A stretch of DNA of 59,791 bases, counting the filler. It is 7 parts of 7 records of this genome, joined end to end, with 100 filler letters (N's around TTAATTAATTAA, not from the genome) between each part and the next. Parts side by side here need not be neighbours in the genome. Positions count along the whole stretch, not along the records: positions 48,348 to 54,297 come from SRR31156797_51441; 6 more parts are not named here. One strand, 5' to 3'. Made by a program: the position numbers and the translations under genes. This document shows positions 1-59,791 of the stretch, one piece after another. The notes under the pieces were generated by a model, which was not told the DNA's origin, did not search any database, and saw only the letters and a program-made list of their open reading frames with translations. Within the stretch, counting starts at the first letter, position 1; each line of letters opens with the position of its first letter.

Positions 1-1
1 C

Positions 2-463
2 AATCTCCTGGCTCTGAATGCGGCGATCGAAGCAGCCCGTGCCGGGGAGGCGGGCAAGGGCTTCGCCGTGGTGGCCTCGGAGGTTCGCAAGCTGGCCGAA
101 CGCAGCCAGAGTTCGGCCACCGAGATCAGCGAGCTCTCTTCTTCATCCGTGGATATCGCCATGAAGGCGGGAGACCTTCTGGATAAGCTGGTCCCCAGTA
201 TCAAAGAGACCGCCTCTCTGGTGAAGGAGATCAGCGCGGCCAGCGAAGAGCAGAGGACGGGGGTCGATCAGATCAATGCGGCCCTGTTGCAGCTGGACCG
301 CGTGGTGCAGCATAACGCTTCCTCCTCGGAGCAGATGGCCCATACCGCCTCCACATTGGATGATCAAGCGGAAAATCTGAACAAGATAATGAAGTACTTC
401 AAGGTTGATAATGATTCGGCCTTGCTGGATACCGCGTCCAAGAGCTTAGCGCTTCCCGGCTGA
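2..463 (+). CDS. Methyl-accepting chemotaxis protein, C-terminal part (5' truncated by window edge)
   Basis: Frame open from position 2; [35 protein letters not shown] is the MCP signalling hairpin signature. Confidence 0.95.
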
Positions 464-680
464 GAACGGAAGAGCTCTTACAAAGGGGGCGGACACTATT
501 CGATCCCGGCGGAGGAGTCCTTTCCCCCGGCAGCGTTCCCTCTGACGGCAATCCCGGTATGACAGGGATTGCCGTTTCTTTTCCCGGAGCGGAGCGTGGG
601 GGGAGACTGCTTCGGCGGGATCTCCTTCTTGCCACTTCGGCAGAGCGAATCACAATCTAAAAAGCTATATAGCCTCAGTA

Positions 681-710
681 TTGACATAAAAACGCTAAAA
701 AGCTTAAATA
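681..710 (+). promoter_or_regulatory. Putative sigma70-type promoter for the cyclase operon
   Basis: TTGACA at 681-686, then 17 nt, then TTAAAT at 704-709 in an AT-rich patch; palindrome AAAAGCGCTTTT follows at 717-728. Confidence 0.5.
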
Positions 711-883
711 GTGTTTAAAAGCGCTTTTGGTTTGAGGGTTATGTCTAATGCGCTGCTTTTGTGGGGAGGCCATCCGGATCAGGCGTCTCCCCCTCCGAAA
801 AGACAGGAAATAAACGATATGAGAAATAGAGGCACTGCAATGCATGACAGATCCGTCCGCCCTGTCGCAGCGGGGAATCCGCC

Positions 884-2725
884 ATGATTAAACGGAAGAA
901 CAACAGGGTCTCCTTTCCCCTTCATCTGCGTCTGGTCTTAATCATCCTGACCATCAATCTGACCGCCCTGGGCAGCATCATCTCCCTGGCCTCCCTCTTC
1001 TTTTTAAAAGACACGGAGATCCGGGTGGACGAGAACAATCAGAACATCGTGGGCATGACCGCCCGGCTTATGGAGAAAAACCTTTCGGTTCTGAGCAACA
1101 GCTCTCTGATGCTGTTGTTAGGGATGGGTACCGCCGAGCCGGGGGAGGCGGAGGCCTATGAGGAGTACTTTTTCGCCAACAATCCCGAGATCGTCTATGT
1201 GGGGATCCTCGATTCTAAGCTCCAGTACTTCAATGACGCCTATATCTACAGCCGCAAGCTCTCGCGGAACTTCATCCGGGATACGGTCGGCCGGAAGCGG
1301 GGCTACGCGGAACGGGCCCTGGAGGATGAACCGACGGTATTCGCCGCTTCGGCGGGGAGGAAGGAGCTCCTCACGGGGATCGTCGTTCCTTATCGGCAGG
1401 AACGGGAGCTCCGGGCCCTCTTCATCCTGGCCTCCCTGGAGACGGAATTCCGCGATATCGTCTCCTCGGAAGGGCGGAACGTCAGCTATATGATCAATGG
1501 CGAGGGGGAGGTCATCCTCCATAGCCGTAAGGATGCGCTTGCCGGAGAGACCGCCATGGAGCAGGATTATATCCGAGAGATCCTGAACTCCCCCTTCGGG
1601 ACCATTCAGATCCGGCGGCGGGAGGGGGACGAGGGCTATCTCTGCGCCGCCGACCGGGTGGATTTCGGCGATCTGACCGTGGTGACCGAGATCTCCGAGG
1701 GGGAGGCCTTCGAGGCGGTGTACGCCATCGAACGGCGGAATCGGATCATCTTCGCCATGGTCCTCACCCTGGTGGTGCTGGTGGTTTATTTCACATCCAA
1801 GACCGTGGCCCGTCCCATCCTGAGCCTGGCGGGGATCGCCGGACAGGTGGAGGTGGGCAACTATGAGGTGCCCATCGCCTCCCGCCGCCGGGACGAGATA
1901 GGACTCCTCTACGACTCCTTCAGCAAGATGGCTAAGGGGCTTAAGGAGAGGGAGCAGATCAAGGACGCCTTCGGCCGATTCGTCAATGAGGACGTGGTCG
2001 AACAGGCCGCCCGGGGGGCCTTGACCCTGGGAGGAGAGATGAAGTCGGCGGCGGTGTTCTTTTCGGACATCCGCTCCTTCACAGCCATCTCCGAGAACCT
2101 GGAGCCCACGGAGGTGGTGGAGTTCCTCAACCAGTACATGACCCGCATGGTGGACTGCGTGGTCGAGACCGGGGGGGTGGTGGACAAGTTCATCGGCGAT
2201 GCGATCATGGCCCTCTGGGGGCTGCCCCTCTCCCATGGGAACGATGTGGAGAATGCGGTGGACGGGGCTTTGAGGATGAGGCGGGCTCTGCTGGAGTTTA
2301 ATATCGGCCGGGGTTCGCCGAAAAGGCCGGTGATCCGCATCGGCTGCGGTATCAGCTATGGTCCCCTGATCTCGGGGCAGATCGGATCGGTCTCCCGCAT
2401 GGAGTACACCGTCATCGGGGATACGGTGAATCTGGCCTCCCGCATAGAGTCCCTCAACAAGTCTCTGGGGACCGATATCCTGATCTCGGAAGAAGCATAT
2501 AAGCGGGTGGAAGGGCTCTTCCGGGTGGTGCCGATGGAGCGGATCCGGGTAAAGGGCAAGAGCGAGGCCATCAAGATCTATGCGGTTCTCGGGCGGCGGG
2601 AGGACGAGGCGGCCCCCCGGAGCCTGGAAGAGCTGCGGGCCCTGGTGGGGATCGAAGCCCCGGCGTCCCCGAGAGGGCTCGCCGCCAGCTCCCGAATCCT
2701 CCGGGAAGGGCAGGTCCTGAGATGA
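884..2725 (+). CDS. Membrane-bound class III adenylate cyclase (TM, Cache-like sensor, TM, HAMP, cyclase)
   Basis: Two TM segments, HAMP-like RRDEIGLL, cyclase motifs FSDIRSFT, DKFIGDAIM and GDTVNLASRIE. Confidence 0.93.
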   Translation: MIKRKNNRVSFPLHLRLVLIILTINLTALGSIISLASLFFLKDTEIRVDENNQNIVGMTARLMEKNLSVLSNSSLMLLLGMGTAEPGEAEAYEEYFFANNPEIVYVGILDSKLQYFNDAYIYSRKLSRNFIRDTVGRKRGYAERALEDEPTVFAASAGRKELLTGIVVPYRQERELRALFILASLETEFRDIVSSEGRNVSYMINGEGEVILHSRKDALAGETAMEQDYIREILNSPFGTIQIRRREGDEGYLCAADRVDFGDLTVVTEISEGEAFEAVYAIERRNRIIFAMVLTLVVLVVYFTSKTVARPILSLAGIAGQVEVGNYEVPIASRRRDEIGLLYDSFSKMAKGLKEREQIKDAFGRFVNEDVVEQAARGALTLGGEMKSAAVFFSDIRSFTAISENLEPTEVVEFLNQYMTRMVDCVVETGGVVDKFIGDAIMALWGLPLSHGNDVENAVDGALRMRRALLEFNIGRGSPKRPVIRIGCGISYGPLISGQIGSVSRMEYTVIGDTVNLASRIESLNKSLGTDILISEEAYKRVEGLFRVVPMERIRVKGKSEAIKIYAVLGRREDEAAPRSLEELRALVGIEAPASPRGLAASSRILREGQVLR

Positions 2726-5190
2726 AGGTCTCGATCAGGGAGTTCTTCTTCCTGCTCCTCTGCCTGGTTCTCTTTGCCACTCTGGGAGCGCTGCTCTACC
2801 GGGATTTGAACGCCTCCCTCCTGAGCGAAGGGGATGCTATGGCCTCTCTGGGCTCCAGGAGCATCCGGGTACAGCGCAGCTCCGCGTCAAGCTCCCTCTG
2901 GGGAGCGGTCTCTCCGGGGGCGGCCCTCTACGACGGCGACGGCATCCGAACCTCCGAGGGGGCGGAGGCGGAGCTGGTCTTCAGCGACGACTCCCGGATC
3001 CATATGCGGGCGAATACCATGATCACCGTCGAGCGGCAGGGGGAGGAGAGTCAGGTGGTTCTGAATACGGGCTTCCTCTCCCTGGTCTGTACCCAGGGCT
3101 CGGGAAATCTGACCCTCCGCTCCGGGGATACCCTGATCTCCCTGGACGAGGGGGAGCTGACCATGGGGAGGGGGCAGGACGGAGAGCTGCAGGTCGCCGT
3201 AGAGGAGGGCTGCGCCCGGGTTTCCCGGGGGGACTGCTCCGTAGAGCTGAGCCCCCGGGACGCCCTGGACTTTGGGGAGGACGGGAAACTGAGCCTCCGG
3301 CAGAGGCAGATCTTCCTCCAGGAGCCGAAGCCCGACATCCTCCTGTTCAGCGAGGGGGAGGAGTCGGACATCCCCTTCCGCTGGGAGGCGCCGCCGGCCC
3401 TCGCCCTCCGTCTGGAGATCGCCGGAGACCGGGAGTTCTCCCGGCCCCTGATCAGCCTGGAGGTCCGCGAAGGGCGGCAGATCAGCTGCCGCCTGGCCCC
3501 GGGGGAGTATTTCTGGCGGATCTCATCGGCCGAGGAATCGACCCTGCCCCGCCGTCTGGTCCTGGCCCCCTCCGCCTCGCCGCGGATGCTCTCTCCCTCG
3601 TCCGGCGCCCTCCTCGAGTATAACGGCTCCCGTCCCCGGGTCCGTTTCCGCTGGCAGGAGGAGGCTCCCGGCAATCGCTACCAGCTGGAGATCGCTGCGG
3701 AACCGGGGATGACCCAGCCTCTCTTTTCGGAGCATCTGGAGAAGAATCCCTTCTCCTGGCTCCCCCCCGGGGACGGTCCCTACTACCTGCGGATACGGGC
3801 CAGTTACGGCAACCTGGGATACGGCCCCTATTCGGAGCTCCTCCGCTTCTCCCTGGCTCCCCGGAGGGCGCTCCTCCCGTCCCATATCTTCTCCCCCGCT
3901 CCCGGAGAGGTCTTCGCCGACGGCAGCGAGGGGATCGAGTTTGCCTGGGAAGCCGTAGAAGGGAGCGGAGCCTATCGCCTGGAGATCGCCCGGGATCCGG
4001 AGTTCCGGGATTACCGGAGCCTTACGACTGCCGAGCAGACGATCCTGCGCGAGCCCCTGGCGCCTGGGCGCTACTACTGGCGCGTCAGGGCGGGGACGGG
4101 CGAGGAGGACTGGGGGCCCCCTTCCGCCTCCCGGAGCTTTCGCATCTTCAAGGCGGAGGAACCCTTGGCCCTCCTGTCTCCCGGTCCGGAGGAGAGGCTC
4201 AGTCCGGCGGAGCCGGTTCGCTTCGCCTGGGACGGTCCGAGGGAGGGCGCCGCCTACCGATTCCGCCTCTTCATCTGCGGCCCCGAGGGGGAAGCTCTGC
4301 TGACCGAGCGCGTTCTGGACGGGAGGGAAACGACCTTCCCCTTTCTCCCCGCCGGTGCGTACCGCTGGGATATGGCTCTGAGCCTGGGGGGTGGGGTGTG
4401 GGGCGAGGCCTCCTCTTCCCGCAGCTTTAAGATCGAAGCGCCGCTTGCGGCTTCGGGCGGCGTTGCCGTTTCGGATCCGGCCCCGCGTCTCATCGCCCCT
4501 CCCGAGGGCTTCACGCTCTCTTCCTGGGAGATCCGGAAGGAAGGCCTCCGATTCCGCTGGGACGACCGGGGGAGCGGGGAGGGCGGAAATCTGATCCTTC
4601 GCAAGGCGGACGAACCGGATACCCTTCCGGTACGCTACGACATCGCCGGGAAAAATGAGATGGTCCTCTACGACCTCTCCCCCGGCCGATACGACTGGCG
4701 TATGGAGATCCCCGCGCTTTCCGACACCTTCCCGGAAGCCGGCGGTTTCCGCCGCTTGGTCGTGACCGGAGAGGGCTTGCCCTCTCCGGTTTTCCTCAGT
4801 CCCGGGAAAGGGGAAAGCCTTTCCCGGGAGGACGGGATGGATCTTGAGCTCCGCTGGCGCTCGGGGAGGGGCGGGTCCGGGGAGGAGCGCTACGCCCTGG
4901 CCCTCTGGAAGAGGGACGAGAGCGGGGAGGAGCGTCTGCTCTTGATGGAAACGGATCTTCGCACAGAGAATCTGAGTCTGGATCTTCCAGGGGAAGGGGA
5001 GTATTACGGCCGTTTGACGGCCTCCCAGTACAATCCCCGTTTGGATATCTATCGGGAGAGTTCGCCCGCAGAGTTCAGCTTCGCCCTGGGGGGAGGGGAG
5101 GCGGAGGTCCCGGCGTCGGCCGCCCCCGCCTCGTCGATCATCATTAAGACCCCTCTCCGGCAGTTTGAGCTGGGGGGCTCCTATGACTAA
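2722..5190 (+). CDS. FecR-domain protein with tandem Fn3/Ig-like repeats
   Basis: N-terminal TM, FecR-like LYDGDGIRT..AELVFSDDSRI, repeated W..YxLEIAxDxEF..LxPGxYxWR modules; ATGA overlap with the cyclase stop. Confidence 0.75.
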   Translation: MKVSIREFFFLLLCLVLFATLGALLYRDLNASLLSEGDAMASLGSRSIRVQRSSASSSLWGAVSPGAALYDGDGIRTSEGAEAELVFSDDSRIHMRANTMITVERQGEESQVVLNTGFLSLVCTQGSGNLTLRSGDTLISLDEGELTMGRGQDGELQVAVEEGCARVSRGDCSVELSPRDALDFGEDGKLSLRQRQIFLQEPKPDILLFSEGEESDIPFRWEAPPALALRLEIAGDREFSRPLISLEVREGRQISCRLAPGEYFWRISSAEESTLPRRLVLAPSASPRMLSPSSGALLEYNGSRPRVRFRWQEEAPGNRYQLEIAAEPGMTQPLFSEHLEKNPFSWLPPGDGPYYLRIRASYGNLGYGPYSELLRFSLAPRRALLPSHIFSPAPGEVFADGSEGIEFAWEAVEGSGAYRLEIARDPEFRDYRSLTTAEQTILREPLAPGRYYWRVRAGTGEEDWGPPSASRSFRIFKAEEPLALLSPGPEERLSPAEPVRFAWDGPREGAAYRFRLFICGPEGEALLTERVLDGRETTFPFLPAGAYRWDMALSLGGGVWGEASSSRSFKIEAPLAASGGVAVSDPAPRLIAPPEGFTLSSWEIRKEGLRFRWDDRGSGEGGNLILRKADEPDTLPVRYDIAGKNEMVLYDLSPGRYDWRMEIPALSDTFPEAGGFRRLVVTGEGLPSPVFLSPGKGESLSREDGMDLELRWRSGRGGSGEERYALALWKRDESGEERLLLMETDLRTENLSLDLPGEGEYYGRLTASQYNPRLDIYRESSPAEFSFALGGGEAEVPASAAPASSIIIKTPLRQFELGGSYD

Positions 5191-6019
5191 GGCGCCTATT
5201 GTTTTCCTTCTTTCCTCCCTCCTGGCCGGCATCCTGTCCGCCGGGGAGCGGGAGCCCTTCCTCCTGGAGTGGAGCCCTGTGGAGGATGCCGCCGCCTACC
5301 GTCTCCTGCTGAAGCCATCGCCGGGCTCCGATCTTCTGAGCCTCGGCTGCAGCGGGAGCTCTACGCCCCTCTACTTCCCCACCGGCTCCTACCGCTTTCG
5401 CCTGGAGGCTCTGGATGCCGAGGAACAAAGGATCTTCAGAAGCGACTGGCATGATCTGGAGATTCTCGCTCCCTCCGCCTCAGGAGGAGGGGCTTCCCTT
5501 TTGGGCATCAAGGCGGCCTATGCGGGGGCCTTCTCCCTTCCCGGCAGCCGTCTGGGTCTGGAGGAGGGGGAACCGGAGTCCTTCCGACCTCTCGGGGCGG
5601 AGCTCGCCCTGGACATGCGGGTCGGGGAGCGCCTCTTTCCCCGCCGTCCCGCCTTCCAGCCCTGGAGGGTCGAATTCTTCGCTGCCTACGCCGCCCGGAA
5701 GGAGGAAGGGGGAGCGGGTCTGATGCAGACCGTCCGCAGCGGTACGGGCCTGGGTTACCGCTTCTGGAACGAGCGCCGGATCAGTCTGGAGCTGGGGCTC
5801 CGCTTCGGCTGCGCCCTCTTCCTCTCCAGCTTCCGGGGGGAGGATGCCGCCGCCCTGACGGTCCACGGTACCTTCCTCTCTCTCCCGGCGACGTTATTTG
5901 TCTCCGGCCGCGGACCCTGGTTCTGGGGGATCGGCGCCGAGGGTATCCATCATTTCCTGCCGGGAGAGCAGTACTGGCGGCAGATCTCGGTCAAGGCCCT
6001 CGGAGGGCTGCGGCTGTGA
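5183..6019 (+). CDS. Exported protein with one Fn3-like module and a putative C-terminal outer-membrane beta-barrel
   Basis: ATG at 5183 overlaps the upstream stop; signal peptide; LEWSPV..AYRL..FPTGSYRFRLEALD; alternating Gly/aromatic strands to the C-terminus. Confidence 0.55.
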   Translation: MTKAPIVFLLSSLLAGILSAGEREPFLLEWSPVEDAAAYRLLLKPSPGSDLLSLGCSGSSTPLYFPTGSYRFRLEALDAEEQRIFRSDWHDLEILAPSASGGGASLLGIKAAYAGAFSLPGSRLGLEEGEPESFRPLGAELALDMRVGERLFPRRPAFQPWRVEFFAAYAARKEEGGAGLMQTVRSGTGLGYRFWNERRISLELGLRFGCALFLSSFRGEDAAALTVHGTFLSLPATLFVSGRGPWFWGIGAEGIHHFLPGEQYWRQISVKALGGLRL

Positions 6020-6798
6020 AGGGGTTGCGCTGTCTCCTGCTGCCGGTCCTGTGGATCTGCTCCGGCCTTCCGGGGCTGAGCGCTCCCCTTGAGCAGGGCT
6101 TGGGCTGGGAGGGTCCCGCCGCCGCAGTCTCTTATAGGGTGGAGCTCTGGGAGGAGGGAGGAGGCCTCCTGATAGATCTGGAGACCGGGTCCTGCGCCCT
6201 GCCCCTTGACCTTCCTCCCGGGCTATACCGCTACCGGATCAGCGCCTTCGATAAAGAGGGGGGGCTGCTGGACGCCTCTGTTCTTCAGGATCTGGTGATC
6301 CGTCCCCGCCCCGGAACCGGCCTTCGCCTGGGGCTCTACTACCCCCTGCTCCTCCACTTCGATGGGGCTTACCCGGGGCGGCCCTACCTTTCCGGGGGAG
6401 GGCTGGGGGCTGAAGGGCTGTTCTTCTGGGGCGGCGGGATCCCCGTTCTGCGGCGTATGGGCGCCGCCCTGGTCCTGGAGGGACAGGGAGCCTGGGCTGA
6501 GACAGCCGGAGAGGAGGCCCTTTTCCCTTTCCTCTTCTCCCTCCACGGCCGGGTCTATTACCGGGGGCCCTTCCTCCGTTCGCCCCTCAACTTCGGTCTC
6601 TTCGCAGGATCGGGGATGGGCTGGTCGTCGGAGGGGAGTGAGGATCCCGTGGGGATCTTCTCCTGCGGAGGGGAGCTGCTCTTCCGCCTCGGCCCGCGGC
6701 TGGGTCTGAGCCTCGGGGCAGAGGGGCGCTGGTATCAGCTCCCCCGCAGCCTGGCTTCCGGCCTCCTCCTCCGGGCGGGAGGAGTCTTCCTGTTGTGA
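6016..6798 (+). CDS. Exported protein with the same architecture as 5183..6019 (Fn3-like module plus putative beta-barrel)
   Basis: GTGA overlap; signal peptide; LGWEG..SYRVEL..LPPGLYRYRISAFD; amphipathic beta strands. Confidence 0.55.
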   Translation: MKGLRCLLLPVLWICSGLPGLSAPLEQGLGWEGPAAAVSYRVELWEEGGGLLIDLETGSCALPLDLPPGLYRYRISAFDKEGGLLDASVLQDLVIRPRPGTGLRLGLYYPLLLHFDGAYPGRPYLSGGGLGAEGLFFWGGGIPVLRRMGAALVLEGQGAWAETAGEEALFPFLFSLHGRVYYRGPFLRSPLNFGLFAGSGMGWSSEGSEDPVGIFSCGGELLFRLGPRLGLSLGAEGRWYQLPRSLASGLLLRAGGVFLL

Positions 6799-6827
6799 GA
6801 GATGATTGTGTACGGAGAATCATAAGG

Positions 6828-8327
6828 GTGAAGCTGTCCATCCTCCTTTGCGGGAGCCTCGCTCTGTTCCTGGCGGGGTGCCGGGAGGCCGGTACTGTTC
6901 TGCCTGAAGAGCGGGAGGTTCTGATCTCCCTGGATATCTCCTCGGGCGAGACGGGAAGCCTTCCCGCCGTGACTCTTCAGGTTCCCCCCGGGGAGTCCGC
7001 AGCACCCTTGGCCCTCTCCCTCCTTTCCCATGACGGGACAGCCCGCCCCATTGCCCTTCAGAACATCCGTTACCGGGGAACGGGGCTTACGGTGAACGGG
7101 TGGAAGTATGAGGACCATCCCCTGATTTTGAGCGCCGAGGCCGCCGCCGAGGATATCCGGATCAAGGTCTTCCACAGCTCGGGCTACTACAGCCCCTACA
7201 GCCTGCTGATCGATTTCAATGCCCGCCTCGCCGTCCCCGGGGGATTGGCGGCGCAGCAGCAGGAGCGGATCAAGCTCCGTTTGGACTGGGATCCGGTCCC
7301 CCAGGCGGAGGGCTATGTTCTTTACCGGAGCCACAACGGTTCTGAGGAGGAGGTCTACCGGGGCCCGGACAACGCCTTCCTCGACGAGAATCTGCGCTAC
7401 GATCGGAGCTACGCCTACAGCGTCGAGGCCTACAATGCCGTCTCCCGCAGCGATCGTTCGGCCGTGGTGAGCGTTTCGACGGGCCTGCCGGAGCGGGAGA
7501 GCGTCGTGCTTCAGGGGGGGAGCCCCAGCTTCGATATGATCCTATGTCCCGGCGGGACGCCCCCCCTGGGGATCGACGATCTCGGGAGCGCCGTGCTGGA
7601 GCCCTTCTGGATCGCCGAAACCGAGCTTTCCTATGAGATCTGGTACGAGGTGCGATCCTGGGGCGGCGGAGCCCCAGGGTATTCCATAAACTATGCCGGG
7701 ACCCCCGGCGACTCCTTTCCGTCCGGGGTCGCTCCGACCCCCGCGAACGCCTCCCTGCCGGTGAGCAGCATCACCTGGAACGACGCGGTGGTGTTCTGCA
7801 ATACCCTCACCGCCTACTACAACGCCCTGATCCGTCCCGCCCAGCCTTTGAGCTTCGTCTACTTTACCAACGTCGGATTGAGCACGGTCTATAACGACTC
7901 CTTCGGTCCCATCGCGGTCTATGCGGATCCCGATGCCACGGGCTTCCGTTTGCTCGGGGCCGAGGAATGGGAGGCCGCCGCCCGCTTCATCAACGGGACG
8001 ATCTGGAACAGGGGGGGACACGTGAGCGGCGACGAGGAGGGGCCGGCGGGAGTAAGCCCCCATTGGGACGATTACGTTTCCATCCTGGGAGGGAATATCG
8101 CAGATATAGCGACGGCCTTACCCAACGCCCTGGGGCTTTACGATATGAGCGGGAACGTCAAGGAGTGGTGTTTCGAGGCGGACCCTTCCAATCCCTCGAA
8201 GCAGATGATCAGAGGGGGAGACGTACAGGGCGGGACCGGCCTGAAACTCGCCGAATTCGGATACGTGGGGACGATGATTCAGCAGAACCGAGGCGGTATA
8301 CGGCTGGGCCGGAGCGCTGCGCCTTAA
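6828..8327 (+). CDS. Lipoprotein with Fn3 domain and FGE-sulfatase (C-type-lectin-fold) domain
   Basis: GTG start gives MKLSILL..LAGC lipobox; Fn3-like WDPV..GYVLYR..YSVEAYN; FGE motifs FWIAETE, PVSSITWNDA, FRLLxxEEWEAAAR, PNALGLYDMSGNVKEWC. Confidence 0.85.
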   Translation: MKLSILLCGSLALFLAGCREAGTVLPEEREVLISLDISSGETGSLPAVTLQVPPGESAAPLALSLLSHDGTARPIALQNIRYRGTGLTVNGWKYEDHPLILSAEAAAEDIRIKVFHSSGYYSPYSLLIDFNARLAVPGGLAAQQQERIKLRLDWDPVPQAEGYVLYRSHNGSEEEVYRGPDNAFLDENLRYDRSYAYSVEAYNAVSRSDRSAVVSVSTGLPERESVVLQGGSPSFDMILCPGGTPPLGIDDLGSAVLEPFWIAETELSYEIWYEVRSWGGGAPGYSINYAGTPGDSFPSGVAPTPANASLPVSSITWNDAVVFCNTLTAYYNALIRPAQPLSFVYFTNVGLSTVYNDSFGPIAVYADPDATGFRLLGAEEWEAAARFINGTIWNRGGHVSGDEEGPAGVSPHWDDYVSILGGNIADIATALPNALGLYDMSGNVKEWCFEADPSNPSKQMIRGGDVQGGTGLKLAEFGYVGTMIQQNRGGIRLGRSAAP

Positions 8328-8483
8328 AAGATCGAAAAGGCGCAAGGCCTTCCGATAGGGGAGGGGGGTCGTCTTAAGGAGATAAAGGCAGGTTTGGGAC
8401 AGCTCGTTCCTCCATCGCCAGGGGCCCCGGCGGAATCATGCCTTCACGACGGTTGCTGCAAGCTCTATCCGCTCTGTGCCGAT

Positions 8484-11279
8484 TTACCCCTCTCCCCCTG
8501 ACGCGGTTGTCTCGGGAATCTGGATCCTGAAGATGATGCCCTTGCCGCAGTTGTTCTGCAGACGGATCTTTCCTTTCAAATCATTATGAATGATCTGGGC
8601 TACGGCGGCGAGGCCGACTCCCCGCCCGCTGGTCATGGAGAGGGAGTCCTTGGTGCTGACCCCGTGGGTGAAGATGTTTTTCAGGATCTTCTTTTCATCC
8701 TTACTGTCTTGGGGAGCGATCCGGTTTTCTTTCAGAAGACGTTTCTTCAGTATCTCCGTATCGATTCCGCAGCCGTCGTCCTTGAGGAGGATCTCGTAGC
8801 TCCCGTCGGGGGCTTTGCGGATCGTCAGTTCGATGCTTCCCTCCTCCGCCTTGCCGCAGAGAAGCCGCTCCACGGGGGGCTCAATACCGTGATCGATGCT
8901 GTTGTTGATCAGATGGATCAAGGGGATTCTGAGTTTGTTCAGGAGGGGATCGGAAATCAGAGCCGGGTCGATCCGACATCGGAATCTGATTTTCTTACCA
9001 TGGGTCTCAGCCCCTTTATTCACCAGGTCCCTCAGAGTACTCAGGAGCTTTGCCCAGCTGTTTCGCTCCTGACGGTCAAAGTTTCGAACCGCATCCCGCA
9101 GCTCAGCGCAGAGCTCGTCAATGATAAAGAGCTCGTCGATGATCTCCTCAATATCCTCAAGAATGGGGATGGTATCGATCTCCCTCTTTTCTTCGGACGA
9201 CAGGAGGCCGGAAAGCATAGTTTCTTCGTAGAGATCTTGAATCCGGCTCTCCAGACCGTGGAGCATGCGGGCTACATGGTCGCATCCGAAGACCTGGGCG
9301 ATTCCCTTTTGGGAGTGCAGATCGGCGGCGTAGCGCTTGTAGTTTTGATCGTTCAGGGCATGGGCGTCCGCCGTAAGGGTTACTTTCATGGACATCAGGA
9401 GCTTGGACGACTCCATGATGAATTCTTCGATCTCCCAGGTGTTATGTTTGATCAGGATCGAGATGATATCCGCTTCCCTATCCTTCTTTTGCTTCTCTTC
9501 GTTCAGGAGCTCTCCCATTTGATATTGCCGGGTGTTGTCGGAGATCAGCATCATGATATTCTGCTCGGACTCGGTTTCGAAACGATTGAAGTCAACCGAC
9601 AGATGCCGCTCCTCGTAGCCCGAGGGCTTCCGCTTGGAGGGCACCTTGAGGGTGAAGGCTTTCAGGGGGTTGATTTCCGCGAACATTGCGGGGGCACTGT
9701 GGGTATTCTGAAACATCATCGTCAGAAATTCGTTCAGTTCGTCGTAGCGCTCACTGTCGTGAGGGAAGAAGAGAGAGGCCACGGGCCGGCCCTCGATGAT
9801 TGAGGTCTGAAGGATGGTATGAACGGAGCGGGAGTACTCCCCTACGATGCTCAGGTCCTTGTTGATGATGAGCAGGCCCTGCTGTATATGGTCCAGGATT
9901 TTCCTTGTTTCGGCATGGGCCAGGCGCAGGATGCGCTTTTCATTGACCAGTTTCAGTTTCTCTTCGTGCTTGATCTCCACCATGCGCTGGACGCAGAGGT
10001 GGCAGTTCTCGGCCTTGTTCAGGCCGTTGTAGATGGCGGCGGCCATCATCTCGCAGGAGTTGTAACCGCAGGTGGTGCAGTTTAGAATGTCTTCCTTTCC
10101 ATCCCTTTTGAGCAGCCTGTTCCTATAGATGATCTGCAGGGCTTCCTCGTCGGGCATCCGGATCGTTCTGAACCGTTCCGACTGATCCCGGTAGGAGCGG
10201 TCATAGAGTCCCCGCTTCCAGTAGGGTTCGACGGCCCTTCGTATCTTCCCTTTGGAGCTCCTCCCGGTGAAGGGCGATCTGTATATTTTTTTAAAGCCCT
10301 CTGCCCGCCGGGCGACGGGCATTTCCAGTTCGTCCACCGGCTTGTCACCCACATCGGTTCCAGTCCCGGCGTTGCAGCCCTTGGCGCAGCTCCGGCAGTC
10401 CAGGAGGAGGGGATGGGTCCCGCTGCGTATGCTCTGTTCCAAGCCGTCGAGGTAGGGAAAAACATCCTCTCCCTCCACCCTTCGGATACGCTCGGCCAGG
10501 GTATGGCGTTCCCGGAGGACGAGCTTCGTCAGCCCGCCCACAGAAGAGACCAGGGCCCCCCTCTCGGGAGGGGGATTCTCGAACTCCCCTTCCTCATAAT
10601 GCGAGAGATCCGCTCCCTCCGACTCCAGCTGTCTGTTGAGCCCCGAGAGGGTGACGTTGTATACCTCGAAGCCCGTCTCGGCGAACTCCCTTTTCTTGGC
10701 GATGCAGGAGCTTAAGACCATAATCCGATGGTCCTTGTAGAGGGGGTAGAATTCCCGTATCATCTTGAGGCTGTGGATGTTGGGGCTGTCCACAGGGGCC
10801 AGGCAGGGGATGAGCTCGGGGTGGAAGATCTCGACGTAGGAAACCACCGCCGGGCAGGGCTGGGCGATGACCATCTCCGGGTTCTTACGCTCCACTACGT
10901 CCAGATAGCTCTTGACCGTCAGCTCGGCCCCGAAACTGGCATCGAAGACTGCCCCGACCCCTTTGGACCGGAGCCAGCTGATCAGCCGGTGGCTTCGCCC
11001 GGCGAAGCTGGCGATTAGGGAGGGCTCGGCCAGGGCTATCATGGGCTCGCCTCTGCTGAGGGCGTCGAAGGCGGTCTGGGCATCGCAGATACCCGTCCGC
11101 GCCTTCTGACGGCAGGTCGCCAGGCAGCGGCCGCAGCCTATGCACAGTTCATGATTCATCGAAACAGCGGGACCGCTGCCGTCAATACAGAATTTGACCG
11201 GGCAGACTGAGAGGCAGACCCGGCAATTGTTGCATCTCTGTTCGTCGATGCGTATCAGCGGTATAATCGACCCTGTCAT
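8484..11279 (-). CDS. [FeFe]-hydrogenase-like sensory domain fused to PAS-like, HPt and CheA-type HATPase domains
   Basis: Two ferredoxin motifs CNNCRVCLSVCP and CIGCGRCLATC; H-cluster-like AQPCPA, SCIAKKRE and CRSCAKGCNAG; FeS motif CTTCGYNSC..C; HPt LHSQKG; NNSIDHGIE, DDGCGID, GVSTK and SGRGVGL boxes; GGAGGA RBS favours ATG 11279. Confidence 0.85.
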   Translation of the reverse strand: MTGSIIPLIRIDEQRCNNCRVCLSVCPVKFCIDGSGPAVSMNHELCIGCGRCLATCRQKARTGICDAQTAFDALSRGEPMIALAEPSLIASFAGRSHRLISWLRSKGVGAVFDASFGAELTVKSYLDVVERKNPEMVIAQPCPAVVSYVEIFHPELIPCLAPVDSPNIHSLKMIREFYPLYKDHRIMVLSSCIAKKREFAETGFEVYNVTLSGLNRQLESEGADLSHYEEGEFENPPPERGALVSSVGGLTKLVLRERHTLAERIRRVEGEDVFPYLDGLEQSIRSGTHPLLLDCRSCAKGCNAGTGTDVGDKPVDELEMPVARRAEGFKKIYRSPFTGRSSKGKIRRAVEPYWKRGLYDRSYRDQSERFRTIRMPDEEALQIIYRNRLLKRDGKEDILNCTTCGYNSCEMMAAAIYNGLNKAENCHLCVQRMVEIKHEEKLKLVNEKRILRLAHAETRKILDHIQQGLLIINKDLSIVGEYSRSVHTILQTSIIEGRPVASLFFPHDSERYDELNEFLTMMFQNTHSAPAMFAEINPLKAFTLKVPSKRKPSGYEERHLSVDFNRFETESEQNIMMLISDNTRQYQMGELLNEEKQKKDREADIISILIKHNTWEIEEFIMESSKLLMSMKVTLTADAHALNDQNYKRYAADLHSQKGIAQVFGCDHVARMLHGLESRIQDLYEETMLSGLLSSEEKREIDTIPILEDIEEIIDELFIIDELCAELRDAVRNFDRQERNSWAKLLSTLRDLVNKGAETHGKKIRFRCRIDPALISDPLLNKLRIPLIHLINNSIDHGIEPPVERLLCGKAEEGSIELTIRKAPDGSYEILLKDDGCGIDTEILKKRLLKENRIAPQDSKDEKKILKNIFTHGVSTKDSLSMTSGRGVGLAAVAQIIHNDLKGKIRLQNNCGKGIIFRIQIPETTASGGEG

Positions 11280-11292
11280 GGGCTCCTCCTTC

Positions 11293-11781
11293 TCAGGACC
11301 TTGCATCCTTGCCGGCGGCGGGCCGCCCGCTGCCTTTGATAGAGACCAGAACCCTGAGGCCTCCGTATCGTGTCATAAAAGGGATAGCTATAACCGGCAC
11401 GCCCCGTTCCCAGCGGAATTTGTATTTCTCTCCAATGATCACCCCGGGAAGGGATATTTCTATCCTCTGGTCCAGGTACTGCTTGGCGTTTCCGGCGATG
11501 ATGTTGACCATCTCCCCTACAGCGTCCACCAGATCCCGGGAGAGGGCCCGGTAGCGAACCCCCGCGAAGAGGGTCCCTATCTCGATGGCCGTATTCCGGG
11601 AGAAGTTGAGGACGATCGTTCCCTTGACCTCTCCCGCCAGACCGATCAGCGCCGAGACATCTGATATGTTGTCTGGCTCTCGCTCTAAGTAGGGCTTGTA
11701 GTTTTCGATCTCCATGGACAGGTAGTCCCGGAAAAAGGTCAGGGTGGATTGCAGAAAGGGATTGATATACTCGGCATTCAT
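11293..11781 (-). CDS. cheX: Chemotaxis phosphatase CheX
   Basis: MNAEYINPF start, VSALIGLAG, DAVGEMVNIIAGNAK (ExxN), ISLP. Confidence 0.9.
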   Translation of the reverse strand: MNAEYINPFLQSTLTFFRDYLSMEIENYKPYLEREPDNISDVSALIGLAGEVKGTIVLNFSRNTAIEIGTLFAGVRYRALSRDLVDAVGEMVNIIAGNAKQYLDQRIEISLPGVIIGEKYKFRWERGVPVIAIPFMTRYGGLRVLVSIKGSGRPAAGKDARS

Positions 11782-11805
11782 AGCTGTCTCTCCATAGGGG
11801 ATTTT

Positions 11806-12198
11806 TTATCTGCGTATGTCTAAGAAAGGGTTCACCTTTTCCCAGAGGATGCGGGATTTGATGGGCTTGATCATATAATCCGTCACCCCCGCTTTGATGG
11901 CCTCTATTACGTTGTATTTTCCCGCTTCGGCGGTGACCATGATGATGGGAGTGTTCTGGTAGCGTTCGATGAGCCTCAGGGTTTTGGTCAGATGGAGCCC
12001 GTTGAGATCGGGCATATTCCAGTCGATGATGAAGAGGTCTATGTCCACCTCTTTTACCAGCTTCAGGGCCGCGAGTCCGTTCTCGGCGTGATATATATCC
12101 TTTTCCTTGAATCCTTTTTCTATCAGGAGGTTCGTATGTAAGCGCCTGATAACCTTGGCATCATCACAGATCAAAACCTTCATACCCATGTTATTCAC
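11806..12198 (-). CDS. cheY: CheY-like single-domain response regulator
   Basis: LICDD, DWNMP, TPIIMVTAE, YMIKP. Confidence 0.85.
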   Translation of the reverse strand: MNNMGMKVLICDDAKVIRRLHTNLLIEKGFKEKDIYHAENGLAALKLVKEVDIDLFIIDWNMPDLNGLHLTKTLRLIERYQNTPIIMVTAEAGKYNVIEAIKAGVTDYMIKPIKSRILWEKVNPFLDIRR

Positions 12199-12421
12199 CT
12201 CTTCTAGGTAGTTTTTATGCTAATGAATCCTACAAAGCTATAAGTCAAGCACTTGGATTTTTATCAGTACCACGGCAATTCAGGTTATAAAGGTTGGTAT
12301 ATCGTAAATGTCTATATTGATTTTTTGCCGCAGTCGTTCCCCGCAGGGGCTTAAACATTGGTCCTATAGTAAGAACCCCGGCCATCCATACCATAACGGC
12401 GGTTGACTGGGGCGGTTCCTC

Positions 12422-12931
12422 TTATGGGGTGGCCAAGGCCTCACTGCTGAAAAGGTAACTGATATCATCATTGGACTGAAGTTCTAAGCAGCTTCCTTCC
12501 GCATCCAAGGTATAGTAGAGCAAAACTTCGGTTTCGAAATCGAACCCGCTTTGAATCATCTCATGTTCATTGCTCCACCAACCCTTTGATATGCCGAAAG
12601 CCAAAAGAGCGTCATCGTCATACCAGCCCTCTTCATTGGAGGTGATATCTTGTCCGCTGACATAGACTTTCTCAAGATCAATGGTAAAGGAATTCCCAGA
12701 TTCTTTATCCAAATCGTAGCGTCGGAAGGGGCTGTAGACTCCCTCATCTTTAAAGTAGACAGTACCGTCATCGTCGGTGAAATCATACTTCCAGAAATCG
12801 TCTCCATCAAATTCATACCAGATACCCGCATAATCCTCATTCATGGAAGAACCGTCGTCATCATCGCAGGAGGCGAATACGAAGAGAAGGGAAAAAAACA
12901 GAATCGATAGCCATACTCTTTTCATGGACAA
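12422..12931 (-). CDS. Acidic hypothetical lipoprotein
   Basis: Signal peptide with FASC lipobox followed by DDDDG; GGAG RBS; more AT-rich than its neighbours. Confidence 0.7.
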   Translation of the reverse strand: MSMKRVWLSILFFSLLFVFASCDDDDGSSMNEDYAGIWYEFDGDDFWKYDFTDDDGTVYFKDEGVYSPFRRYDLDKESGNSFTIDLEKVYVSGQDITSNEEGWYDDDALLAFGISKGWWSNEHEMIQSGFDFETEVLLYYTLDAEGSCLELQSNDDISYLFSSEALATP

Positions 12932-13357
12932 CTCCTAATATAAGATTTATAGTCATTGTATAATTATAAAAGCGTTATGTCATGCTAAAAAGCATTAATA
13001 ATTGGCATGAGATGTTAAAAAAGCGCATATGGATGCTTTATTCGATTTGGGCGACACTGTATTGGATGACGCTTCGTTGATAGGGGGAAGGAGCCGCTTC
13101 GCTGACGGAAGAGCTGCCTCCGTCATTAGAGGAAGAGACGAGAAACAGGAGGGGGAGGAGAAGCGGCCAATCTCTTTTGGGGATGGTGACGATTAGGGCT
13201 CTGCCTTAAGGGATCATCTTTTTTCCAGAGGCTTTTGCGGCATCGAAAGCCCCCATGGGAGCGCTGCTTCCAAACCTCTTGTTCAAGAAACTCAACAAGG
13301 GGTTGCAGTAGGCTGAACGAGGAGACTGCGAGCCGGCGTCTCCGCTTATCGGGCGGT

Positions 13358-13693
13358 TCAGATCAGGGGGGTCACCTGGGCGAAAGCCTTGAAGCTGCTC
13401 TCCAGATGCTCTACCTCGTCATCGCTCAAGAGATCCAGCCAGCGGCCGATGCGGGCCCGGGTGCTCTTGTTTTCGGTTACCTGGGATCCGTCCAGCAGGT
13501 ATTCCACCGTCGTATCCAGTGCCTTGGCTACCGCCAGCAGATGGTCCGCCCGGGGGATGCGCCCTCTGTACCATCCGGAGATCGTCCCTATGGGAACTCC
13601 CGACTGCTGGGAGAGCCAGGGGCGTTTCTTGTTCAATCGCGTCAGTAGCAAAGACATTCTCAGTTGATAGGAGTCATCGTAATTTTCCAACAT
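13358..13693 (-). CDS. XRE/Cro-CI family HTH regulator
   Basis: LSQQSGVPIGTISGW..GRIPRADHLLAVAKALDTTVEYLL. Confidence 0.85.
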   Translation of the reverse strand: MLENYDDSYQLRMSLLLTRLNKKRPWLSQQSGVPIGTISGWYRGRIPRADHLLAVAKALDTTVEYLLDGSQVTENKSTRARIGRWLDLLSDDEVEHLESSFKAFAQVTPLI

Positions 13694-13876
13694 TTGCTGA
13701 ATTTACCATATTTTTAGCATAATTTGCACCGGTAAAATATTCTTTTTGTTTTCAGGCGTTTATGCGTTAAATTATAGGAATCATGACTTTTTTAATAGTT
13801 TTTTACTTTTTGATATAAATTGCGTCTTTTTTGATGCTTTTTTAATATTAACTCAAGTGTAAGGAATCGTTCATCC

Positions 13877-14896
13877 ATGTTGAAAATTGAAAACCTCGAG
13901 AACCTATATGTGCGGGATATAGCCTATACGCAGTGCAGGCAGATCCATCGTAGAATCGCGACGATCAAGACATTGGCATTGGTTACCCTCATCCTTCTGA
14001 TCGTCCTCTTCAAAAAGGACGCCCGCCTCTTCATTTACGAGATCCTGGTATTCGCCTTGCTGGGTTCCCTGCCCATCAAATTCTGCTACTCCCCCAACGT
14101 GCAGCTTGTGCGGCTGGTGATCTATCCCATTGTCCTGATTCAGATCCTCTTCGGTATCCTGGTCCGTCCGGGGTCGGAGCTCTCCATAGTCCGCTACGCC
14201 CTGGTCCTCTTCTACCTGGGGGTCCTGCCCCGGAGCTTCAAAGCAGATAAGATCATCCTCTTCAGCGCCCTCACCCTGGGCTTCGTCACGGAGCTATTGG
14301 AGAAGATTTTCCTACACAGCGGCGAGCCCAGGATCTTCTATCCCATCTTCGTCTTCACCTTCTCCCTCTTCTTCGTAGCCACCAACGAGGTGCGGATCCG
14401 GCAGAGTCAGAGCCACCTGCTCTACGATCCTGTTTCGGGCTTGTACAATCTCTCTTTCCGGGACTATGTTCTGCGGAGCCTTGAATCCCAGGGGGCGGAT
14501 GATTTCTATCTAATGGGGATCAAGATCCAGTCTCTGAAGCGTATCAACGAGACCTACGGCTATCAGTTCGGGGACCGCCTGATCCGGGCGGTGAGTTTTA
14601 TCGTGAAGAAGGAATCGTCCCCCCGGGCCTGGTGCTTCAGGACCGGCGGGGGCGAGCTGACCCTGATCCTGCCTGATATGAGCTTCGAGGACTCCCTCGC
14701 CCTGGCCGGCGCCGTCCGCAGCTCCCTGGACCAGGAGGGCTTCTGCAGCGGCATCTGCGATAAGATCGCCTTCGATATCGCCCTGGTTTCCAGCGAGATC
14801 CAGCCGTTCGATGAAGGATCGGCCACCCTGGACAAGCTGGAGACCGCCTTCTGCGAGGGCCGTCGTTCCCAAGAGGATAAGATCCTGGTCCTGTAG
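13877..14896 (+). CDS. Multi-TM protein with degenerate GGDEF domain
   Basis: About six TM segments, then DPVSGLYN, KRINETYGYQFGD and RTGGGEL in place of GG(D/E)EF. Confidence 0.85.
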   Translation: MLKIENLENLYVRDIAYTQCRQIHRRIATIKTLALVTLILLIVLFKKDARLFIYEILVFALLGSLPIKFCYSPNVQLVRLVIYPIVLIQILFGILVRPGSELSIVRYALVLFYLGVLPRSFKADKIILFSALTLGFVTELLEKIFLHSGEPRIFYPIFVFTFSLFFVATNEVRIRQSQSHLLYDPVSGLYNLSFRDYVLRSLESQGADDFYLMGIKIQSLKRINETYGYQFGDRLIRAVSFIVKKESSPRAWCFRTGGGELTLILPDMSFEDSLALAGAVRSSLDQEGFCSGICDKIAFDIALVSSEIQPFDEGSATLDKLETAFCEGRRSQEDKILVL

Positions 14897-14983
14897 GGGG
14901 ATGGGGGTACCGATGGAAGCCAGCCGCCGGTATTTCCCCGGCGGCTGCCGGGGAGCGGGATCGGTATCAATCTTTATAATAGC

Positions 14984-15091
14984 TCAATCGAAAACGATGG
15001 TCTTGTTTCCGAACACAAGGATCTTGTGCTCCAGATGGAGCCTGACTCCCGTGGAGAGGACGTGCTTTTCCAGGTTCCGTCCCTTTTCCAC
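14984..15091 (-). CDS. purU: Formyltetrahydrofolate deformylase, C-terminal fragment (contig edge)
   Basis: Manual translation VEKGRNLEKHVLSTGVRLHLEHKILVFGNKTIVFD* matches the PurU C-terminal pattern. Confidence 0.8.
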   Translation of the reverse strand: MEKGRNLEKHVLSTGVRLHLEHKILVFGNKTIVFD

Positions 15092-15092
15092 C

Positions 15093-15192
15093 NNNNNNNN
15101 NNNNNNNNNNNNNNNNNNNNNNNNNNNNNNNNNNNNTTAATTAATTAANNNNNNNNNNNNNNNNNNNNNNNNNNNNNNNNNNNNNNNNNNNN
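15093..15192. other. Artificial contig linker
   Basis: N-run, TTAATTAATTAA (stops in all frames), N-run; 100 nt. Confidence 0.99.
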
Positions 15193-16467
15193 ATCCAGGG
15201 TGGTGCCGGCAAAGGAGGCCACGAACACGCCCATGACCACCAGGGCGATCTTGAAGGAGATGCCGGTGGAAGCGATCATGTTGGCGGAGCCGTTAACAAA
15301 GGCGCCCACCTTGGAGCCAAGACCGGCAGCCGCGGCCCAGGAGGAGTAATGGGTGGACCAGGCCGCGATGCCCGTGAGGGTCTCTCCGGACTTGGTGGTG
15401 TACCCCATGCCGATACCGGCGGCCACGGCAATGATAACCAGGGTGGCAAGGGAGCCTTCCATGAGCATGGAGCCGTACCCGACAAACAGGGCGTCGGTCT
15501 CCTTTCTTACCTGCTTGGACGAGGTACCCGAGGAAACCAGGGAATGGAACCCGGAGATGGCGCCGCAGGCAATGGTGATGAACAGGAACGGCCACATGGG
15601 CGGCGCCTTGGCCGGAGATACCTGGACGGCCGGGGCAACGATCTCGAGGCTGCCGCTGAAGGCCGAGGCCAGGACGCCTGCGATCAGCAGGGCCATGGCA
15701 ATGACCAGCTGGTGGGAGTTGATGAAGTCCCTTGGCTGGAGCAGGGTTGTCACCGGCAGGGTGGAGGCGATGAAGGCGTAGATCAAAAGAAGGATCGTCC
15801 ATACACCGGTGGGCGGAATCCCGGCCACGGCCGGCATCTTGATGGGAATGTAGGCGCCGATGGCAACCGTGACGTACATGACGCCCACGGCGATGATGGA
15901 CCAGAGCACAATGTTCTTTCCCTTTGTATAGATGAGGTAGCCGAGATAGATGGCGATGGGGATCTCAAACCATACGGGAATGACAGAGGCGGGATACATG
16001 GCGAACACAACGGCGATGACCAGGCCGAAGATAGCGATCACGATCCAGAGCTCAAGGAATACCAGGAGGAAAAAAAGAAACCGGGTGCGGTTGTTCACAT
16101 ACTTGGAGGTGTAGTCGGCAATGGATTTGCCCTGGTTGCGCATGGAGATGACAAGGGCGCCGAAATCGTGGACCGCGCCCATGAAGATGCTGCCCACAAG
16201 GACCCAGATGAGGGCCGGCACCCAGCCCCAGATGATGGCCACGGCCGGTCCCACTATGGGGCCGGTTCCTGCGATGGAAGTGAAGTGGTGACCGAAGATC
16301 ACCTCTTTATTGGTGGGAACGTAGTCGACCCCGTCTTCCAGGTCCACCGACGGCGTGGAAGCCGCCGCCGACAGCTTGAAAATCTTCTCCCCGATGAACT
16401 TTCCGTAGAGATTGTACATCAACAGGTAACCGGCAAAAGACGCCACCATGATCAACAATGCATTCAT
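15193..16467 (-). CDS. cstA: Carbon starvation protein A family transporter (3' truncated)
   Basis: DGVDYVPT, FGHHFTSIAGTGPIVGP, LLQPRD, FITIACGAISGFH. Confidence 0.95.
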
Positions 16468-16624
16468 TGACAAATCCTCCCTTTGTATCCGCAGCGCTGA
16501 TGCCGCGTGTGATATACGGGTTATTGGAAAAGAGAAACATATTGTTAGTCAATTCTAATAACCCCCGGGGATTGAGGATGTCAAGGAATAATCCTGGAAG
16601 GCGTCCGCCGGCTAACGGCTGTAT

Positions 16625-17509
16625 TTAGTAGGGCGTCAGGCTCTCATACCCGTCTTCGGTGACCACGATGGTCTGCTCGAACTGGGCTGACAGGGAGCCG
16701 TCGTTGGTGACGGCGGTCCAGTTGTCGTCAAGGATGTGGAGATCCCTTGCGCCAAGGTTGATCATGGGTTCGATGGTAAACACCATGCCCGGCACAAGCT
16801 CGATGCCCTTGTTCTTCCGGCCGAAGTGAAGCACCTGGGGCTGCTCGTGGAAATCAAGGCCCACGCCGTGGCCGACAAACTCCCTGACCACGGAACACCC
16901 CTGGGACTCGGCATAGGTCTGGATGGCATGGCCGATATCACCGAGACGGGATCCGGGACGCACCGTTTCCATGGAGCGCCGCAGGCATTCCAGGGCGACA
17001 TTCACGATCTTACGGCCGTCGGGAGTGGGGGTGCCCACAAAAAAAGTTTTGTTGGCATCGGCATAATAGCCGTCAAGGATGGGGGTGATATCAACGTTGA
17101 CAATGTCACCGTCCTTGAGCACCCGGTCTCCGGGGATGCCGTGGCAGATCACCTCGTTGACCGACACGCATACGCTCTTTGGAAAGCCCCGGTAGTTCAG
17201 GGGGGCTGCAATGGCCCCGGCCTTGCGGGTCTCCTCCTCGATGAGGGTGTTGATGTCGTCCGTGGTGATGCCCGGCCGGATCATGGCCTCCACCTTGTCC
17301 ATCATGGAGATGAGCAGCTGCCCTGTCTTGCGGATGCCCTCGATCTGGTGGGGCTCCTTGAGGGTGATGTCGTACTGGTTCTTGTAAGCCTCTTTAAGGC
17401 TCAGCACCTTGGGCTTCTGGTTCATGCAGCAGTTCTTATACTTTTTTCCGCTTCCGCAGGGACAGGCACTGTTCCTGCCGACCTTCTTGCTTTTACCTTG
17501 GGTCCTCAT
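16625..17509 (-). CDS. map: Type I methionine aminopeptidase with N-terminal SEC-C motif
   Basis: GRNSACPCGSGKKYKNCC; SVNEVICHGIP, NVDIT, GHGVG..FHE, FTIEPMIN, SAQFEQT. Confidence 0.95.
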   Translation of the reverse strand: MRTQGKSKKVGRNSACPCGSGKKYKNCCMNQKPKVLSLKEAYKNQYDITLKEPHQIEGIRKTGQLLISMMDKVEAMIRPGITTDDINTLIEEETRKAGAIAAPLNYRGFPKSVCVSVNEVICHGIPGDRVLKDGDIVNVDITPILDGYYADANKTFFVGTPTPDGRKIVNVALECLRRSMETVRPGSRLGDIGHAIQTYAESQGCSVVREFVGHGVGLDFHEQPQVLHFGRKNKGIELVPGMVFTIEPMINLGARDLHILDDNWTAVTNDGSLSAQFEQTIVVTEDGYESLTPY

Positions 17510-17514
17510 AGCGA

Positions 17515-18873
17515 TTAAACTCCCTGCACACTGCCCCATAGGGAATGGGGGTAGGCATGCTCGATTTTTATATCCAGGATATCTCCCGGATGGATATCTT
17601 CCCCATAAAAATGTACTATCTTGGCTGATTCAGTTCTACCGGTCATCTGGGGAAGATTGCTCTGGCTCGCATTAGAACTGTGTCTCTTTTTCTGGCTTTT
17701 ACCTTCCACAAGCACCCGCTCGCACCGACCCACAAGGGCCTGGTTCTTCTGTTCCGTCATTTTTTCCTGGAACTCGAGGAGCTCGTTGAGCCGTGCCATC
17801 TTCTCGGCCTCGTCAACGGCGTCGGAAAATTTGGCGGCCGGCGCCTGGGGCCGATCGGAATAGGCAAAGGCGAAGATCCCGTCAAACTCGACCGCTTTGA
17901 CAAGATCCATGGTCTGTTCGAAATCCTCCCGGGTCTCCGAGGGAAATCCGACGATCATATCGGATGAAAGCGCAATGCCGGGACACTCCTTCTTGAGTTT
18001 TTCGATTCTCTCAAGATAAATACCGCTGGTGTATCCCCTGTTCATCTTTTTCAATATCCTATCTGATCCCGATTGTACAGGAAGATGGAGATGGTTGCAC
18101 ACCTTGTCAAGGTCGCGGATGGCATAGATCAGCTCGTCGGAAAGATCCTTGGGATGGGAGGTGGCAAAGCGGATCCGCTCGAGGGCGGGGATTTCTGAAA
18201 TCTTTGCAAGCAGCTCGGGAAACGAGCAGATGCCCTCTTTTTTTCCATAGGAGTTGACGTTCTGGCCGAGCAGGGTCACCTCTTTGACGCCGGCATCCGC
18301 AAGGATGGAGATCTCCTCCACAATGCTCTCGGGGGTGCGGCTGCGCTCACGGCCCCTTACATAGGGAACCACGCAATAGGTGCAAAAGTTGTCGCAGCCC
18401 TGCATGATGGTGACGAACCGTGACACCTTGTCGTTGTCAAGGCAGTCAAAGTCGGGCATGGACTCGTAGATGGCGGTGGCGTCTTCGGTATCGGTAATCC
18501 GGGTCTGTCCGGACTGGATGGCCCGGATATGCCCCGCAAGGCGGGAAAAGGCCTGGGTGCCGAGCACGATGTCAAGGTGGGGAATGCGCTTAAAGGCATT
18601 CTCACCCTCCTGCTGGGCCACACAGCCCGCCATGATGGTGACGAGATGGGGTTTTGCCTTTTTTCTGGCCGGAATCCGCCCAAGAAAGCTGAACGCCTTT
18701 TCCTGGGCCTTCTCCCGGATGGAGCAGGTGTTGCAAATTACGATGTCGGCCCTGTCCAGGGAGTCGGTTTTTTCATACCCAAGGCCGTGCAGTATGGTAA
18801 AAAACTTTTCCGAGTCATAGGTGTTCATCTGACACCCGATGGTGTAGATGTATACGTATCCCTTAAACTTCAT
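17515..18873 (-). CDS. miaB: tRNA ms2i6A37 methylthiotransferase
   Basis: GCQMN..DSE, NTCSIREKA, radical SAM CDNFCTYC, GQNVNSYG, TRAM-like C-terminus. Confidence 0.95.
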   Translation of the reverse strand: MKFKGYVYIYTIGCQMNTYDSEKFFTILHGLGYEKTDSLDRADIVICNTCSIREKAQEKAFSFLGRIPARKKAKPHLVTIMAGCVAQQEGENAFKRIPHLDIVLGTQAFSRLAGHIRAIQSGQTRITDTEDATAIYESMPDFDCLDNDKVSRFVTIMQGCDNFCTYCVVPYVRGRERSRTPESIVEEISILADAGVKEVTLLGQNVNSYGKKEGICSFPELLAKISEIPALERIRFATSHPKDLSDELIYAIRDLDKVCNHLHLPVQSGSDRILKKMNRGYTSGIYLERIEKLKKECPGIALSSDMIVGFPSETREDFEQTMDLVKAVEFDGIFAFAYSDRPQAPAAKFSDAVDEAEKMARLNELLEFQEKMTEQKNQALVGRCERVLVEGKSQKKRHSSNASQSNLPQMTGRTESAKIVHFYGEDIHPGDILDIKIEHAYPHSLWGSVQGV

Positions 18874-19072
18874 TGATCATGATATCCTTTTTCAAATCCT
18901 CCATCACGGCAACCGCCTCAGGAGAACAGCCAGGAGCAATGGCAAGGCGAACAAGGCCATCTTTTGAGTCCAGGGTGGTAACAACGGCAAGGTTGTCGTG
19001 GGCCTCGAAAATAAATTTCAAAAACCCGATCTTGCTTTTATCCACCCGGTACAACTTATGAACTGTCTGCAT
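18863..19072 (-). CDS. Small conserved protein (DUF4911-like)
   Basis: IGFLKFIFEAHDNLAVVTTLD..APG pattern; overlaps the miaB start. Confidence 0.65.
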   Translation of the reverse strand: MQTVHKLYRVDKSKIGFLKFIFEAHDNLAVVTTLDSKDGLVRLAIAPGCSPEAVAVMEDLKKDIMINEV

Positions 19073-19199
19073 CCAAACCCCTTATTCGTTGATAAAATCC
19101 AAACTTGCTTTATATCACTTTCCCGGGACACTCTTCAACACAAAACTTGGATATTTTACCAACAGGGGTGACCATGGACCGACCTTGCCCGGCTCCTCA

Positions 19200-19464
19200 G
19201 GACATCAAGGACAGCGTTCAACGGGATACGCCGTTGAGATGTCGTTGATCCGAAACCTTACAATCCTGAAATTCCGATGGAAAGCACCATGGCCACACCC
19301 ACCCACAGGGCGGTCTTCATGGCGTTCAGGCAGGTCCTGATCCCGTTGTTTGCCAAGAGAGGCAGGGGATTATTGAAACAGCCGGTTGAATCCTCTGGGG
19401 TTACCATGAACATCAAGATATCGAAAAAACCGTGATTAAGTGCTGTCATTGCCGGTACCTCCAT
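19200..19464 (-). pseudogene. Possible degraded membrane transporter remnant (EamA/DMT-like) divergent from LysR
   Basis: Short ORF ending in a TM-like segment, followed in another frame by DISTAYPVER; GGAGG RBS before ATG 19449. Confidence 0.3.
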
Positions 19465-19587
19465 TTTTAATGTACAAAGTTCGCGTCAATAGAATCTTTA
19501 TTTCCCGTACTTACTTCTTGATTTTATAGTTCAGAGAGGGTAACGAGTAAAATTAAACTAACTAAGTCTATTGATTAAGGACAGCTA

Positions 19588-20559
19588 ATGTTACCAGATT
19601 TCAACCGGCTCAAGGTCTTTTACCACGTATTTGCCAACCAGAGCATCGTGGCTGCGGCGGCAGAGCTCAACATCACCCAATCCGCCATCAGCCAGAGCCT
19701 TCACAAGCTGGAGGCCGAGATCGACACCCCCCTGTTCACAAGGCTTCACAAAAAACTGGTGCCGACATTGGCCGGCACCCGGCTCTTTGCCATTGTCGAA
19801 CCCTTTGTGAAAGAGCTCGAAGTCGGCATCCCGGCCATCAAGCGGGCCAGGGAGGAGCCCCACGGCCTGCTCCGCATCGGTGCCCCCGTGGAATTCGGCA
19901 AACAATATTTTCCATCGATCTTTGCCCAGTTCAGAGACCGCTATCCCGAGGTGGTCTTTTCCCTGAAGCTCGGTCCCCCGGATATGCTGCTCTCTCTCAC
20001 GGGAAAAGGGGAACTGGACTTCGCCTTTGTGGACGTGTTTCTGACCCAGGAGAAGTTCCGGGAGGATCTGGGCATCTACAGCATGGAACCCCTGATCGAC
20101 GAGGAGGTGATCCTGGCCTGCTCCAGGGAATACCATGAAAAAAGGATCCGGGGCGACCACTCCTTTGAGAACCTGAGATCCAAGGAATTCATCTCCTGCC
20201 AGAGCCACGGCCTGGACCTGAAGAAATGGTTCAAGCACCACTTCCAGCGCTCGGAAAAGAACCTGAACATCATTCTTTCCGTGGGAAACCACCATGCATT
20301 GATCCAGGGAGTGAAGAGCAGCATGGGACTCGGGGTTATAGCCTCCCACCTGGTGTGGGACGAAATCCAGTCCGGCCGGATCGTTCCCGTCACCACCGCA
20401 ACAAACGAGGTGATCAACCGGATCTCCCTGGTTCAGCTCCAGGAAAAAGTGCCCAACCTCACGGAAAAGAGCTTTCTGGCCTTTTTTAAAAACCGGCTCG
20501 CAAATACCGAGATCCTCAAGCACTTCTCATACACCACCCGGAAGAGCAGGACCGGATAA
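19588..20559 (+). CDS. LysR family transcriptional regulator
   Basis: AAAAELNITQSAISQSLHKLE..LFTR HTH; GLLRIGAP; GELDFA. Confidence 0.95.
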   Translation: MLPDFNRLKVFYHVFANQSIVAAAAELNITQSAISQSLHKLEAEIDTPLFTRLHKKLVPTLAGTRLFAIVEPFVKELEVGIPAIKRAREEPHGLLRIGAPVEFGKQYFPSIFAQFRDRYPEVVFSLKLGPPDMLLSLTGKGELDFAFVDVFLTQEKFREDLGIYSMEPLIDEEVILACSREYHEKRIRGDHSFENLRSKEFISCQSHGLDLKKWFKHHFQRSEKNLNIILSVGNHHALIQGVKSSMGLGVIASHLVWDEIQSGRIVPVTTATNEVINRISLVQLQEKVPNLTEKSFLAFFKNRLANTEILKHFSYTTRKSRTG

Positions 20560-20653
20560 TTCGACATTTTTCACCATCGACGGCGCCGATCTAAGAATTT
20601 GACAATTCCAGACAGCACCTATATGCTTAGAATTTTTTTTCGAATGGACCGAT

Positions 20654-22366
20654 ATGGAAACAGAGTGGAAAGAAAAAAAGGCTGACCCAACCGCCGTTGC
20701 GACGCTTACCCAGGCCCTGGGATGCCATCCCGTGGTCGCGACCCTTCTTGTAAACAGGGGCATCGACACCCCGGAAGCGGCAAGGACCTTTCTCGACCCG
20801 TCCCTTGAGACCCTGGCCAAACCCTATAGCCTCAAGGACATGGACAAGGCGGTCACCCGAATCGTCTCCGCCGTGGAAAACCGGGAAAAGATCCTCATCT
20901 TCGGCGATTTTGATGCGGACGGCGTCACCTCCACCGCCATCCTGAACGACTTTTTCACCCATGTGGACGCGGAACTCACCTGGTACATCCCCCACAGGAC
21001 AAAGGAGGGGTACGGCCTGAAGCCCGAGCACATCGCCTGGGCCGCCAAGCAGTATGTGGATCTGATCATCACAGTGGACTGCGGCTCCGACAGCTTTGAA
21101 GCCATTGAAGCAGCCAGGCTCGAGGATATGGACGTCATCGTCACCGACCACCACGAAACACCCGATCCCCCTCCCCCCGCCCTTGCCCTGGTCAACCCCA
21201 AGCAAAAGGATTGCCCGTCTGGCCTTGACCACCTTGCCGGGGTCGGGGTCGCCTTCTACCTGGTCATCGCCCTGCGGATGGCCATGCGGAAAAAAGGCGT
21301 GTGGCAGGAGATAAAGGAGCCCAACCTCCTCAAAAGCTGCGACCTGGTCGCCCTTGGAACCATCGCCGACATGGTTCCCCTGGTCGCCGAAAACCGGACC
21401 CTCTCCAGGGCCGGCATCGACGTGATGCGCCAGGGAAAACGCCCCGGGCTCAAGGCCCTCTTTGATGTCTCACGGGTCGACACCGGGACGCTCGATTCCG
21501 ATGACATCGCCTTCAGGGTCGCCCCCCGGATCAACGCCGCGGGCAGGATGTCACACGCACGGATCTGCATCGACCTGCTCTGTTCCAATGACAGGAACGG
21601 CGCGGAACAGAAGGCGGCACTCCTGGACCAGCTAAACAAGAAACGCCAGCAGACAGAGCAAAGCATTGTTGCCGACATGGAACAGAGAATCGCACGCCAC
21701 CCCGAGCTTGCCGAAAGAAGCGCCCTTGTAATGTCGGACCCCTCCTGGAATCCCGGCGTCCTCGGCATTGCCGCCTCAAAGGCCGCCAAAAAATACGCCT
21801 GCCCCGTGGTGCTGATCTCCACGGCGCAATCCCCGGCAACCGGGTCGTGCAGGAGCATCAACAGCATCAACATCCACAAGGCCCTTGGACAATGCAGCAA
21901 GGTTCTGCAACGGTTTGGCGGCCATGCCATGGCGGCCGGTCTCACCATCAGGGAGAAAGACATCAAGGATTTTTCAGCCCTGTTCGAATCAGAGATACAG
22001 GCCATGATCAACGGGAAGGATATCAAAAAGACCCTGGACCTGGACTGCGCCCTTCCCATCGACACCATCACAAAGGAGCTTGTGGAACAGGTGGACCGGC
22101 TGAGACCCTTTGGCACCGGCAACCCCGAGCCCCTCTTCTACTGTGAAGACGTCACCGTGGTTCGATCGGCCATCATCGGGACCCGCCACAGAAAAATGGT
22201 GCTGGCAAAGACCGCAAACCCCACGGGCCCCACCATGGAAGCCCTTCACTTCAACATCGATAATCCCAACGACCTGCCGAACCACTTTTCAAAAATTGCC
22301 TTTCGAATACGAATGAACCGTTTCAACCGGGAGGTATCTCCCCAGATTATTATCGAGGAGGCATGA
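20654..22366 (+). CDS. recJ: ssDNA-specific exonuclease RecJ
   Basis: GDFDADG, TVDCG, TDHH, GTIAD, PRINAAGR, GGHAMAAG, PFGTGNP. Confidence 0.96.
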   Translation: METEWKEKKADPTAVATLTQALGCHPVVATLLVNRGIDTPEAARTFLDPSLETLAKPYSLKDMDKAVTRIVSAVENREKILIFGDFDADGVTSTAILNDFFTHVDAELTWYIPHRTKEGYGLKPEHIAWAAKQYVDLIITVDCGSDSFEAIEAARLEDMDVIVTDHHETPDPPPPALALVNPKQKDCPSGLDHLAGVGVAFYLVIALRMAMRKKGVWQEIKEPNLLKSCDLVALGTIADMVPLVAENRTLSRAGIDVMRQGKRPGLKALFDVSRVDTGTLDSDDIAFRVAPRINAAGRMSHARICIDLLCSNDRNGAEQKAALLDQLNKKRQQTEQSIVADMEQRIARHPELAERSALVMSDPSWNPGVLGIAASKAAKKYACPVVLISTAQSPATGSCRSINSINIHKALGQCSKVLQRFGGHAMAAGLTIREKDIKDFSALFESEIQAMINGKDIKKTLDLDCALPIDTITKELVEQVDRLRPFGTGNPEPLFYCEDVTVVRSAIIGTRHRKMVLAKTANPTGPTMEALHFNIDNPNDLPNHFSKIAFRIRMNRFNREVSPQIIIEEA

Positions 22367-22469
22367 TTTTTATCTTGAAACCCAATGGATTTTCAGCTTA
22401 TAAATAACGGACACATTGTAGTGAACTTTGATAAAATACACCAACAACGTAGAGATATAAGGACAGTCC

Positions 22470-22898
22470 ATGGCCAAGTCATTCAGTGTAGGAAACCGAG
22501 AATCAAAACTGCTTTCGAAAATTGAATCCTCCAAAACGCGGGAGCGAATCCGTGCCATCAGCGCCGTAAGGGACAATGTCGAATCCTTCAGCAACAAGGT
22601 CTCGATGAAACTTGTGGAAACGGGTCTGATCGAAACAGTCAGCAAAAACGCCATCCAGGAGCAGATCAACAAGTGCCTTGACACCCTTTGCAAGTCAGAG
22701 GACTTTGACATCGACTTCAAGATCGCTCCCTTCAGGACCCTGGTGTCCAGCCCCAACGTGGTCAGTATCTATCTTACCGCCTTCATCGTTGAGACCCTCA
22801 TCAACCACAAGGATGTCATCGATATCTTTGGCAGTGACGAAGACATCTACCATTGCATACAGAAAGAGACAGCCCAGCTCCTGGCCGGAACCCGATAG
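22470..22898 (+). CDS. Hypothetical protein
   Basis: AGGA RBS, 142 aa, codon usage like its neighbours; no motif recognised. Confidence 0.75.
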   Translation: MAKSFSVGNRESKLLSKIESSKTRERIRAISAVRDNVESFSNKVSMKLVETGLIETVSKNAIQEQINKCLDTLCKSEDFDIDFKIAPFRTLVSSPNVVSIYLTAFIVETLINHKDVIDIFGSDEDIYHCIQKETAQLLAGTR

Positions 22899-23260
22899 CG
22901 CCTGTCCCCGTGAGTGATTTCGGGATGGTATGTTCAACCTGGAAAAACACCTCCTTGTTGGAGACACCATCCCGGCCACATCCCCGTTTCAAGTAGAGAA
23001 CGTCCGACATCCCGTCCGGAAAACGGCTCCACGTTTCATCCCCGCCTCCGCGATTCAATGTAATCTCCCATTCCCGTGCCATTCGCAGCGCCGTCCCCCG
23101 ATCACCCAGGACATCGCAACCTTATTTTTCGCATCAATCCGGGAAATCGTTTTAACAACGGCGAGCGATCGCTCCGCCCTGTCGCCGATAGCGGCGATGG
23201 TCATGCCGGAACATGCGAAGCACCGGTTCAGCGTCTCCGTGATATTTTACTATTTACTGC

Positions 23261-23288
23261 TTGACTTATGAAAATAATGATATACAAT
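23261..23288 (+). promoter_or_regulatory. Putative sigma70 promoter for 23428..24024
   Basis: TTGACT-N16-TACAAT in AT-rich intergenic DNA. Confidence 0.45.
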
Positions 23289-23427
23289 AACATTACGAAA
23301 ATACAGAAAAAAAATAAGGTCCATTTTCTGAATCTATGTAAATTCGCTAAAAAACATTCAACCGGACACAAATCAAACTTTTGAATCTTTAGATAGATTT
23401 TTTTATATCGTTATTTCAGGAGGTACC

Positions 23428-24024
23428 ATGAGCGATTTCTTAAAAAATCTGAGAAGCACCCACAGGGGTTCACAGGCCCAACGAGGCTCCCAACAGAGAC
23501 CTCCGGGGCCCACCCGGAAAGAAATTGGCGAACGCTACTATTCAGGAAGCGAGCGAAGAACGATCGTTGACAGGCGGGCGCCGCTTCAGGCACAGCCCCA
23601 GCGGCAGTACAAAGAGCCTGACATTACGCAGGATTCGCTGCCCATGATCAAGGAGAACCTTGAAACAGTGGCGTCAAGCCTTGAACGGATGGCTGAAAGC
23701 CAGGAAAACCTGACCAAGGTAAAGGCCGAGCAGCACCAGGCCGTGGGCACCTTTTTCGAGAACCTGAACCAGATTCTCATGGAAAAGATCGTCCCTGCCC
23801 TGGACGCGGCAAGCGCGGCCCCAAGACCCGTCAGGAAAGGAACCACCAGCTACGCATCCGGCACCCACTACACCAAGGACGAGGTGATCGCCATCATCCG
23901 GTCCATGCGGGAGGAGAGGGCGACCTATGCGGAAATTGCCGAAGCCCTGACGGAAAAGGGCATACCCACGTTCTCCGGAAGGGGAGACTGGCATGCCCAG
24001 ACCATACACAGGCTCTGCAAATAG
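23428..24024 (+). CDS. Hypothetical protein with coiled coil and C-terminal recombinase-like DNA-binding motif
   Basis: AGGAGG RBS; C-terminus TYAEIAEALTEKGIPTFSGRGDWHAQTI. Confidence 0.7.
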   Translation: MSDFLKNLRSTHRGSQAQRGSQQRPPGPTRKEIGERYYSGSERRTIVDRRAPLQAQPQRQYKEPDITQDSLPMIKENLETVASSLERMAESQENLTKVKAEQHQAVGTFFENLNQILMEKIVPALDAASAAPRPVRKGTTSYASGTHYTKDEVIAIIRSMREERATYAEIAEALTEKGIPTFSGRGDWHAQTIHRLCK

Positions 24025-24657
24025 CTACTGCTTCCTGAAGCCCGCACCAATGATTTCAAAGGCAGTCTCGAGGGTCTGCCTTACAAAATCCTTTTCATTG
24101 TTGAGCTGACGTTTGCTGTCCACCCAGAGCACCACCCCTGAATAGGTTGCCCAGAGGATGTCGGCTAGTGCAACCGGATGTTTGTCGATAAAAACACCCT
24201 GGTCTATTCCCTCCTGGACAATGGAGGTTATTGCGCCCAAAGCGTCGGAGGACGTCTGCTTGATCTGCTGAAGCACCTCGCCGGACAGGTTTTTCAAGGT
24301 CTCCCCGGACTGGAGATGAAATAAATTGATAAGCACCATGGCGTCAAACTCGTAAACATTGATAAACGCGTCCCTCAGGGCATTGAGTTTTTCGTCGGGG
24401 CTCATATCCGTTTTATCGACATACTCCGCTATCTGTGAAGTCAGATATTTTAGGATGTCGATGGAGAGGGAGGTGTGGAGCTCCTCCTTGTTCTTGAAGT
24501 AAAGATAAAGAGTGCCGGGACTCAATTCCGCTTCCCCTGCAATCTCCTCCATGGTTGCCCGGTTGAATCCTTTGGCTGAAAACACAAGTTTTGCCGCCTG
24601 CATGATCTGTCTGCGCCGCTGTTCTTTCTCTCTTATTTTGCGCTCCTGAATTCCCAT
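24025..24657 (-). CDS. TetR/AcrR family regulator
   Basis: VFSAKGFNRATMEEIAGEAELSPGTLYLYFKNKEEL. Confidence 0.95.
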   Translation of the reverse strand: MGIQERKIREKEQRRRQIMQAAKLVFSAKGFNRATMEEIAGEAELSPGTLYLYFKNKEELHTSLSIDILKYLTSQIAEYVDKTDMSPDEKLNALRDAFINVYEFDAMVLINLFHLQSGETLKNLSGEVLQQIKQTSSDALGAITSIVQEGIDQGVFIDKHPVALADILWATYSGVVLWVDSKRQLNNEKDFVRQTLETAFEIIGAGFRKQ

Positions 24658-24764
24658 GTCTTTCCTCATCAGAGTTTGAATACGATTTATTCTGTATCAA
24701 TAGATTTATTGCATACTAGGACAGCTGAAAAATCGCAAGCAAAACTTTAAAAAAGTTTCATTTT

Positions 24765-24803
24765 AAAAAATAAAGCCCGGCCCCACGAAGTGAGGGACCG
24801 GGC
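24765..24803 (-). terminator. Intrinsic terminator after glgP
   Basis: Minus strand GCCCGGTCCC..GGGGCCGGGC stem followed by TTTATTTTTT. Confidence 0.7.
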
Positions 24804-24835
24804 CTGAAAGCATTGATAAATCTGCGTTACACGTT

Positions 24836-27265
24836 TTAAAATGATTTAATATTCCAAATATCCCGGGCATACTCCCGAATCGCCCTGTCACTTGAGAAAT
24901 AACCGATCCGTGCCGTATTGAGAAGGGATTTTTTCGCCCACTCCCGCCCCTGTTGATAGTTGCGTCCCACCCGCTCCTGGGCTTCAACATAGGAATAAAA
25001 ATCAGCCATATTGAAATAGTAATCTCCCTGGTGGACAATGGAGTCATAGAGCCGGCCGAAGAGGCCGGGCTCCCTTTTGCAGAAGAGGTCTGAATTGATG
25101 GCGTTCATCACCCGCCCAAGCCCGGGGTTATTGTCGATATAATCCCAGGGATTGTAGTGGTTTCTCATGGCATCCACCTCCTCCACGGTGAGCCCGAAGA
25201 TGTAGATATTCTCCTCCCCTACCCTGTCGGCTATCTCAATATTCGCGCCGTCAAGCGTTCCTATAGTGATAGCACCGTTCAGGGCGAACTTCATATTCCC
25301 CGTTCCCGATGCCTCCATGCCGGCGCAGGAGATCTGTTCACTCACGTCCGCCGCCGGAATGATCGCCTCGGCAAGGGTCACCCGGTAGTCCGGGATGAAC
25401 ACGACCCGAAGCCACGGATTCACCTCAGGATCGTTGTTGACCACATCGGCAATGCCGTGGATCAACCGAATGATCAACTTGGCATTGACATAGCCGGGAG
25501 CGGCCTTGCCGGCGAAAACAAAAGTCCTTGGGGAAACCGGCGTCCTGTTTTCCTCTTTTATCTCCAAATAGACATGAACGATGTTCAGAAGATTGAGCAG
25601 CTGCCGCTTGTACTCGTGTATCCGTTTGGCATGGATGTCAAAGATGGAATCCGGATCCACATCCACATAGGCGGTCTTCCTGATGATCCCTGCCAGGCGA
25701 AGCTTGTTTGCCCGCTTTACCTGGGCGAACCGGTCCAGGAACCCGGTGTCCCGGGCCAGGGGCTCGAGGTCCTTGAGCTGTTCAAGATCTTTGATCCAGC
25801 CGTCTCCAATGGCCTCCGTCACTAGCGCAGCAAGGCCGGGATTTGCCGCAAGCAGCCACCTTCTTGGGGTGACGCCGTTTGTCTTATTGTTGAACCGTTC
25901 GGGCCAGAACCGGTGAAATTCGGGCACAAGCCGGGTCTTGACAAGCTCGGAATGGACGGCTGCGACCCCGTTCACCGAATGACTGCCGACAATGGCAAGA
26001 TTTGCCATCCGGACCAGTTTCTCGTCCCCCTCCCGGATAATGGCCATGGGCTCCACCATGCCGGGATCATCGGGAAAGCGTTTCTTCACCAGGGCCACAA
26101 AGCGCCGGTTGATTTCATAGATGATCTGGAGATGCCTGGGGATGACCCGCTCCATAATGGAAACCGGCCAGGTTTCGAGGGCTTCGGGCAAAAGCGTATG
26201 GTTGGTGTAGCCAAGGGTGCGTGTGGTGATCTCCCAGGCATGATCCCACCCGACCCCATGACCGTCAACAAAAACCCGCATCAGTTCAGCCACCGTCAAA
26301 GCGGGATGGGTGTCATTGAGCTGAATGGCCACCTTGTCTGAAAATTGATCAAACCCTTTATGATGCTTGAGATAGAGCCGGATGATGTCGTGGACGGAAC
26401 AGGCCACCAGAAAATACTCCTGGACGAGCCTGAGCTCCCTGCCGGCCTCCTGGGAATCCGAGGGATAGAGAATCTTGGAGATGGATTCAAACTGTATCTT
26501 CTCCTCCACCGCCCTGAAATAGTCGCCTTCGTTAAAGACCTGCATGTCAAAACGCTCACCGGCCCAGGCGGAAAAGAGCCGCAGCCGGTTGACGGTCCTG
26601 CCGCCGTAGCCCGCCACCGGAATGTCGTGGGCCCTTCCGATGATGAGCTTCCAGTCGATCCACATGGGATTGTACCCGCCGTCCCTGTCCTCCGAGATCT
26701 CAATCTTGCCGTAAACCGGCACCATGCACCGCTCACCCGAACGGGCCAGCAGCCAGGGAGAAGACCGGTTTGGCCAGAAATCGGGATTTTCCCGCTGGGC
26801 GCCTCCCATGATGCTTTGCTTAAAAAGCCCGTAATCGTAATTGATGCCGTAGCCGAACCCCGGCATGTCAAGGGTTGCCAGGGAGTCGAGGAAACAGGCG
26901 GCAAGCCGCCCCAATCCCCCGTTGCCAAGGGCGGGATCAGGTTCCTCCGCCATAAGCTCGTCAAGATCCATGCCCATGTTTTTGAGGATTTCCCGGCATT
27001 GTTCCTGGATCCCCAGGTTGATGAGGTTGTTGGACAGAAGCCTTCCCGGCAGAAATTCAATGGAGAGGTAATGCATTCTCTTGACATCGCTCTGCTTGTA
27101 CCGCTCTTCCGTGTCCATGGCAATATCGATGAGCATCATCCGGACAGCCGAAGAGACGGCCTTGAACAGATCCCGCCTGGTGGCGTCCTCGAATCGCTTG
27201 CCAAGCACATAACGGACAAAACGGTGTATGGACTCCTCAAACCCTGAAAGCGCTATTTGATCCAT
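24836..27265 (-). CDS. glgP: Glycogen/maltodextrin phosphorylase
   Basis: LGNGGLGRLAACFLDS, QLNDTHP, KRIHEYKRQ, EASGTGNMKF (PLP lysine). Confidence 0.97.
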   Translation of the reverse strand: MDQIALSGFEESIHRFVRYVLGKRFEDATRRDLFKAVSSAVRMMLIDIAMDTEERYKQSDVKRMHYLSIEFLPGRLLSNNLINLGIQEQCREILKNMGMDLDELMAEEPDPALGNGGLGRLAACFLDSLATLDMPGFGYGINYDYGLFKQSIMGGAQRENPDFWPNRSSPWLLARSGERCMVPVYGKIEISEDRDGGYNPMWIDWKLIIGRAHDIPVAGYGGRTVNRLRLFSAWAGERFDMQVFNEGDYFRAVEEKIQFESISKILYPSDSQEAGRELRLVQEYFLVACSVHDIIRLYLKHHKGFDQFSDKVAIQLNDTHPALTVAELMRVFVDGHGVGWDHAWEITTRTLGYTNHTLLPEALETWPVSIMERVIPRHLQIIYEINRRFVALVKKRFPDDPGMVEPMAIIREGDEKLVRMANLAIVGSHSVNGVAAVHSELVKTRLVPEFHRFWPERFNNKTNGVTPRRWLLAANPGLAALVTEAIGDGWIKDLEQLKDLEPLARDTGFLDRFAQVKRANKLRLAGIIRKTAYVDVDPDSIFDIHAKRIHEYKRQLLNLLNIVHVYLEIKEENRTPVSPRTFVFAGKAAPGYVNAKLIIRLIHGIADVVNNDPEVNPWLRVVFIPDYRVTLAEAIIPAADVSEQISCAGMEASGTGNMKFALNGAITIGTLDGANIEIADRVGEENIYIFGLTVEEVDAMRNHYNPWDYIDNNPGLGRVMNAINSDLFCKREPGLFGRLYDSIVHQGDYYFNMADFYSYVEAQERVGRNYQQGREWAKKSLLNTARIGYFSSDRAIREYARDIWNIKSF

Positions 27266-27379
27266 GGTTCTCTCCTGCTTTTAAACAAGTAAAGAGAAAG
27301 GAATTATAGCCCCTCGCGTATGAACAGAACCCATTCTTTGTTACAACAGGCAGCAGGTATCAATTGGAGCGCAAAATCG

Positions 27380-27755
27380 TTACGCGGGAGAACACTCCTC
27401 AATAAGCTCATTCCGATATCTTGAGACAAAAAGATCGACCCCGTGGCGCCATCCGGTCATGCGATTTATCTCGCCCCGTTTGAGTCGTGCGTTGTCAAGG
27501 ATCGAATTGCCCGGTCTGGTCGCGGGGGTGGGATACTCGGCTGTGGTGCAGGGGGCGATGGTATGCCTGACATCCATTTTTTTCAGGAAATAGGCGGCAA
27601 GCTCGTACCAGGAACAATACCCCTCCGATGTGGCATGGTAGATTCCCTGGCCCTTTACCATCACAAGTTTTTCAAGCTGCAGGGCCAGTCTCAGGGTCCA
27701 GGTGGGGGAACCGAACTGGTCATTCACCACACGGATGGTTCGATCGGAATCCCCA
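27380..27755 (-). CDS. rfbD: dTDP-4-dehydrorhamnose reductase, C-terminal part (contig edge)
   Basis: VNDQFGSPT, GIYHAT..CSWYE, YPTPATRP. Confidence 0.9.
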
Positions 27756-27855
27756 NNNNNNNNNNNNNNNNNNNNNNNNNNNNNNNNNNNNNNNNNNNNT
27801 TAATTAATTAANNNNNNNNNNNNNNNNNNNNNNNNNNNNNNNNNNNNNNNNNNNN
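27756..27855. other. Artificial contig linker
   Basis: N-TTAATTAATTAA-N. Confidence 0.99.
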
Positions 27856-27885
27856 CGGTGGCTCTTCCAACTGAGCTATGGGCCC
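27856..27885 (-). tRNA. 5' half of a tRNA cut by the contig end; anticodon not visible, resembles tRNA-Ile2/Met(CAT)
   Basis: Minus strand GGGCCCA TA GCTC AGTTGGAA GAGC C ACCG gives the acceptor 5' strand, D-arm and start of the anticodon stem; lies downstream of rpoD. Confidence 0.8.
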
Positions 27886-28021
27886 GCAATATGCATGCCA
27901 CTAAAAACACCTCCCCGCTCGTCAGGAGCGGGTGCCTGATTCAGCGACAGGCAATTCTTACAGAATGATCATCCAGCGAAAATTTGTCAAGGAAAAAGCG
28001 GCCCAACCCCATGGGTCGGCA

Positions 28022-29794
28022 TCAATTATTATCCATAAAGCTTTTCAACTTTCTGCTCCGGCTGGGATGTCGCAGTTTTCTGAGGGCTTTGGCTTCTATC
28101 TGCCGAATGCGCTCTCGGGTTACGCTGAAATCTCTTCCCACTTCCTCCAGGGTATGGTCCGCTTTTTCGCCAATGCCGAACCGCATTCGAAGTACTTTTT
28201 CTTCTCTCGGTGTCAAGGTTGTCAGGACTTTCCGGGTTTGTTCGGCCAAACCAAAATTGACCACGGCATCTCCCGGTGAAAGGATATTCTTGTCTTCTAT
28301 AAAATCTCCAAGATGACTGTCTTCTTCCTCTCCGATGGGGGTTTCAAGGGAGATGGGTTCTTTGGCGATTTTGAGAACCTTTCGCACTTTATCCAGTGGA
28401 AATTCCATCTTCTCGGCGATCTCTTCGGATGTGGGTTCACGTCCGTGCTCCTGAACCAGATACCGGGAAGTTCTCATGAGCTTGTTGATGGTTTCTATCA
28501 TATGGACCGGAATGCGGATGGTCCTGGCTTGGTCGGCGATGGCACGGGTAATGGCCTGCCGTATCCACCAGGTGGCGTAGGTGCTGAACTTATACCCCCG
28601 CTGGTACTCAAATTTGTCCACGGCCTTCATCAGACCGATATTGCCTTCCTGGATGAGATCCAGAAACATGAGACCGCGGTTGGTATACTTTTTTGCGATG
28701 CTGACCACCAGTCTCAGGTTGGCCTGAATCAGTTCCGATTTTGCACGGTTGGCTTTTTCAAGGCTTCTCTCCACCCGTTCCAATTCGGATTTCAGTTCCC
28801 TGGGTGTCAGGCTGGTTCTTTCTTTAACCTGCCGGATCACCCGCAGGCCTGCGTCGGCCCTGGCTTTCAGGGCAATCAGTTCGCATTTTTTCAAGTTAAT
28901 GGGATCAATAAGATCATTATCCTCGGCCGATTCAGGCATTTGTTCGATGCACCGTTTCAAATAGCTGATGGGTTTTCCACCTGCCTGCAGCATGCATTCA
29001 GCAATATGCTTATCAGCGGTTTCAACTGTTTTCAAAAGTTCCCGAAAACCCTCCAGCATATTTTCAAGCTGCCTTTTTTCAAGGCTGAAAGAACTTACAA
29101 CCGACAAAATCTTTTTCTGATCTTCTTTTATCCGAGCATTCAGCTTATTACGGGTATCTTCCGAACAGTTGCTTTTTGCTGCTTCACGCCGTTTATGGCG
29201 AATGGCTGCGTTGATTTCCTGGATCTGATCGATCAGGTGAATCAAGGATTCTTTTTTTTCACCCATCTGCATGAAGTTGTCGTCGTCATCAAGGTCATTG
29301 ATCACATCTTTAAGTTTGACTTCCGTTTCCTTGAGACAATCCCCCAGTTTGATGATATGTTCAACGCCGACGCCGCAGGTTAACAGAGCCTCCAGGGCCT
29401 CCTTTTCACCGGCTTCAATCCTTTTGGCAATTTCCACCTCTCCATCCCGCGTAAGGAGTGAAATACGGCCCATTTCCTTTAAATACATTTTGACCGGGTC
29501 TGAAATCCGCGATGTGGAGTCGGCCAGATCAAAGGAAGAAGCATTTTTGTCTTCCTGTTTAATCCGCGCATTTTTTGCGTTTTTGTGTTTTTCAATCTTC
29601 TTTTTGGCATGGTCGTCAATGACCATGATGTCCAGTTCTTCGAACATCATTATCAGGTCATCAATCTGCTCTTCCGAGGAAATGATTTCTTCAGACAGGT
29701 CATCATTCAGCTCTTCAAAGGTCACATAGCCTTTGTTTTTTCCGGTGGTGATCAACTTCTTGAGATTGACCATGTCTGTACTTTTATCCATCAT
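28022..29794 (-). CDS. rpoD: RNA polymerase primary sigma factor
   Basis: [65 protein letters not shown] places the start at 29794/29791 rather than 30007. Confidence 0.97.
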
Positions 29795-29811
29795 ATGGCC
29801 TCCTGAATGAT

Positions 29812-31572
29812 TCATTTTCCAAAGGGCCGGCCGGCGGCCTGTACTTTCATTTTTAAAATTTCGTTTATGGCCCGTAGGTCTCCCTTGGCCTTTTTTAATG
29901 AATCCGCTGTCATCTTTTCCTGTGCATCTTCTGTAAACTCCCGAATTGCCTGTTTTATTTCCCGGTCTGAACAGAAAGAAGGGCGAAATGCAAATTCCCG
30001 AAGCCATACCCGGTCCCCATTGTGATCAAGACGCTCCAGGATGGTCTCAAAGGTCATCTCATCTGTTTTTCCACACCCGTCAAAGATGACATCCACAATC
30101 CTTCGGATCATGGGGTCGGAAATGAGCCTCCTGCAGTGATGGCCTTTCAGGTCCGCAACCGTTTGAGGATAATGCAACAAAAGATTGAGAAGTTGAATTT
30201 CTCTAAAGGGCTTGTTTGCATTCGCGGATGCAAATTGGCCTTTTATTTCTTGTTTGAGGCGACTTTTCTCCGAGGACTGTTTGACGCCCTTTAACGCGGA
30301 AATGACCACGGATTCCCCAATATCGGTTCTTTCAGAGAGCCTTTTCACGTACAAAGCCCGTTGGGTTTCATTGCGGACCTTTGCCAGAATGGGGAGTATT
30401 TCTTCCAGAATGTTGACTTTGTGATCAATGTTTTCGGTGCCTTGTCCCAGCCTGTGATCCATATAGAAATCAAACAGGGAAGGCGCCGCGTCCAGAAGTT
30501 TCGAAAAAGCCTCCAAATCTTTGGTATTGATAAAGCTGTCGGGATCATGACCATCGGGCAACACAACCGCTTTTGCCGAAAGCCTTTCATTTAGAAAAAT
30601 GGGCAAGGTTCTCAAAGCGGCCGCCTTTCCCGCTTCATCAGCGTCAAACACCACAACCGCCTCTTTTCCGATCCCCTTAAGCTTTCGGACGGGTGTTTCG
30701 GAGAGTGCGGTGCCTAAAGTTGCCACCACCTCTTTCAGCCCATGTTTTCTGAGAGCCAGACAGTCCATATAGCCTTCCACCACAACGGCACGCCCTGTTT
30801 CCCGAATGGCACTTCTGGCAGCGGAGAAACCGTATAAGCACGTGCCTTTATGGAAAAGCGGCGTTTCAGGTGTGTTGACATATTTCGGCAGGGCATCATC
30901 AAGGACCCTGCCGCCAAAACCGATGACCCGCTGTTTCTGGGTCAGATCCATTATGGGAAACATCACCCTTTCCCTGAACAGGTCGTAATAATGACCCTTG
31001 TCACTCCGTTTGAGGACGCCTGCGGCAAGCGCCGTTTCAAGGGATAGGTTTTTGCTCATAAGAGACCGCTTCAAGCCATCCCACCCTTTCGGTGCATAGC
31101 CCAGGCGGAACTCTTTTATGATGTTGTGGGGAATGGACCGCTTTTCTAAATAATCACGTCCGGGTTTTCCTCTGACCGGATGGGCCAGCTCGTTTTGAAA
31201 ATAGACGGCCGCCTGTTCGTTAACTTTGTAGAGGTTTTCTCTGTAATCCGCTTTCTTTTTTTCTTCTGCCGTAAAATGCTTTTCAGGTAGCCGTACATTG
31301 TATTTTTCAGCCAGATCCCTCAGCGCTTCGGGGAAACTCAGGCTGTGATATTCCATCCAGAAAGCAAAAACATCCCCACCCTTCTTGCATCCGAAGCAAT
31401 GGAACATCTGCTTATCCTGACTGACCGTGAAAGAAGGTGCCTTTTCTCCATGAAAAGGGCAAAGCCCCACAAAATTTTTCCCCGCCTTTCTGAGTTGAAC
31501 GAACTGGCCCACAACCGAAACGATATCGGCAGCCTGTTTTATCTCCTCTTTGGCAGACTGATGGCTTATCAT
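29812..31572 (-). CDS. dnaG: DNA primase
   Basis: CPFHGEK..HCFGC zinc finger, [25 protein letters not shown]. Confidence 0.97.
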
Positions 31573-31677
31573 GGGTTGTTCTACATTCCCTGCGGCTCAG
31601 TTGCCGAAAAAGTTATCGATCAACAGATGTGCTGTTCCGGCAAAAACAAAGGACAGGGTATACAAATCTATTGATCA

Positions 31678-31713
31678 TAAAAATGCCTGACGGGATTGTT
31701 CCACCGTACAGGC
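31678..31713 (-). terminator. Possible intrinsic terminator downstream of the YqeY gene
   Basis: Minus strand GCCTG-ACGG..CCGTCAGGC stem followed by ATTTTT. Confidence 0.4.
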
Positions 31714-31837
31714 CGTGTCAAAAAATATTCATTTTTTGTATGCGATGCCGGAGGTTAAGGGAGTTCTTCATGAGGAATTTAGAGAGTCTAAAACAGAAAA
31801 CACTCGCTGAAGTCCCAAAGCCACTTTATGCATACTT

Positions 31838-32281
31838 TCAGGCCAAAAGCCTTTTGGCAATTTCATTAACCTCCTTGCCCTGGGCTTTTCCCGCCATCCT
31901 CGGCATGGCCATTTTCATTATTTTTCCAAGGTCCGATGGTTTTTCAGCGGATAATTCTGAAATTATTTCCCTGAGTATCTTTTCGATATCCTCCGGGGTC
32001 AGCTGCCGGGGCAAATAGCCATAAAAGATCGCCACCTCTGTTTCTTCCTTAAGCGCAAGATCCTCCCGGCCCGCATTCCTGAATTCTTTTGCAGACTCCT
32101 TGCCCTTTTTAACCAGGGAAGAAATAACACCCTGAATCTCCTGGTCTTTCAATTTCCGTTGTTTTTCCACTTGTAGATTTTTGAGTGCGGTCTTCAGCAT
32201 TCTCAAACAGGAAAGGCGAAGGGTATCCTTTTCCTTCATGGCTTTCTTCAGATCTTCAACGATTTTCTCATCAAGCGGCAT
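31838..32281 (-). CDS. GatB/YqeY domain protein
   Basis: DLKKAMKEKD..LRMLK, GREDL..E, YLPRQL, DLGKIMK. Confidence 0.92.
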   Translation of the reverse strand: MPLDEKIVEDLKKAMKEKDTLRLSCLRMLKTALKNLQVEKQRKLKDQEIQGVISSLVKKGKESAKEFRNAGREDLALKEETEVAIFYGYLPRQLTPEDIEKILREIISELSAEKPSDLGKIMKMAMPRMAGKAQGKEVNEIAKRLLA

Positions 32282-32412
32282 GAAATTTTACCCGTGACCA
32301 AGGTCGAAAACTGACAATGATCGGTTTTGTATTGCAAACAAGCACTTTCCAACATTATGACGCGTCTGCAAAATGTCAACCGGCATTTTAGCAGATTGTG
32401 TTGTTTGTTCTT

Positions 32413-32942
32413 TTATCGGCAGGCTTTAATGGCGGCGGCCAGATCAAGGCTGCCGTCATAAAGTGCACGTCCGGTGATAAGACCCATAACCCCGTCAGCG
32501 GCCAGGGGAAGGATTCTTAACACATCATCCATTTCGGAAATACCGCCGGAGGCGATGACCGGAATGCCGGTTGTTCCGGCCAGGGCCCCGGTTGCTTCCA
32601 CATTGCAACCGGTTCTCATGCCGTCACGGTTGATGTCCGTGTAAATAATCGCCGCCAGGCCGTCATCTTCAAACTGTTTGGCAAGGGTGGCGGGGGTCAG
32701 GTTTATTTCTTCCGTCCACCCTTCTACCGCAATGCGGTTGTTTCGTGCATCAATGCCCAGAATGATTTGACCCGGATACAAGCGGCAGGCCTCTTTGACA
32801 AAGCCCGGGTCTTTGTAAGCCACTGTTCCCAGAATTACATATTGAAGTCCCAGATCAAAATAGGCACGAAGCGTCACCATGTCCCGCACGCCGCCACCCA
32901 ACTCCACGGGAATGGGAACGGATTCAACGATTCGGCTGATGG
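32413..32942 (-). CDS. hisA: ProFAR isomerase (5' truncated)
   Basis: ELGGGVR, ILGIDAR, YTDINRDG, VIASGG, GRALYDG. Confidence 0.93.
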
Positions 32943-33042
32943 NNNNNNNNNNNNNNNNNNNNNNNNNNNNNNNNNNNNNNNNNNNNTTAATTAATTAANN
33001 NNNNNNNNNNNNNNNNNNNNNNNNNNNNNNNNNNNNNNNNNN
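32943..33042. other. Artificial contig linker
   Basis: N-TTAATTAATTAA-N. Confidence 0.99.
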
Positions 33043-33501
33043 TCAGGAGCCGTCGTCTGGGAAGGGACGGTAACGGTGGAGGTCCTGGATTATCCTCTTC
33101 CCGCGTTACGCCTCTCCGGGCCGGAGCCTCAGTCATTGCTGAGAAATGCCATGTCTCTGCTCGAGGCGGGAAGAGAGTTGGCCCAGGGGCATAGGCCCGG
33201 GAAAGAGAAGACGGAGGGGCCAGTGCGGGCGGGTATTTTCTTTGCCGGAGAGGGCGGTCTTATAAAGGCCTGCCTGGTGTTTTATAGACCCGCAGAGGAT
33301 GGGGAGGGCGGCGCCCGTAGTGGGGGGGAGGCCGCGAAGAGAGCTGCCGCCGCGGCGGGGGCTTTGTCCAGGACTTCGCCTCCCGTCGACGGTGAAGACC
33401 TGTCCCGGTGGATAGAAGCCCGCTTCCGGCGATGCCGGCCCGGCGGGGTGTTTGGAAATAAAACAACGGAAGAACTACTCTCCCTTCTCCGGAGAGCATA
33501 A
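33043..33501 (+). CDS. Hypothetical protein, C-terminal part
   Basis: Frame open from the contig edge; stops 11 nt before nagA. Confidence 0.45.
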   Translation, partial: SGAVVWEGTVTVEVLDYPLPALRLSGPEPQSLLRNAMSLLEAGRELAQGHRPGKEKTEGPVRAGIFFAGEGGLIKACLVFYRPAEDGEGGARSGGEAAKRAAAAAGALSRTSPPVDGEDLSRWIEARFRRCRPGGVFGNKTTEELLSLLRRA

Positions 33502-33512
33502 GGAAGAACGAT

Positions 33513-34676
33513 ATGAACAAGATATGGCTTATCAATGGAACGGTCGTGACCGGTTACACCATACAGGAGGAGTGCTGCGTCTATATCGAAGACGGGCAGA
33601 TCGGAGACGTGCTCAGCCTCAAGCGTTTCAATAGCAGGAACGTGGATGCGGATACCCTTGTCTACGATGTCCGGGGGGCCTGGATCGCTCCGGGGCTGAT
33701 AGACAGCCATATCCACGGTTTCGGCGGCTTCGGCACGGAGGACTGCGATCCCGATGCCATACTCCGCATGTCCGCGGCCCTGGCTGAGCACGGGGTCACC
33801 TCCTTCTGTCCGACGGTCTACTCGGACGATGAGGAGCCCATGACGGAGGCTGTGAAGGCTATCGTCGCCGCCGCTCCCAAGGTCGAAGGGGCCGAGGTAC
33901 TGGGGATCCATCTGGAAGGGCCCTTCATCTCGCCCAAGAGGATGGGCGCCCAGGGCGGTTACAGCCCCGTCGATCTGGATCTTATGGAGAGGCTCTACCG
34001 GACGGGGGAGGGATTGATCAGCAATATGACCGTGGCCCCCGAGCTCAAGAAGATGAGGGAGCTGGCTCTGTACTGCGTCAAGAAGGGGATCGTTCTGCAA
34101 GCCGGGCATACGGATGCGGCCTATGAAAACATGCTGGAGGGGATGCAGGCCGGCATCCTCCACTCCACACACTTTTTCAACGCCATGAGCCGTCTGCACC
34201 ACCGGAACCCGGGTGCCGTCGGCGCCATCATGATCCATCCCGACATGTCCTGTGAGATCATCGCCGACGGGGAGCATGTGCATCCCGAGCTGATCCGCCT
34301 TCTCCTGCGGGGAAAGCCGGTGAACAAGGTCGTTCTGGTGACCGACGCCCTGAAGGCTACGGCCCAGAAAGAGGGGACGCTGATCGCCAATCATGAAGAG
34401 GTGCTGTTCGAGGACAATGTCTTTAAGAAGATGGACGGCGTTCTGGCCGGAAGCGGTCTGACCATGATGAAGGGGATCAGGAACCTGGTCGCCTGGCAGG
34501 TTCCCGTGGAACAGGCCGTACTGATGGCCACCGATAATCCCGCCCGTATCCTCGGCTTTACGAAAAAGGGCGGCCTCGTGCCCGGCCACGACGCGGATGT
34601 TACGGTTTTCGACAAGCAGTTCAATGTGATGATGACCCTTGTGGGGGGGCGTATTGTCAAGAACCTTCTCGCCTGA
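33513..34676 (+). CDS. nagA: N-acetylglucosamine-6-phosphate deacetylase
   Basis: PGLIDSHIHG, GIHLEGPF, TVAPE, GHTDA, HFFNAM, IADGEHVHP, LVTDA, LAGS. Confidence 0.95.
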   Translation: MNKIWLINGTVVTGYTIQEECCVYIEDGQIGDVLSLKRFNSRNVDADTLVYDVRGAWIAPGLIDSHIHGFGGFGTEDCDPDAILRMSAALAEHGVTSFCPTVYSDDEEPMTEAVKAIVAAAPKVEGAEVLGIHLEGPFISPKRMGAQGGYSPVDLDLMERLYRTGEGLISNMTVAPELKKMRELALYCVKKGIVLQAGHTDAAYENMLEGMQAGILHSTHFFNAMSRLHHRNPGAVGAIMIHPDMSCEIIADGEHVHPELIRLLLRGKPVNKVVLVTDALKATAQKEGTLIANHEEVLFEDNVFKKMDGVLAGSGLTMMKGIRNLVAWQVPVEQAVLMATDNPARILGFTKKGGLVPGHDADVTVFDKQFNVMMTLVGGRIVKNLLA

Positions 34677-34878
34677 AACAGGCCTCGGGCGCCGAAGTTT
34701 TCCGGATGAATCCCCCTTCTCCTGTTAATCCGGACGGCTCTTCGGAGCCGGTCCGGGAAGCTTTTTTCAATAAAATGACTGATTTTGTCAAAATCACCCT
34801 ATCTTTTGAAAATATCTCATATGGCCCGATCCGAAGAATGGGGTGGATAATAGTCCCACAAACCATTTGGAGGAACAA

Positions 34879-36174
34879 ATGAAAAGATCACTTATCCTTC
34901 TGCTGCTCGCACTGTGCGCTTTCAACCTCAGTGCCGCCGGACAGCAGGAAGCCGACAACGACGGTCCCGTAACCATCGAGTTCTGGACCCATGAAGACCC
35001 CAACCGCGACGCCATCGAAACCCGCTATGTCGAGGAGTTCATGGCTTCCCATCCCGATGTAACCGTAAACCGCGTTACCCACTCTTCCAAGAAGATTTTC
35101 GAGCTGGTCCTGACCGCTTTCGCTGCCAACGCCGGACCCGATGTCTTTAATATGCAGATCGAGCAGGCCTACTCCTATATCGTCAATGAGCGCGTCGCGC
35201 CCGTCGATTACCTGGCCGCCGGCTATGTGGATGCCGAAGACATGCAGGACAAGTTCGTCGAGGGATCCCTCGATTCCGTCATCATGGACGGAGAGGTTTA
35301 CGGCATTCCCCTGGAGCTCAACAATTGGGCCGTATACCTGAACAAGAGAGTCTTTGCCGACGCCGGTCTGGATGCCGAGAAAGACTATCCCAAGACCTGG
35401 GAAGAGATGGCCGACATCTCTGAAAAGCTGGTTCTCAGAGACGGCGAGATCATCACCCGCCGCGGTTTCGACTTCCGCTATCCCTACTACCTGATCTCCA
35501 TGATCCCCATGGTAGAGCAGCTGGGCGGTAAGCTGGTCAGCGAAGACGGCAAGACCGCTATCCTCGGCGATGACGCCTGGATCCAGTTCCTGACCTATAT
35601 GCAGGAGTGGGGCCCCAACGGCAGAAACCTCGGTTCTCCCACCTACAAGAACGGCCGGAAGCTGTTCAACATGGACAACAACGACATGGGCATGTGTCTT
35701 TCCGGACTCTACCAGGAAGCCCGCATCAGGAGCGACAACCAGGAATTCTACGACAGCGGCGACTGGATGATCATCCCCTATCCCACCTTCGAAAACGCCG
35801 TCAACGACGTAGCGAGCTGCTTCTACGGCCAGTACTACATGGTTAACGCCCAGAATCCCGCCAAGGATATCAAGACCGCCTGGGAGCTTACCGGATACAT
35901 GATGAGCCACGAAGAGGAGTACCTCAAGGCTGTTAACATCATTCCCCCTTCCAAGAAGCTGATGAACTCCGAAACCTTCAAGAACATGCCCTATTCCGAC
36001 GTGTTCGAGAACGATCTGGCCAGAGCTCACGTGGTTTACACCGCCGAGAACGGAGCCAAGATGGAAGAGCTCGTGAAGGAAGCTGTCGAGTCCGTTATGC
36101 TGAGCGGCATCTCTCCCGTAAAGGCTCACGCCACCCTGAAGGCCAAGGCCCAGGAACTGCTGGACGAGATGTAA
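34879..36174 (+). CDS. Sugar ABC transporter substrate-binding protein
   Basis: GGAGG RBS before ATG 34879; spirochaete-style AAGQQE signal; GEVYGIP, YLNKRVF..AG, PKTWEEM. Confidence 0.9.
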   Translation: MKRSLILLLLALCAFNLSAAGQQEADNDGPVTIEFWTHEDPNRDAIETRYVEEFMASHPDVTVNRVTHSSKKIFELVLTAFAANAGPDVFNMQIEQAYSYIVNERVAPVDYLAAGYVDAEDMQDKFVEGSLDSVIMDGEVYGIPLELNNWAVYLNKRVFADAGLDAEKDYPKTWEEMADISEKLVLRDGEIITRRGFDFRYPYYLISMIPMVEQLGGKLVSEDGKTAILGDDAWIQFLTYMQEWGPNGRNLGSPTYKNGRKLFNMDNNDMGMCLSGLYQEARIRSDNQEFYDSGDWMIIPYPTFENAVNDVASCFYGQYYMVNAQNPAKDIKTAWELTGYMMSHEEEYLKAVNIIPPSKKLMNSETFKNMPYSDVFENDLARAHVVYTAENGAKMEELVKEAVESVMLSGISPVKAHATLKAKAQELLDEM

Positions 36175-36209
36175 GGATCATCCGATCCTGTTTGTGAAAT
36201 GATAATTAC

Positions 36210-36243
36210 GGGAGGCCCTTGGAAACGGGGCCTCCCTTTTCTT
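36210..36243 (+). terminator. Stem-loop/terminator after the binding-protein gene
   Basis: GGGAGGCCC..GGGCCTCCC followed by TTTTCTT. Confidence 0.75.
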
Positions 36244-36256
36244 AGGAGTATCTGTT

Positions 36257-37168
36257 ATGGGAAAATCCGCCAAGACGGGTAAGATTGAAAGAAAGCTGGC
36301 CCGCTGGGGAGTCATATTCGTCGCCCCTTCCATCGTCTTTTTCTCGGTGTTCAGTTTCTATCCCATCTTTATGGCTTTCTATACGAGCCTTTTCAAGAAG
36401 AACCTTCTCTCCCTGAAGAAGCCGACCTTTGTCGGCCTGGGACACTATAAGTACCTCTTCAGTTCTCCGGATTTCTGGAATTCCGTTGAGGCCACCTTTG
36501 TTTTCGCTCTGGGAACCTTCCTTCCCATTCTGGTGCTGAGTCTGATGCTAGCCGCCTTTATTATGAATGTCCCCAAGGCCAGAAAGTTTTTCCAGATGGC
36601 CTATTACACGCCGGCGGTTATCTCCTCCGTAGTATCCGCCGCCATATGGCTTCTGATCTTCGACCCCCGGGGGCTGGCCAATCAGTGGATGAACTTTATG
36701 ATGAACACCCCCGGTATCGATCACCGCTGGCTGGCCGGGAGCATAGCCGTCCGGGTTTCCACGATGATCGTCTATTTCTGGAAGTACATCGGCTACTTCG
36801 TGATCATCTTCATCTCCGGTCTGGCGTCCATTCCCCCCAGCATGTACGAGGCCGCCCGCATCGACGGCGCCGACCGCTGGCAGTCGTTCTGGAGGATCAC
36901 CTTCCCCCTGCTGAAGCCGACGGTGGTCCTGGTCTCCATCATGAGTATGCTCCAGTGTCTCAAGACCTTCTCGACCCAGTACCTCTTCACTCAGTCGGGA
37001 GCGCCTCAGGCGCCGATCAACGTGATCACCCTGAATATCTACAACACCGGTATCCGGGACTTCCGGATCGGCCGCGCCAGCGCCATGAGTATCGTCCTGT
37101 TCTCCCTGATGCTCTTCTTCACATGGCTGCAGTTCAAGCTCTCCAAGGCCGATGAGACGAGTTACTAA
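36257..37168 (+). CDS. Sugar ABC transporter permease (MalF-like)
   Basis: EAA motif MYEAARIDGA..FWRITFPLLKP; multiple TM segments. Confidence 0.93.
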   Translation: MGKSAKTGKIERKLARWGVIFVAPSIVFFSVFSFYPIFMAFYTSLFKKNLLSLKKPTFVGLGHYKYLFSSPDFWNSVEATFVFALGTFLPILVLSLMLAAFIMNVPKARKFFQMAYYTPAVISSVVSAAIWLLIFDPRGLANQWMNFMMNTPGIDHRWLAGSIAVRVSTMIVYFWKYIGYFVIIFISGLASIPPSMYEAARIDGADRWQSFWRITFPLLKPTVVLVSIMSMLQCLKTFSTQYLFTQSGAPQAPINVITLNIYNTGIRDFRIGRASAMSIVLFSLMLFFTWLQFKLSKADETSY

Positions 37169-38030
37169 GGAGTATATGATGATATCCGAGACCTACAAAG
37201 AAAAGGGAGCACTGGTCATCATGTATGCCGTACTGATCGCCGTCGTGATCTTTACCGTTGCCCCCCTGCTTTTTATGACAACAGCGTCCTTTATGCCCTC
37301 CAAGGAGATCGTAAAGATGCCTTTCCGATGGATCCCCCAGGGATTCCACTGGCCCAATTTCTACAAGGCCGTTGCCGGAAACGACGGCAAGTTCATGTTC
37401 CCCGTGACCCTCTGGAACTCCCTGATCGTGGCTCTGGCGGTTACGGTGACCACCGTCTTCCTGGCCTGTATGACCGGCTACGGGCTGGCCAAGTTCAAAT
37501 TCCGGGGACGGATGGTCGTGTTCCTGATGATCATGGCCACCATGATGATACCCTTTGAGGCCATCATGATCCCCCTGTATCTGGTCACCACCAAGATGGG
37601 GCTGCAGAACAGCTACGGCGGATTGATCATACCCTTTATGGTCAACGCCTTCGGCGTTTTTATGATGCGCCAGTACCTGATCACCTTCCCCGATGAGTTC
37701 CTGGAGGCCGCCCGTATAGACGGCATGGGCGAGATGCGGATCTTCTGGTCCATTATCTTCCCCAACAGCGGACCCACCATCGCCACCCTGGCCATCCTCT
37801 CCTTCCGGGCCCAATGGGACAACCTGCTCTGGCCCCTGCTGGTTATCCAGTCGGAGAAGATGAAGACCGTTCCCCTGTACATCGTTAAGTTCACCACCGA
37901 AAAGCACAGCGACGAGGGAGCTATGATGGCGGTGGCCCTGCTGGCCAGCATTCCCATGTTCGTTCTCTTCTTCGCCCTGTCCGAGTACTTTATCGGCGGT
38001 TCGGCTGTCTACTCCTCAAGGAAGGGCTGA
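37152..38030 (+). CDS. Sugar ABC transporter permease (MalG-like)
   Basis: FLEAARIDG, WDNLLWPL; exact start uncertain. Confidence 0.93.
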   Translation: MRRVTKEYMMISETYKEKGALVIMYAVLIAVVIFTVAPLLFMTTASFMPSKEIVKMPFRWIPQGFHWPNFYKAVAGNDGKFMFPVTLWNSLIVALAVTVTTVFLACMTGYGLAKFKFRGRMVVFLMIMATMMIPFEAIMIPLYLVTTKMGLQNSYGGLIIPFMVNAFGVFMMRQYLITFPDEFLEAARIDGMGEMRIFWSIIFPNSGPTIATLAILSFRAQWDNLLWPLLVIQSEKMKTVPLYIVKFTTEKHSDEGAMMAVALLASIPMFVLFFALSEYFIGGSAVYSSRKG

Positions 38031-38602
38031 TGCTTTATATATTCGATATGGGAGGCGTCGTCCTGCACGGAGTGTTCGAGCTGCAGGATATTCTAAAGGA
38101 GCAGGGTCTCGACAGTGATGCGAAGGCCCTCTATTGCGACAGCCTGATGGACGACCTCTCGGCGGGGAGAATCGACGAGGCCGCCTACTGGGAGGCCTTC
38201 AACAGAAGCTACGGAAGCTCTGTGGCGGGAGACCGCTGGGGCAAGACTTTCCGTCCCCGGCTGGACCGGGATATGTGCGATTTCATCCAGGATCTGAGGA
38301 CCGGCGGCCAGCGTGTCGTCTGCGGTTCCAATACCTTTGATTCCCATTACCGCATCAGTGTGGAACGGGGGGATTACGACTGTTTCGACAAGGTCTACGC
38401 CTCCCATCTGATGGGCAGCGCCAAGCCGGATCCCAGGTTCTGGCAATCCATCCTGGAGGCCGAGGGAGCCGAACCAGGAGAAACGGTCTTTGTGGATGAT
38501 TTCGCCCTCAATGTGAAGGCGGCGGAACGGCTCGGGATCAGGGCTTACCTGTTCCGGGATCTTCCGACCCTTCGGGAGGAGCTGGCTCTTCCGACCCGCT
38601 GA
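38030..38602 (+). CDS. HAD family phosphatase
   Basis: IFDMGGV, SN, KPDP, FVDD..NV motifs. Confidence 0.9.
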   Translation: MLYIFDMGGVVLHGVFELQDILKEQGLDSDAKALYCDSLMDDLSAGRIDEAAYWEAFNRSYGSSVAGDRWGKTFRPRLDRDMCDFIQDLRTGGQRVVCGSNTFDSHYRISVERGDYDCFDKVYASHLMGSAKPDPRFWQSILEAEGAEPGETVFVDDFALNVKAAERLGIRAYLFRDLPTLREELALPTR

Positions 38603-39350
38603 AACCGTTGAGATAGCGGCTGGGGGTCATTCCGATCTGCTTTCGGAAGACCTCGCTGAAATAACTCATATCCCGGAATCCCGTCTGACGGGCGATTTCG
38701 TTGATCCTCAGGCTCTGGTCCTTCATAAGTTCCAGAGCCTTTTTCAGTCTGTAGTTCCTCAGGTACTCCAGGAAGGTCAGGGAAATCTTCTGCTTGAACA
38801 GCCTGGACAGATAGCTTTCGCTGATGCCGATCGATTCGGCCGCGTCCCTCAGGGATATGTCGCCCGTATAGTTCCCCTTGATATAGTCGATGGCTCCGTT
38901 GATGTAAAAATCCTGCTTATCCGTTTTGAGAGGGGCCATATACTCCCGGAAGGGGGAACTGGGAAGCCGCTCCTCTTCCTTCCGCTTCAGCAGCTCCCCG
39001 GTGACCTTTTTCAGGGCGCTGTGGAATTCCTCCGTGTCCACGGGCTTGACGATGTAGTCGCATACCCCCAGGCGGATGGCCTCCCGGGCATAGCTGAAGT
39101 CGCTGAAGCCTGTCAGGATCATGGCGGCGGGAGGCCGGGTATTCTGCAGCATGGTTATGCCGTCGCGCCCGGGCATGCGGATATCGGTGATGACCAGATC
39201 CGGCTTCAGGTCCCTGATCATCTGTTCCCCTTCGACGCCGTTGGCGGCCTCTCCCGCCACCTCGCAGGAGAAATCCTCCCACGACGTCGTCGAGACGATC
39301 TCGCGGCGCATCAGATCTTCATCTTCAACGATCAGTACTCTCAGTTTCAT
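38538..39350 (-). CDS. Response regulator, REC plus AraC HTH (YesN-like)
   Basis: IVEDE, TDIRMP, YIVKP; SESYLSRLFK, GF..SYFS..FRK..GMTP. Confidence 0.93.
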   Translation of the reverse strand: MKLRVLIVEDEDLMRREIVSTTSWEDFSCEVAGEAANGVEGEQMIRDLKPDLVITDIRMPGRDGITMLQNTRPPAAMILTGFSDFSYAREAIRLGVCDYIVKPVDTEEFHSALKKVTGELLKRKEEERLPSSPFREYMAPLKTDKQDFYINGAIDYIKGNYTGDISLRDAAESIGISESYLSRLFKQKISLTFLEYLRNYRLKKALELMKDQSLRINEIARQTGFRDMSYFSEVFRKQIGMTPSRYLNGFSGSEEPAPPEGSEDPGTGKP

Positions 39351-41058
39351 TGCGTTCCTCTTTCAGTCGGCCCAGCCGTATCTCCACGACCGTCTCATCC
39401 CTCTCCCTGGAGTAGAACAGTCCGGCATCCTCTCCGAAATGGAGTTTCAGACGCTTGTTCACATTGTTCAGGCCGATGCTTCCCGAATCCTCCAGGGCCC
39501 GTTCCCATGTCTCCGCGTCAATGCCGTCTCCGTTGTCGCAAACCAGAATCCGGGGGGGAGCGGCCTCGGCGATGATGGTTATTTTCCTGTCGCCCATCAG
39601 GCCCTCCAGGCCGTGGATGACCGCATTCTCCACGATGGGCTGTATGATCAGGCGGGGCAGGATGAAGGAGCGGAAGGCCTCTTCGATGCGGATCTCCCAG
39701 TTGAAACTTCCGCCGAAGCGGATCTTCTGTATCCTCAGATAGCCCTCCACCAGCCGCATGTTCTCTTCGATGGTGCTCAGCTCGTCGCGCTGATCCATAG
39801 CGTTCCTCAGCAGCTTGCCCAGCTGGGTGACGATGGTCGTGATCTCCTCTATCCCGTGGATCTTTGAGAGGGAGTTGATCGTGTTGAGGGTGTTGTAGAG
39901 GAAGTGCGGATTGATCTGGGACTGAAGGGCATGCCGTTCCGCCGTGCGGAGCGCCTTTTCCTTCTGCACACGGGACTCCAGAAGCTCGCGGATGCGCCCG
40001 GCCATGTCATTGAAACCGTGGATCAGGATATCGAACTCATCCCCGTTGGTTTCGTCCAGCCTGACCATCAGGTCTCCGCTCTCCATCCGCTTCATGGCCC
40101 CCGCCAGGGTGGTGACGGGACGGGATATGGACCGGGCTATGAGGAAGGCCATGAACGAGGATATGAGGAGGCCGATGATGGAGATAAGAAGGATCAGCCG
40201 TATCAGGGTCATCAGATTCCGGGCGGCCGTATTCAGCTTCAGCGTGCCCACCAGCATCAGCTCCTCGGGATAGGCCTGGGCATAGCAGACAAGGGTCTCC
40301 TCATGGGTGATGATTCCCGACCCCTCTGTGGGAACCCTCCAGCCCAGCTTTGAGAAATTACCGTACTCTCCGCTGCGGTAAAGGCTGACGAACTTGTAGT
40401 TGATGTTATCCATCAGGTAGATATCGGTGAAGAATCCCGCATTGATGGGACCCAGCAGCTCGGACAGAGGGCCGGCGTTCACATCCACGATCACATAGGC
40501 CGGTCCGGAGAGCTCCCCTTCGAGGAGGGTAAAGAGGGACAGAGCCACCCTTTCCCCTTTGGGATTGATAAAACTGTCCACAATGGGGAAGCTGCTGCGG
40601 TTCTTCTTCAGCTTCCTGTAGGTATCCAGGGAGGGATCGAAGGAGTTGGGATTATAGATGTCGGGAAGCATATGGGTGGAGAACAGCCTTTCTCCCCTGA
40701 GGTCGACGAGATGGATGGCCGCCTTCTCGATCTTTGCGCTCAGCTCCCTGTACATGGTGGAGTAGAGACGGGAGAGTTCGCTGCGCTCCGGGTATTCGGG
40801 ATCGAAGAGGGCATCGGCCATGATGGGCTCCTTAGCCAGCCTCGCGGCCAGTTCCCTGTACTCCTGGACAGAGAGATTCAGCCGGGAGACCAGCCTCTCC
40901 ATCCGCTCCGTCGACTGCTGGCTGTAGGTCTCCTCAACCATCCTGTTGGAAAAAAGCACCGAAACAATGCCCAGGAGAAGGACCTGGATCAAACCCGTCA
41001 GGAGAAGGGCGAGGAATATCCGTGTGAGAAAGCGCTTGGGCAGATAGCTGTGTATCAT
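39325..41058 (-). CDS. Sensor histidine kinase (YesM/LytS-like)
   Basis: Two TM segments, HAMP, LQSQINPHFLYNTLN, QPIVENAVIHG, DNGDG, IGLNNV. Confidence 0.93.
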   Translation of the reverse strand: MIHSYLPKRFLTRIFLALLLTGLIQVLLLGIVSVLFSNRMVEETYSQQSTERMERLVSRLNLSVQEYRELAARLAKEPIMADALFDPEYPERSELSRLYSTMYRELSAKIEKAAIHLVDLRGERLFSTHMLPDIYNPNSFDPSLDTYRKLKKNRSSFPIVDSFINPKGERVALSLFTLLEGELSGPAYVIVDVNAGPLSELLGPINAGFFTDIYLMDNINYKFVSLYRSGEYGNFSKLGWRVPTEGSGIITHEETLVCYAQAYPEELMLVGTLKLNTAARNLMTLIRLILLISIIGLLISSFMAFLIARSISRPVTTLAGAMKRMESGDLMVRLDETNGDEFDILIHGFNDMAGRIRELLESRVQKEKALRTAERHALQSQINPHFLYNTLNTINSLSKIHGIEEITTIVTQLGKLLRNAMDQRDELSTIEENMRLVEGYLRIQKIRFGGSFNWEIRIEEAFRSFILPRLIIQPIVENAVIHGLEGLMGDRKITIIAEAAPPRILVCDNGDGIDAETWERALEDSGSIGLNNVNKRLKLHFGEDAGLFYSRERDETVVEIRLGRLKEERNETESTDR

Positions 41059-41237
41059 GGCCCGTGTATTGTACCGTATCTACGGACTTTCCGGAAGGAT
41101 TTAAGGAGCCCCGGTCGGACTGAAATCGGCCCCTGAATCCGGTTTTATGCCCTCTTTGTTTAGCACTTGCATACTCCCTTTGAAAATGCGTCGGCCCTCC
41201 GGCACCGCCGATGGCGGGAATCCCGAATATGAGAGAG

Positions 41238-41276
41238 TTAACAGGATTCTAACAATTCCTTTATGGAAATCTTATC
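41238..41276 (+). promoter_or_regulatory. Pho-box-like direct repeats with 11-bp period upstream of pstS
   Basis: TTAACA (41238), CTAACA (41249), TTTATG (41260), CTTATC (41271). Confidence 0.55.
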
Positions 41277-41343
41277 TTCAAGCCTGATGATGGGCTCAAC
41301 TTAGATAAACATGTGATTTGAAAATTACAAGGAGTTGTTAATC

Positions 41344-42192
41344 GTGAAAAAAATTATTGCCCTTCTTCTCGTTCTCTTTGTTGCTGGCTTCGCCTTTGCC
41401 AATGGTCAGCAGGAATCTTCTGAAGCAGCTGCCGCAGAGTCCGGTTTCTCCGGAGATCTGGCCATGGGTGGTTCCACCACTGTCGCTCCCGTTATCGATA
41501 TCGCTCTTGAAGCATTCAAGAAGGATCAGCCCAATGTGAACGCTACCTACGCCTCCGTCGGTTCTTCCAATGGCATCCAGGGTGTCGTCGACGGCGTGTA
41601 CATGATCGGCGGTTCTTCCAAGAGCAAGGAAAAGAACGAAGCCAAGGGCGTTTACCCCACTCAGATCTGTATTGACGGTATCGCTACCGTCGTAAGCTCC
41701 AATGTCGCCGTAGACGACCTGACCCGCGAACAGATCACCGCCATCTACGCCGGTGAAATCACCAACTGGAAAGAGCTGGGCGGCGAAGACGCCGATATCG
41801 TCGTTCTGAGCCGCGACGAAGCGTCCGGCACCTATGACACATGGAAATCCTTCACCGTTAAGGCTGCCAAGAAAAGCTTTGTCGAGGGTATGATCGTCGT
41901 CGTATCCAACGGCGACCTCGCCTCCAAACTGGCTTCCACCCCCAATGCCATCGGATACGTGGGAGCCGGATTCATCGATGACATCGGTGACGCCAAGGTC
42001 CTGACCGTTGACGGTATCGAGGCCAATAAAGAAACCATCATGTCTTTCGAGTATCCCTATGCGCGCTACCTCTACGTGGTGACTCCTGCGGCTCCCGCCG
42101 CCGGTTCCCTGGAAGAGTACTTCATCGACTGGCTGCTGAGCTCCCGCGAGGGTAAGAAGTCCGTAGCCGACGCTGGTTACTACCCCCTCTAA
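41344..42192 (+). CDS. pstS: Phosphate ABC transporter substrate-binding protein
   Basis: GGSTTV, GSSNGI, SRDEASGT, NAIGY, YPYARYLY; AGGAG RBS before GTG 41344. Confidence 0.93.
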   Translation: MKKIIALLLVLFVAGFAFANGQQESSEAAAAESGFSGDLAMGGSTTVAPVIDIALEAFKKDQPNVNATYASVGSSNGIQGVVDGVYMIGGSSKSKEKNEAKGVYPTQICIDGIATVVSSNVAVDDLTREQITAIYAGEITNWKELGGEDADIVVLSRDEASGTYDTWKSFTVKAAKKSFVEGMIVVVSNGDLASKLASTPNAIGYVGAGFIDDIGDAKVLTVDGIEANKETIMSFEYPYARYLYVVTPAAPAAGSLEEYFIDWLLSSREGKKSVADAGYYPL

Positions 42193-42218
42193 GCTGTCTT
42201 TCGGCTTTCGAGAGAGAG

Positions 42219-42249
42219 AAAAATCCCGCTCGCAACGGCGGGATTTTTT
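42219..42249 (+). terminator. Stem-loop/terminator between pstS and pstC
   Basis: AAAAATCCCGC..GCGGGATTTTT. Confidence 0.75.
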
Positions 42250-42343
42250 AGCAACCTAATTCAAAAATAAAATCCTTTTTTATTCTTTTATGCTAACTGA
42301 TAATCCCCCGGGACAGACTTTGGCATTTGGAAAGGAGTGTCCT

Positions 42344-43104
42344 ATGGACCAACGAAAGCGAAAAGAAAAAGCTATTGAAACCATGCTGCTGATCAGCGCC
42401 TCGGTAGCCGCTGTCAGTGTAGTTTTTATTATCATTTTTATATTTATGGAAGGACTGCCCCTTTTTAATGTGGTCAGCATTTGGGAGTTCTTTTTCACTG
42501 TCGACTGGTTTCCCACGGCGGAAGTCCCGTCCTTTGGAATCGGCGCCTTTATCCTCGGTTCGGTAATCGTAACCCTGCTGGCTTTGCTGTTCTCGGTTCC
42601 CATCGGCGTACTGGTCGGCGTATTTCTATCTGAAATGGCAAAGGGAAAGGTCGCATCCGTTCTGAAGAGCGTCGTACAGCTACTGGCGTCCATCCCTTCT
42701 GTAATATATGGTATTTTCGGTGTCGTTATCCTCGCGCCGATTGTGCGCACCCTTTTCGGCGGATCGGGCTACAGCCTGCTCTCCGCGGCGATCATCCTGG
42801 GCATCATGACTCTGCCCACCATCATCTCCATAACCCAGGTGTCCATCAGGGCGGTTCCCCACGAGTACCGCGAGGGTTCGCTGGCTCTGGGGGCCACCAA
42901 TTCCCAGACCATCGTCAAGGTTCTGATTCCCGCTGCCCGCTCAGGGATTCTGGCCGGCGTCGTGCTGGGGATGGGACGGGCGATCGGCGAGACCATGGCC
43001 GTGCTGATGGTCGGCGGGAACGCGCCGAACCTGTCCAAGGGCCTGACCGACAGCGTCCGCACGCTGACAATGAACATCGTAACCGATATGTCCTATGCCG
43101 ACGG
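42344..43104 (+). CDS. pstC: Phosphate ABC transporter permease (3' truncated)
   Basis: LASIPSVIYG, EGSLALGAT, GRAIGETMAV; AAGGAG RBS before ATG 42344. Confidence 0.93.
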
Positions 43105-43204
43105 NNNNNNNNNNNNNNNNNNNNNNNNNNNNNNNNNNNNNNNNNNNNTTAATTAATTAANNNNNNNNNNNNNNNNNNNNNNNNNNNNNNNNNNNNNNNN
43201 NNNN
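43105..43204. other. Artificial contig linker
   Basis: N-TTAATTAATTAA-N. Confidence 0.99.
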
Positions 43205-43465
43205 GATCAAATGGGTATGGGCGTCAATGAACCCGGGGCAGATAATACGTCCGCCCGCTTCGATAATCTCGGTCTCCGGACCGACGGTGTGCTGAGCGTC
43301 CGGCCCCACATAGGCGATCCATTCATCCACCATGGCGACGGAACGACCCGGCAGCATGCGCCCCGTGTAAACATCCATCAACACCCCGTATTTGACCACC
43401 AGATCCGCAGGATGCTTTCCCAGCGCCACATCGGCCAGCTTACGCACATCTCTATTGATTTCCAT
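43205..43465 (-). CDS. ade: Adenine deaminase family amidohydrolase, N-terminal fragment
   Basis: VALGKHPADLV..DVYTG..IAYVG..PGFIDAHTH. Confidence 0.8.
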
Positions 43466-43546
43466 TATTTAATCATCCTTATTGAAGGCGATAAACCGCT
43501 GAATATAATGGGAAATTGAATACTTGCCATGAAGGTTGACAAATTA

Positions 43547-44524
43547 TCAAACACCATGGAGAAGCGCCCTTTTTACAAGGGTTCTTGCGATTTCGATTTT
43601 GTAAGCGTTTTTGCTGAGAGGAACGGCGTCCGCCACTGCGGCTTCGGCAGCGGCTTCGACGGTTTCATGGTTCATCCTTTGGCCGGATAGCAGCGCCTCG
43701 GCTTTCAATGCCCGGTAAGGCCCCGGCGCTACGGCGCCCAGCACAATTCGAGCATCAGAACAGATTCCGTCCCGGAGGACCGTCAACAACCCCACACTTA
43801 CAATGGCAAAATCGATGGACTCCCGCACCCGGTGCTTGATAAACACCTGCCGGTTTTCATCGGGCGGGCGGGGGATCCGGATTTCCGTGATGATCTCATG
43901 GGGCGCCAGCGCATTTCCCATGGGGTTATAAAAATCCATTACCTTCAGAAGCCGTTCACCATCCGGTCCGACGATTCGAATTTCCGCATCAAGGGCCGCC
44001 AGGGCAACGGCCGTGTCCGACGGGCAGACGGCGAAACAGCGTTTGCCGCCGAAGATGGCATGGTATCGGTTATCCCCCTTAACCGCTCGACACGGACCTT
44101 CGCCCTTGCGGCGGCATATGATGCGCCCCCCGATTTCATGGGGGTAGCGGTAATACCAGCAGCGGGTCTCCTGGGCCAGATTGCCGCCGAGGGAGCCCAT
44201 ATAACGGATTTGGGGCGTAGCGACCGACAGGGCAGCCTGGGCAAGTATCGGACAATCTTCCTTCACTTCCGGGGAATCGATCATGTCCGCAAGTTTGGCC
44301 ATGGCACCTATTTTTAATCCTGCCTCATCCATATGGATGTAATCCAGGCCGGGGATACTTTTGAGATTGATGATCAGTTCCGGATAGACCGCCGGGGCTT
44401 TCGTCTTGAGCAACCCGAGCAGATCGGTCCCCCCCGCCAGCAAGCGGGCCTTTTCTCCATATTCAACCAGCAATCTTATGGCCTGGGATAGGGATTTGGC
44501 ATCAATGTGCCGGAAAAGTTTCAT
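43547..44524 (-). CDS. Xanthine dehydrogenase family FAD subunit with Cys-rich insertion (PaoB/HcrB-like)
   Basis: LAGGTDLL, ATPQIR..GSLGGNL, RCWYYR..C..C..CFAVCPSD. Confidence 0.92.
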   Translation of the reverse strand: MKLFRHIDAKSLSQAIRLLVEYGEKARLLAGGTDLLGLLKTKAPAVYPELIINLKSIPGLDYIHMDEAGLKIGAMAKLADMIDSPEVKEDCPILAQAALSVATPQIRYMGSLGGNLAQETRCWYYRYPHEIGGRIICRRKGEGPCRAVKGDNRYHAIFGGKRCFAVCPSDTAVALAALDAEIRIVGPDGERLLKVMDFYNPMGNALAPHEIITEIRIPRPPDENRQVFIKHRVRESIDFAIVSVGLLTVLRDGICSDARIVLGAVAPGPYRALKAEALLSGQRMNHETVEAAAEAAVADAVPLSKNAYKIEIARTLVKRALLHGV

Positions 44525-44539
44525 GATATTTGATTCCCC

Positions 44540-46801
44540 TTATATCTTTCCCAAGGCTTTCAGAATTTTATCAGAGGTCAAGGGATATTCCATGATTCGG
44601 GTTCCGATGGCATTATTAACCGCCATAAGTACAGCGCTGGGACCCGGCGAAGTGGCGATCTCCCCTACCCCCACGGCCCCGAAACGGTGGCTGGGGATGG
44701 GCGTTTCCAGGATCACATTGGTAAAATACGGCATGTCGGCAAAGGTGCGCCATTTGTAATCCACCATATTGCCGTTCAAGGTGCGTCCGGTCTTTTCATC
44801 CAAGACCGTCTCCTCGAAAATGGCCGTATCCAGGCCGGCCGAACCCAGGGCGCCGTGAAGCTGCCCTTCAAGGGCCTTTGGGGATATGATGCGGCCGCAA
44901 TCGGTGGCGTTGACCACCCTCACCAGATCCACCCTCCCCGTCTCCGTATCCACCGCCACTTCAACGAAGGTCATGAGGAAATTGCAGAGGGAATAATCGG
45001 GATCAAACCGACCCTCGCCCGTCAGGGTGCGGGTGATCCCCGTTATTCTGCGCCATGGGATTCTTTTCTCTGGCCGTCCGAACATAAATATCATGCCGTC
45101 TTCCGTATCCAGTTGCCCGGGCGTGGCCTCGAACCGGTGCGCCGCCATTTCCAGCAGTTTACGCCGGGCATCTTCCGCCGCCGCGATCACGGCCGACCCC
45201 ACCGCATAGGTACCTCGGGATCCCATGAGTCCGAATTCAAAGGGATTCACATGGGTATCAGGAGGTGACATACACACCTTTTCAAGGGGCAGCTTCAATA
45301 CCTCGGCGGCCATTTTGCACAGGCTGCTCCGTTGCCCGGGACCGGATTCGGAGACACAGCAGTGCACCATGGCCCGCCCGTCCGGGGTCAGCTTTATGAG
45401 GGCCTCGGATGCGTCCTCTCCCACGTCGGCATTGCCGTGCACGCCCAGGCCCACGCCCCGCCGCTTCACGCCGTCCAGGAGGCTGGGTTTTCGCCATCCC
45501 CGCCATTTATCCTTCCAGCCGAAGGCCTCGGCACCCTTTTCCATGGCCTTTGTAAAAGCTATCCCCCTGTAGGTCCACCAGTTCCCTTCCCGCCAGAAAT
45601 AGCCGTCTCCCGCCTTGACGAAATTTTTCTTGAAGAATTCAAGAGGGTCGAGGCCGGCCTTTTCCATGGCCAGGGATACCACCGGCAGGATGGAACTCTC
45701 CAGTTCCTGGCCCCCGTACCCCCTGACGATGCCGGAAGGGGATCGGTTTGTGCAGACCAGTTTGGGGTTCAGGTCCCAGTTCTTACACCGCAACACCAGC
45801 TGCAGTTCACCGCAGCCCACGGCGATCTGGAAAGGCCCCGATTCCGACCCCGATCCCGTGTTCACAAGCCATTGGCCCGAGACGGCGGTTAAAGTACCGT
45901 CCCGCTTCATGCCCACCTTGGCGTGAATCCGTGAACCCAAACGCAGGGAGTAGGCATGAAAATGCTCTTCCTTGGTATAATAGACCTTTACCGGTCGCCC
46001 GGTGGCCCTGGACAGGAGGGCCGCATATCCCACCGGCGTCATGTTGGCGTTTTTAGTGCCGTAACTGCCGCCGCAATGGGTGCTGATGGCCCGCATATCG
46101 GCCATGCCGATGAAGGGGATGCCGATGAAGCGGTTGAAGGCGATGGACTGGGAAGGGGTATAGATGGTCAGGCAGTCCGGCGTCTCCCACGTGGCGATGA
46201 CGCCCGGCGGTTCCGGGGGCAGCGGATTGGGAAATATTTCGTAACCACATGTTCCTTCGGCAACAACGTCAGCTTCGGCAAATCCCTGATCCACATTGCC
46301 CATATGAAGACCGTTCAGCAGCTTGGGTTCATATACGGGTGGATCCCCGGGGTATGTGTTATTTGGATATTGGCCGTATATAGGTGGGTCATCAGCCTCG
46401 GTGGATGCTTCCACATCATAAACCGCGGGCAACGGTTCGTACCCCACCTCGATTAATTCCAATGCGGCCTCGGCGATATCCGCGGTATCGGCGGCCACAA
46501 TGGCGACTGCATCGCCCACATAACGGACCTTGCCGTCCAGCACTCTGATGTGTTTGGGAATCCCCCATTCCCAGGCCGGGATGTCCTTATGGGTAAGCAC
46601 CGCCCTGACGCCCGTTAACGACTTGGCGCGACTGCAATTCATGTGGGCGACATGGGCGTGTGCATGGGGACTTCGAAGGATTTTACCAAAAAGCATTCCT
46701 GGAAGTTTTATATCATCAATATAGTTTGCCTTGCCGGTGACAATGTCCCGGGCATCCTTGCGAGGCGTTTCTTTCCCGATGTGTCGGTATTTTTCAGTCA
46801 T
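44540..46801 (-). CDS. Xanthine dehydrogenase family molybdopterin-binding subunit
   Basis: LRSPHAHA, GGSYGTK, RGYGG, MGSRG, GVGE. Confidence 0.93.
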   Translation of the reverse strand: MTEKYRHIGKETPRKDARDIVTGKANYIDDIKLPGMLFGKILRSPHAHAHVAHMNCSRAKSLTGVRAVLTHKDIPAWEWGIPKHIRVLDGKVRYVGDAVAIVAADTADIAEAALELIEVGYEPLPAVYDVEASTEADDPPIYGQYPNNTYPGDPPVYEPKLLNGLHMGNVDQGFAEADVVAEGTCGYEIFPNPLPPEPPGVIATWETPDCLTIYTPSQSIAFNRFIGIPFIGMADMRAISTHCGGSYGTKNANMTPVGYAALLSRATGRPVKVYYTKEEHFHAYSLRLGSRIHAKVGMKRDGTLTAVSGQWLVNTGSGSESGPFQIAVGCGELQLVLRCKNWDLNPKLVCTNRSPSGIVRGYGGQELESSILPVVSLAMEKAGLDPLEFFKKNFVKAGDGYFWREGNWWTYRGIAFTKAMEKGAEAFGWKDKWRGWRKPSLLDGVKRRGVGLGVHGNADVGEDASEALIKLTPDGRAMVHCCVSESGPGQRSSLCKMAAEVLKLPLEKVCMSPPDTHVNPFEFGLMGSRGTYAVGSAVIAAAEDARRKLLEMAAHRFEATPGQLDTEDGMIFMFGRPEKRIPWRRITGITRTLTGEGRFDPDYSLCNFLMTFVEVAVDTETGRVDLVRVVNATDCGRIISPKALEGQLHGALGSAGLDTAIFEETVLDEKTGRTLNGNMVDYKWRTFADMPYFTNVILETPIPSHRFGAVGVGEIATSPGPSAVLMAVNNAIGTRIMEYPLTSDKILKALGKI

Positions 46802-47337
46802 GATGCTTCTTTTTCGCCATTTCCGTCTTTCGCCGCGTCCAATACCGCCTCCACCACCTCATAGTGGGAGATGCAACGGCAATAGTGTCCCGCCAACGCC
46901 TGTTTCACCTGCTCTTCGCCGGGGTCCGGTTCCCTGTCTAATAACGCCTTGGCGCTCATGAGAATCCCCGGTGTGCAGAAACCGCACTGAAAAGCGGTAT
47001 GATCCATAAAGGATTGTTGCAGCGGATGCATCCGGCCGGTTTCCTGATCCTCCAGCCCCTCAATGGTGATAATTTCGGCGTCATTGCACTCGACCGTCAG
47101 GGTCATGCAGGACAGGATCGGTTTTCCGTTCATGAGTACCGTGCATGATCCGCATGATCCCTGGTCGCAGCCGATTTTGGTTCCCGTAAGCCCCAGCGTT
47201 TCCCGAAGGGTGTGGGCCAGGGTATCCGTTGGGGTTATGGCGCCGTGGGTCAGGCCCACCGCAAAGTCATGGGACTTTCCGTTGACCGTGAGATGGACGA
47301 TGCTACCTTCCCGCTCATTTTCTGCTGCTTTGTACAT
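46798..47337 (-). CDS. Xanthine dehydrogenase family 2Fe-2S subunit
   Basis: GTKIGCDQGSCGSCTV, QCGFCTPG, CRC; GAGGA RBS favours ATG 47337. Confidence 0.93.
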   Translation of the reverse strand: MYKAAENEREGSIVHLTVNGKSHDFAVGLTHGAITPTDTLAHTLRETLGLTGTKIGCDQGSCGSCTVLMNGKPILSCMTLTVECNDAEIITIEGLEDQETGRMHPLQQSFMDHTAFQCGFCTPGILMSAKALLDREPDPGEEQVKQALAGHYCRCISHYEVVEAVLDAAKDGNGEKEAS

Positions 47338-47374
47338 AGATGTATTCCTCGAATGAGACATGGTCGTGAACGCC

Positions 47375-48109
47375 TTAGAAATCCTCCTCAACCAAGCACT
47401 CATAATTCCGGAAGGTTCTTGCGATCATGATGTCCATGGAACTTAACGCTTTTCCTTCCCGGTTGATGCGCTCGAATATCTCCCGTACCGCCGGGATGTC
47501 AAACCCTTCCATATGGATTAAGGATAAATTGTAATCTGAAAAAACATGCACCAGTTGCCGGAGGTTATTTTCGATGAGTCGGTCGGCCCCCGGTTCCCGC
47601 ATAACGCGCGCCAGTACCTGACCTCCGCCGTTCATCATCCGGCTCAAGGTGATCAGGAATGCCGGATTGACCGTTCGTTTCCGTCGGTTCAATTCATGGG
47701 CAAAAAAGAAATTTTCGTTCACCGCGTCGAAGAAAAGGGAGTAGTCAAAATCCCTTTCCCCCTTGACGCTTCCTTTCCCTCCCAACAAGGGCATCAGCAA
47801 GGCGGTGGCCCGCTGTTGACCGTCCAGGATATACACCCTCTTGGCATCTTCACGGGGGGTTGCCCCCTTCTTTTCAAGGATAAATCCGCCTATTTTGCGG
47901 TGAATGTTGAGGCGGATATCCGTTTCCCAGCAGAGGATGCTGCCGATGGGGTAAAATCGATAAATGCTTTCCCAAAGCTTGATAATGTCATCCCGATCCC
48001 AAACAAATTCCCGTTGGAATGAGGGGATCAGGATCCTGTTTTGGGCCAGAAGGGTCGTAAACTCGACGATCTTCTTCTCCCGTGCATGAATGGAACGGTT
48101 CGTTATCAC
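47375..48109 (-). CDS. Stand-alone DUF262 (GmrS-like) domain protein
   Basis: IPSFQREFVW, YPIGS, LDGQQR, IFERINREG; AGGAG RBS; protein ends just after the domain. Confidence 0.88.
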   Translation of the reverse strand: MITNRSIHAREKKIVEFTTLLAQNRILIPSFQREFVWDRDDIIKLWESIYRFYPIGSILCWETDIRLNIHRKIGGFILEKKGATPREDAKRVYILDGQQRATALLMPLLGGKGSVKGERDFDYSLFFDAVNENFFFAHELNRRKRTVNPAFLITLSRMMNGGGQVLARVMREPGADRLIENNLRQLVHVFSDYNLSLIHMEGFDIPAVREIFERINREGKALSSMDIMIARTFRNYECLVEEDF

Positions 48110-48120
48110 GCAAACATCTC

Positions 48121-48246
48121 CTAATACTTCATCAAGCTGGGCAAAACAGTGGCGATGGCCGGAAATATCATAATCAACAGCATGGCCACCATATCGATGG
48201 TCACAAAAGGGGTCACCGACCGATAAATATCCATCATGGTGGTCTT
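48121..48246 (-). CDS. TRAP transporter large permease DctM, C-terminal fragment
   Basis: Manual translation KTTMMDIYRSVTPFV..FPAIATVLPSLMKY*. Confidence 0.7.
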   Translation of the reverse strand, partial: KTTMMDIYRSVTPFVTIDMVAMLLIMIFPAIATVLPSLMKY

Positions 48247-48247
48247 G

Positions 48248-48347
48248 NNNNNNNNNNNNNNNNNNNNNNNNNNNNNNNNNNNNNNNNNNNNTTAATTAAT
48301 TAANNNNNNNNNNNNNNNNNNNNNNNNNNNNNNNNNNNNNNNNNNNN
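48248..48347. other. Artificial contig linker
   Basis: N-TTAATTAATTAA-N. Confidence 0.99.
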
Positions 48348-48349
48348 AC

Positions 48350-48559
48350 CCGTTTACAGTGGATAAGCGTCGTGGAAAAACAGTGCGCCTGCCGAATCTT
48401 GATAAATCGGATTTTTACAGCTACTTGAAGAATATACCGAAGCTTACCCAAAAGCTTGAAAAGGCAAAGGATGTTGCAGCTATTCCAAACGAGGTTCATT
48501 ACTTGATGGCTGTATTGATCCGTGGCGGCGTTTTCAGTGGTGAAAGTGATAAAAAATAA
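48350..48559 (+). CDS. cas7f: Type I-F CRISPR backbone protein Cas7f/Csy3, C-terminal fragment (contig edge)
   Basis: Frame open from the edge: PFTVDKRRGKTVRLP..DFYSYL..HYLMAVLIRGGVF, matching the Csy3 C-terminal DFY..H(Y/F)xxAxLI(R/K)GG signature; directly upstream of cas6f. Confidence 0.88.
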   Translation, partial: PFTVDKRRGKTVRLPNLDKSDFYSYLKNIPKLTQKLEKAKDVAAIPNEVHYLMAVLIRGGVFSGESDKK

Positions 48560-48577
48560 GTATTTCGAGGAACTGTC

Positions 48578-49192
48578 ATGTTAAAACATTATTTGGAGAT
48601 TGTAGCCCAACCTTACGATGATGATTTCCATTTCATTATCAATAAGGTTTTTAACCGATTGCATGGAATTATCAGTCAATACGAGTTGAATCTCGGATTG
48701 TCATTTCCTAAGATGTCACCACGGTCTCCCGGAGAGATGATTCGAGTTTTTGGAGTTTCAAATCAATTGCAGCAGGTTCTGGATAATCACGGTATGCGGG
48801 CTCTCGCACAAAGGCGTATGATCATTATTTCCGAGATACGTGAGGTTCCTTTGAAAGCTCGTTCCATAGCCTATTTAAGATGCCGTAAACCAGAAAAAGT
48901 ATCAAAGTTTAAAATCAAAAGGACCGTAAAAAGATTGCGGATGCGTAGTTTGAGTCGTGGTGAAAGCTTGGCCGAAGGAGTGGATGAAAAAATTAAAAGT
49001 TCAATGTTAAAAAAAGCTGACAATATTGGAAGTTATCCATTTTTTATGGTTGAAAGGAGGGATTCAAAATTTCCGATTTATATCAAGCGGGAAGACCCTG
49101 AAAATTTTAAACAGAAAGAAGTGGGAAAATTTAGCAGGTATGGATTGGGGAATGGAGTTGAAAATGAAATCAGTACGGTTTTTGAATTTTAA
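48578..49192 (+). CDS. cas6f: Type I-F CRISPR endoribonuclease Cas6f/Csy4
   Basis: HYLEI, LH with His at residue 29, GLSFP, G..IRVFG, EVP, Arg/Lys-rich helix, FSRYGL; GAGG RBS. Confidence 0.92.
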   Translation: MLKHYLEIVAQPYDDDFHFIINKVFNRLHGIISQYELNLGLSFPKMSPRSPGEMIRVFGVSNQLQQVLDNHGMRALAQRRMIIISEIREVPLKARSIAYLRCRKPEKVSKFKIKRTVKRLRMRSLSRGESLAEGVDEKIKSSMLKKADNIGSYPFFMVERRDSKFPIYIKREDPENFKQKEVGKFSRYGLGNGVENEISTVFEF

Positions 49193-49328
49193 AAAACCTT
49201 CCTTTTCGAGCCGGATGGAAAAATCTTTAAGAATCAGATAGTTATAGGATCGTAGTTTAGAACAAAGTTTTTGTGATGAATTGGGTATATGGTTTTGAAT
49301 TTACAGCTTTTTGTCGTTTTTGTCGCCC
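49193..49328 (+). promoter_or_regulatory. CRISPR leader (136 nt, AT-rich) with IHF-like site
   Basis: Lies between the cas6f stop and the repeat; AATCAGATAGTTA at 49232-49244 fits the IHF consensus WATCARNNNNTTR. Confidence 0.75.
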
Positions 49329-49356
49329 GTTATCCGCCGCACAGGCGGTTTAGAAA
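49329..49356 (+). CRISPR. Single type I-F CRISPR repeat GTTATCCGCCGCACAGGCGGTTTAGAAA (no second repeat seen)
   Basis: 28 nt, GTT start, TTAGAAA end, 5-bp stem CCGCC/GGCGG with 5-nt loop GCACA in the canonical Csy4 substrate position. Confidence 0.88.
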
Positions 49357-49358
49357 TT

Positions 49359-52220
49359 TTAGAGGCATTGGGCCATGATTTCAACGGGATGAATAACTGG
49401 GCTGTTCCAGAAGGCCTGCATCTGCATGGTGCAGGTGGGGCAGTCGGTTGCACCTGTATCCGCATTGGAGCTGTTTAGTTTTTGGATGAGATCGGAGCCT
49501 ATTTTTTGGCTTAGGTCAAAGTTCTTGGCCATCATGCCCCAGGTGCCGGCCATGCCGCAGCAGTGGCATTCCAGGGGATTTACCTCGATGCCGGGGAGGG
49601 CCTTGAGCATTTCAATGGAGCTTGTAGCCTCCTGCTGTACCTTGAGGTGACAGGGGGTGTGATAGACGATTTTGCGGTTGTTTTTCTTTAGAGGCTGTTG
49701 ATTTATATGAGTTTGGATGAGGCTTGTGCCGTGGATGGTTTTATCCGCCACTTCCCGGACCAGGCTGGTCTGGTTGAGGTACTGCCATTTGCTCTTCAGG
49801 GCAAGGCCGCAGGTGGAGCAGGTCACGGCAATGTGGTCCACCCTTTTTACTATATTCCCCCACTGTTTCAGGTTCTTTTCGATGGATGCCGAGGCTTTGT
49901 CCGTCATTCCTTTGGAGAGCATGGGGAGGCCGCAACAGCGGGCGGTCGGGACATATACGTTCATTCCCAGGGCTGAGAGAACTTTGATGAATGCCATGGC
50001 TGTTTCGGGTCTGATCCAGCTTGCGTAACAGCCTGGAAAATAGAGCACCTTTTTGCCCTGGGGCTGTTTTTTGGCTGGCAGGATGGTGAATGCCTTGGCG
50101 GTTTTCTTTATTTCTTGTGGGGCCTGGTCGCCCAGCCTTTTTTTAAGGGGCTCTTTTGCAAAGAGGACCAATGGCCGTCGGGAGGAGATTCCCAGGAGTT
50201 TTTCTCCCGCCTGCTTGAAAAAGGAATTGTCCGCCATGGGAATCACCAGGTGGGAGATACCGTGGGTTAGGCGTGCGGCCGTGTCCGCCGAGGTGAGGAG
50301 GCGGTCCGTGAGGCCGGGGCCGAACTTTCTGGCGTAATCCGCCTTGGCCGCCATGACCATCCTGGGGATGTTCACCTGGGAGGGGCATTCATTGTGGCAG
50401 CTGCCGCAGTTGATGCAGTGGTTGAGCACATGGAACAGGCCGTCGGCATAGGCTTGTTTTTCTTCGATGGCGCCGCTGATCAGGGCCCTTAGGATGTTGG
50501 CCTTGGCCTTGGGGGCGGCGGCTTCGTCCCGGGTGGCCTTGTAGACCGGGCACATGCGTGTGGCGTGGGTGACGGTGGTGCATTTGGAGCAGCCGTGGCA
50601 CTTTTCCACCTCGGTCAGGAAGCTGTTGTTTTGAAATACCGGGCTCTGGTAGAAGTTTTTTGCCTGGTACTCTGGCCCGTATCTCAGGGAACGGGTGAAG
50701 CCGTCTTTGGCTTCGCCGGTGATGATATCGGGGTTGAGCAGGTTGTCCGGGTCCAGGATCTGCTTGGTTTTTTGGAACAGCTCAAATATGTCCGGGTACT
50801 GGGCGCGGATGTAGGGGCTTCTCAAGCGACCGTCCCCGTGCTCCCCGGAGATAGCGCCGCCAAGGGAGTTCACAAGCCGGAACACGCCGTCGGCAATGGG
50901 TTGCAGGAGATCGACATCCTGCTTGTCCTTGAGGTTGAGCATGGGGCGGGTGTGCATCAGCCCCTTGGAGATGTGGCCGAAGAGCACGAAGTTGACCCCG
51001 AGGTCCCCCAGGAGTTTGTAGAGCCCCTGGAAATATTCCACCAGCCGGTCCACGGGCACGGCGGCGTCCTCGATGAGGGCCAGCACCTTTTTTTCGCCCT
51101 TGAGCCTGTATAGGATGGGGACGGCGGCCTTGCGGATGGCCCAGAAACGGGCCTGCTCCTCCCTGGATACCGCGAGGTTCAGGGTGTCGGACCAGTTGTT
51201 CTCCCGGATCAGGCTTTTTGCTTTTTGGGCTTTTTCCAGGCAGGCCTCGGGGGTGTGCTCGTCAAACCCGATGAGAAGCAGGTTGTCTATATCCTTTGGC
51301 ATGGCCGCGTCCAGGGCGGGATCGTTCTTCCTTGCCAGGCCCAGGAGGGATTTGTCCATCACCTCGATGCCGCAGGGATTCAGGGGAAGGATTTTTTCTA
51401 CAGCCCTGGTGGATGAGACCATGTCCTTGAAATAGGCCACCACCAGGCTGTCGTGGGCGGGTTTTTCAATGAGCTTGAATTTCAGGCGGGTGATGATGCC
51501 CAGGGTGCCTTCGGCGCCCGCAAAGAGTTTCCTCAGGTCAAGGCGGCCGTTGGTGACAAGTTTCCTGAGATTATAGCCGGTGCTGTTGAACCGCACCGGC
51601 GGATAGGCGTTTTCGATCCGGTCGGCGTTGTTTTGGTACAGGTCGAACAGGGGGCGCAGGGGGGCGGGCAGCCGGGATTTATCCCGGGACATGAGCTCCG
51701 ACAGGGTGATGGGGCTGCCGTCGGCAAGGACCATGTCGGCATCCAGGCAATAGTCGCCCACATTGCCGTACTTGACCGAGTGGGCGCCGCTGGCGTTGGT
51801 GTTGTACATGCCGCCGAAGCTTGCGTACTCACCGCTGGAGGGGTCCGGGGGAAAGAAGAGGCCGGAGTCCTTGAGGGCCTCGTCCAGCTCTCCCATGCGG
51901 AAGCCCGGCTCGCACTCAAAGCAGTGGCCGTCAAGGTCCAGGCGGAGGAGCCGGTTCATGTGTTTGGTGAAGTCCACGACAATGCCCCGGCCCAGGGCGG
52001 AACCGCATACGCCGCTGCCGGTTCCCCTGGCGTGGACACTGAGGTTGTGCTTCCTTGCAAATGAGAGGATCTCGATCACATCATCCCGGTCCGCGGGATA
52101 GACCACGCATTCGGGTAGAAACTTGAAGATGCTGGCGTCCGTGGCAAGCATGTGACGCCTGAAAAAATCCTGGTGAATTTCTCCCTTTAACCTGCCTGCA
52201 AAGGAATCAAAATCGGCCAT
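49359..52220 (-). CDS. FAD-binding and Fe-S oxidoreductase (GlcD-GlcF fusion; D-lactate/glycolate dehydrogenase-like)
   Basis: RGTGSG, PDPSS, GAEGTLG, GEHGDG, CHGCSKC, CINCGSC..CP, two CCG domains; likely ATG 52220. Confidence 0.92.
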   Translation of the reverse strand: MADFDSFAGRLKGEIHQDFFRRHMLATDASIFKFLPECVVYPADRDDVIEILSFARKHNLSVHARGTGSGVCGSALGRGIVVDFTKHMNRLLRLDLDGHCFECEPGFRMGELDEALKDSGLFFPPDPSSGEYASFGGMYNTNASGAHSVKYGNVGDYCLDADMVLADGSPITLSELMSRDKSRLPAPLRPLFDLYQNNADRIENAYPPVRFNSTGYNLRKLVTNGRLDLRKLFAGAEGTLGIITRLKFKLIEKPAHDSLVVAYFKDMVSSTRAVEKILPLNPCGIEVMDKSLLGLARKNDPALDAAMPKDIDNLLLIGFDEHTPEACLEKAQKAKSLIRENNWSDTLNLAVSREEQARFWAIRKAAVPILYRLKGEKKVLALIEDAAVPVDRLVEYFQGLYKLLGDLGVNFVLFGHISKGLMHTRPMLNLKDKQDVDLLQPIADGVFRLVNSLGGAISGEHGDGRLRSPYIRAQYPDIFELFQKTKQILDPDNLLNPDIITGEAKDGFTRSLRYGPEYQAKNFYQSPVFQNNSFLTEVEKCHGCSKCTTVTHATRMCPVYKATRDEAAAPKAKANILRALISGAIEEKQAYADGLFHVLNHCINCGSCHNECPSQVNIPRMVMAAKADYARKFGPGLTDRLLTSADTAARLTHGISHLVIPMADNSFFKQAGEKLLGISSRRPLVLFAKEPLKKRLGDQAPQEIKKTAKAFTILPAKKQPQGKKVLYFPGCYASWIRPETAMAFIKVLSALGMNVYVPTARCCGLPMLSKGMTDKASASIEKNLKQWGNIVKRVDHIAVTCSTCGLALKSKWQYLNQTSLVREVADKTIHGTSLIQTHINQQPLKKNNRKIVYHTPCHLKVQQEATSSIEMLKALPGIEVNPLECHCCGMAGTWGMMAKNFDLSQKIGSDLIQKLNSSNADTGATDCPTCTMQMQAFWNSPVIHPVEIMAQCL

Positions 52221-52920
52221 TGTTCTTTGTTGCCTTCCTGAGAGTGTAATTGAGATGGTCTGCCATGGCGGCGGATGCCTCATCGGGATTTCTTTCCGCA
52301 ATGGCCTTGACGATGCGGCGGTGCTGACGGGTCAGTTCCTCCTTGAGCGCCGGGTCTTTTTTACGGTCTGCATAGACCTTTTGGGTGACGGTGGAAAGCC
52401 AGGTCAGAATGGAACCCATCATATGGATGAGAAAGGGGTTGTGGGTTGCCGAGGTGATCCGGCTGTGGAGCTTGACATTGAGTTCATGCCCCATTTTCCC
52501 TGCTGTATGGTTCTCCATCTCACCTATGACTTTTTGGAGCGCCTCGATTTCTTCATCGGTGGCCCGGGTGGCCGCGGTGGACGCGGCCCAGGTCTCCAGG
52601 ACGATACGGATTTCCATGAGGCCCGCCAGGAAATCCTTTTCCCCGGTCATCTCTTCCATGTAGTCCTGGATGGGGGCCTGGGTGACCGATTTCACAAAGG
52701 TGCCGTCCCCCCGTTTCTGTTCCACAAATCCGAGGCATTCCAGTTTCAGGATCGCTTCCCTTACGGAGGAGCGGCTCACATTGAAAAGGCTCGTCAGCTC
52801 CATCTCCGGGGGGATTTTCTGGCCGGGAAGAAGTTTGCCGGTGATGATGAGGGTCTTGATCTGTTCAAAGACCTTGTCACTGACCTTTTTCTGGGGAATC
52901 TTTTTAAAAAGACGTTCCAT
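52207..52920 (-). CDS. FadR/GntR family regulator
   Basis: LLPGQKIPPE..FNVSRSSVREA..RGDGTFV; FCD-type C-terminus. Confidence 0.93.
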   Translation of the reverse strand: MERLFKKIPQKKVSDKVFEQIKTLIITGKLLPGQKIPPEMELTSLFNVSRSSVREAILKLECLGFVEQKRGDGTFVKSVTQAPIQDYMEEMTGEKDFLAGLMEIRIVLETWAASTAATRATDEEIEALQKVIGEMENHTAGKMGHELNVKLHSRITSATHNPFLIHMMGSILTWLSTVTQKVYADRKKDPALKEELTRQHRRIVKAIAERNPDEASAAMADHLNYTLRKATKNNGRF

Positions 52921-52925
52921 GGGCG

Positions 52926-54297
52926 CTACTCCGTTTGCTGTTCAGGGGCGGTCTTTACCTGTATGAGGTAAAGGGCGATGAAGAGCACGGCCCCGCCGGC
53001 GTGGAGATGGATTTGAGGCCACAGGAACAGGATCGCCGAGATCAGATAGGCCACCCTGAAAGCCCAGTTCAGGTGTGTCTTGTGGTAGCCCTCGAAAAAT
53101 ACGGCAAAAGAGAAGAGACCGAACAGCCCGCTGATGGCGGTCTCCGCCACAAGCAAGGCCGATCCCTCAAAGAGGAGGGGGGTGTAGACAAACAAAAGGG
53201 GAATGATGTAAAGGCCCTTGGCAAGCTTCCAGGATTCAAATCCCGTGGCCAGGGGCGGGCTGCCGGAGATGCCCGCCGCGGAATAGGCCGCAAGGCAGAC
53301 CGGCGGGGTGACGTTGGCATCCTGGGAATACCAGAAGATGAGCATGTGGGCGCCGATCAGGGACGCTCCCAGCATCTCCAGGGACGGGGCCGCCAGCACC
53401 GCCAGAACGATGTAGGAGGCCGTCACCGGCAGGCCCATGCCCAGCACAAGGGAGGCAAGGGCGATGAGAACGATGGTGACCATGAGGCTGCCCCCGGCGA
53501 TGGAGGAGATCATGATGGAAAACTTGATGCCCGCGCCCACCATGAGCACAACGCCGATGACAATGCCTGAACACAGGAGGATGACACCCGTGGTGACCAT
53601 GCCCCTGGCCCCTTCGGCGAATGCGTCCAGGATATCCTTGGGGTACATGCGGGTCTTTTTGTTGAGCCAGCTGGCCGCGACAATGGCGGCGATGCCGGCG
53701 CAGGCGGAATAGGTGGGGGTGAACCCGGTCATCAGCAGGCCGATGAGAACCCCGATGGGGATGAAGAAATTCCATCCCTCCCTGAGCACTTCCCTGACGG
53801 TGGGGATCTCATGGTCTTCCATGGGTTGCAGCCCGAGCTTCTTGGCCCGCAGGTGGACGAAAAACACCACGCTCATGAAATACATGACGGCCGGAATGAT
53901 GGCCACGCCCACTATGGTCAGGTAGGGAATCTGGGTCCACTGGCTCATGATGAATGCGCCGGCGCCCATGATGGGGGGCATGAGCTGGCCGCCGGTGGAG
54001 GCCGCGGCTTCAACGGCCCCTGCAAACTTGGGGCCGAATCCCACCCGCTTCATCAGGGGAATGGTGATGGAGCCCGTCCCGACGGTGTTGGCAACGGCGC
54101 TGCCCGAGATGGAGCCCATGAGGCCGCTGGCAAATACCGCCATCTTGGCAGGTCCCCCGATCATCCTGCCCATGACCGCGATGGAGAGGCGGATGATGAA
54201 ATCCCCGGCGCCGGACTTGAGAAGAAAGGCTGCAAACAGCACAAACAGGAACACAAAGGTGGAGGATATGGTGGCGATGGTGCCGAAGATGCCGTCC
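52926..54297 (-). CDS. TRAP transporter fused permease (4TM/12TM), 5' truncated
   Basis: GGPAK..GSISGSAVAN, EAAASTGGQLMPPIMGAGAF, LGMGLP, TPPV. Confidence 0.93.
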
Positions 54298-54397
54298 NNN
54301 NNNNNNNNNNNNNNNNNNNNNNNNNNNNNNNNNNNNNNNNNTTAATTAATTAANNNNNNNNNNNNNNNNNNNNNNNNNNNNNNNNNNNNNNNNNNNN
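54298..54397. other. Artificial contig linker
   Basis: N-TTAATTAATTAA-N. Confidence 0.99.
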
Positions 54398-54399
54398 AT

Positions 54400-54894
54400 G
54401 CAATTCTTGATATTGAAATTGTTGATGTTGTTCCTCCGGAACCATCCTGGCTCGCAAGTGTTATACGCAGAATTGAGAAAAGTGGTATATTTGGTGACCT
54501 TAGTATTAAATTCTCAGAGAATCTGACCGATCTCAGGCAATTTGAAGGAGAAAATACCGTTTATCCATGTTCATCATCAGGGCTTAAAGGAAAATGTCTT
54601 GATTGCGATATAATTGAAGAAGACGGTTCATTACTGATTGGCTGTGAGATTTCAAAAGACCTGTTTGAATCAAGGTTCCCGGGAATTGAGTATTCCTTTG
54701 TGAACATCTGCCCGTTTAAATCAGATATATTCAAACCTTCAAAACCATTTATTACACGTTGCTGCCGTTCAGAGAAGTCAGGAATTGTAACTATTAATGG
54801 CATTCGTGGGGCAGTGGTCCATTGGGGCGCATCAGAATTTGATGTTGCTAAAGCCGTGTGGGACCTTGTTTCCGAAATAAGACAGAATAAGTAA
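54400..54894 (+). CDS. Cys-rich archaeal hypothetical protein, C-terminal part
   Basis: Frame open from the contig edge (165 codons): DVVPPEPS..YPC..LIGCEIS..NICP..CCR..VVHWGA. Confidence 0.75.
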   Translation, partial: AILDIEIVDVVPPEPSWLASVIRRIEKSGIFGDLSIKFSENLTDLRQFEGENTVYPCSSSGLKGKCLDCDIIEEDGSLLIGCEISKDLFESRFPGIEYSFVNICPFKSDIFKPSKPFITRCCRSEKSGIVTINGIRGAVVHWGASEFDVAKAVWDLVSEIRQNK

Positions 54895-54934
54895 TTGTAA
54901 GGAAGTACAGAGAAGATAATTGAGAGGGACTTTC

Positions 54935-55933
54935 ATGAAGCTTGCAATTGTGGAAGGCGACGGGGTTGGAAAAGAAGTAATTCCCGCTGCAATAGAGATA
55001 CTTGATTCACTTAATCTTGATGTTGAAAAGATACCCATAGAACTGGGATATGGTAAATGGGAAAGAACCGGCACTGCAATCACCGATGATGACATAGCTG
55101 ATCTCAAAGAATGTGACTGTGTGCTCTTTGGAGCAATAACAACGCCGCCAGACCCTGATTATAAGAGTGTTCTCCTGACAATACGCAAAGAACTGGACAT
55201 GTATGCAAACATCCGTCCAATAAGACCCCTGCATTCGATAAAGGGCATACATGAACGCAAGGATTTCAATTTTATCATTGTGAGGGAAAATACCGAAGGA
55301 CTGTATTCAGGTATTGAAGAGATAGGACCTGAAATCTCAACAACAAAAAGAGTTGTTACAAGAAAAGGGTCAAAGAGGATTGCAGACTATGCTTGTAAAC
55401 TTGCAAGCAGCAGGATGAACAAACTTACAATCGTTCATAAATCCAATGTGATGAAGGCTGACAAACTTTTCCTCGATGTTTGCCAGCAGACAGCAACTGA
55501 TTCAGGGGTGGTTCACCTGAATGAACTTGTAGACTCCTTTGCCTACAACCTTATAACTTCGCCCTGGAATTACGATGTAATCGTAACAACAAACCTTTTC
55601 GGGGACATTTTGAGTGATATGTCAGGTGCTCTTGTTGGAGGACTTGGTCTTCTTCCAAGTGCCAACATTGGAGATAAATATGCATTTTTTGAGCCTGTAC
55701 ATGGAAGCGCCCCTGATATAGCCGGAAAGAATAGAGCAAATCCTCTTGCTGCGATATTAAGCCTGAAAATGCTCCTTGAATGGCATGGAGACATTGCTGA
55801 AGCTTTAATTGTGGAAGAAGCCATCGATTCTGCGCTAAATATGGGAATATGCACCCCTGACCTTGGCGGTAAGCATACTACATCACAAGTTGGCAGTGTT
55901 ATCGCAGAATACATCAAAATAAGGATGGACTAA
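54935..55933 (+). CDS. Isocitrate/isopropylmalate dehydrogenase family protein (LeuB/AksF-like)
   Basis: GDGVGKEV, RENTEGLY, HKSNV, NLFGDILSD, FEPVHGSAPDIAGK. Confidence 0.93.
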   Translation: MKLAIVEGDGVGKEVIPAAIEILDSLNLDVEKIPIELGYGKWERTGTAITDDDIADLKECDCVLFGAITTPPDPDYKSVLLTIRKELDMYANIRPIRPLHSIKGIHERKDFNFIIVRENTEGLYSGIEEIGPEISTTKRVVTRKGSKRIADYACKLASSRMNKLTIVHKSNVMKADKLFLDVCQQTATDSGVVHLNELVDSFAYNLITSPWNYDVIVTTNLFGDILSDMSGALVGGLGLLPSANIGDKYAFFEPVHGSAPDIAGKNRANPLAAILSLKMLLEWHGDIAEALIVEEAIDSALNMGICTPDLGGKHTTSQVGSVIAEYIKIRMD

Positions 55934-55972
55934 GAAATCATTTTGATCTTTACCATCTCTTTTTTTCTCATC

Positions 55973-57637
55973 CTAAGATATTCCCAGCAACGACGATACA
56001 CCGGCCATGGTGACAACTGCACTGGCACCTGAGATCCATACCATTATGACAAAGTCAGTAGTAGCACTCAGCATGTGCCCTCCATCCACGATCCTGATCA
56101 TGAGAGCAGACAGCAGGGAGTGACCAACCATAATAAACAAAACCATATGGGAAAGAGTATCTATACCACCTACATTTGTGTACAACACCATTCCCATGGA
56201 CATGCCCGGAGGCATTTCCACAGCAGAGAACATATCCTGCATGAGTCCAACTACACCAAGTGAAATATACATGGTAAAACCGATACCACCTGTCAAACCG
56301 TAAAGTACACCAACAAGACTACCTGCTGATTGGGTCCTCTTTTTCCTGAGGGTGACAATCCTATGGAAGTTGGTTGCTATAATATCACCAATAACCTCGG
56401 GTTGTCCACCAAGATTAGTTGCCTGTACGAACATTCCGGAAAAGCGCTGGATCAGATTGCTTCCTGTGTTGGATGCAAAATAGTCCCATGAACTGAATTT
56501 ATCAATCCTTGTGACAAGCATCTTATAAAGATTATTCACATCTCTTGTAAGGGGTCCAAAGTCGTGTGCTCTTAAAGCCTTAAGCGCATCATCAATGACA
56601 CCACCCCTTGCACCGGCAGAGCTTCCAAGGGAACGGATGAATGCAGGAAAGTTCTCATCTTTCCTCCTAATACTTTTCTCTATTTTCCTTGAGATATGGC
56701 CTGTATAAACAAGTGGAGTAATGACCATTGCAACTGCAATCGATGTTTCGATTTTCCCATAGAGTACTACAGCAATGAATACAATTATGCAACCTAGTAT
56801 TGAAACAGGGATGGATCGATATAATTTTAGTTTATCCTCAGTGACATTATTAGAAGTACTCCATGCAGGGTCCTTTGGTACCTTGCTCTTTGTGAACATT
56901 ACCATAACAAGATCGGTTACAAGGAAGACAACCACAACAACACCCATAAGTAATTCTGCATTCATACCCGTGATAACAGGCATGATAACAGCAAATGATG
57001 CCATGAATATCAGGGACATTATAAGGGATACGAATAATTCCTTGATGACCTCAACACCATAAAGAGCACCGTTATACATTGACTCATATTCGTTCATTAC
57101 AACGTTCTGTTCTGCAAAAAGGAATGTTTTAACGTCCTCACCGGACTGCAATGCATGGGCAAACCTGTCAAGAAAGTCCTCGAATATGATCGAGGGAGTC
57201 CTTTTTGATGTGAACCTGCACGCCTCAGCAAGACTCATATGCCATACGGTAACAAGATCATAGATCTTTTTTGTTTCCTCAGCAAGTTCCTGATAGTCCT
57301 CATTTTCAGAAACAATTCGAACTATATCAATCCTTGGGGTTTCTGCTGTGGCAATAGACCCCATCTGGGTAATATAATAGTGCATGTTGTTGTCTATACG
57401 GGATGCTTTGGCAGCAAGAATGGAAAGAGGATAGGACATTGCAAAGACGATACACACAATGGGTATGAATGTCGGGATATACTTTGTCGTACCTGTGAAA
57501 AGATCCCCGAAAAATAATGAAAAAACACCACCGAGCAAAAAACCAAATGCTATGATAGGTATGGCAAATTTCTTGGCATAGGCTTTGGGTTCCATGCCTA
57601 AATTCTTGAATGCCTTCTCATAGCTCATAAAACTCAC
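55973..57637 (-). CDS. flaJ: Archaellum membrane platform protein FlaJ/ArlJ
   Basis: Multi-TM T2SS-F-like protein, FLDRFA, FPAFIRSLG; follows flaI. Confidence 0.92.
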   Translation of the reverse strand: MSFMSYEKAFKNLGMEPKAYAKKFAIPIIAFGFLLGGVFSLFFGDLFTGTTKYIPTFIPIVCIVFAMSYPLSILAAKASRIDNNMHYYITQMGSIATAETPRIDIVRIVSENEDYQELAEETKKIYDLVTVWHMSLAEACRFTSKRTPSIIFEDFLDRFAHALQSGEDVKTFLFAEQNVVMNEYESMYNGALYGVEVIKELFVSLIMSLIFMASFAVIMPVITGMNAELLMGVVVVVFLVTDLVMVMFTKSKVPKDPAWSTSNNVTEDKLKLYRSIPVSILGCIIVFIAVVLYGKIETSIAVAMVITPLVYTGHISRKIEKSIRRKDENFPAFIRSLGSSAGARGGVIDDALKALRAHDFGPLTRDVNNLYKMLVTRIDKFSSWDYFASNTGSNLIQRFSGMFVQATNLGGQPEVIGDIIATNFHRIVTLRKKRTQSAGSLVGVLYGLTGGIGFTMYISLGVVGLMQDMFSAVEMPPGMSMGMVLYTNVGGIDTLSHMVLFIMVGHSLLSALMIRIVDGGHMLSATTDFVIMVWISGASAVVTMAGVSSLLGIS

Positions 57638-59299
57638 CTAAATGGAAAATGGAAGTCCATCCACACCATGCTTGTAAAAATTGACTATGATCTCAAGAAC
57701 GTCATAATAGTCCTCGATGCCTCTTGAACGCATCTCTTCCAGTATCTTTGCTCTTAGGAAGAGATCCTGGTAGATCATCCTCCTATCCTCATAACCAAGC
57801 TTTGAGGCAATTTTATCCTCAAGGATGTAGCTGTTGTTCAGACCACGGAACTTATGCACGTCAGTATCCGGTTCCCATATGAACACAGCTCTTGTGGCAA
57901 CTCCACCTATTTCTTCATAGTAACCTTCGATTTCTTCTATGGCAAGTGCACGTCGCAGGAATTTACCTTTTCGGTAAACAGCTGAAAGGATCATTGCAAT
58001 ATTCAGGTTGTCAATGAAAGTAACAGGTACGTTGATAGGATCAGCTGTAAGACGCTGGATCATCTTTGATACAGCAGATGCGTGGAAAGTTGCAAGTACA
58101 GGGTGACCTGTCTGCATGCCCTGGAAAGCTACATTACCTTCAGCACCTCGAATTTCACCAACAATAATATAGTTTGGTCTGGAACGAAGAGCAGCTTTAA
58201 GCAAGGCAAAGGTATCTACCCTTGACTCGGGTGGACCTTCTTCACGGGTGATCAGTTGCTGCCACACAGGCTGTGGTGGCTGAACCTCAGCCGTGTCCTC
58301 TGCAGAGAAGATCTTTGCCTTTGGATTGACAAAAGCAAGACATGCATTGAGCATTGTGGTCTTGCCACTTGCAGTCTCACCACTGAAGAAGATACTCATA
58401 CCATTCTCAAGACAAAGCCACATGTAAGCTGCCATTTCCGCATCCAGTGCACCCCAATTAATGAGCTGGATAATGCTTACAGGAACATCACTGAACTTAC
58501 GCATGGTAAAACTACTACCACGCTTACTGACATCTATAGGATAAATAATGTTGATACGGGAACCATCAGGCAGTGCACCGTCGGCAATTGGCCTGGCGTC
58601 ACTCACAGGACGACCTATACGCTCACTCATACTGCGGAGCCAGTCATCAAGACCCTGCTCATCCCCAAATGTCAGGTCAGTCTTAATGGTATCAAATATC
58701 TTGTGGACGATAAATATATTGTCCACACCTATACTGCTGATATCTTCAAGATATGGATCCCTGATGATCGGCTCGATAGGTCCTGATCCGATGATGTCCC
58801 TTTCTACATGGTACAGGATCTTGTTGTACTCACTCTGAGTTAAAGGAACTTTTTTCTGCACGGGAATGAACTTCTGGAGAAAATCGAATTTACCACCACC
58901 GCCATCGTCATCTATATTCCCACCTGCACCAACATCAACCGCTGCATTAAGCAATTTAGTGATGAGATCCTTAAGTTCGGCCTCCGTCTCGGGAACCGGC
59001 TCAGTTGATGACTTTTCAAGAACAATATCCAGAATTGCATGATACTTGGCTTTTTCAGACGCATTCAGCTCAGGCTCTATTCCATAGTAGTTGACCTCTC
59101 CCAGCTCGTCACCACCATGAAGATGAATGAATACAGGATCACCCACAGGAAGGATAATGTTTACTTTTGAAGGATCAATGTCCTTTCCAAGACTAACCAT
59201 AAAAGTTGGCTCATCATCCCCCGTTTCCTGCATGAACTTCTTTACATACGTCCCCAGATGAGGATTTCTTTGTATTGCTTTCTGAAATTCCGGATCCAT
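57638..59299 (-). CDS. flaI: Archaellum ATPase FlaI/ArlI
   Basis: Walker A GETASGKTT, AEDTAE, ALRSRPNYIIVGEIRG, QTGH..TFHA. Confidence 0.95.
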   Translation of the reverse strand: MDPEFQKAIQRNPHLGTYVKKFMQETGDDEPTFMVSLGKDIDPSKVNIILPVGDPVFIHLHGGDELGEVNYYGIEPELNASEKAKYHAILDIVLEKSSTEPVPETEAELKDLITKLLNAAVDVGAGGNIDDDGGGGKFDFLQKFIPVQKKVPLTQSEYNKILYHVERDIIGSGPIEPIIRDPYLEDISSIGVDNIFIVHKIFDTIKTDLTFGDEQGLDDWLRSMSERIGRPVSDARPIADGALPDGSRINIIYPIDVSKRGSSFTMRKFSDVPVSIIQLINWGALDAEMAAYMWLCLENGMSIFFSGETASGKTTMLNACLAFVNPKAKIFSAEDTAEVQPPQPVWQQLITREEGPPESRVDTFALLKAALRSRPNYIIVGEIRGAEGNVAFQGMQTGHPVLATFHASAVSKMIQRLTADPINVPVTFIDNLNIAMILSAVYRKGKFLRRALAIEEIEGYYEEIGGVATRAVFIWEPDTDVHKFRGLNNSYILEDKIASKLGYEDRRMIYQDLFLRAKILEEMRSRGIEDYYDVLEIIVNFYKHGVDGLPFSI

Positions 59300-59317
59300 A
59301 TAACCACGCTTTTAGTT

Positions 59318-59791
59318 TTATGACACTGAAGCAATTTCCACTACAAGTCCTACTTTCGGTTCTATCCTGAAACCTATCATCTGACCTACCGGAGCCTTTG
59401 CGCCTGTAAATTTATTTACAACAATGGTCCTTTTAACCTCACTTCCAAGAGGCTTTGACTTAAGAGTTATGTAAACGTCACATGAAGAACGAAACATCGA
59501 AGCTATGTCTTCACTTAACTGGTTGGGTTCTATTGTCAGTATAATGACCTTCCCCATTCCATTTAGCTTCTTAAAAAAGGAGATTAACTCAAGACTTTTC
59601 TCTGTGTTTGCACTGTATTTTATCAAAGATGATATTGTATCGATGATTATAATGTTTTTCTCGAATAGTTCTTCTGCCATCATTAATCTTTCAATAAAAT
59701 CAAAGCGTGACTTTGCTGCCTGTACAAGTGGTATCACAGGAATGTAGAGTAACATGCCGTTTAACAAGTATTGAGCTATTGGATAATCCAT
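59318..59791 (-). CDS. flaH: Archaellum protein FlaH/ArlH (5' truncated)
   Basis: IIIDTIS (Walker B), GKVIILT, FRIEPKVGLVVEIASV; flaH-flaI-flaJ order. Confidence 0.92.
   Translation of the reverse strand: MDYPIAQYLLNGMLLYIPVIPLVQAAKSRFDFIERLMMAEELFEKNIIIIDTISSLIKYSANTEKSLELISFFKKLNGMGKVIILTIEPNQLSEDIASMFRSSCDVYITLKSKPLGSEVKRTIVVNKFTGAKAPVGQMIGFRIEPKVGLVVEIASVS

Follow-up and report, generated by a model that had tools for sequence, protein, structure and literature searches.

Canonical I-F1 CRISPR-Cas systems contain cas1 and fused cas2-3, with cas8f and cas5f as distinct genes. In I-F2 and I-F4, cas8f has been lost or has an HNH domain fused to it, and cas3 is absent. In the I-F3 systems, which are RNA-guided transposons (CASTs), tniQ immediately precedes a cas8/cas5 fusion and shares an operon with it, cas7 and cas6; tnsA, tnsB and tnsC are present, and cas1 and cas2-3 are absent. 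Tn7-like ends enclose the element together with its array, which is therefore set apart from host DNA by cargo, by an end carrying transposase-binding repeats, or by both.

The nearest named relatives of both the Cas7 and the Cas6 of the locus described here are type I-F proteins of the Nitrosococcaceae, which were compared by proteins alone: Csy3 of Nitrosococcus watsonii, N. halophilus Nc 4 and Ca. Nitrosoglobus, and Csy3 and Cas6 of Ca. Nitrosacidococcus tergens (WP_197744985.1). The Csy3 proteins are 62–67% identical to our Cas7 tail over 69 residues and have the same 26-residue gap between DFY and the conserved His, but the Cas6 proteins are only 35–37% identical, and the hosts are gammaproteobacterial, whereas ours is Desulfobacteraceae-like. 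The Photobacterium damselae plasmid p1_508 (NZ_CP090497.1; locus L001) is arranged cas3 / csy1-csy2-csy3-cas6f plus array, encoding a Cas3 with HD and helicase domains, separate Csy1 and Csy2, Csy3 and Cas6f, with 10 repeats in the array; the 30 kb examined contain no annotated cas1. Its Cas6 falls in the same clade as ours (99/96), its Cas7 gap is also 26 residues and its repeat, ending in TTAGAAA, has the same architecture. However, its Cas6 is only 28% identical to ours, the Cas7 relatives of our locus are 34–37% identical to its Cas7, and its array is next to cas3, not downstream of cas6.

Canonical I-F1 systems, represented by an Acetobacter ascendens plasmid locus (cas1-cas3f-csy1-4) and by Csy3 and Csy4 chains from the PDB, share the families Cas_Csy3, Cas_Csy4 and CRISPR-DR4 with our locus. 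Their Csy3 chains give the best scores with full-length relatives of our Cas7 (184–190 bits), but their Csy4 endoribonuclease chains are distant from our Cas6 (about 21 bits), and the I-F1 Cas7 anchor has a DFY-His gap of 18 residues instead of 26. The I-F3 CASTs compared were Tn6900 (Aeromonas salmonicida pS44-1), the elements on Vibrio penaeicida and Shewanella xiamenensis plasmids, and TniQ-Cascade structures. These have the effector families in common with our locus, as well as a short array about 120–136 nt after cas6, the long Cas7 gap, an R..RGE-type Cas6 helix and the highest raw PDB Cas6 score; they differ in that the Cas6 clades are separate (100/99 vs 99/96) and in that the relatives of our Cas7 are less similar to them than to anchors with a Cas3/Cas1 context. 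According to a 2024 review (PMC11406308), I-F3 is confined to gammaproteobacteria, and no other CAST group is known outside cyanobacteria. If true, an I-F3-type CAST in Desulfobacterota would take RNA-guided transposons beyond gammaproteobacteria and cyanobacteria; the evidence presented below points the other way.

Layout of the locus and its host flank

The window, i.e., the whole stretch of 59,791 nucleotides that was analysed, consists of seven contigs separated by linkers (N/TTAATTAATTAA). The contigs are a binned set of mixed GC content (42–59%). The locus is on contig 48348-54297 (5950 bp), of which the first base is already inside cas7f. The following features are present:

48350..48559, + strand: cas7f (csy3) 3' fragment, last 69 codons plus stop (Pfam Cas_Csy3)
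48578..49192, + strand: cas6f (csy4), complete, 204 aa (Pfam Cas_Csy4, TIGR02563)
49193..49328, + strand: AT-rich leader of the CRISPR locus (136 nt), running from the cas6f stop to the repeat
49329..49356, + strand: single type I-F CRISPR repeat, GTTATCCGCCGCACAGGCGGTTTAGAAA (Rfam CRISPR-DR4)
49359..52301, − strand: host FAD-linked oxidase fused to 4Fe-4S and CCG domains, GlcD/GlpC-like (Pfam)
52207..52920, − strand: host GntR/FCD-family regulator (Pfam GntR and FCD)
52926..54297, − strand: host TRAP transporter large permease DctM, truncated where the contig stops (Pfam DctM, E 1.1e-75)

The first-pass annotation had described an AT-rich block of cas7f tail, cas6f, leader and I-F repeat joined to GC-rich genes, and all of these features were located where it had placed them, with a GC content of 38% in 48348-49328 and 58% in 49357-54297. 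The cas7f tail (48350-48556, 69 aa) is in frame up to its stop codon and matches Cas_Csy3 with an E-value of 2.2e-11 over the last 54 positions of the profile (275-328 of 328). Cas6f matches Cas_Csy4 (E 2.2e-25, 90.3 bits) and TIGR02563 (66.1 bits, cut-off 36.25), in each case above the cut-off, so that a Csy3-family gene is followed by a Csy4-family gene, the order that identifies type I-F of any variant.

The repeat aligns to CRISPR-DR4 over 28 of 28 positions with 36.3 bits (gathering score 35, E 3.1e-6). It has the form of a type I-F repeat: 28 nt, with a hairpin of 5 bp (CCGCC/GGCGG; −9.7 kcal/mol, z −2.96) and an 8-nt 3' part, the crRNA 5' handle. Allowing up to 3 mismatches, it occurs once in the window, with 0 matches expected, and no second repeat is present within 60 nt on either side. 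A degenerate copy suspected by eye near 49242-49264 was supported neither by Rfam (E ≤ 1) nor by the 3-mismatch search. The single repeat of the assembled sequence would not suffice for a complete crRNA; either the assembly has collapsed the array, or what is left is a remnant locus. Neither the leader length nor the repeat sequence was retained as a subtype marker. The spacing from cas6 to the repeat, 136 nt here, is similar in the verified I-F3 anchors (about 118–128 nt, counted from the sequence) and is therefore not diagnostic; repeats of these anchors also end in GGAAA or AGAAA.

The oxidase contains the Pfam domains FAD_binding_4, FAD-oxidase_C, Fer4_8 and CCG, and its true start is probably an internal ATG near 52220. 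It is 88% identical to a protein labelled 'MAG: Desulfobacteraceae bacterium' and 83% identical to one from 'Desulfobacterium sp.', bearing out the earlier description of the flank as Desulfobacterota-like. The C-terminus of the oxidase (...VEIMAQCL) is native, as close relatives end in ...AQCL. Between the end of the repeat at 49356 and the native stop codon of the oxidase (49359-49361) there are only 2 nt, leaving no room for a Tn7 end or cargo; nothing of this kind separates the array from host DNA. The cas block is probably laterally acquired, AT-rich foreign DNA in a Desulfobacteraceae-like genome.

A Logan contig of 34,523 bp from sequencing run X1 covers 48348-53947 with 0 differences, bridges the junction between repeat and oxidase and reaches about 28.9 kb to the left of 48348. 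The X1 sample is probably the same as that of the window, so this contig is not independent proof of the junction. In runs X2 and X3, the cas stretch is covered in pieces of 224–405 nt only, at about 90–95% identity, and stretches without coverage in these runs carry no information.

Relationships of Cas6 and Cas7

Cas6f retains the catalytic-site His in its LHG motif, H29 and G30 being invariant in a 20-sequence clade alignment. It is 91% identical to one database protein (P0001) and 79% to another (P0002); a word search returned these two proteins only, and the next representative is 41% identical. The lineage is thinly sampled. Searches of genome and metagenome contigs with Cas6f and with a 3-sequence alignment found no relative, nor did a search of viral contigs with Cas6f; tblastn with Cas6f gave no match in phages and 2 records only among plasmids. 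The PADLOC models do not separate the I-F variants, and a search of the ESM Atlas returned generic Cas6f clusters only.

The first-pass annotation had likened Cas6f to the Tn6677-type protein on the basis of several peptides, all of which are present in the translation, and had judged it nearer to that protein than to Pseudomonas Csy4. The latter was reproduced by phmmer against the PDB (39.9 vs about 21 bits): the Cas6 chains of TniQ-Cascade (6pij, 6pig, 6v9q, 6lnb, 6uvn), presumably from V. cholerae, score 39.4–39.9 bits (E about 4e-9), and the 'Csy4 endoribonuclease' chains (4al6, 6b44, 2xli and others), which we take to be from P. aeruginosa, 20.9–21.8 bits (E 1–2.5e-3). A shorter Csy4 chain, 8k0k, to which no subtype was assigned here, scores lowest (E 0.21). 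These scores are low in comparison with those of two members of the I-F3 clade, which reach 102–158 bits with every CAST Cas6 chain in the PDB, against 26–40 bits for our Cas6f.

A Cas6 tree was calculated from 74 of the 116 rows available, comprising 68 of the 115 database proteins (P0001-P0115), 5 plasmid anchors and the query; the tree had no context-verified anchors of I-F2 or I-F4 (Cas8-HNH). Our Cas6 falls in a 21-row clade (UFBoot 99 / SH-aLRT 96) together with that of the Cas3-bearing Photobacterium damselae plasmid, with split Csy1/Csy2 (L001), and that of Ca. Nitrosacidococcus tergens (P0008). Gene context is known for 1 of the 21 rows, L001, 28% identical to the query. All three I-F3 anchors (L005, L006 and L007), which have TniQ and a fused large subunit adjacent and, in 2 of 3 cases, annotated Tns genes, are in a separate 10-row clade (100/99). 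Our Cas6 is thus outside the I-F3 CAST clade. Forcing the query, P0001 and P0002 together with the 10 I-F3 rows costs 34.9 units of log-likelihood (delta lnL), a marginal rejection in the AU test (p-AU 0.036). With the backbone of the tree unresolved, the 21-row clade may be sister to I-F3.

The Cas7 tail is 91% identical to a database fragment (P0116) and 62–73% identical to full-length Csy3 proteins, including Nitrosococcus- and Nitrosacidococcus-named ones. Two of its full-length relatives, P0119 (73% identical) and P0123 (67%), were used for further comparison. They score 184–190 bits with PDB Csy3 chains, against 149–152 bits with the CAST Cas7 chain of 7u5d and 115–131 with the others; shorter Csy3 chains, the subtype of which was not assigned here, score lowest (98–99 bits). 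Their identity is 34–37% to anchors with a Cas3/Cas1 context and 27–31% to I-F3 anchors. Among plasmids, tblastn with P0119 gave no match above 38% identity. The 20 best matches listed are 32–38% identical (148–208 bits), and Aeromonas I-F3 records are listed below these (31%, 166 bits); gene context among these 20 was checked for L001 and L002 alone. Methylobacter, Vitreoscilla, Caballeronia, Pseudomonas, Legionella and others are represented among the best listed. Sixteen viral loci from a Cas7 alignment search were set aside, since at identities of at most 39% they are outside the lineage of the query.

Taken together, the Cas6 tree, the AU test and the Cas7 scores all speak against the kinship with the I-F3 (CAST) clade proposed in the first-pass annotation. 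That proposal had relied in part on the Cas7 tail, in which the spacing from DFY to His, when recounted, is indeed 26 residues. This spacing is found in I-F3 anchors too, but also in the Cas3-bearing Photobacterium system, and the R..SRGE-type helix of Cas6 is likewise common to non-CAST I-F lineages, so neither trait is diagnostic of a CAST, and the same holds for the higher PDB scores of Cas6f with TniQ-Cascade chains. Both are widespread in non-CAST I-F systems and unsuitable as CAST markers; their CAST-like look arises when Pseudomonas Csy proteins are the sole yardstick.

Proposed function and alternative readings

The best explanation, to which we assign a probability of about 0.6, is that the block represents the last part of a type I-F effector operon from a sparsely sampled lineage, acquired by a Desulfobacteraceae-like genome and served by a Cas2-3-type partner rather than a Tn7-like transposase. 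The cas7f tail, cas6f, leader and one-repeat CRISPR locus would be the 3' end of this operon, the named members of the lineage being Nitrosococcaceae (Gammaproteobacteria), and the insertion point would be directly downstream of the intact FAD/FeS oxidase gene. With its active-site His in place, Cas6f would cut pre-crRNA at the base of the CCGCC/GGCGG hairpin, Cas7f would polymerise on the spacer, and the Cascade complex would then guide interference. The partner is most likely a Cas2-3-type nuclease, as in systems of I-F1 architecture, and not a Tn7-like transposase; upstream cas8f, cas5f, cas2-3 and cas1, and activity of the system, are presumed. The subtype itself is unproven, because the upstream genes that define it are missing from the window; support for I-F1 is indirect and comes from the clade-mate L001, with its Cas3 and split Csy1/Csy2.

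That the module belongs to an RNA-guided transposon of Desulfobacterota, either as a highly divergent relative of I-F3 or because a Tn7-like or other element captured this I-F lineage independently, is very unlikely. The top PDB Cas6 scores are indeed those of TniQ-Cascade chains, but Cas6 lies outside the clade of all three verified CAST anchors (AU p 0.036) and the Cas7 relatives resemble Csy3 chains and the anchors with a Cas3/Cas1 context more than they do CAST Cas7. The long Cas7 gap is common to I-F3 anchors; neither it nor the RGE-type helix is confined to these, both being found in a Cas3-bearing system and other non-CAST rows. A foreign block (38% vs 58% GC) beside the 3' end of a conserved gene, with a very short array right after cas6, would suit a transposon, but the 2 nt from repeat to host stop codon leave no space for its end or cargo. 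The contig begins inside cas7, so tniQ and tns genes may lie upstream; in the window's seven contigs, a small part of the genome, tblastn searches with TnsA/B/C, TniQ and Cas8/5 (queries from L005-L007) and with Cas1, Cas3, Csy1 and Csy2 (queries from L001 and L002) gave only noise at E ≤ 1. In a more elaborate version, to which we give hardly any credence, a Nitrosococcaceae-like I-F lineage would have undergone a second capture, separate from that of I-F3, by a mobile element that brought it into Desulfobacterota. The 'spacer' of the lone repeat would be the oxidase 3' end, serving as a homing or self-directed guide, and transposition genes or another non-Cas3 partner would be located in the 28.9 kb to the left.

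The remaining alternatives concern the junction, and each is improbable. The cas block of another organism, for instance a gammaproteobacterium, might have been joined to the oxidase contig by assembly, through k-mers common to both at the array (for instance, if a spacer matched the 3' end of the oxidase gene); the 'new host' would then be an artefact. The composition switch exactly at the repeat, the lone repeat 2 nt from the host stop codon and the mixed GC of the binned contigs are in keeping with such a chimera, as is run X3, in which cas-like and oxidase-like contigs are separate and an oxidase-like one ends at 49363. However, the 34.5-kb Logan contig, independently built with a k-mer longer than the repeat, crosses the junction with 0 differences, and no loose end is seen there among the X1 matches listed. 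To form a chimera, the two would have to share about 30 nt exactly, which presupposes that the host locus already had the repeat or a matching spacer. The linkage may instead be real and the locus a decaying remnant, from which a deletion took the spacers and trailing DNA so that guides are no longer made. This would account for the single repeat with no second copy 60 nt to either side, and for the junction 2 nt from the host stop codon. But cas6f is undamaged and retains the conserved His, the cas7f tail stays in frame as far as its stop, and short-read assemblers often collapse arrays; moreover, an X3 contig has a different sequence immediately before position 49329, where the repeat begins, which is what a spacer in the array of a relative would look like.

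The evidence points to the block being an ordinary type I-F fragment of a thinly sampled lineage in a Desulfobacteraceae-like host. A literature search on type I-F in Nitrosococcus or Desulfobacter found nothing on locus architecture. One study (PMC7648647) places homologues of AcrIF17/AcrIF16 in several families, Desulfobacteraceae included.

The type I-F block and its host flank

The sixth contig of the window (48348-54297, 5950 bp; the linkers between the seven contigs are N/TTAATTAATTAA) carries a type I-F cas block followed by host genes:

48350-48556: 3' part of cas7f, in frame from the contig start; 69 residues, which align to the C-terminal 54 positions of Pfam Cas_Csy3 (E 2.2e-11)
48578-49192: complete cas6f, 204 amino acids; Cas_Csy4 90.3 bits, TIGR02563 66.1 bits (cut-off 36.25)
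between cas6f and the repeat: AT-rich leader of 136 nt
49329-49356: single CRISPR repeat of 28 nt; full-length Rfam CRISPR-DR4 match, 36.3 bits against a gathering score of 35, E 3.1e-6
49359-52301, minus strand: FAD-oxidase/4Fe-4S/CCG fusion gene, convergent to the cas block, its stop codon 2 bases past the repeat
beyond the oxidase gene: GntR/FCD regulator
beyond the GntR/FCD gene: truncated DctM

The Pfam, TIGRFAM and Rfam matches bear out the first-pass annotation of an I-F block composed of a cas7f tail, cas6f, leader and repeat and ending at 49356. There are 18 bases between the cas7f stop codon and the cas6f start, and in the LHG motif of Cas6f the His-Gly pair is invariant across its clade. 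The repeat folds as the expected 5-bp hairpin; no second copy is found in the window with up to three mismatches allowed. The cas block has a GC content of 38%, versus 58% for the remainder of the contig.

The closest named proteins to the oxidase are from "MAG: Desulfobacteraceae bacterium" (88% identity) and "MAG: Desulfobacterium sp." (83%); other named matches, at 51-57%, are mostly from Desulfobacterales, with some from Deferribacteres. Its C-terminus (...VEIMAQCL) is like that of its closest relatives, which likewise end in ...AQCL, and therefore the foreign block starts directly after an intact native gene. As listed, the oxidase frame has a TTG start and an N-terminus extending about 27 residues beyond all close homologues (941-963 amino acids). 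Translation more likely starts at an internal ATG near 52220, which would give an overlap of about 14 nt with the 3' end of the GntR gene upstream.

Likenesses to I-F3 systems

Two resemblances to transposon-associated I-F3 (CAST) systems had been pointed out, and both are real. In a phmmer search of the PDB, Cas6f is nearer to TniQ-Cascade Cas6 (chains of 6pij, 6pig, 6v9q, 6lnb and 6uvn, 39.4-39.9 bits) than to "Csy4 endoribonuclease" (20.9-21.8 bits). The Cas7 tail also has the long I-F3-like spacing: its alignment to 7u5d takes a gap of one residue, that to Csy3 chains a gap of nine. The aligned stretch of 7u5d is identical to Cas7 of Aeromonas salmonicida pS44-1.

For comparison, three I-F3 CASTs, one canonical I-F1 locus and one Photobacterium damselae locus, all of verified gene context, were taken as anchors from the plasmid collection. 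In all three CASTs, TniQ and a fused large subunit adjoin csy3-cas6f. The TniQ/cas genes are flanked by annotated TnsB and TniB in the Vibrio penaeicida element and by annotated TnsA, B and C in that of A. salmonicida pS44-1; in Shewanella xiamenensis, TniQ and the cas genes are the only ones annotated in the stretch fetched. The canonical anchor, from Acetobacter, has the order cas1-cas3f-csy1-csy2-csy3-cas6. The Photobacterium locus encodes Cas3 (HD, DEAD and Cas3 C-terminal domains), Csy1 and Csy2 as two separate proteins, Csy3 and Cas6f, and has a 10-repeat array. Distances between DFY and the conserved His were counted by hand on the Cas7 alignment.

DFY-to-His gap in Cas7
Query and nearly all of 18 database relatives (1-2 residues fewer in two of them): 26 residues
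Cas3-bearing Photobacterium locus: 26 residues
Vibrio CAST anchor: 23 residues
Aeromonas CAST anchor: 27 residues
Acetobacter I-F1: 18 residues

The Cas6 helix of the R..(S/T)RGE type is also present in several non-CAST rows, and neither repeats nor leader lengths separate CAST from non-CAST groups. Judged by these sequences, the Cas6 score and the long Cas7 gap are not diagnostic of a CAST.

The Photobacterium locus lies at 8532-15579 of a 599-kb plasmid (NZ_CP090497.1), and its Cas3 has 1005 amino acids with HD and helicase domains. Its array adjoins cas3 rather than lying 3' of cas6f. The annotation shows no cas1 within 30 kb, and the locus has the look of a plasmid-borne I-F variant without an adaptation module.

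Placement of Cas6 and Cas7

An exhaustive profile-free search with Cas6f yields 114 representatives at E<=1e-3; after the relative at 79% identity, the next is at 41%. In a quick tree of 111 rows (P0007, P0024, P0030, P0054, P0059, P0090 and P0097, outside 160-245 amino acids, were left out), the query already falls within a 21-row group. A careful tree (IQ-TREE, LG+C20) was calculated from 74 rows, chosen among those 111 and the three CAST anchors to represent every clade. The query and its two closest relatives, P0001 and P0002, form one group (100/99) inside a 21-row clade (99/96) that also holds the Cas6 of the Cas3-bearing Photobacterium locus and that of Ca. Nitrosacidococcus tergens (P0008). 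All three CAST anchors fall, with seven representatives, in a separate clade (100/99), and the Acetobacter I-F1 Cas6 in a third. Constraining the query triplet with the 10 CAST rows is 34.9 log-likelihood units worse (p-AU 0.036). Against all CAST Cas6 chains in the PDB, two CAST-clade members reach 102-158 bits, compared with 26-40 bits for the query; neither of the two matches a Csy4 chain at E<=1e-3. Because the backbone between the clades is unresolved, a more distant sister relation of the query clade to the CAST clade is possible.

The Cas7 tail is 91% identical to a 140-residue fragment on a contig of 1561 bp, equal in length to that of P0001, 71-73% to full-length proteins of small metagenome contigs, and 62-67% to Csy3 of Nitrosococcus watsonii, N. 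halophilus, Ca. Nitrosoglobus and Ca. Nitrosacidococcus tergens. Two full-length relatives match Csy3 chains in the PDB at 184-190 bits, 7u5d at 149-152 and other CAST Cas7 chains at 115-131. In BLASTP, four such relatives share 34-37% identity with the two anchors of Cas3/Cas1 context, as against 27-31% with the three CASTs. The best 20 records listed from the plasmid collection show 32-38% identity (148-208 bits), gene context having been checked for the Photobacterium and Acetobacter loci alone; Aeromonas CAST records come after these among the matches listed, at 31% and 166 bits. The longest branch of a small Cas7 tree sets the CAST anchors apart (SH-aLRT 100); in it the two I-F1-context anchors sit on long branches, with uncertain exact positions.

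The proposed membership of the I-F3 CAST clade is thus not upheld: Cas6 and Cas7 fall outside it, and the clade-mate of known context bears Cas3 and split Csy1/Csy2. The cas7f-cas6f-leader-repeat unit is genuinely type I-F and comes from a lineage with few sampled members, the named ones being Nitrosococcaceae. Most likely it belongs to a conventional interference-type system with an array that either collapsed during assembly or has shrunk to a single repeat. The subtype assignment is provisional, since the genes that define it would lie upstream of the contig's start, within the reach of the public Logan contig described below. Tns, TniQ, Cas8/5, Cas1, Cas3, Csy1 and Csy2 give no signal across the window's seven contigs, a small stretch in which this says little. 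A 2024 review places I-F3 CASTs mostly in Vibrionaceae, extending across gammaproteobacteria (PMC11406308), and a 2025 classification recognizes I-F1 to I-F4 plus an I-F1/I-F2 intermediate (PMC12669027). No published account of this lineage was found in the literature, supplementary host tables of CAST surveys not included.

Linkage to the host genome

A 34,523-bp Logan contig of run X1, probably the sample of origin, covers 48348-53947 with 0 differences, spanning the repeat/oxidase junction, and extends about 28.9 kb leftward of position 48348. Though built from the same reads, it speaks against a chimera made by binning or by one particular assembler. The cas block is laterally acquired DNA within a Desulfobacteraceae-like genome. 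The 2 nt between the repeat and the native host stop codon leave no room for cargo or a transposon end between array and host DNA. In one CAST study, the protospacer search region is the 1 kb upstream of tnsA (10.1101/2020.07.02.184150).

Two other runs, X2 and X3, from other studies, contain short contigs 90-95% identical to pieces of cas7-cas6. The match of one X3 contig begins at the first base of the repeat, with unrelated sequence 5' of it, as would be expected of a spacer in the array of a relative. Another, similar to the 3' end of the oxidase gene, breaks off at 49363, near the repeat/oxidase junction. Depth in X3 is about 3 for cas7-cas6-like contigs and 20-44 for oxidase-, GntR- and DctM-like ones, a weak hint, contig depths being poor measures, that some members of a related population may lack the cas island.

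The GC content of the window's seven contigs ranges from 42% to 59%. The last (54398-59791, 42%), encoding an isocitrate/isopropylmalate dehydrogenase and a T2SSF-family membrane protein, may come from another organism than the 54-59% contigs, and the bin may be mixed. A further defence gene, encoding a GmrSD_N (DUF262) restriction-endonuclease N-terminal domain protein (47375-48109, minus strand, E 1.7e-29), lies at the end of the preceding contig, which is not joined to the cas block; it adjoins a three-gene molybdopterin xanthine/aldehyde-oxidase-type cluster (43547-47403).
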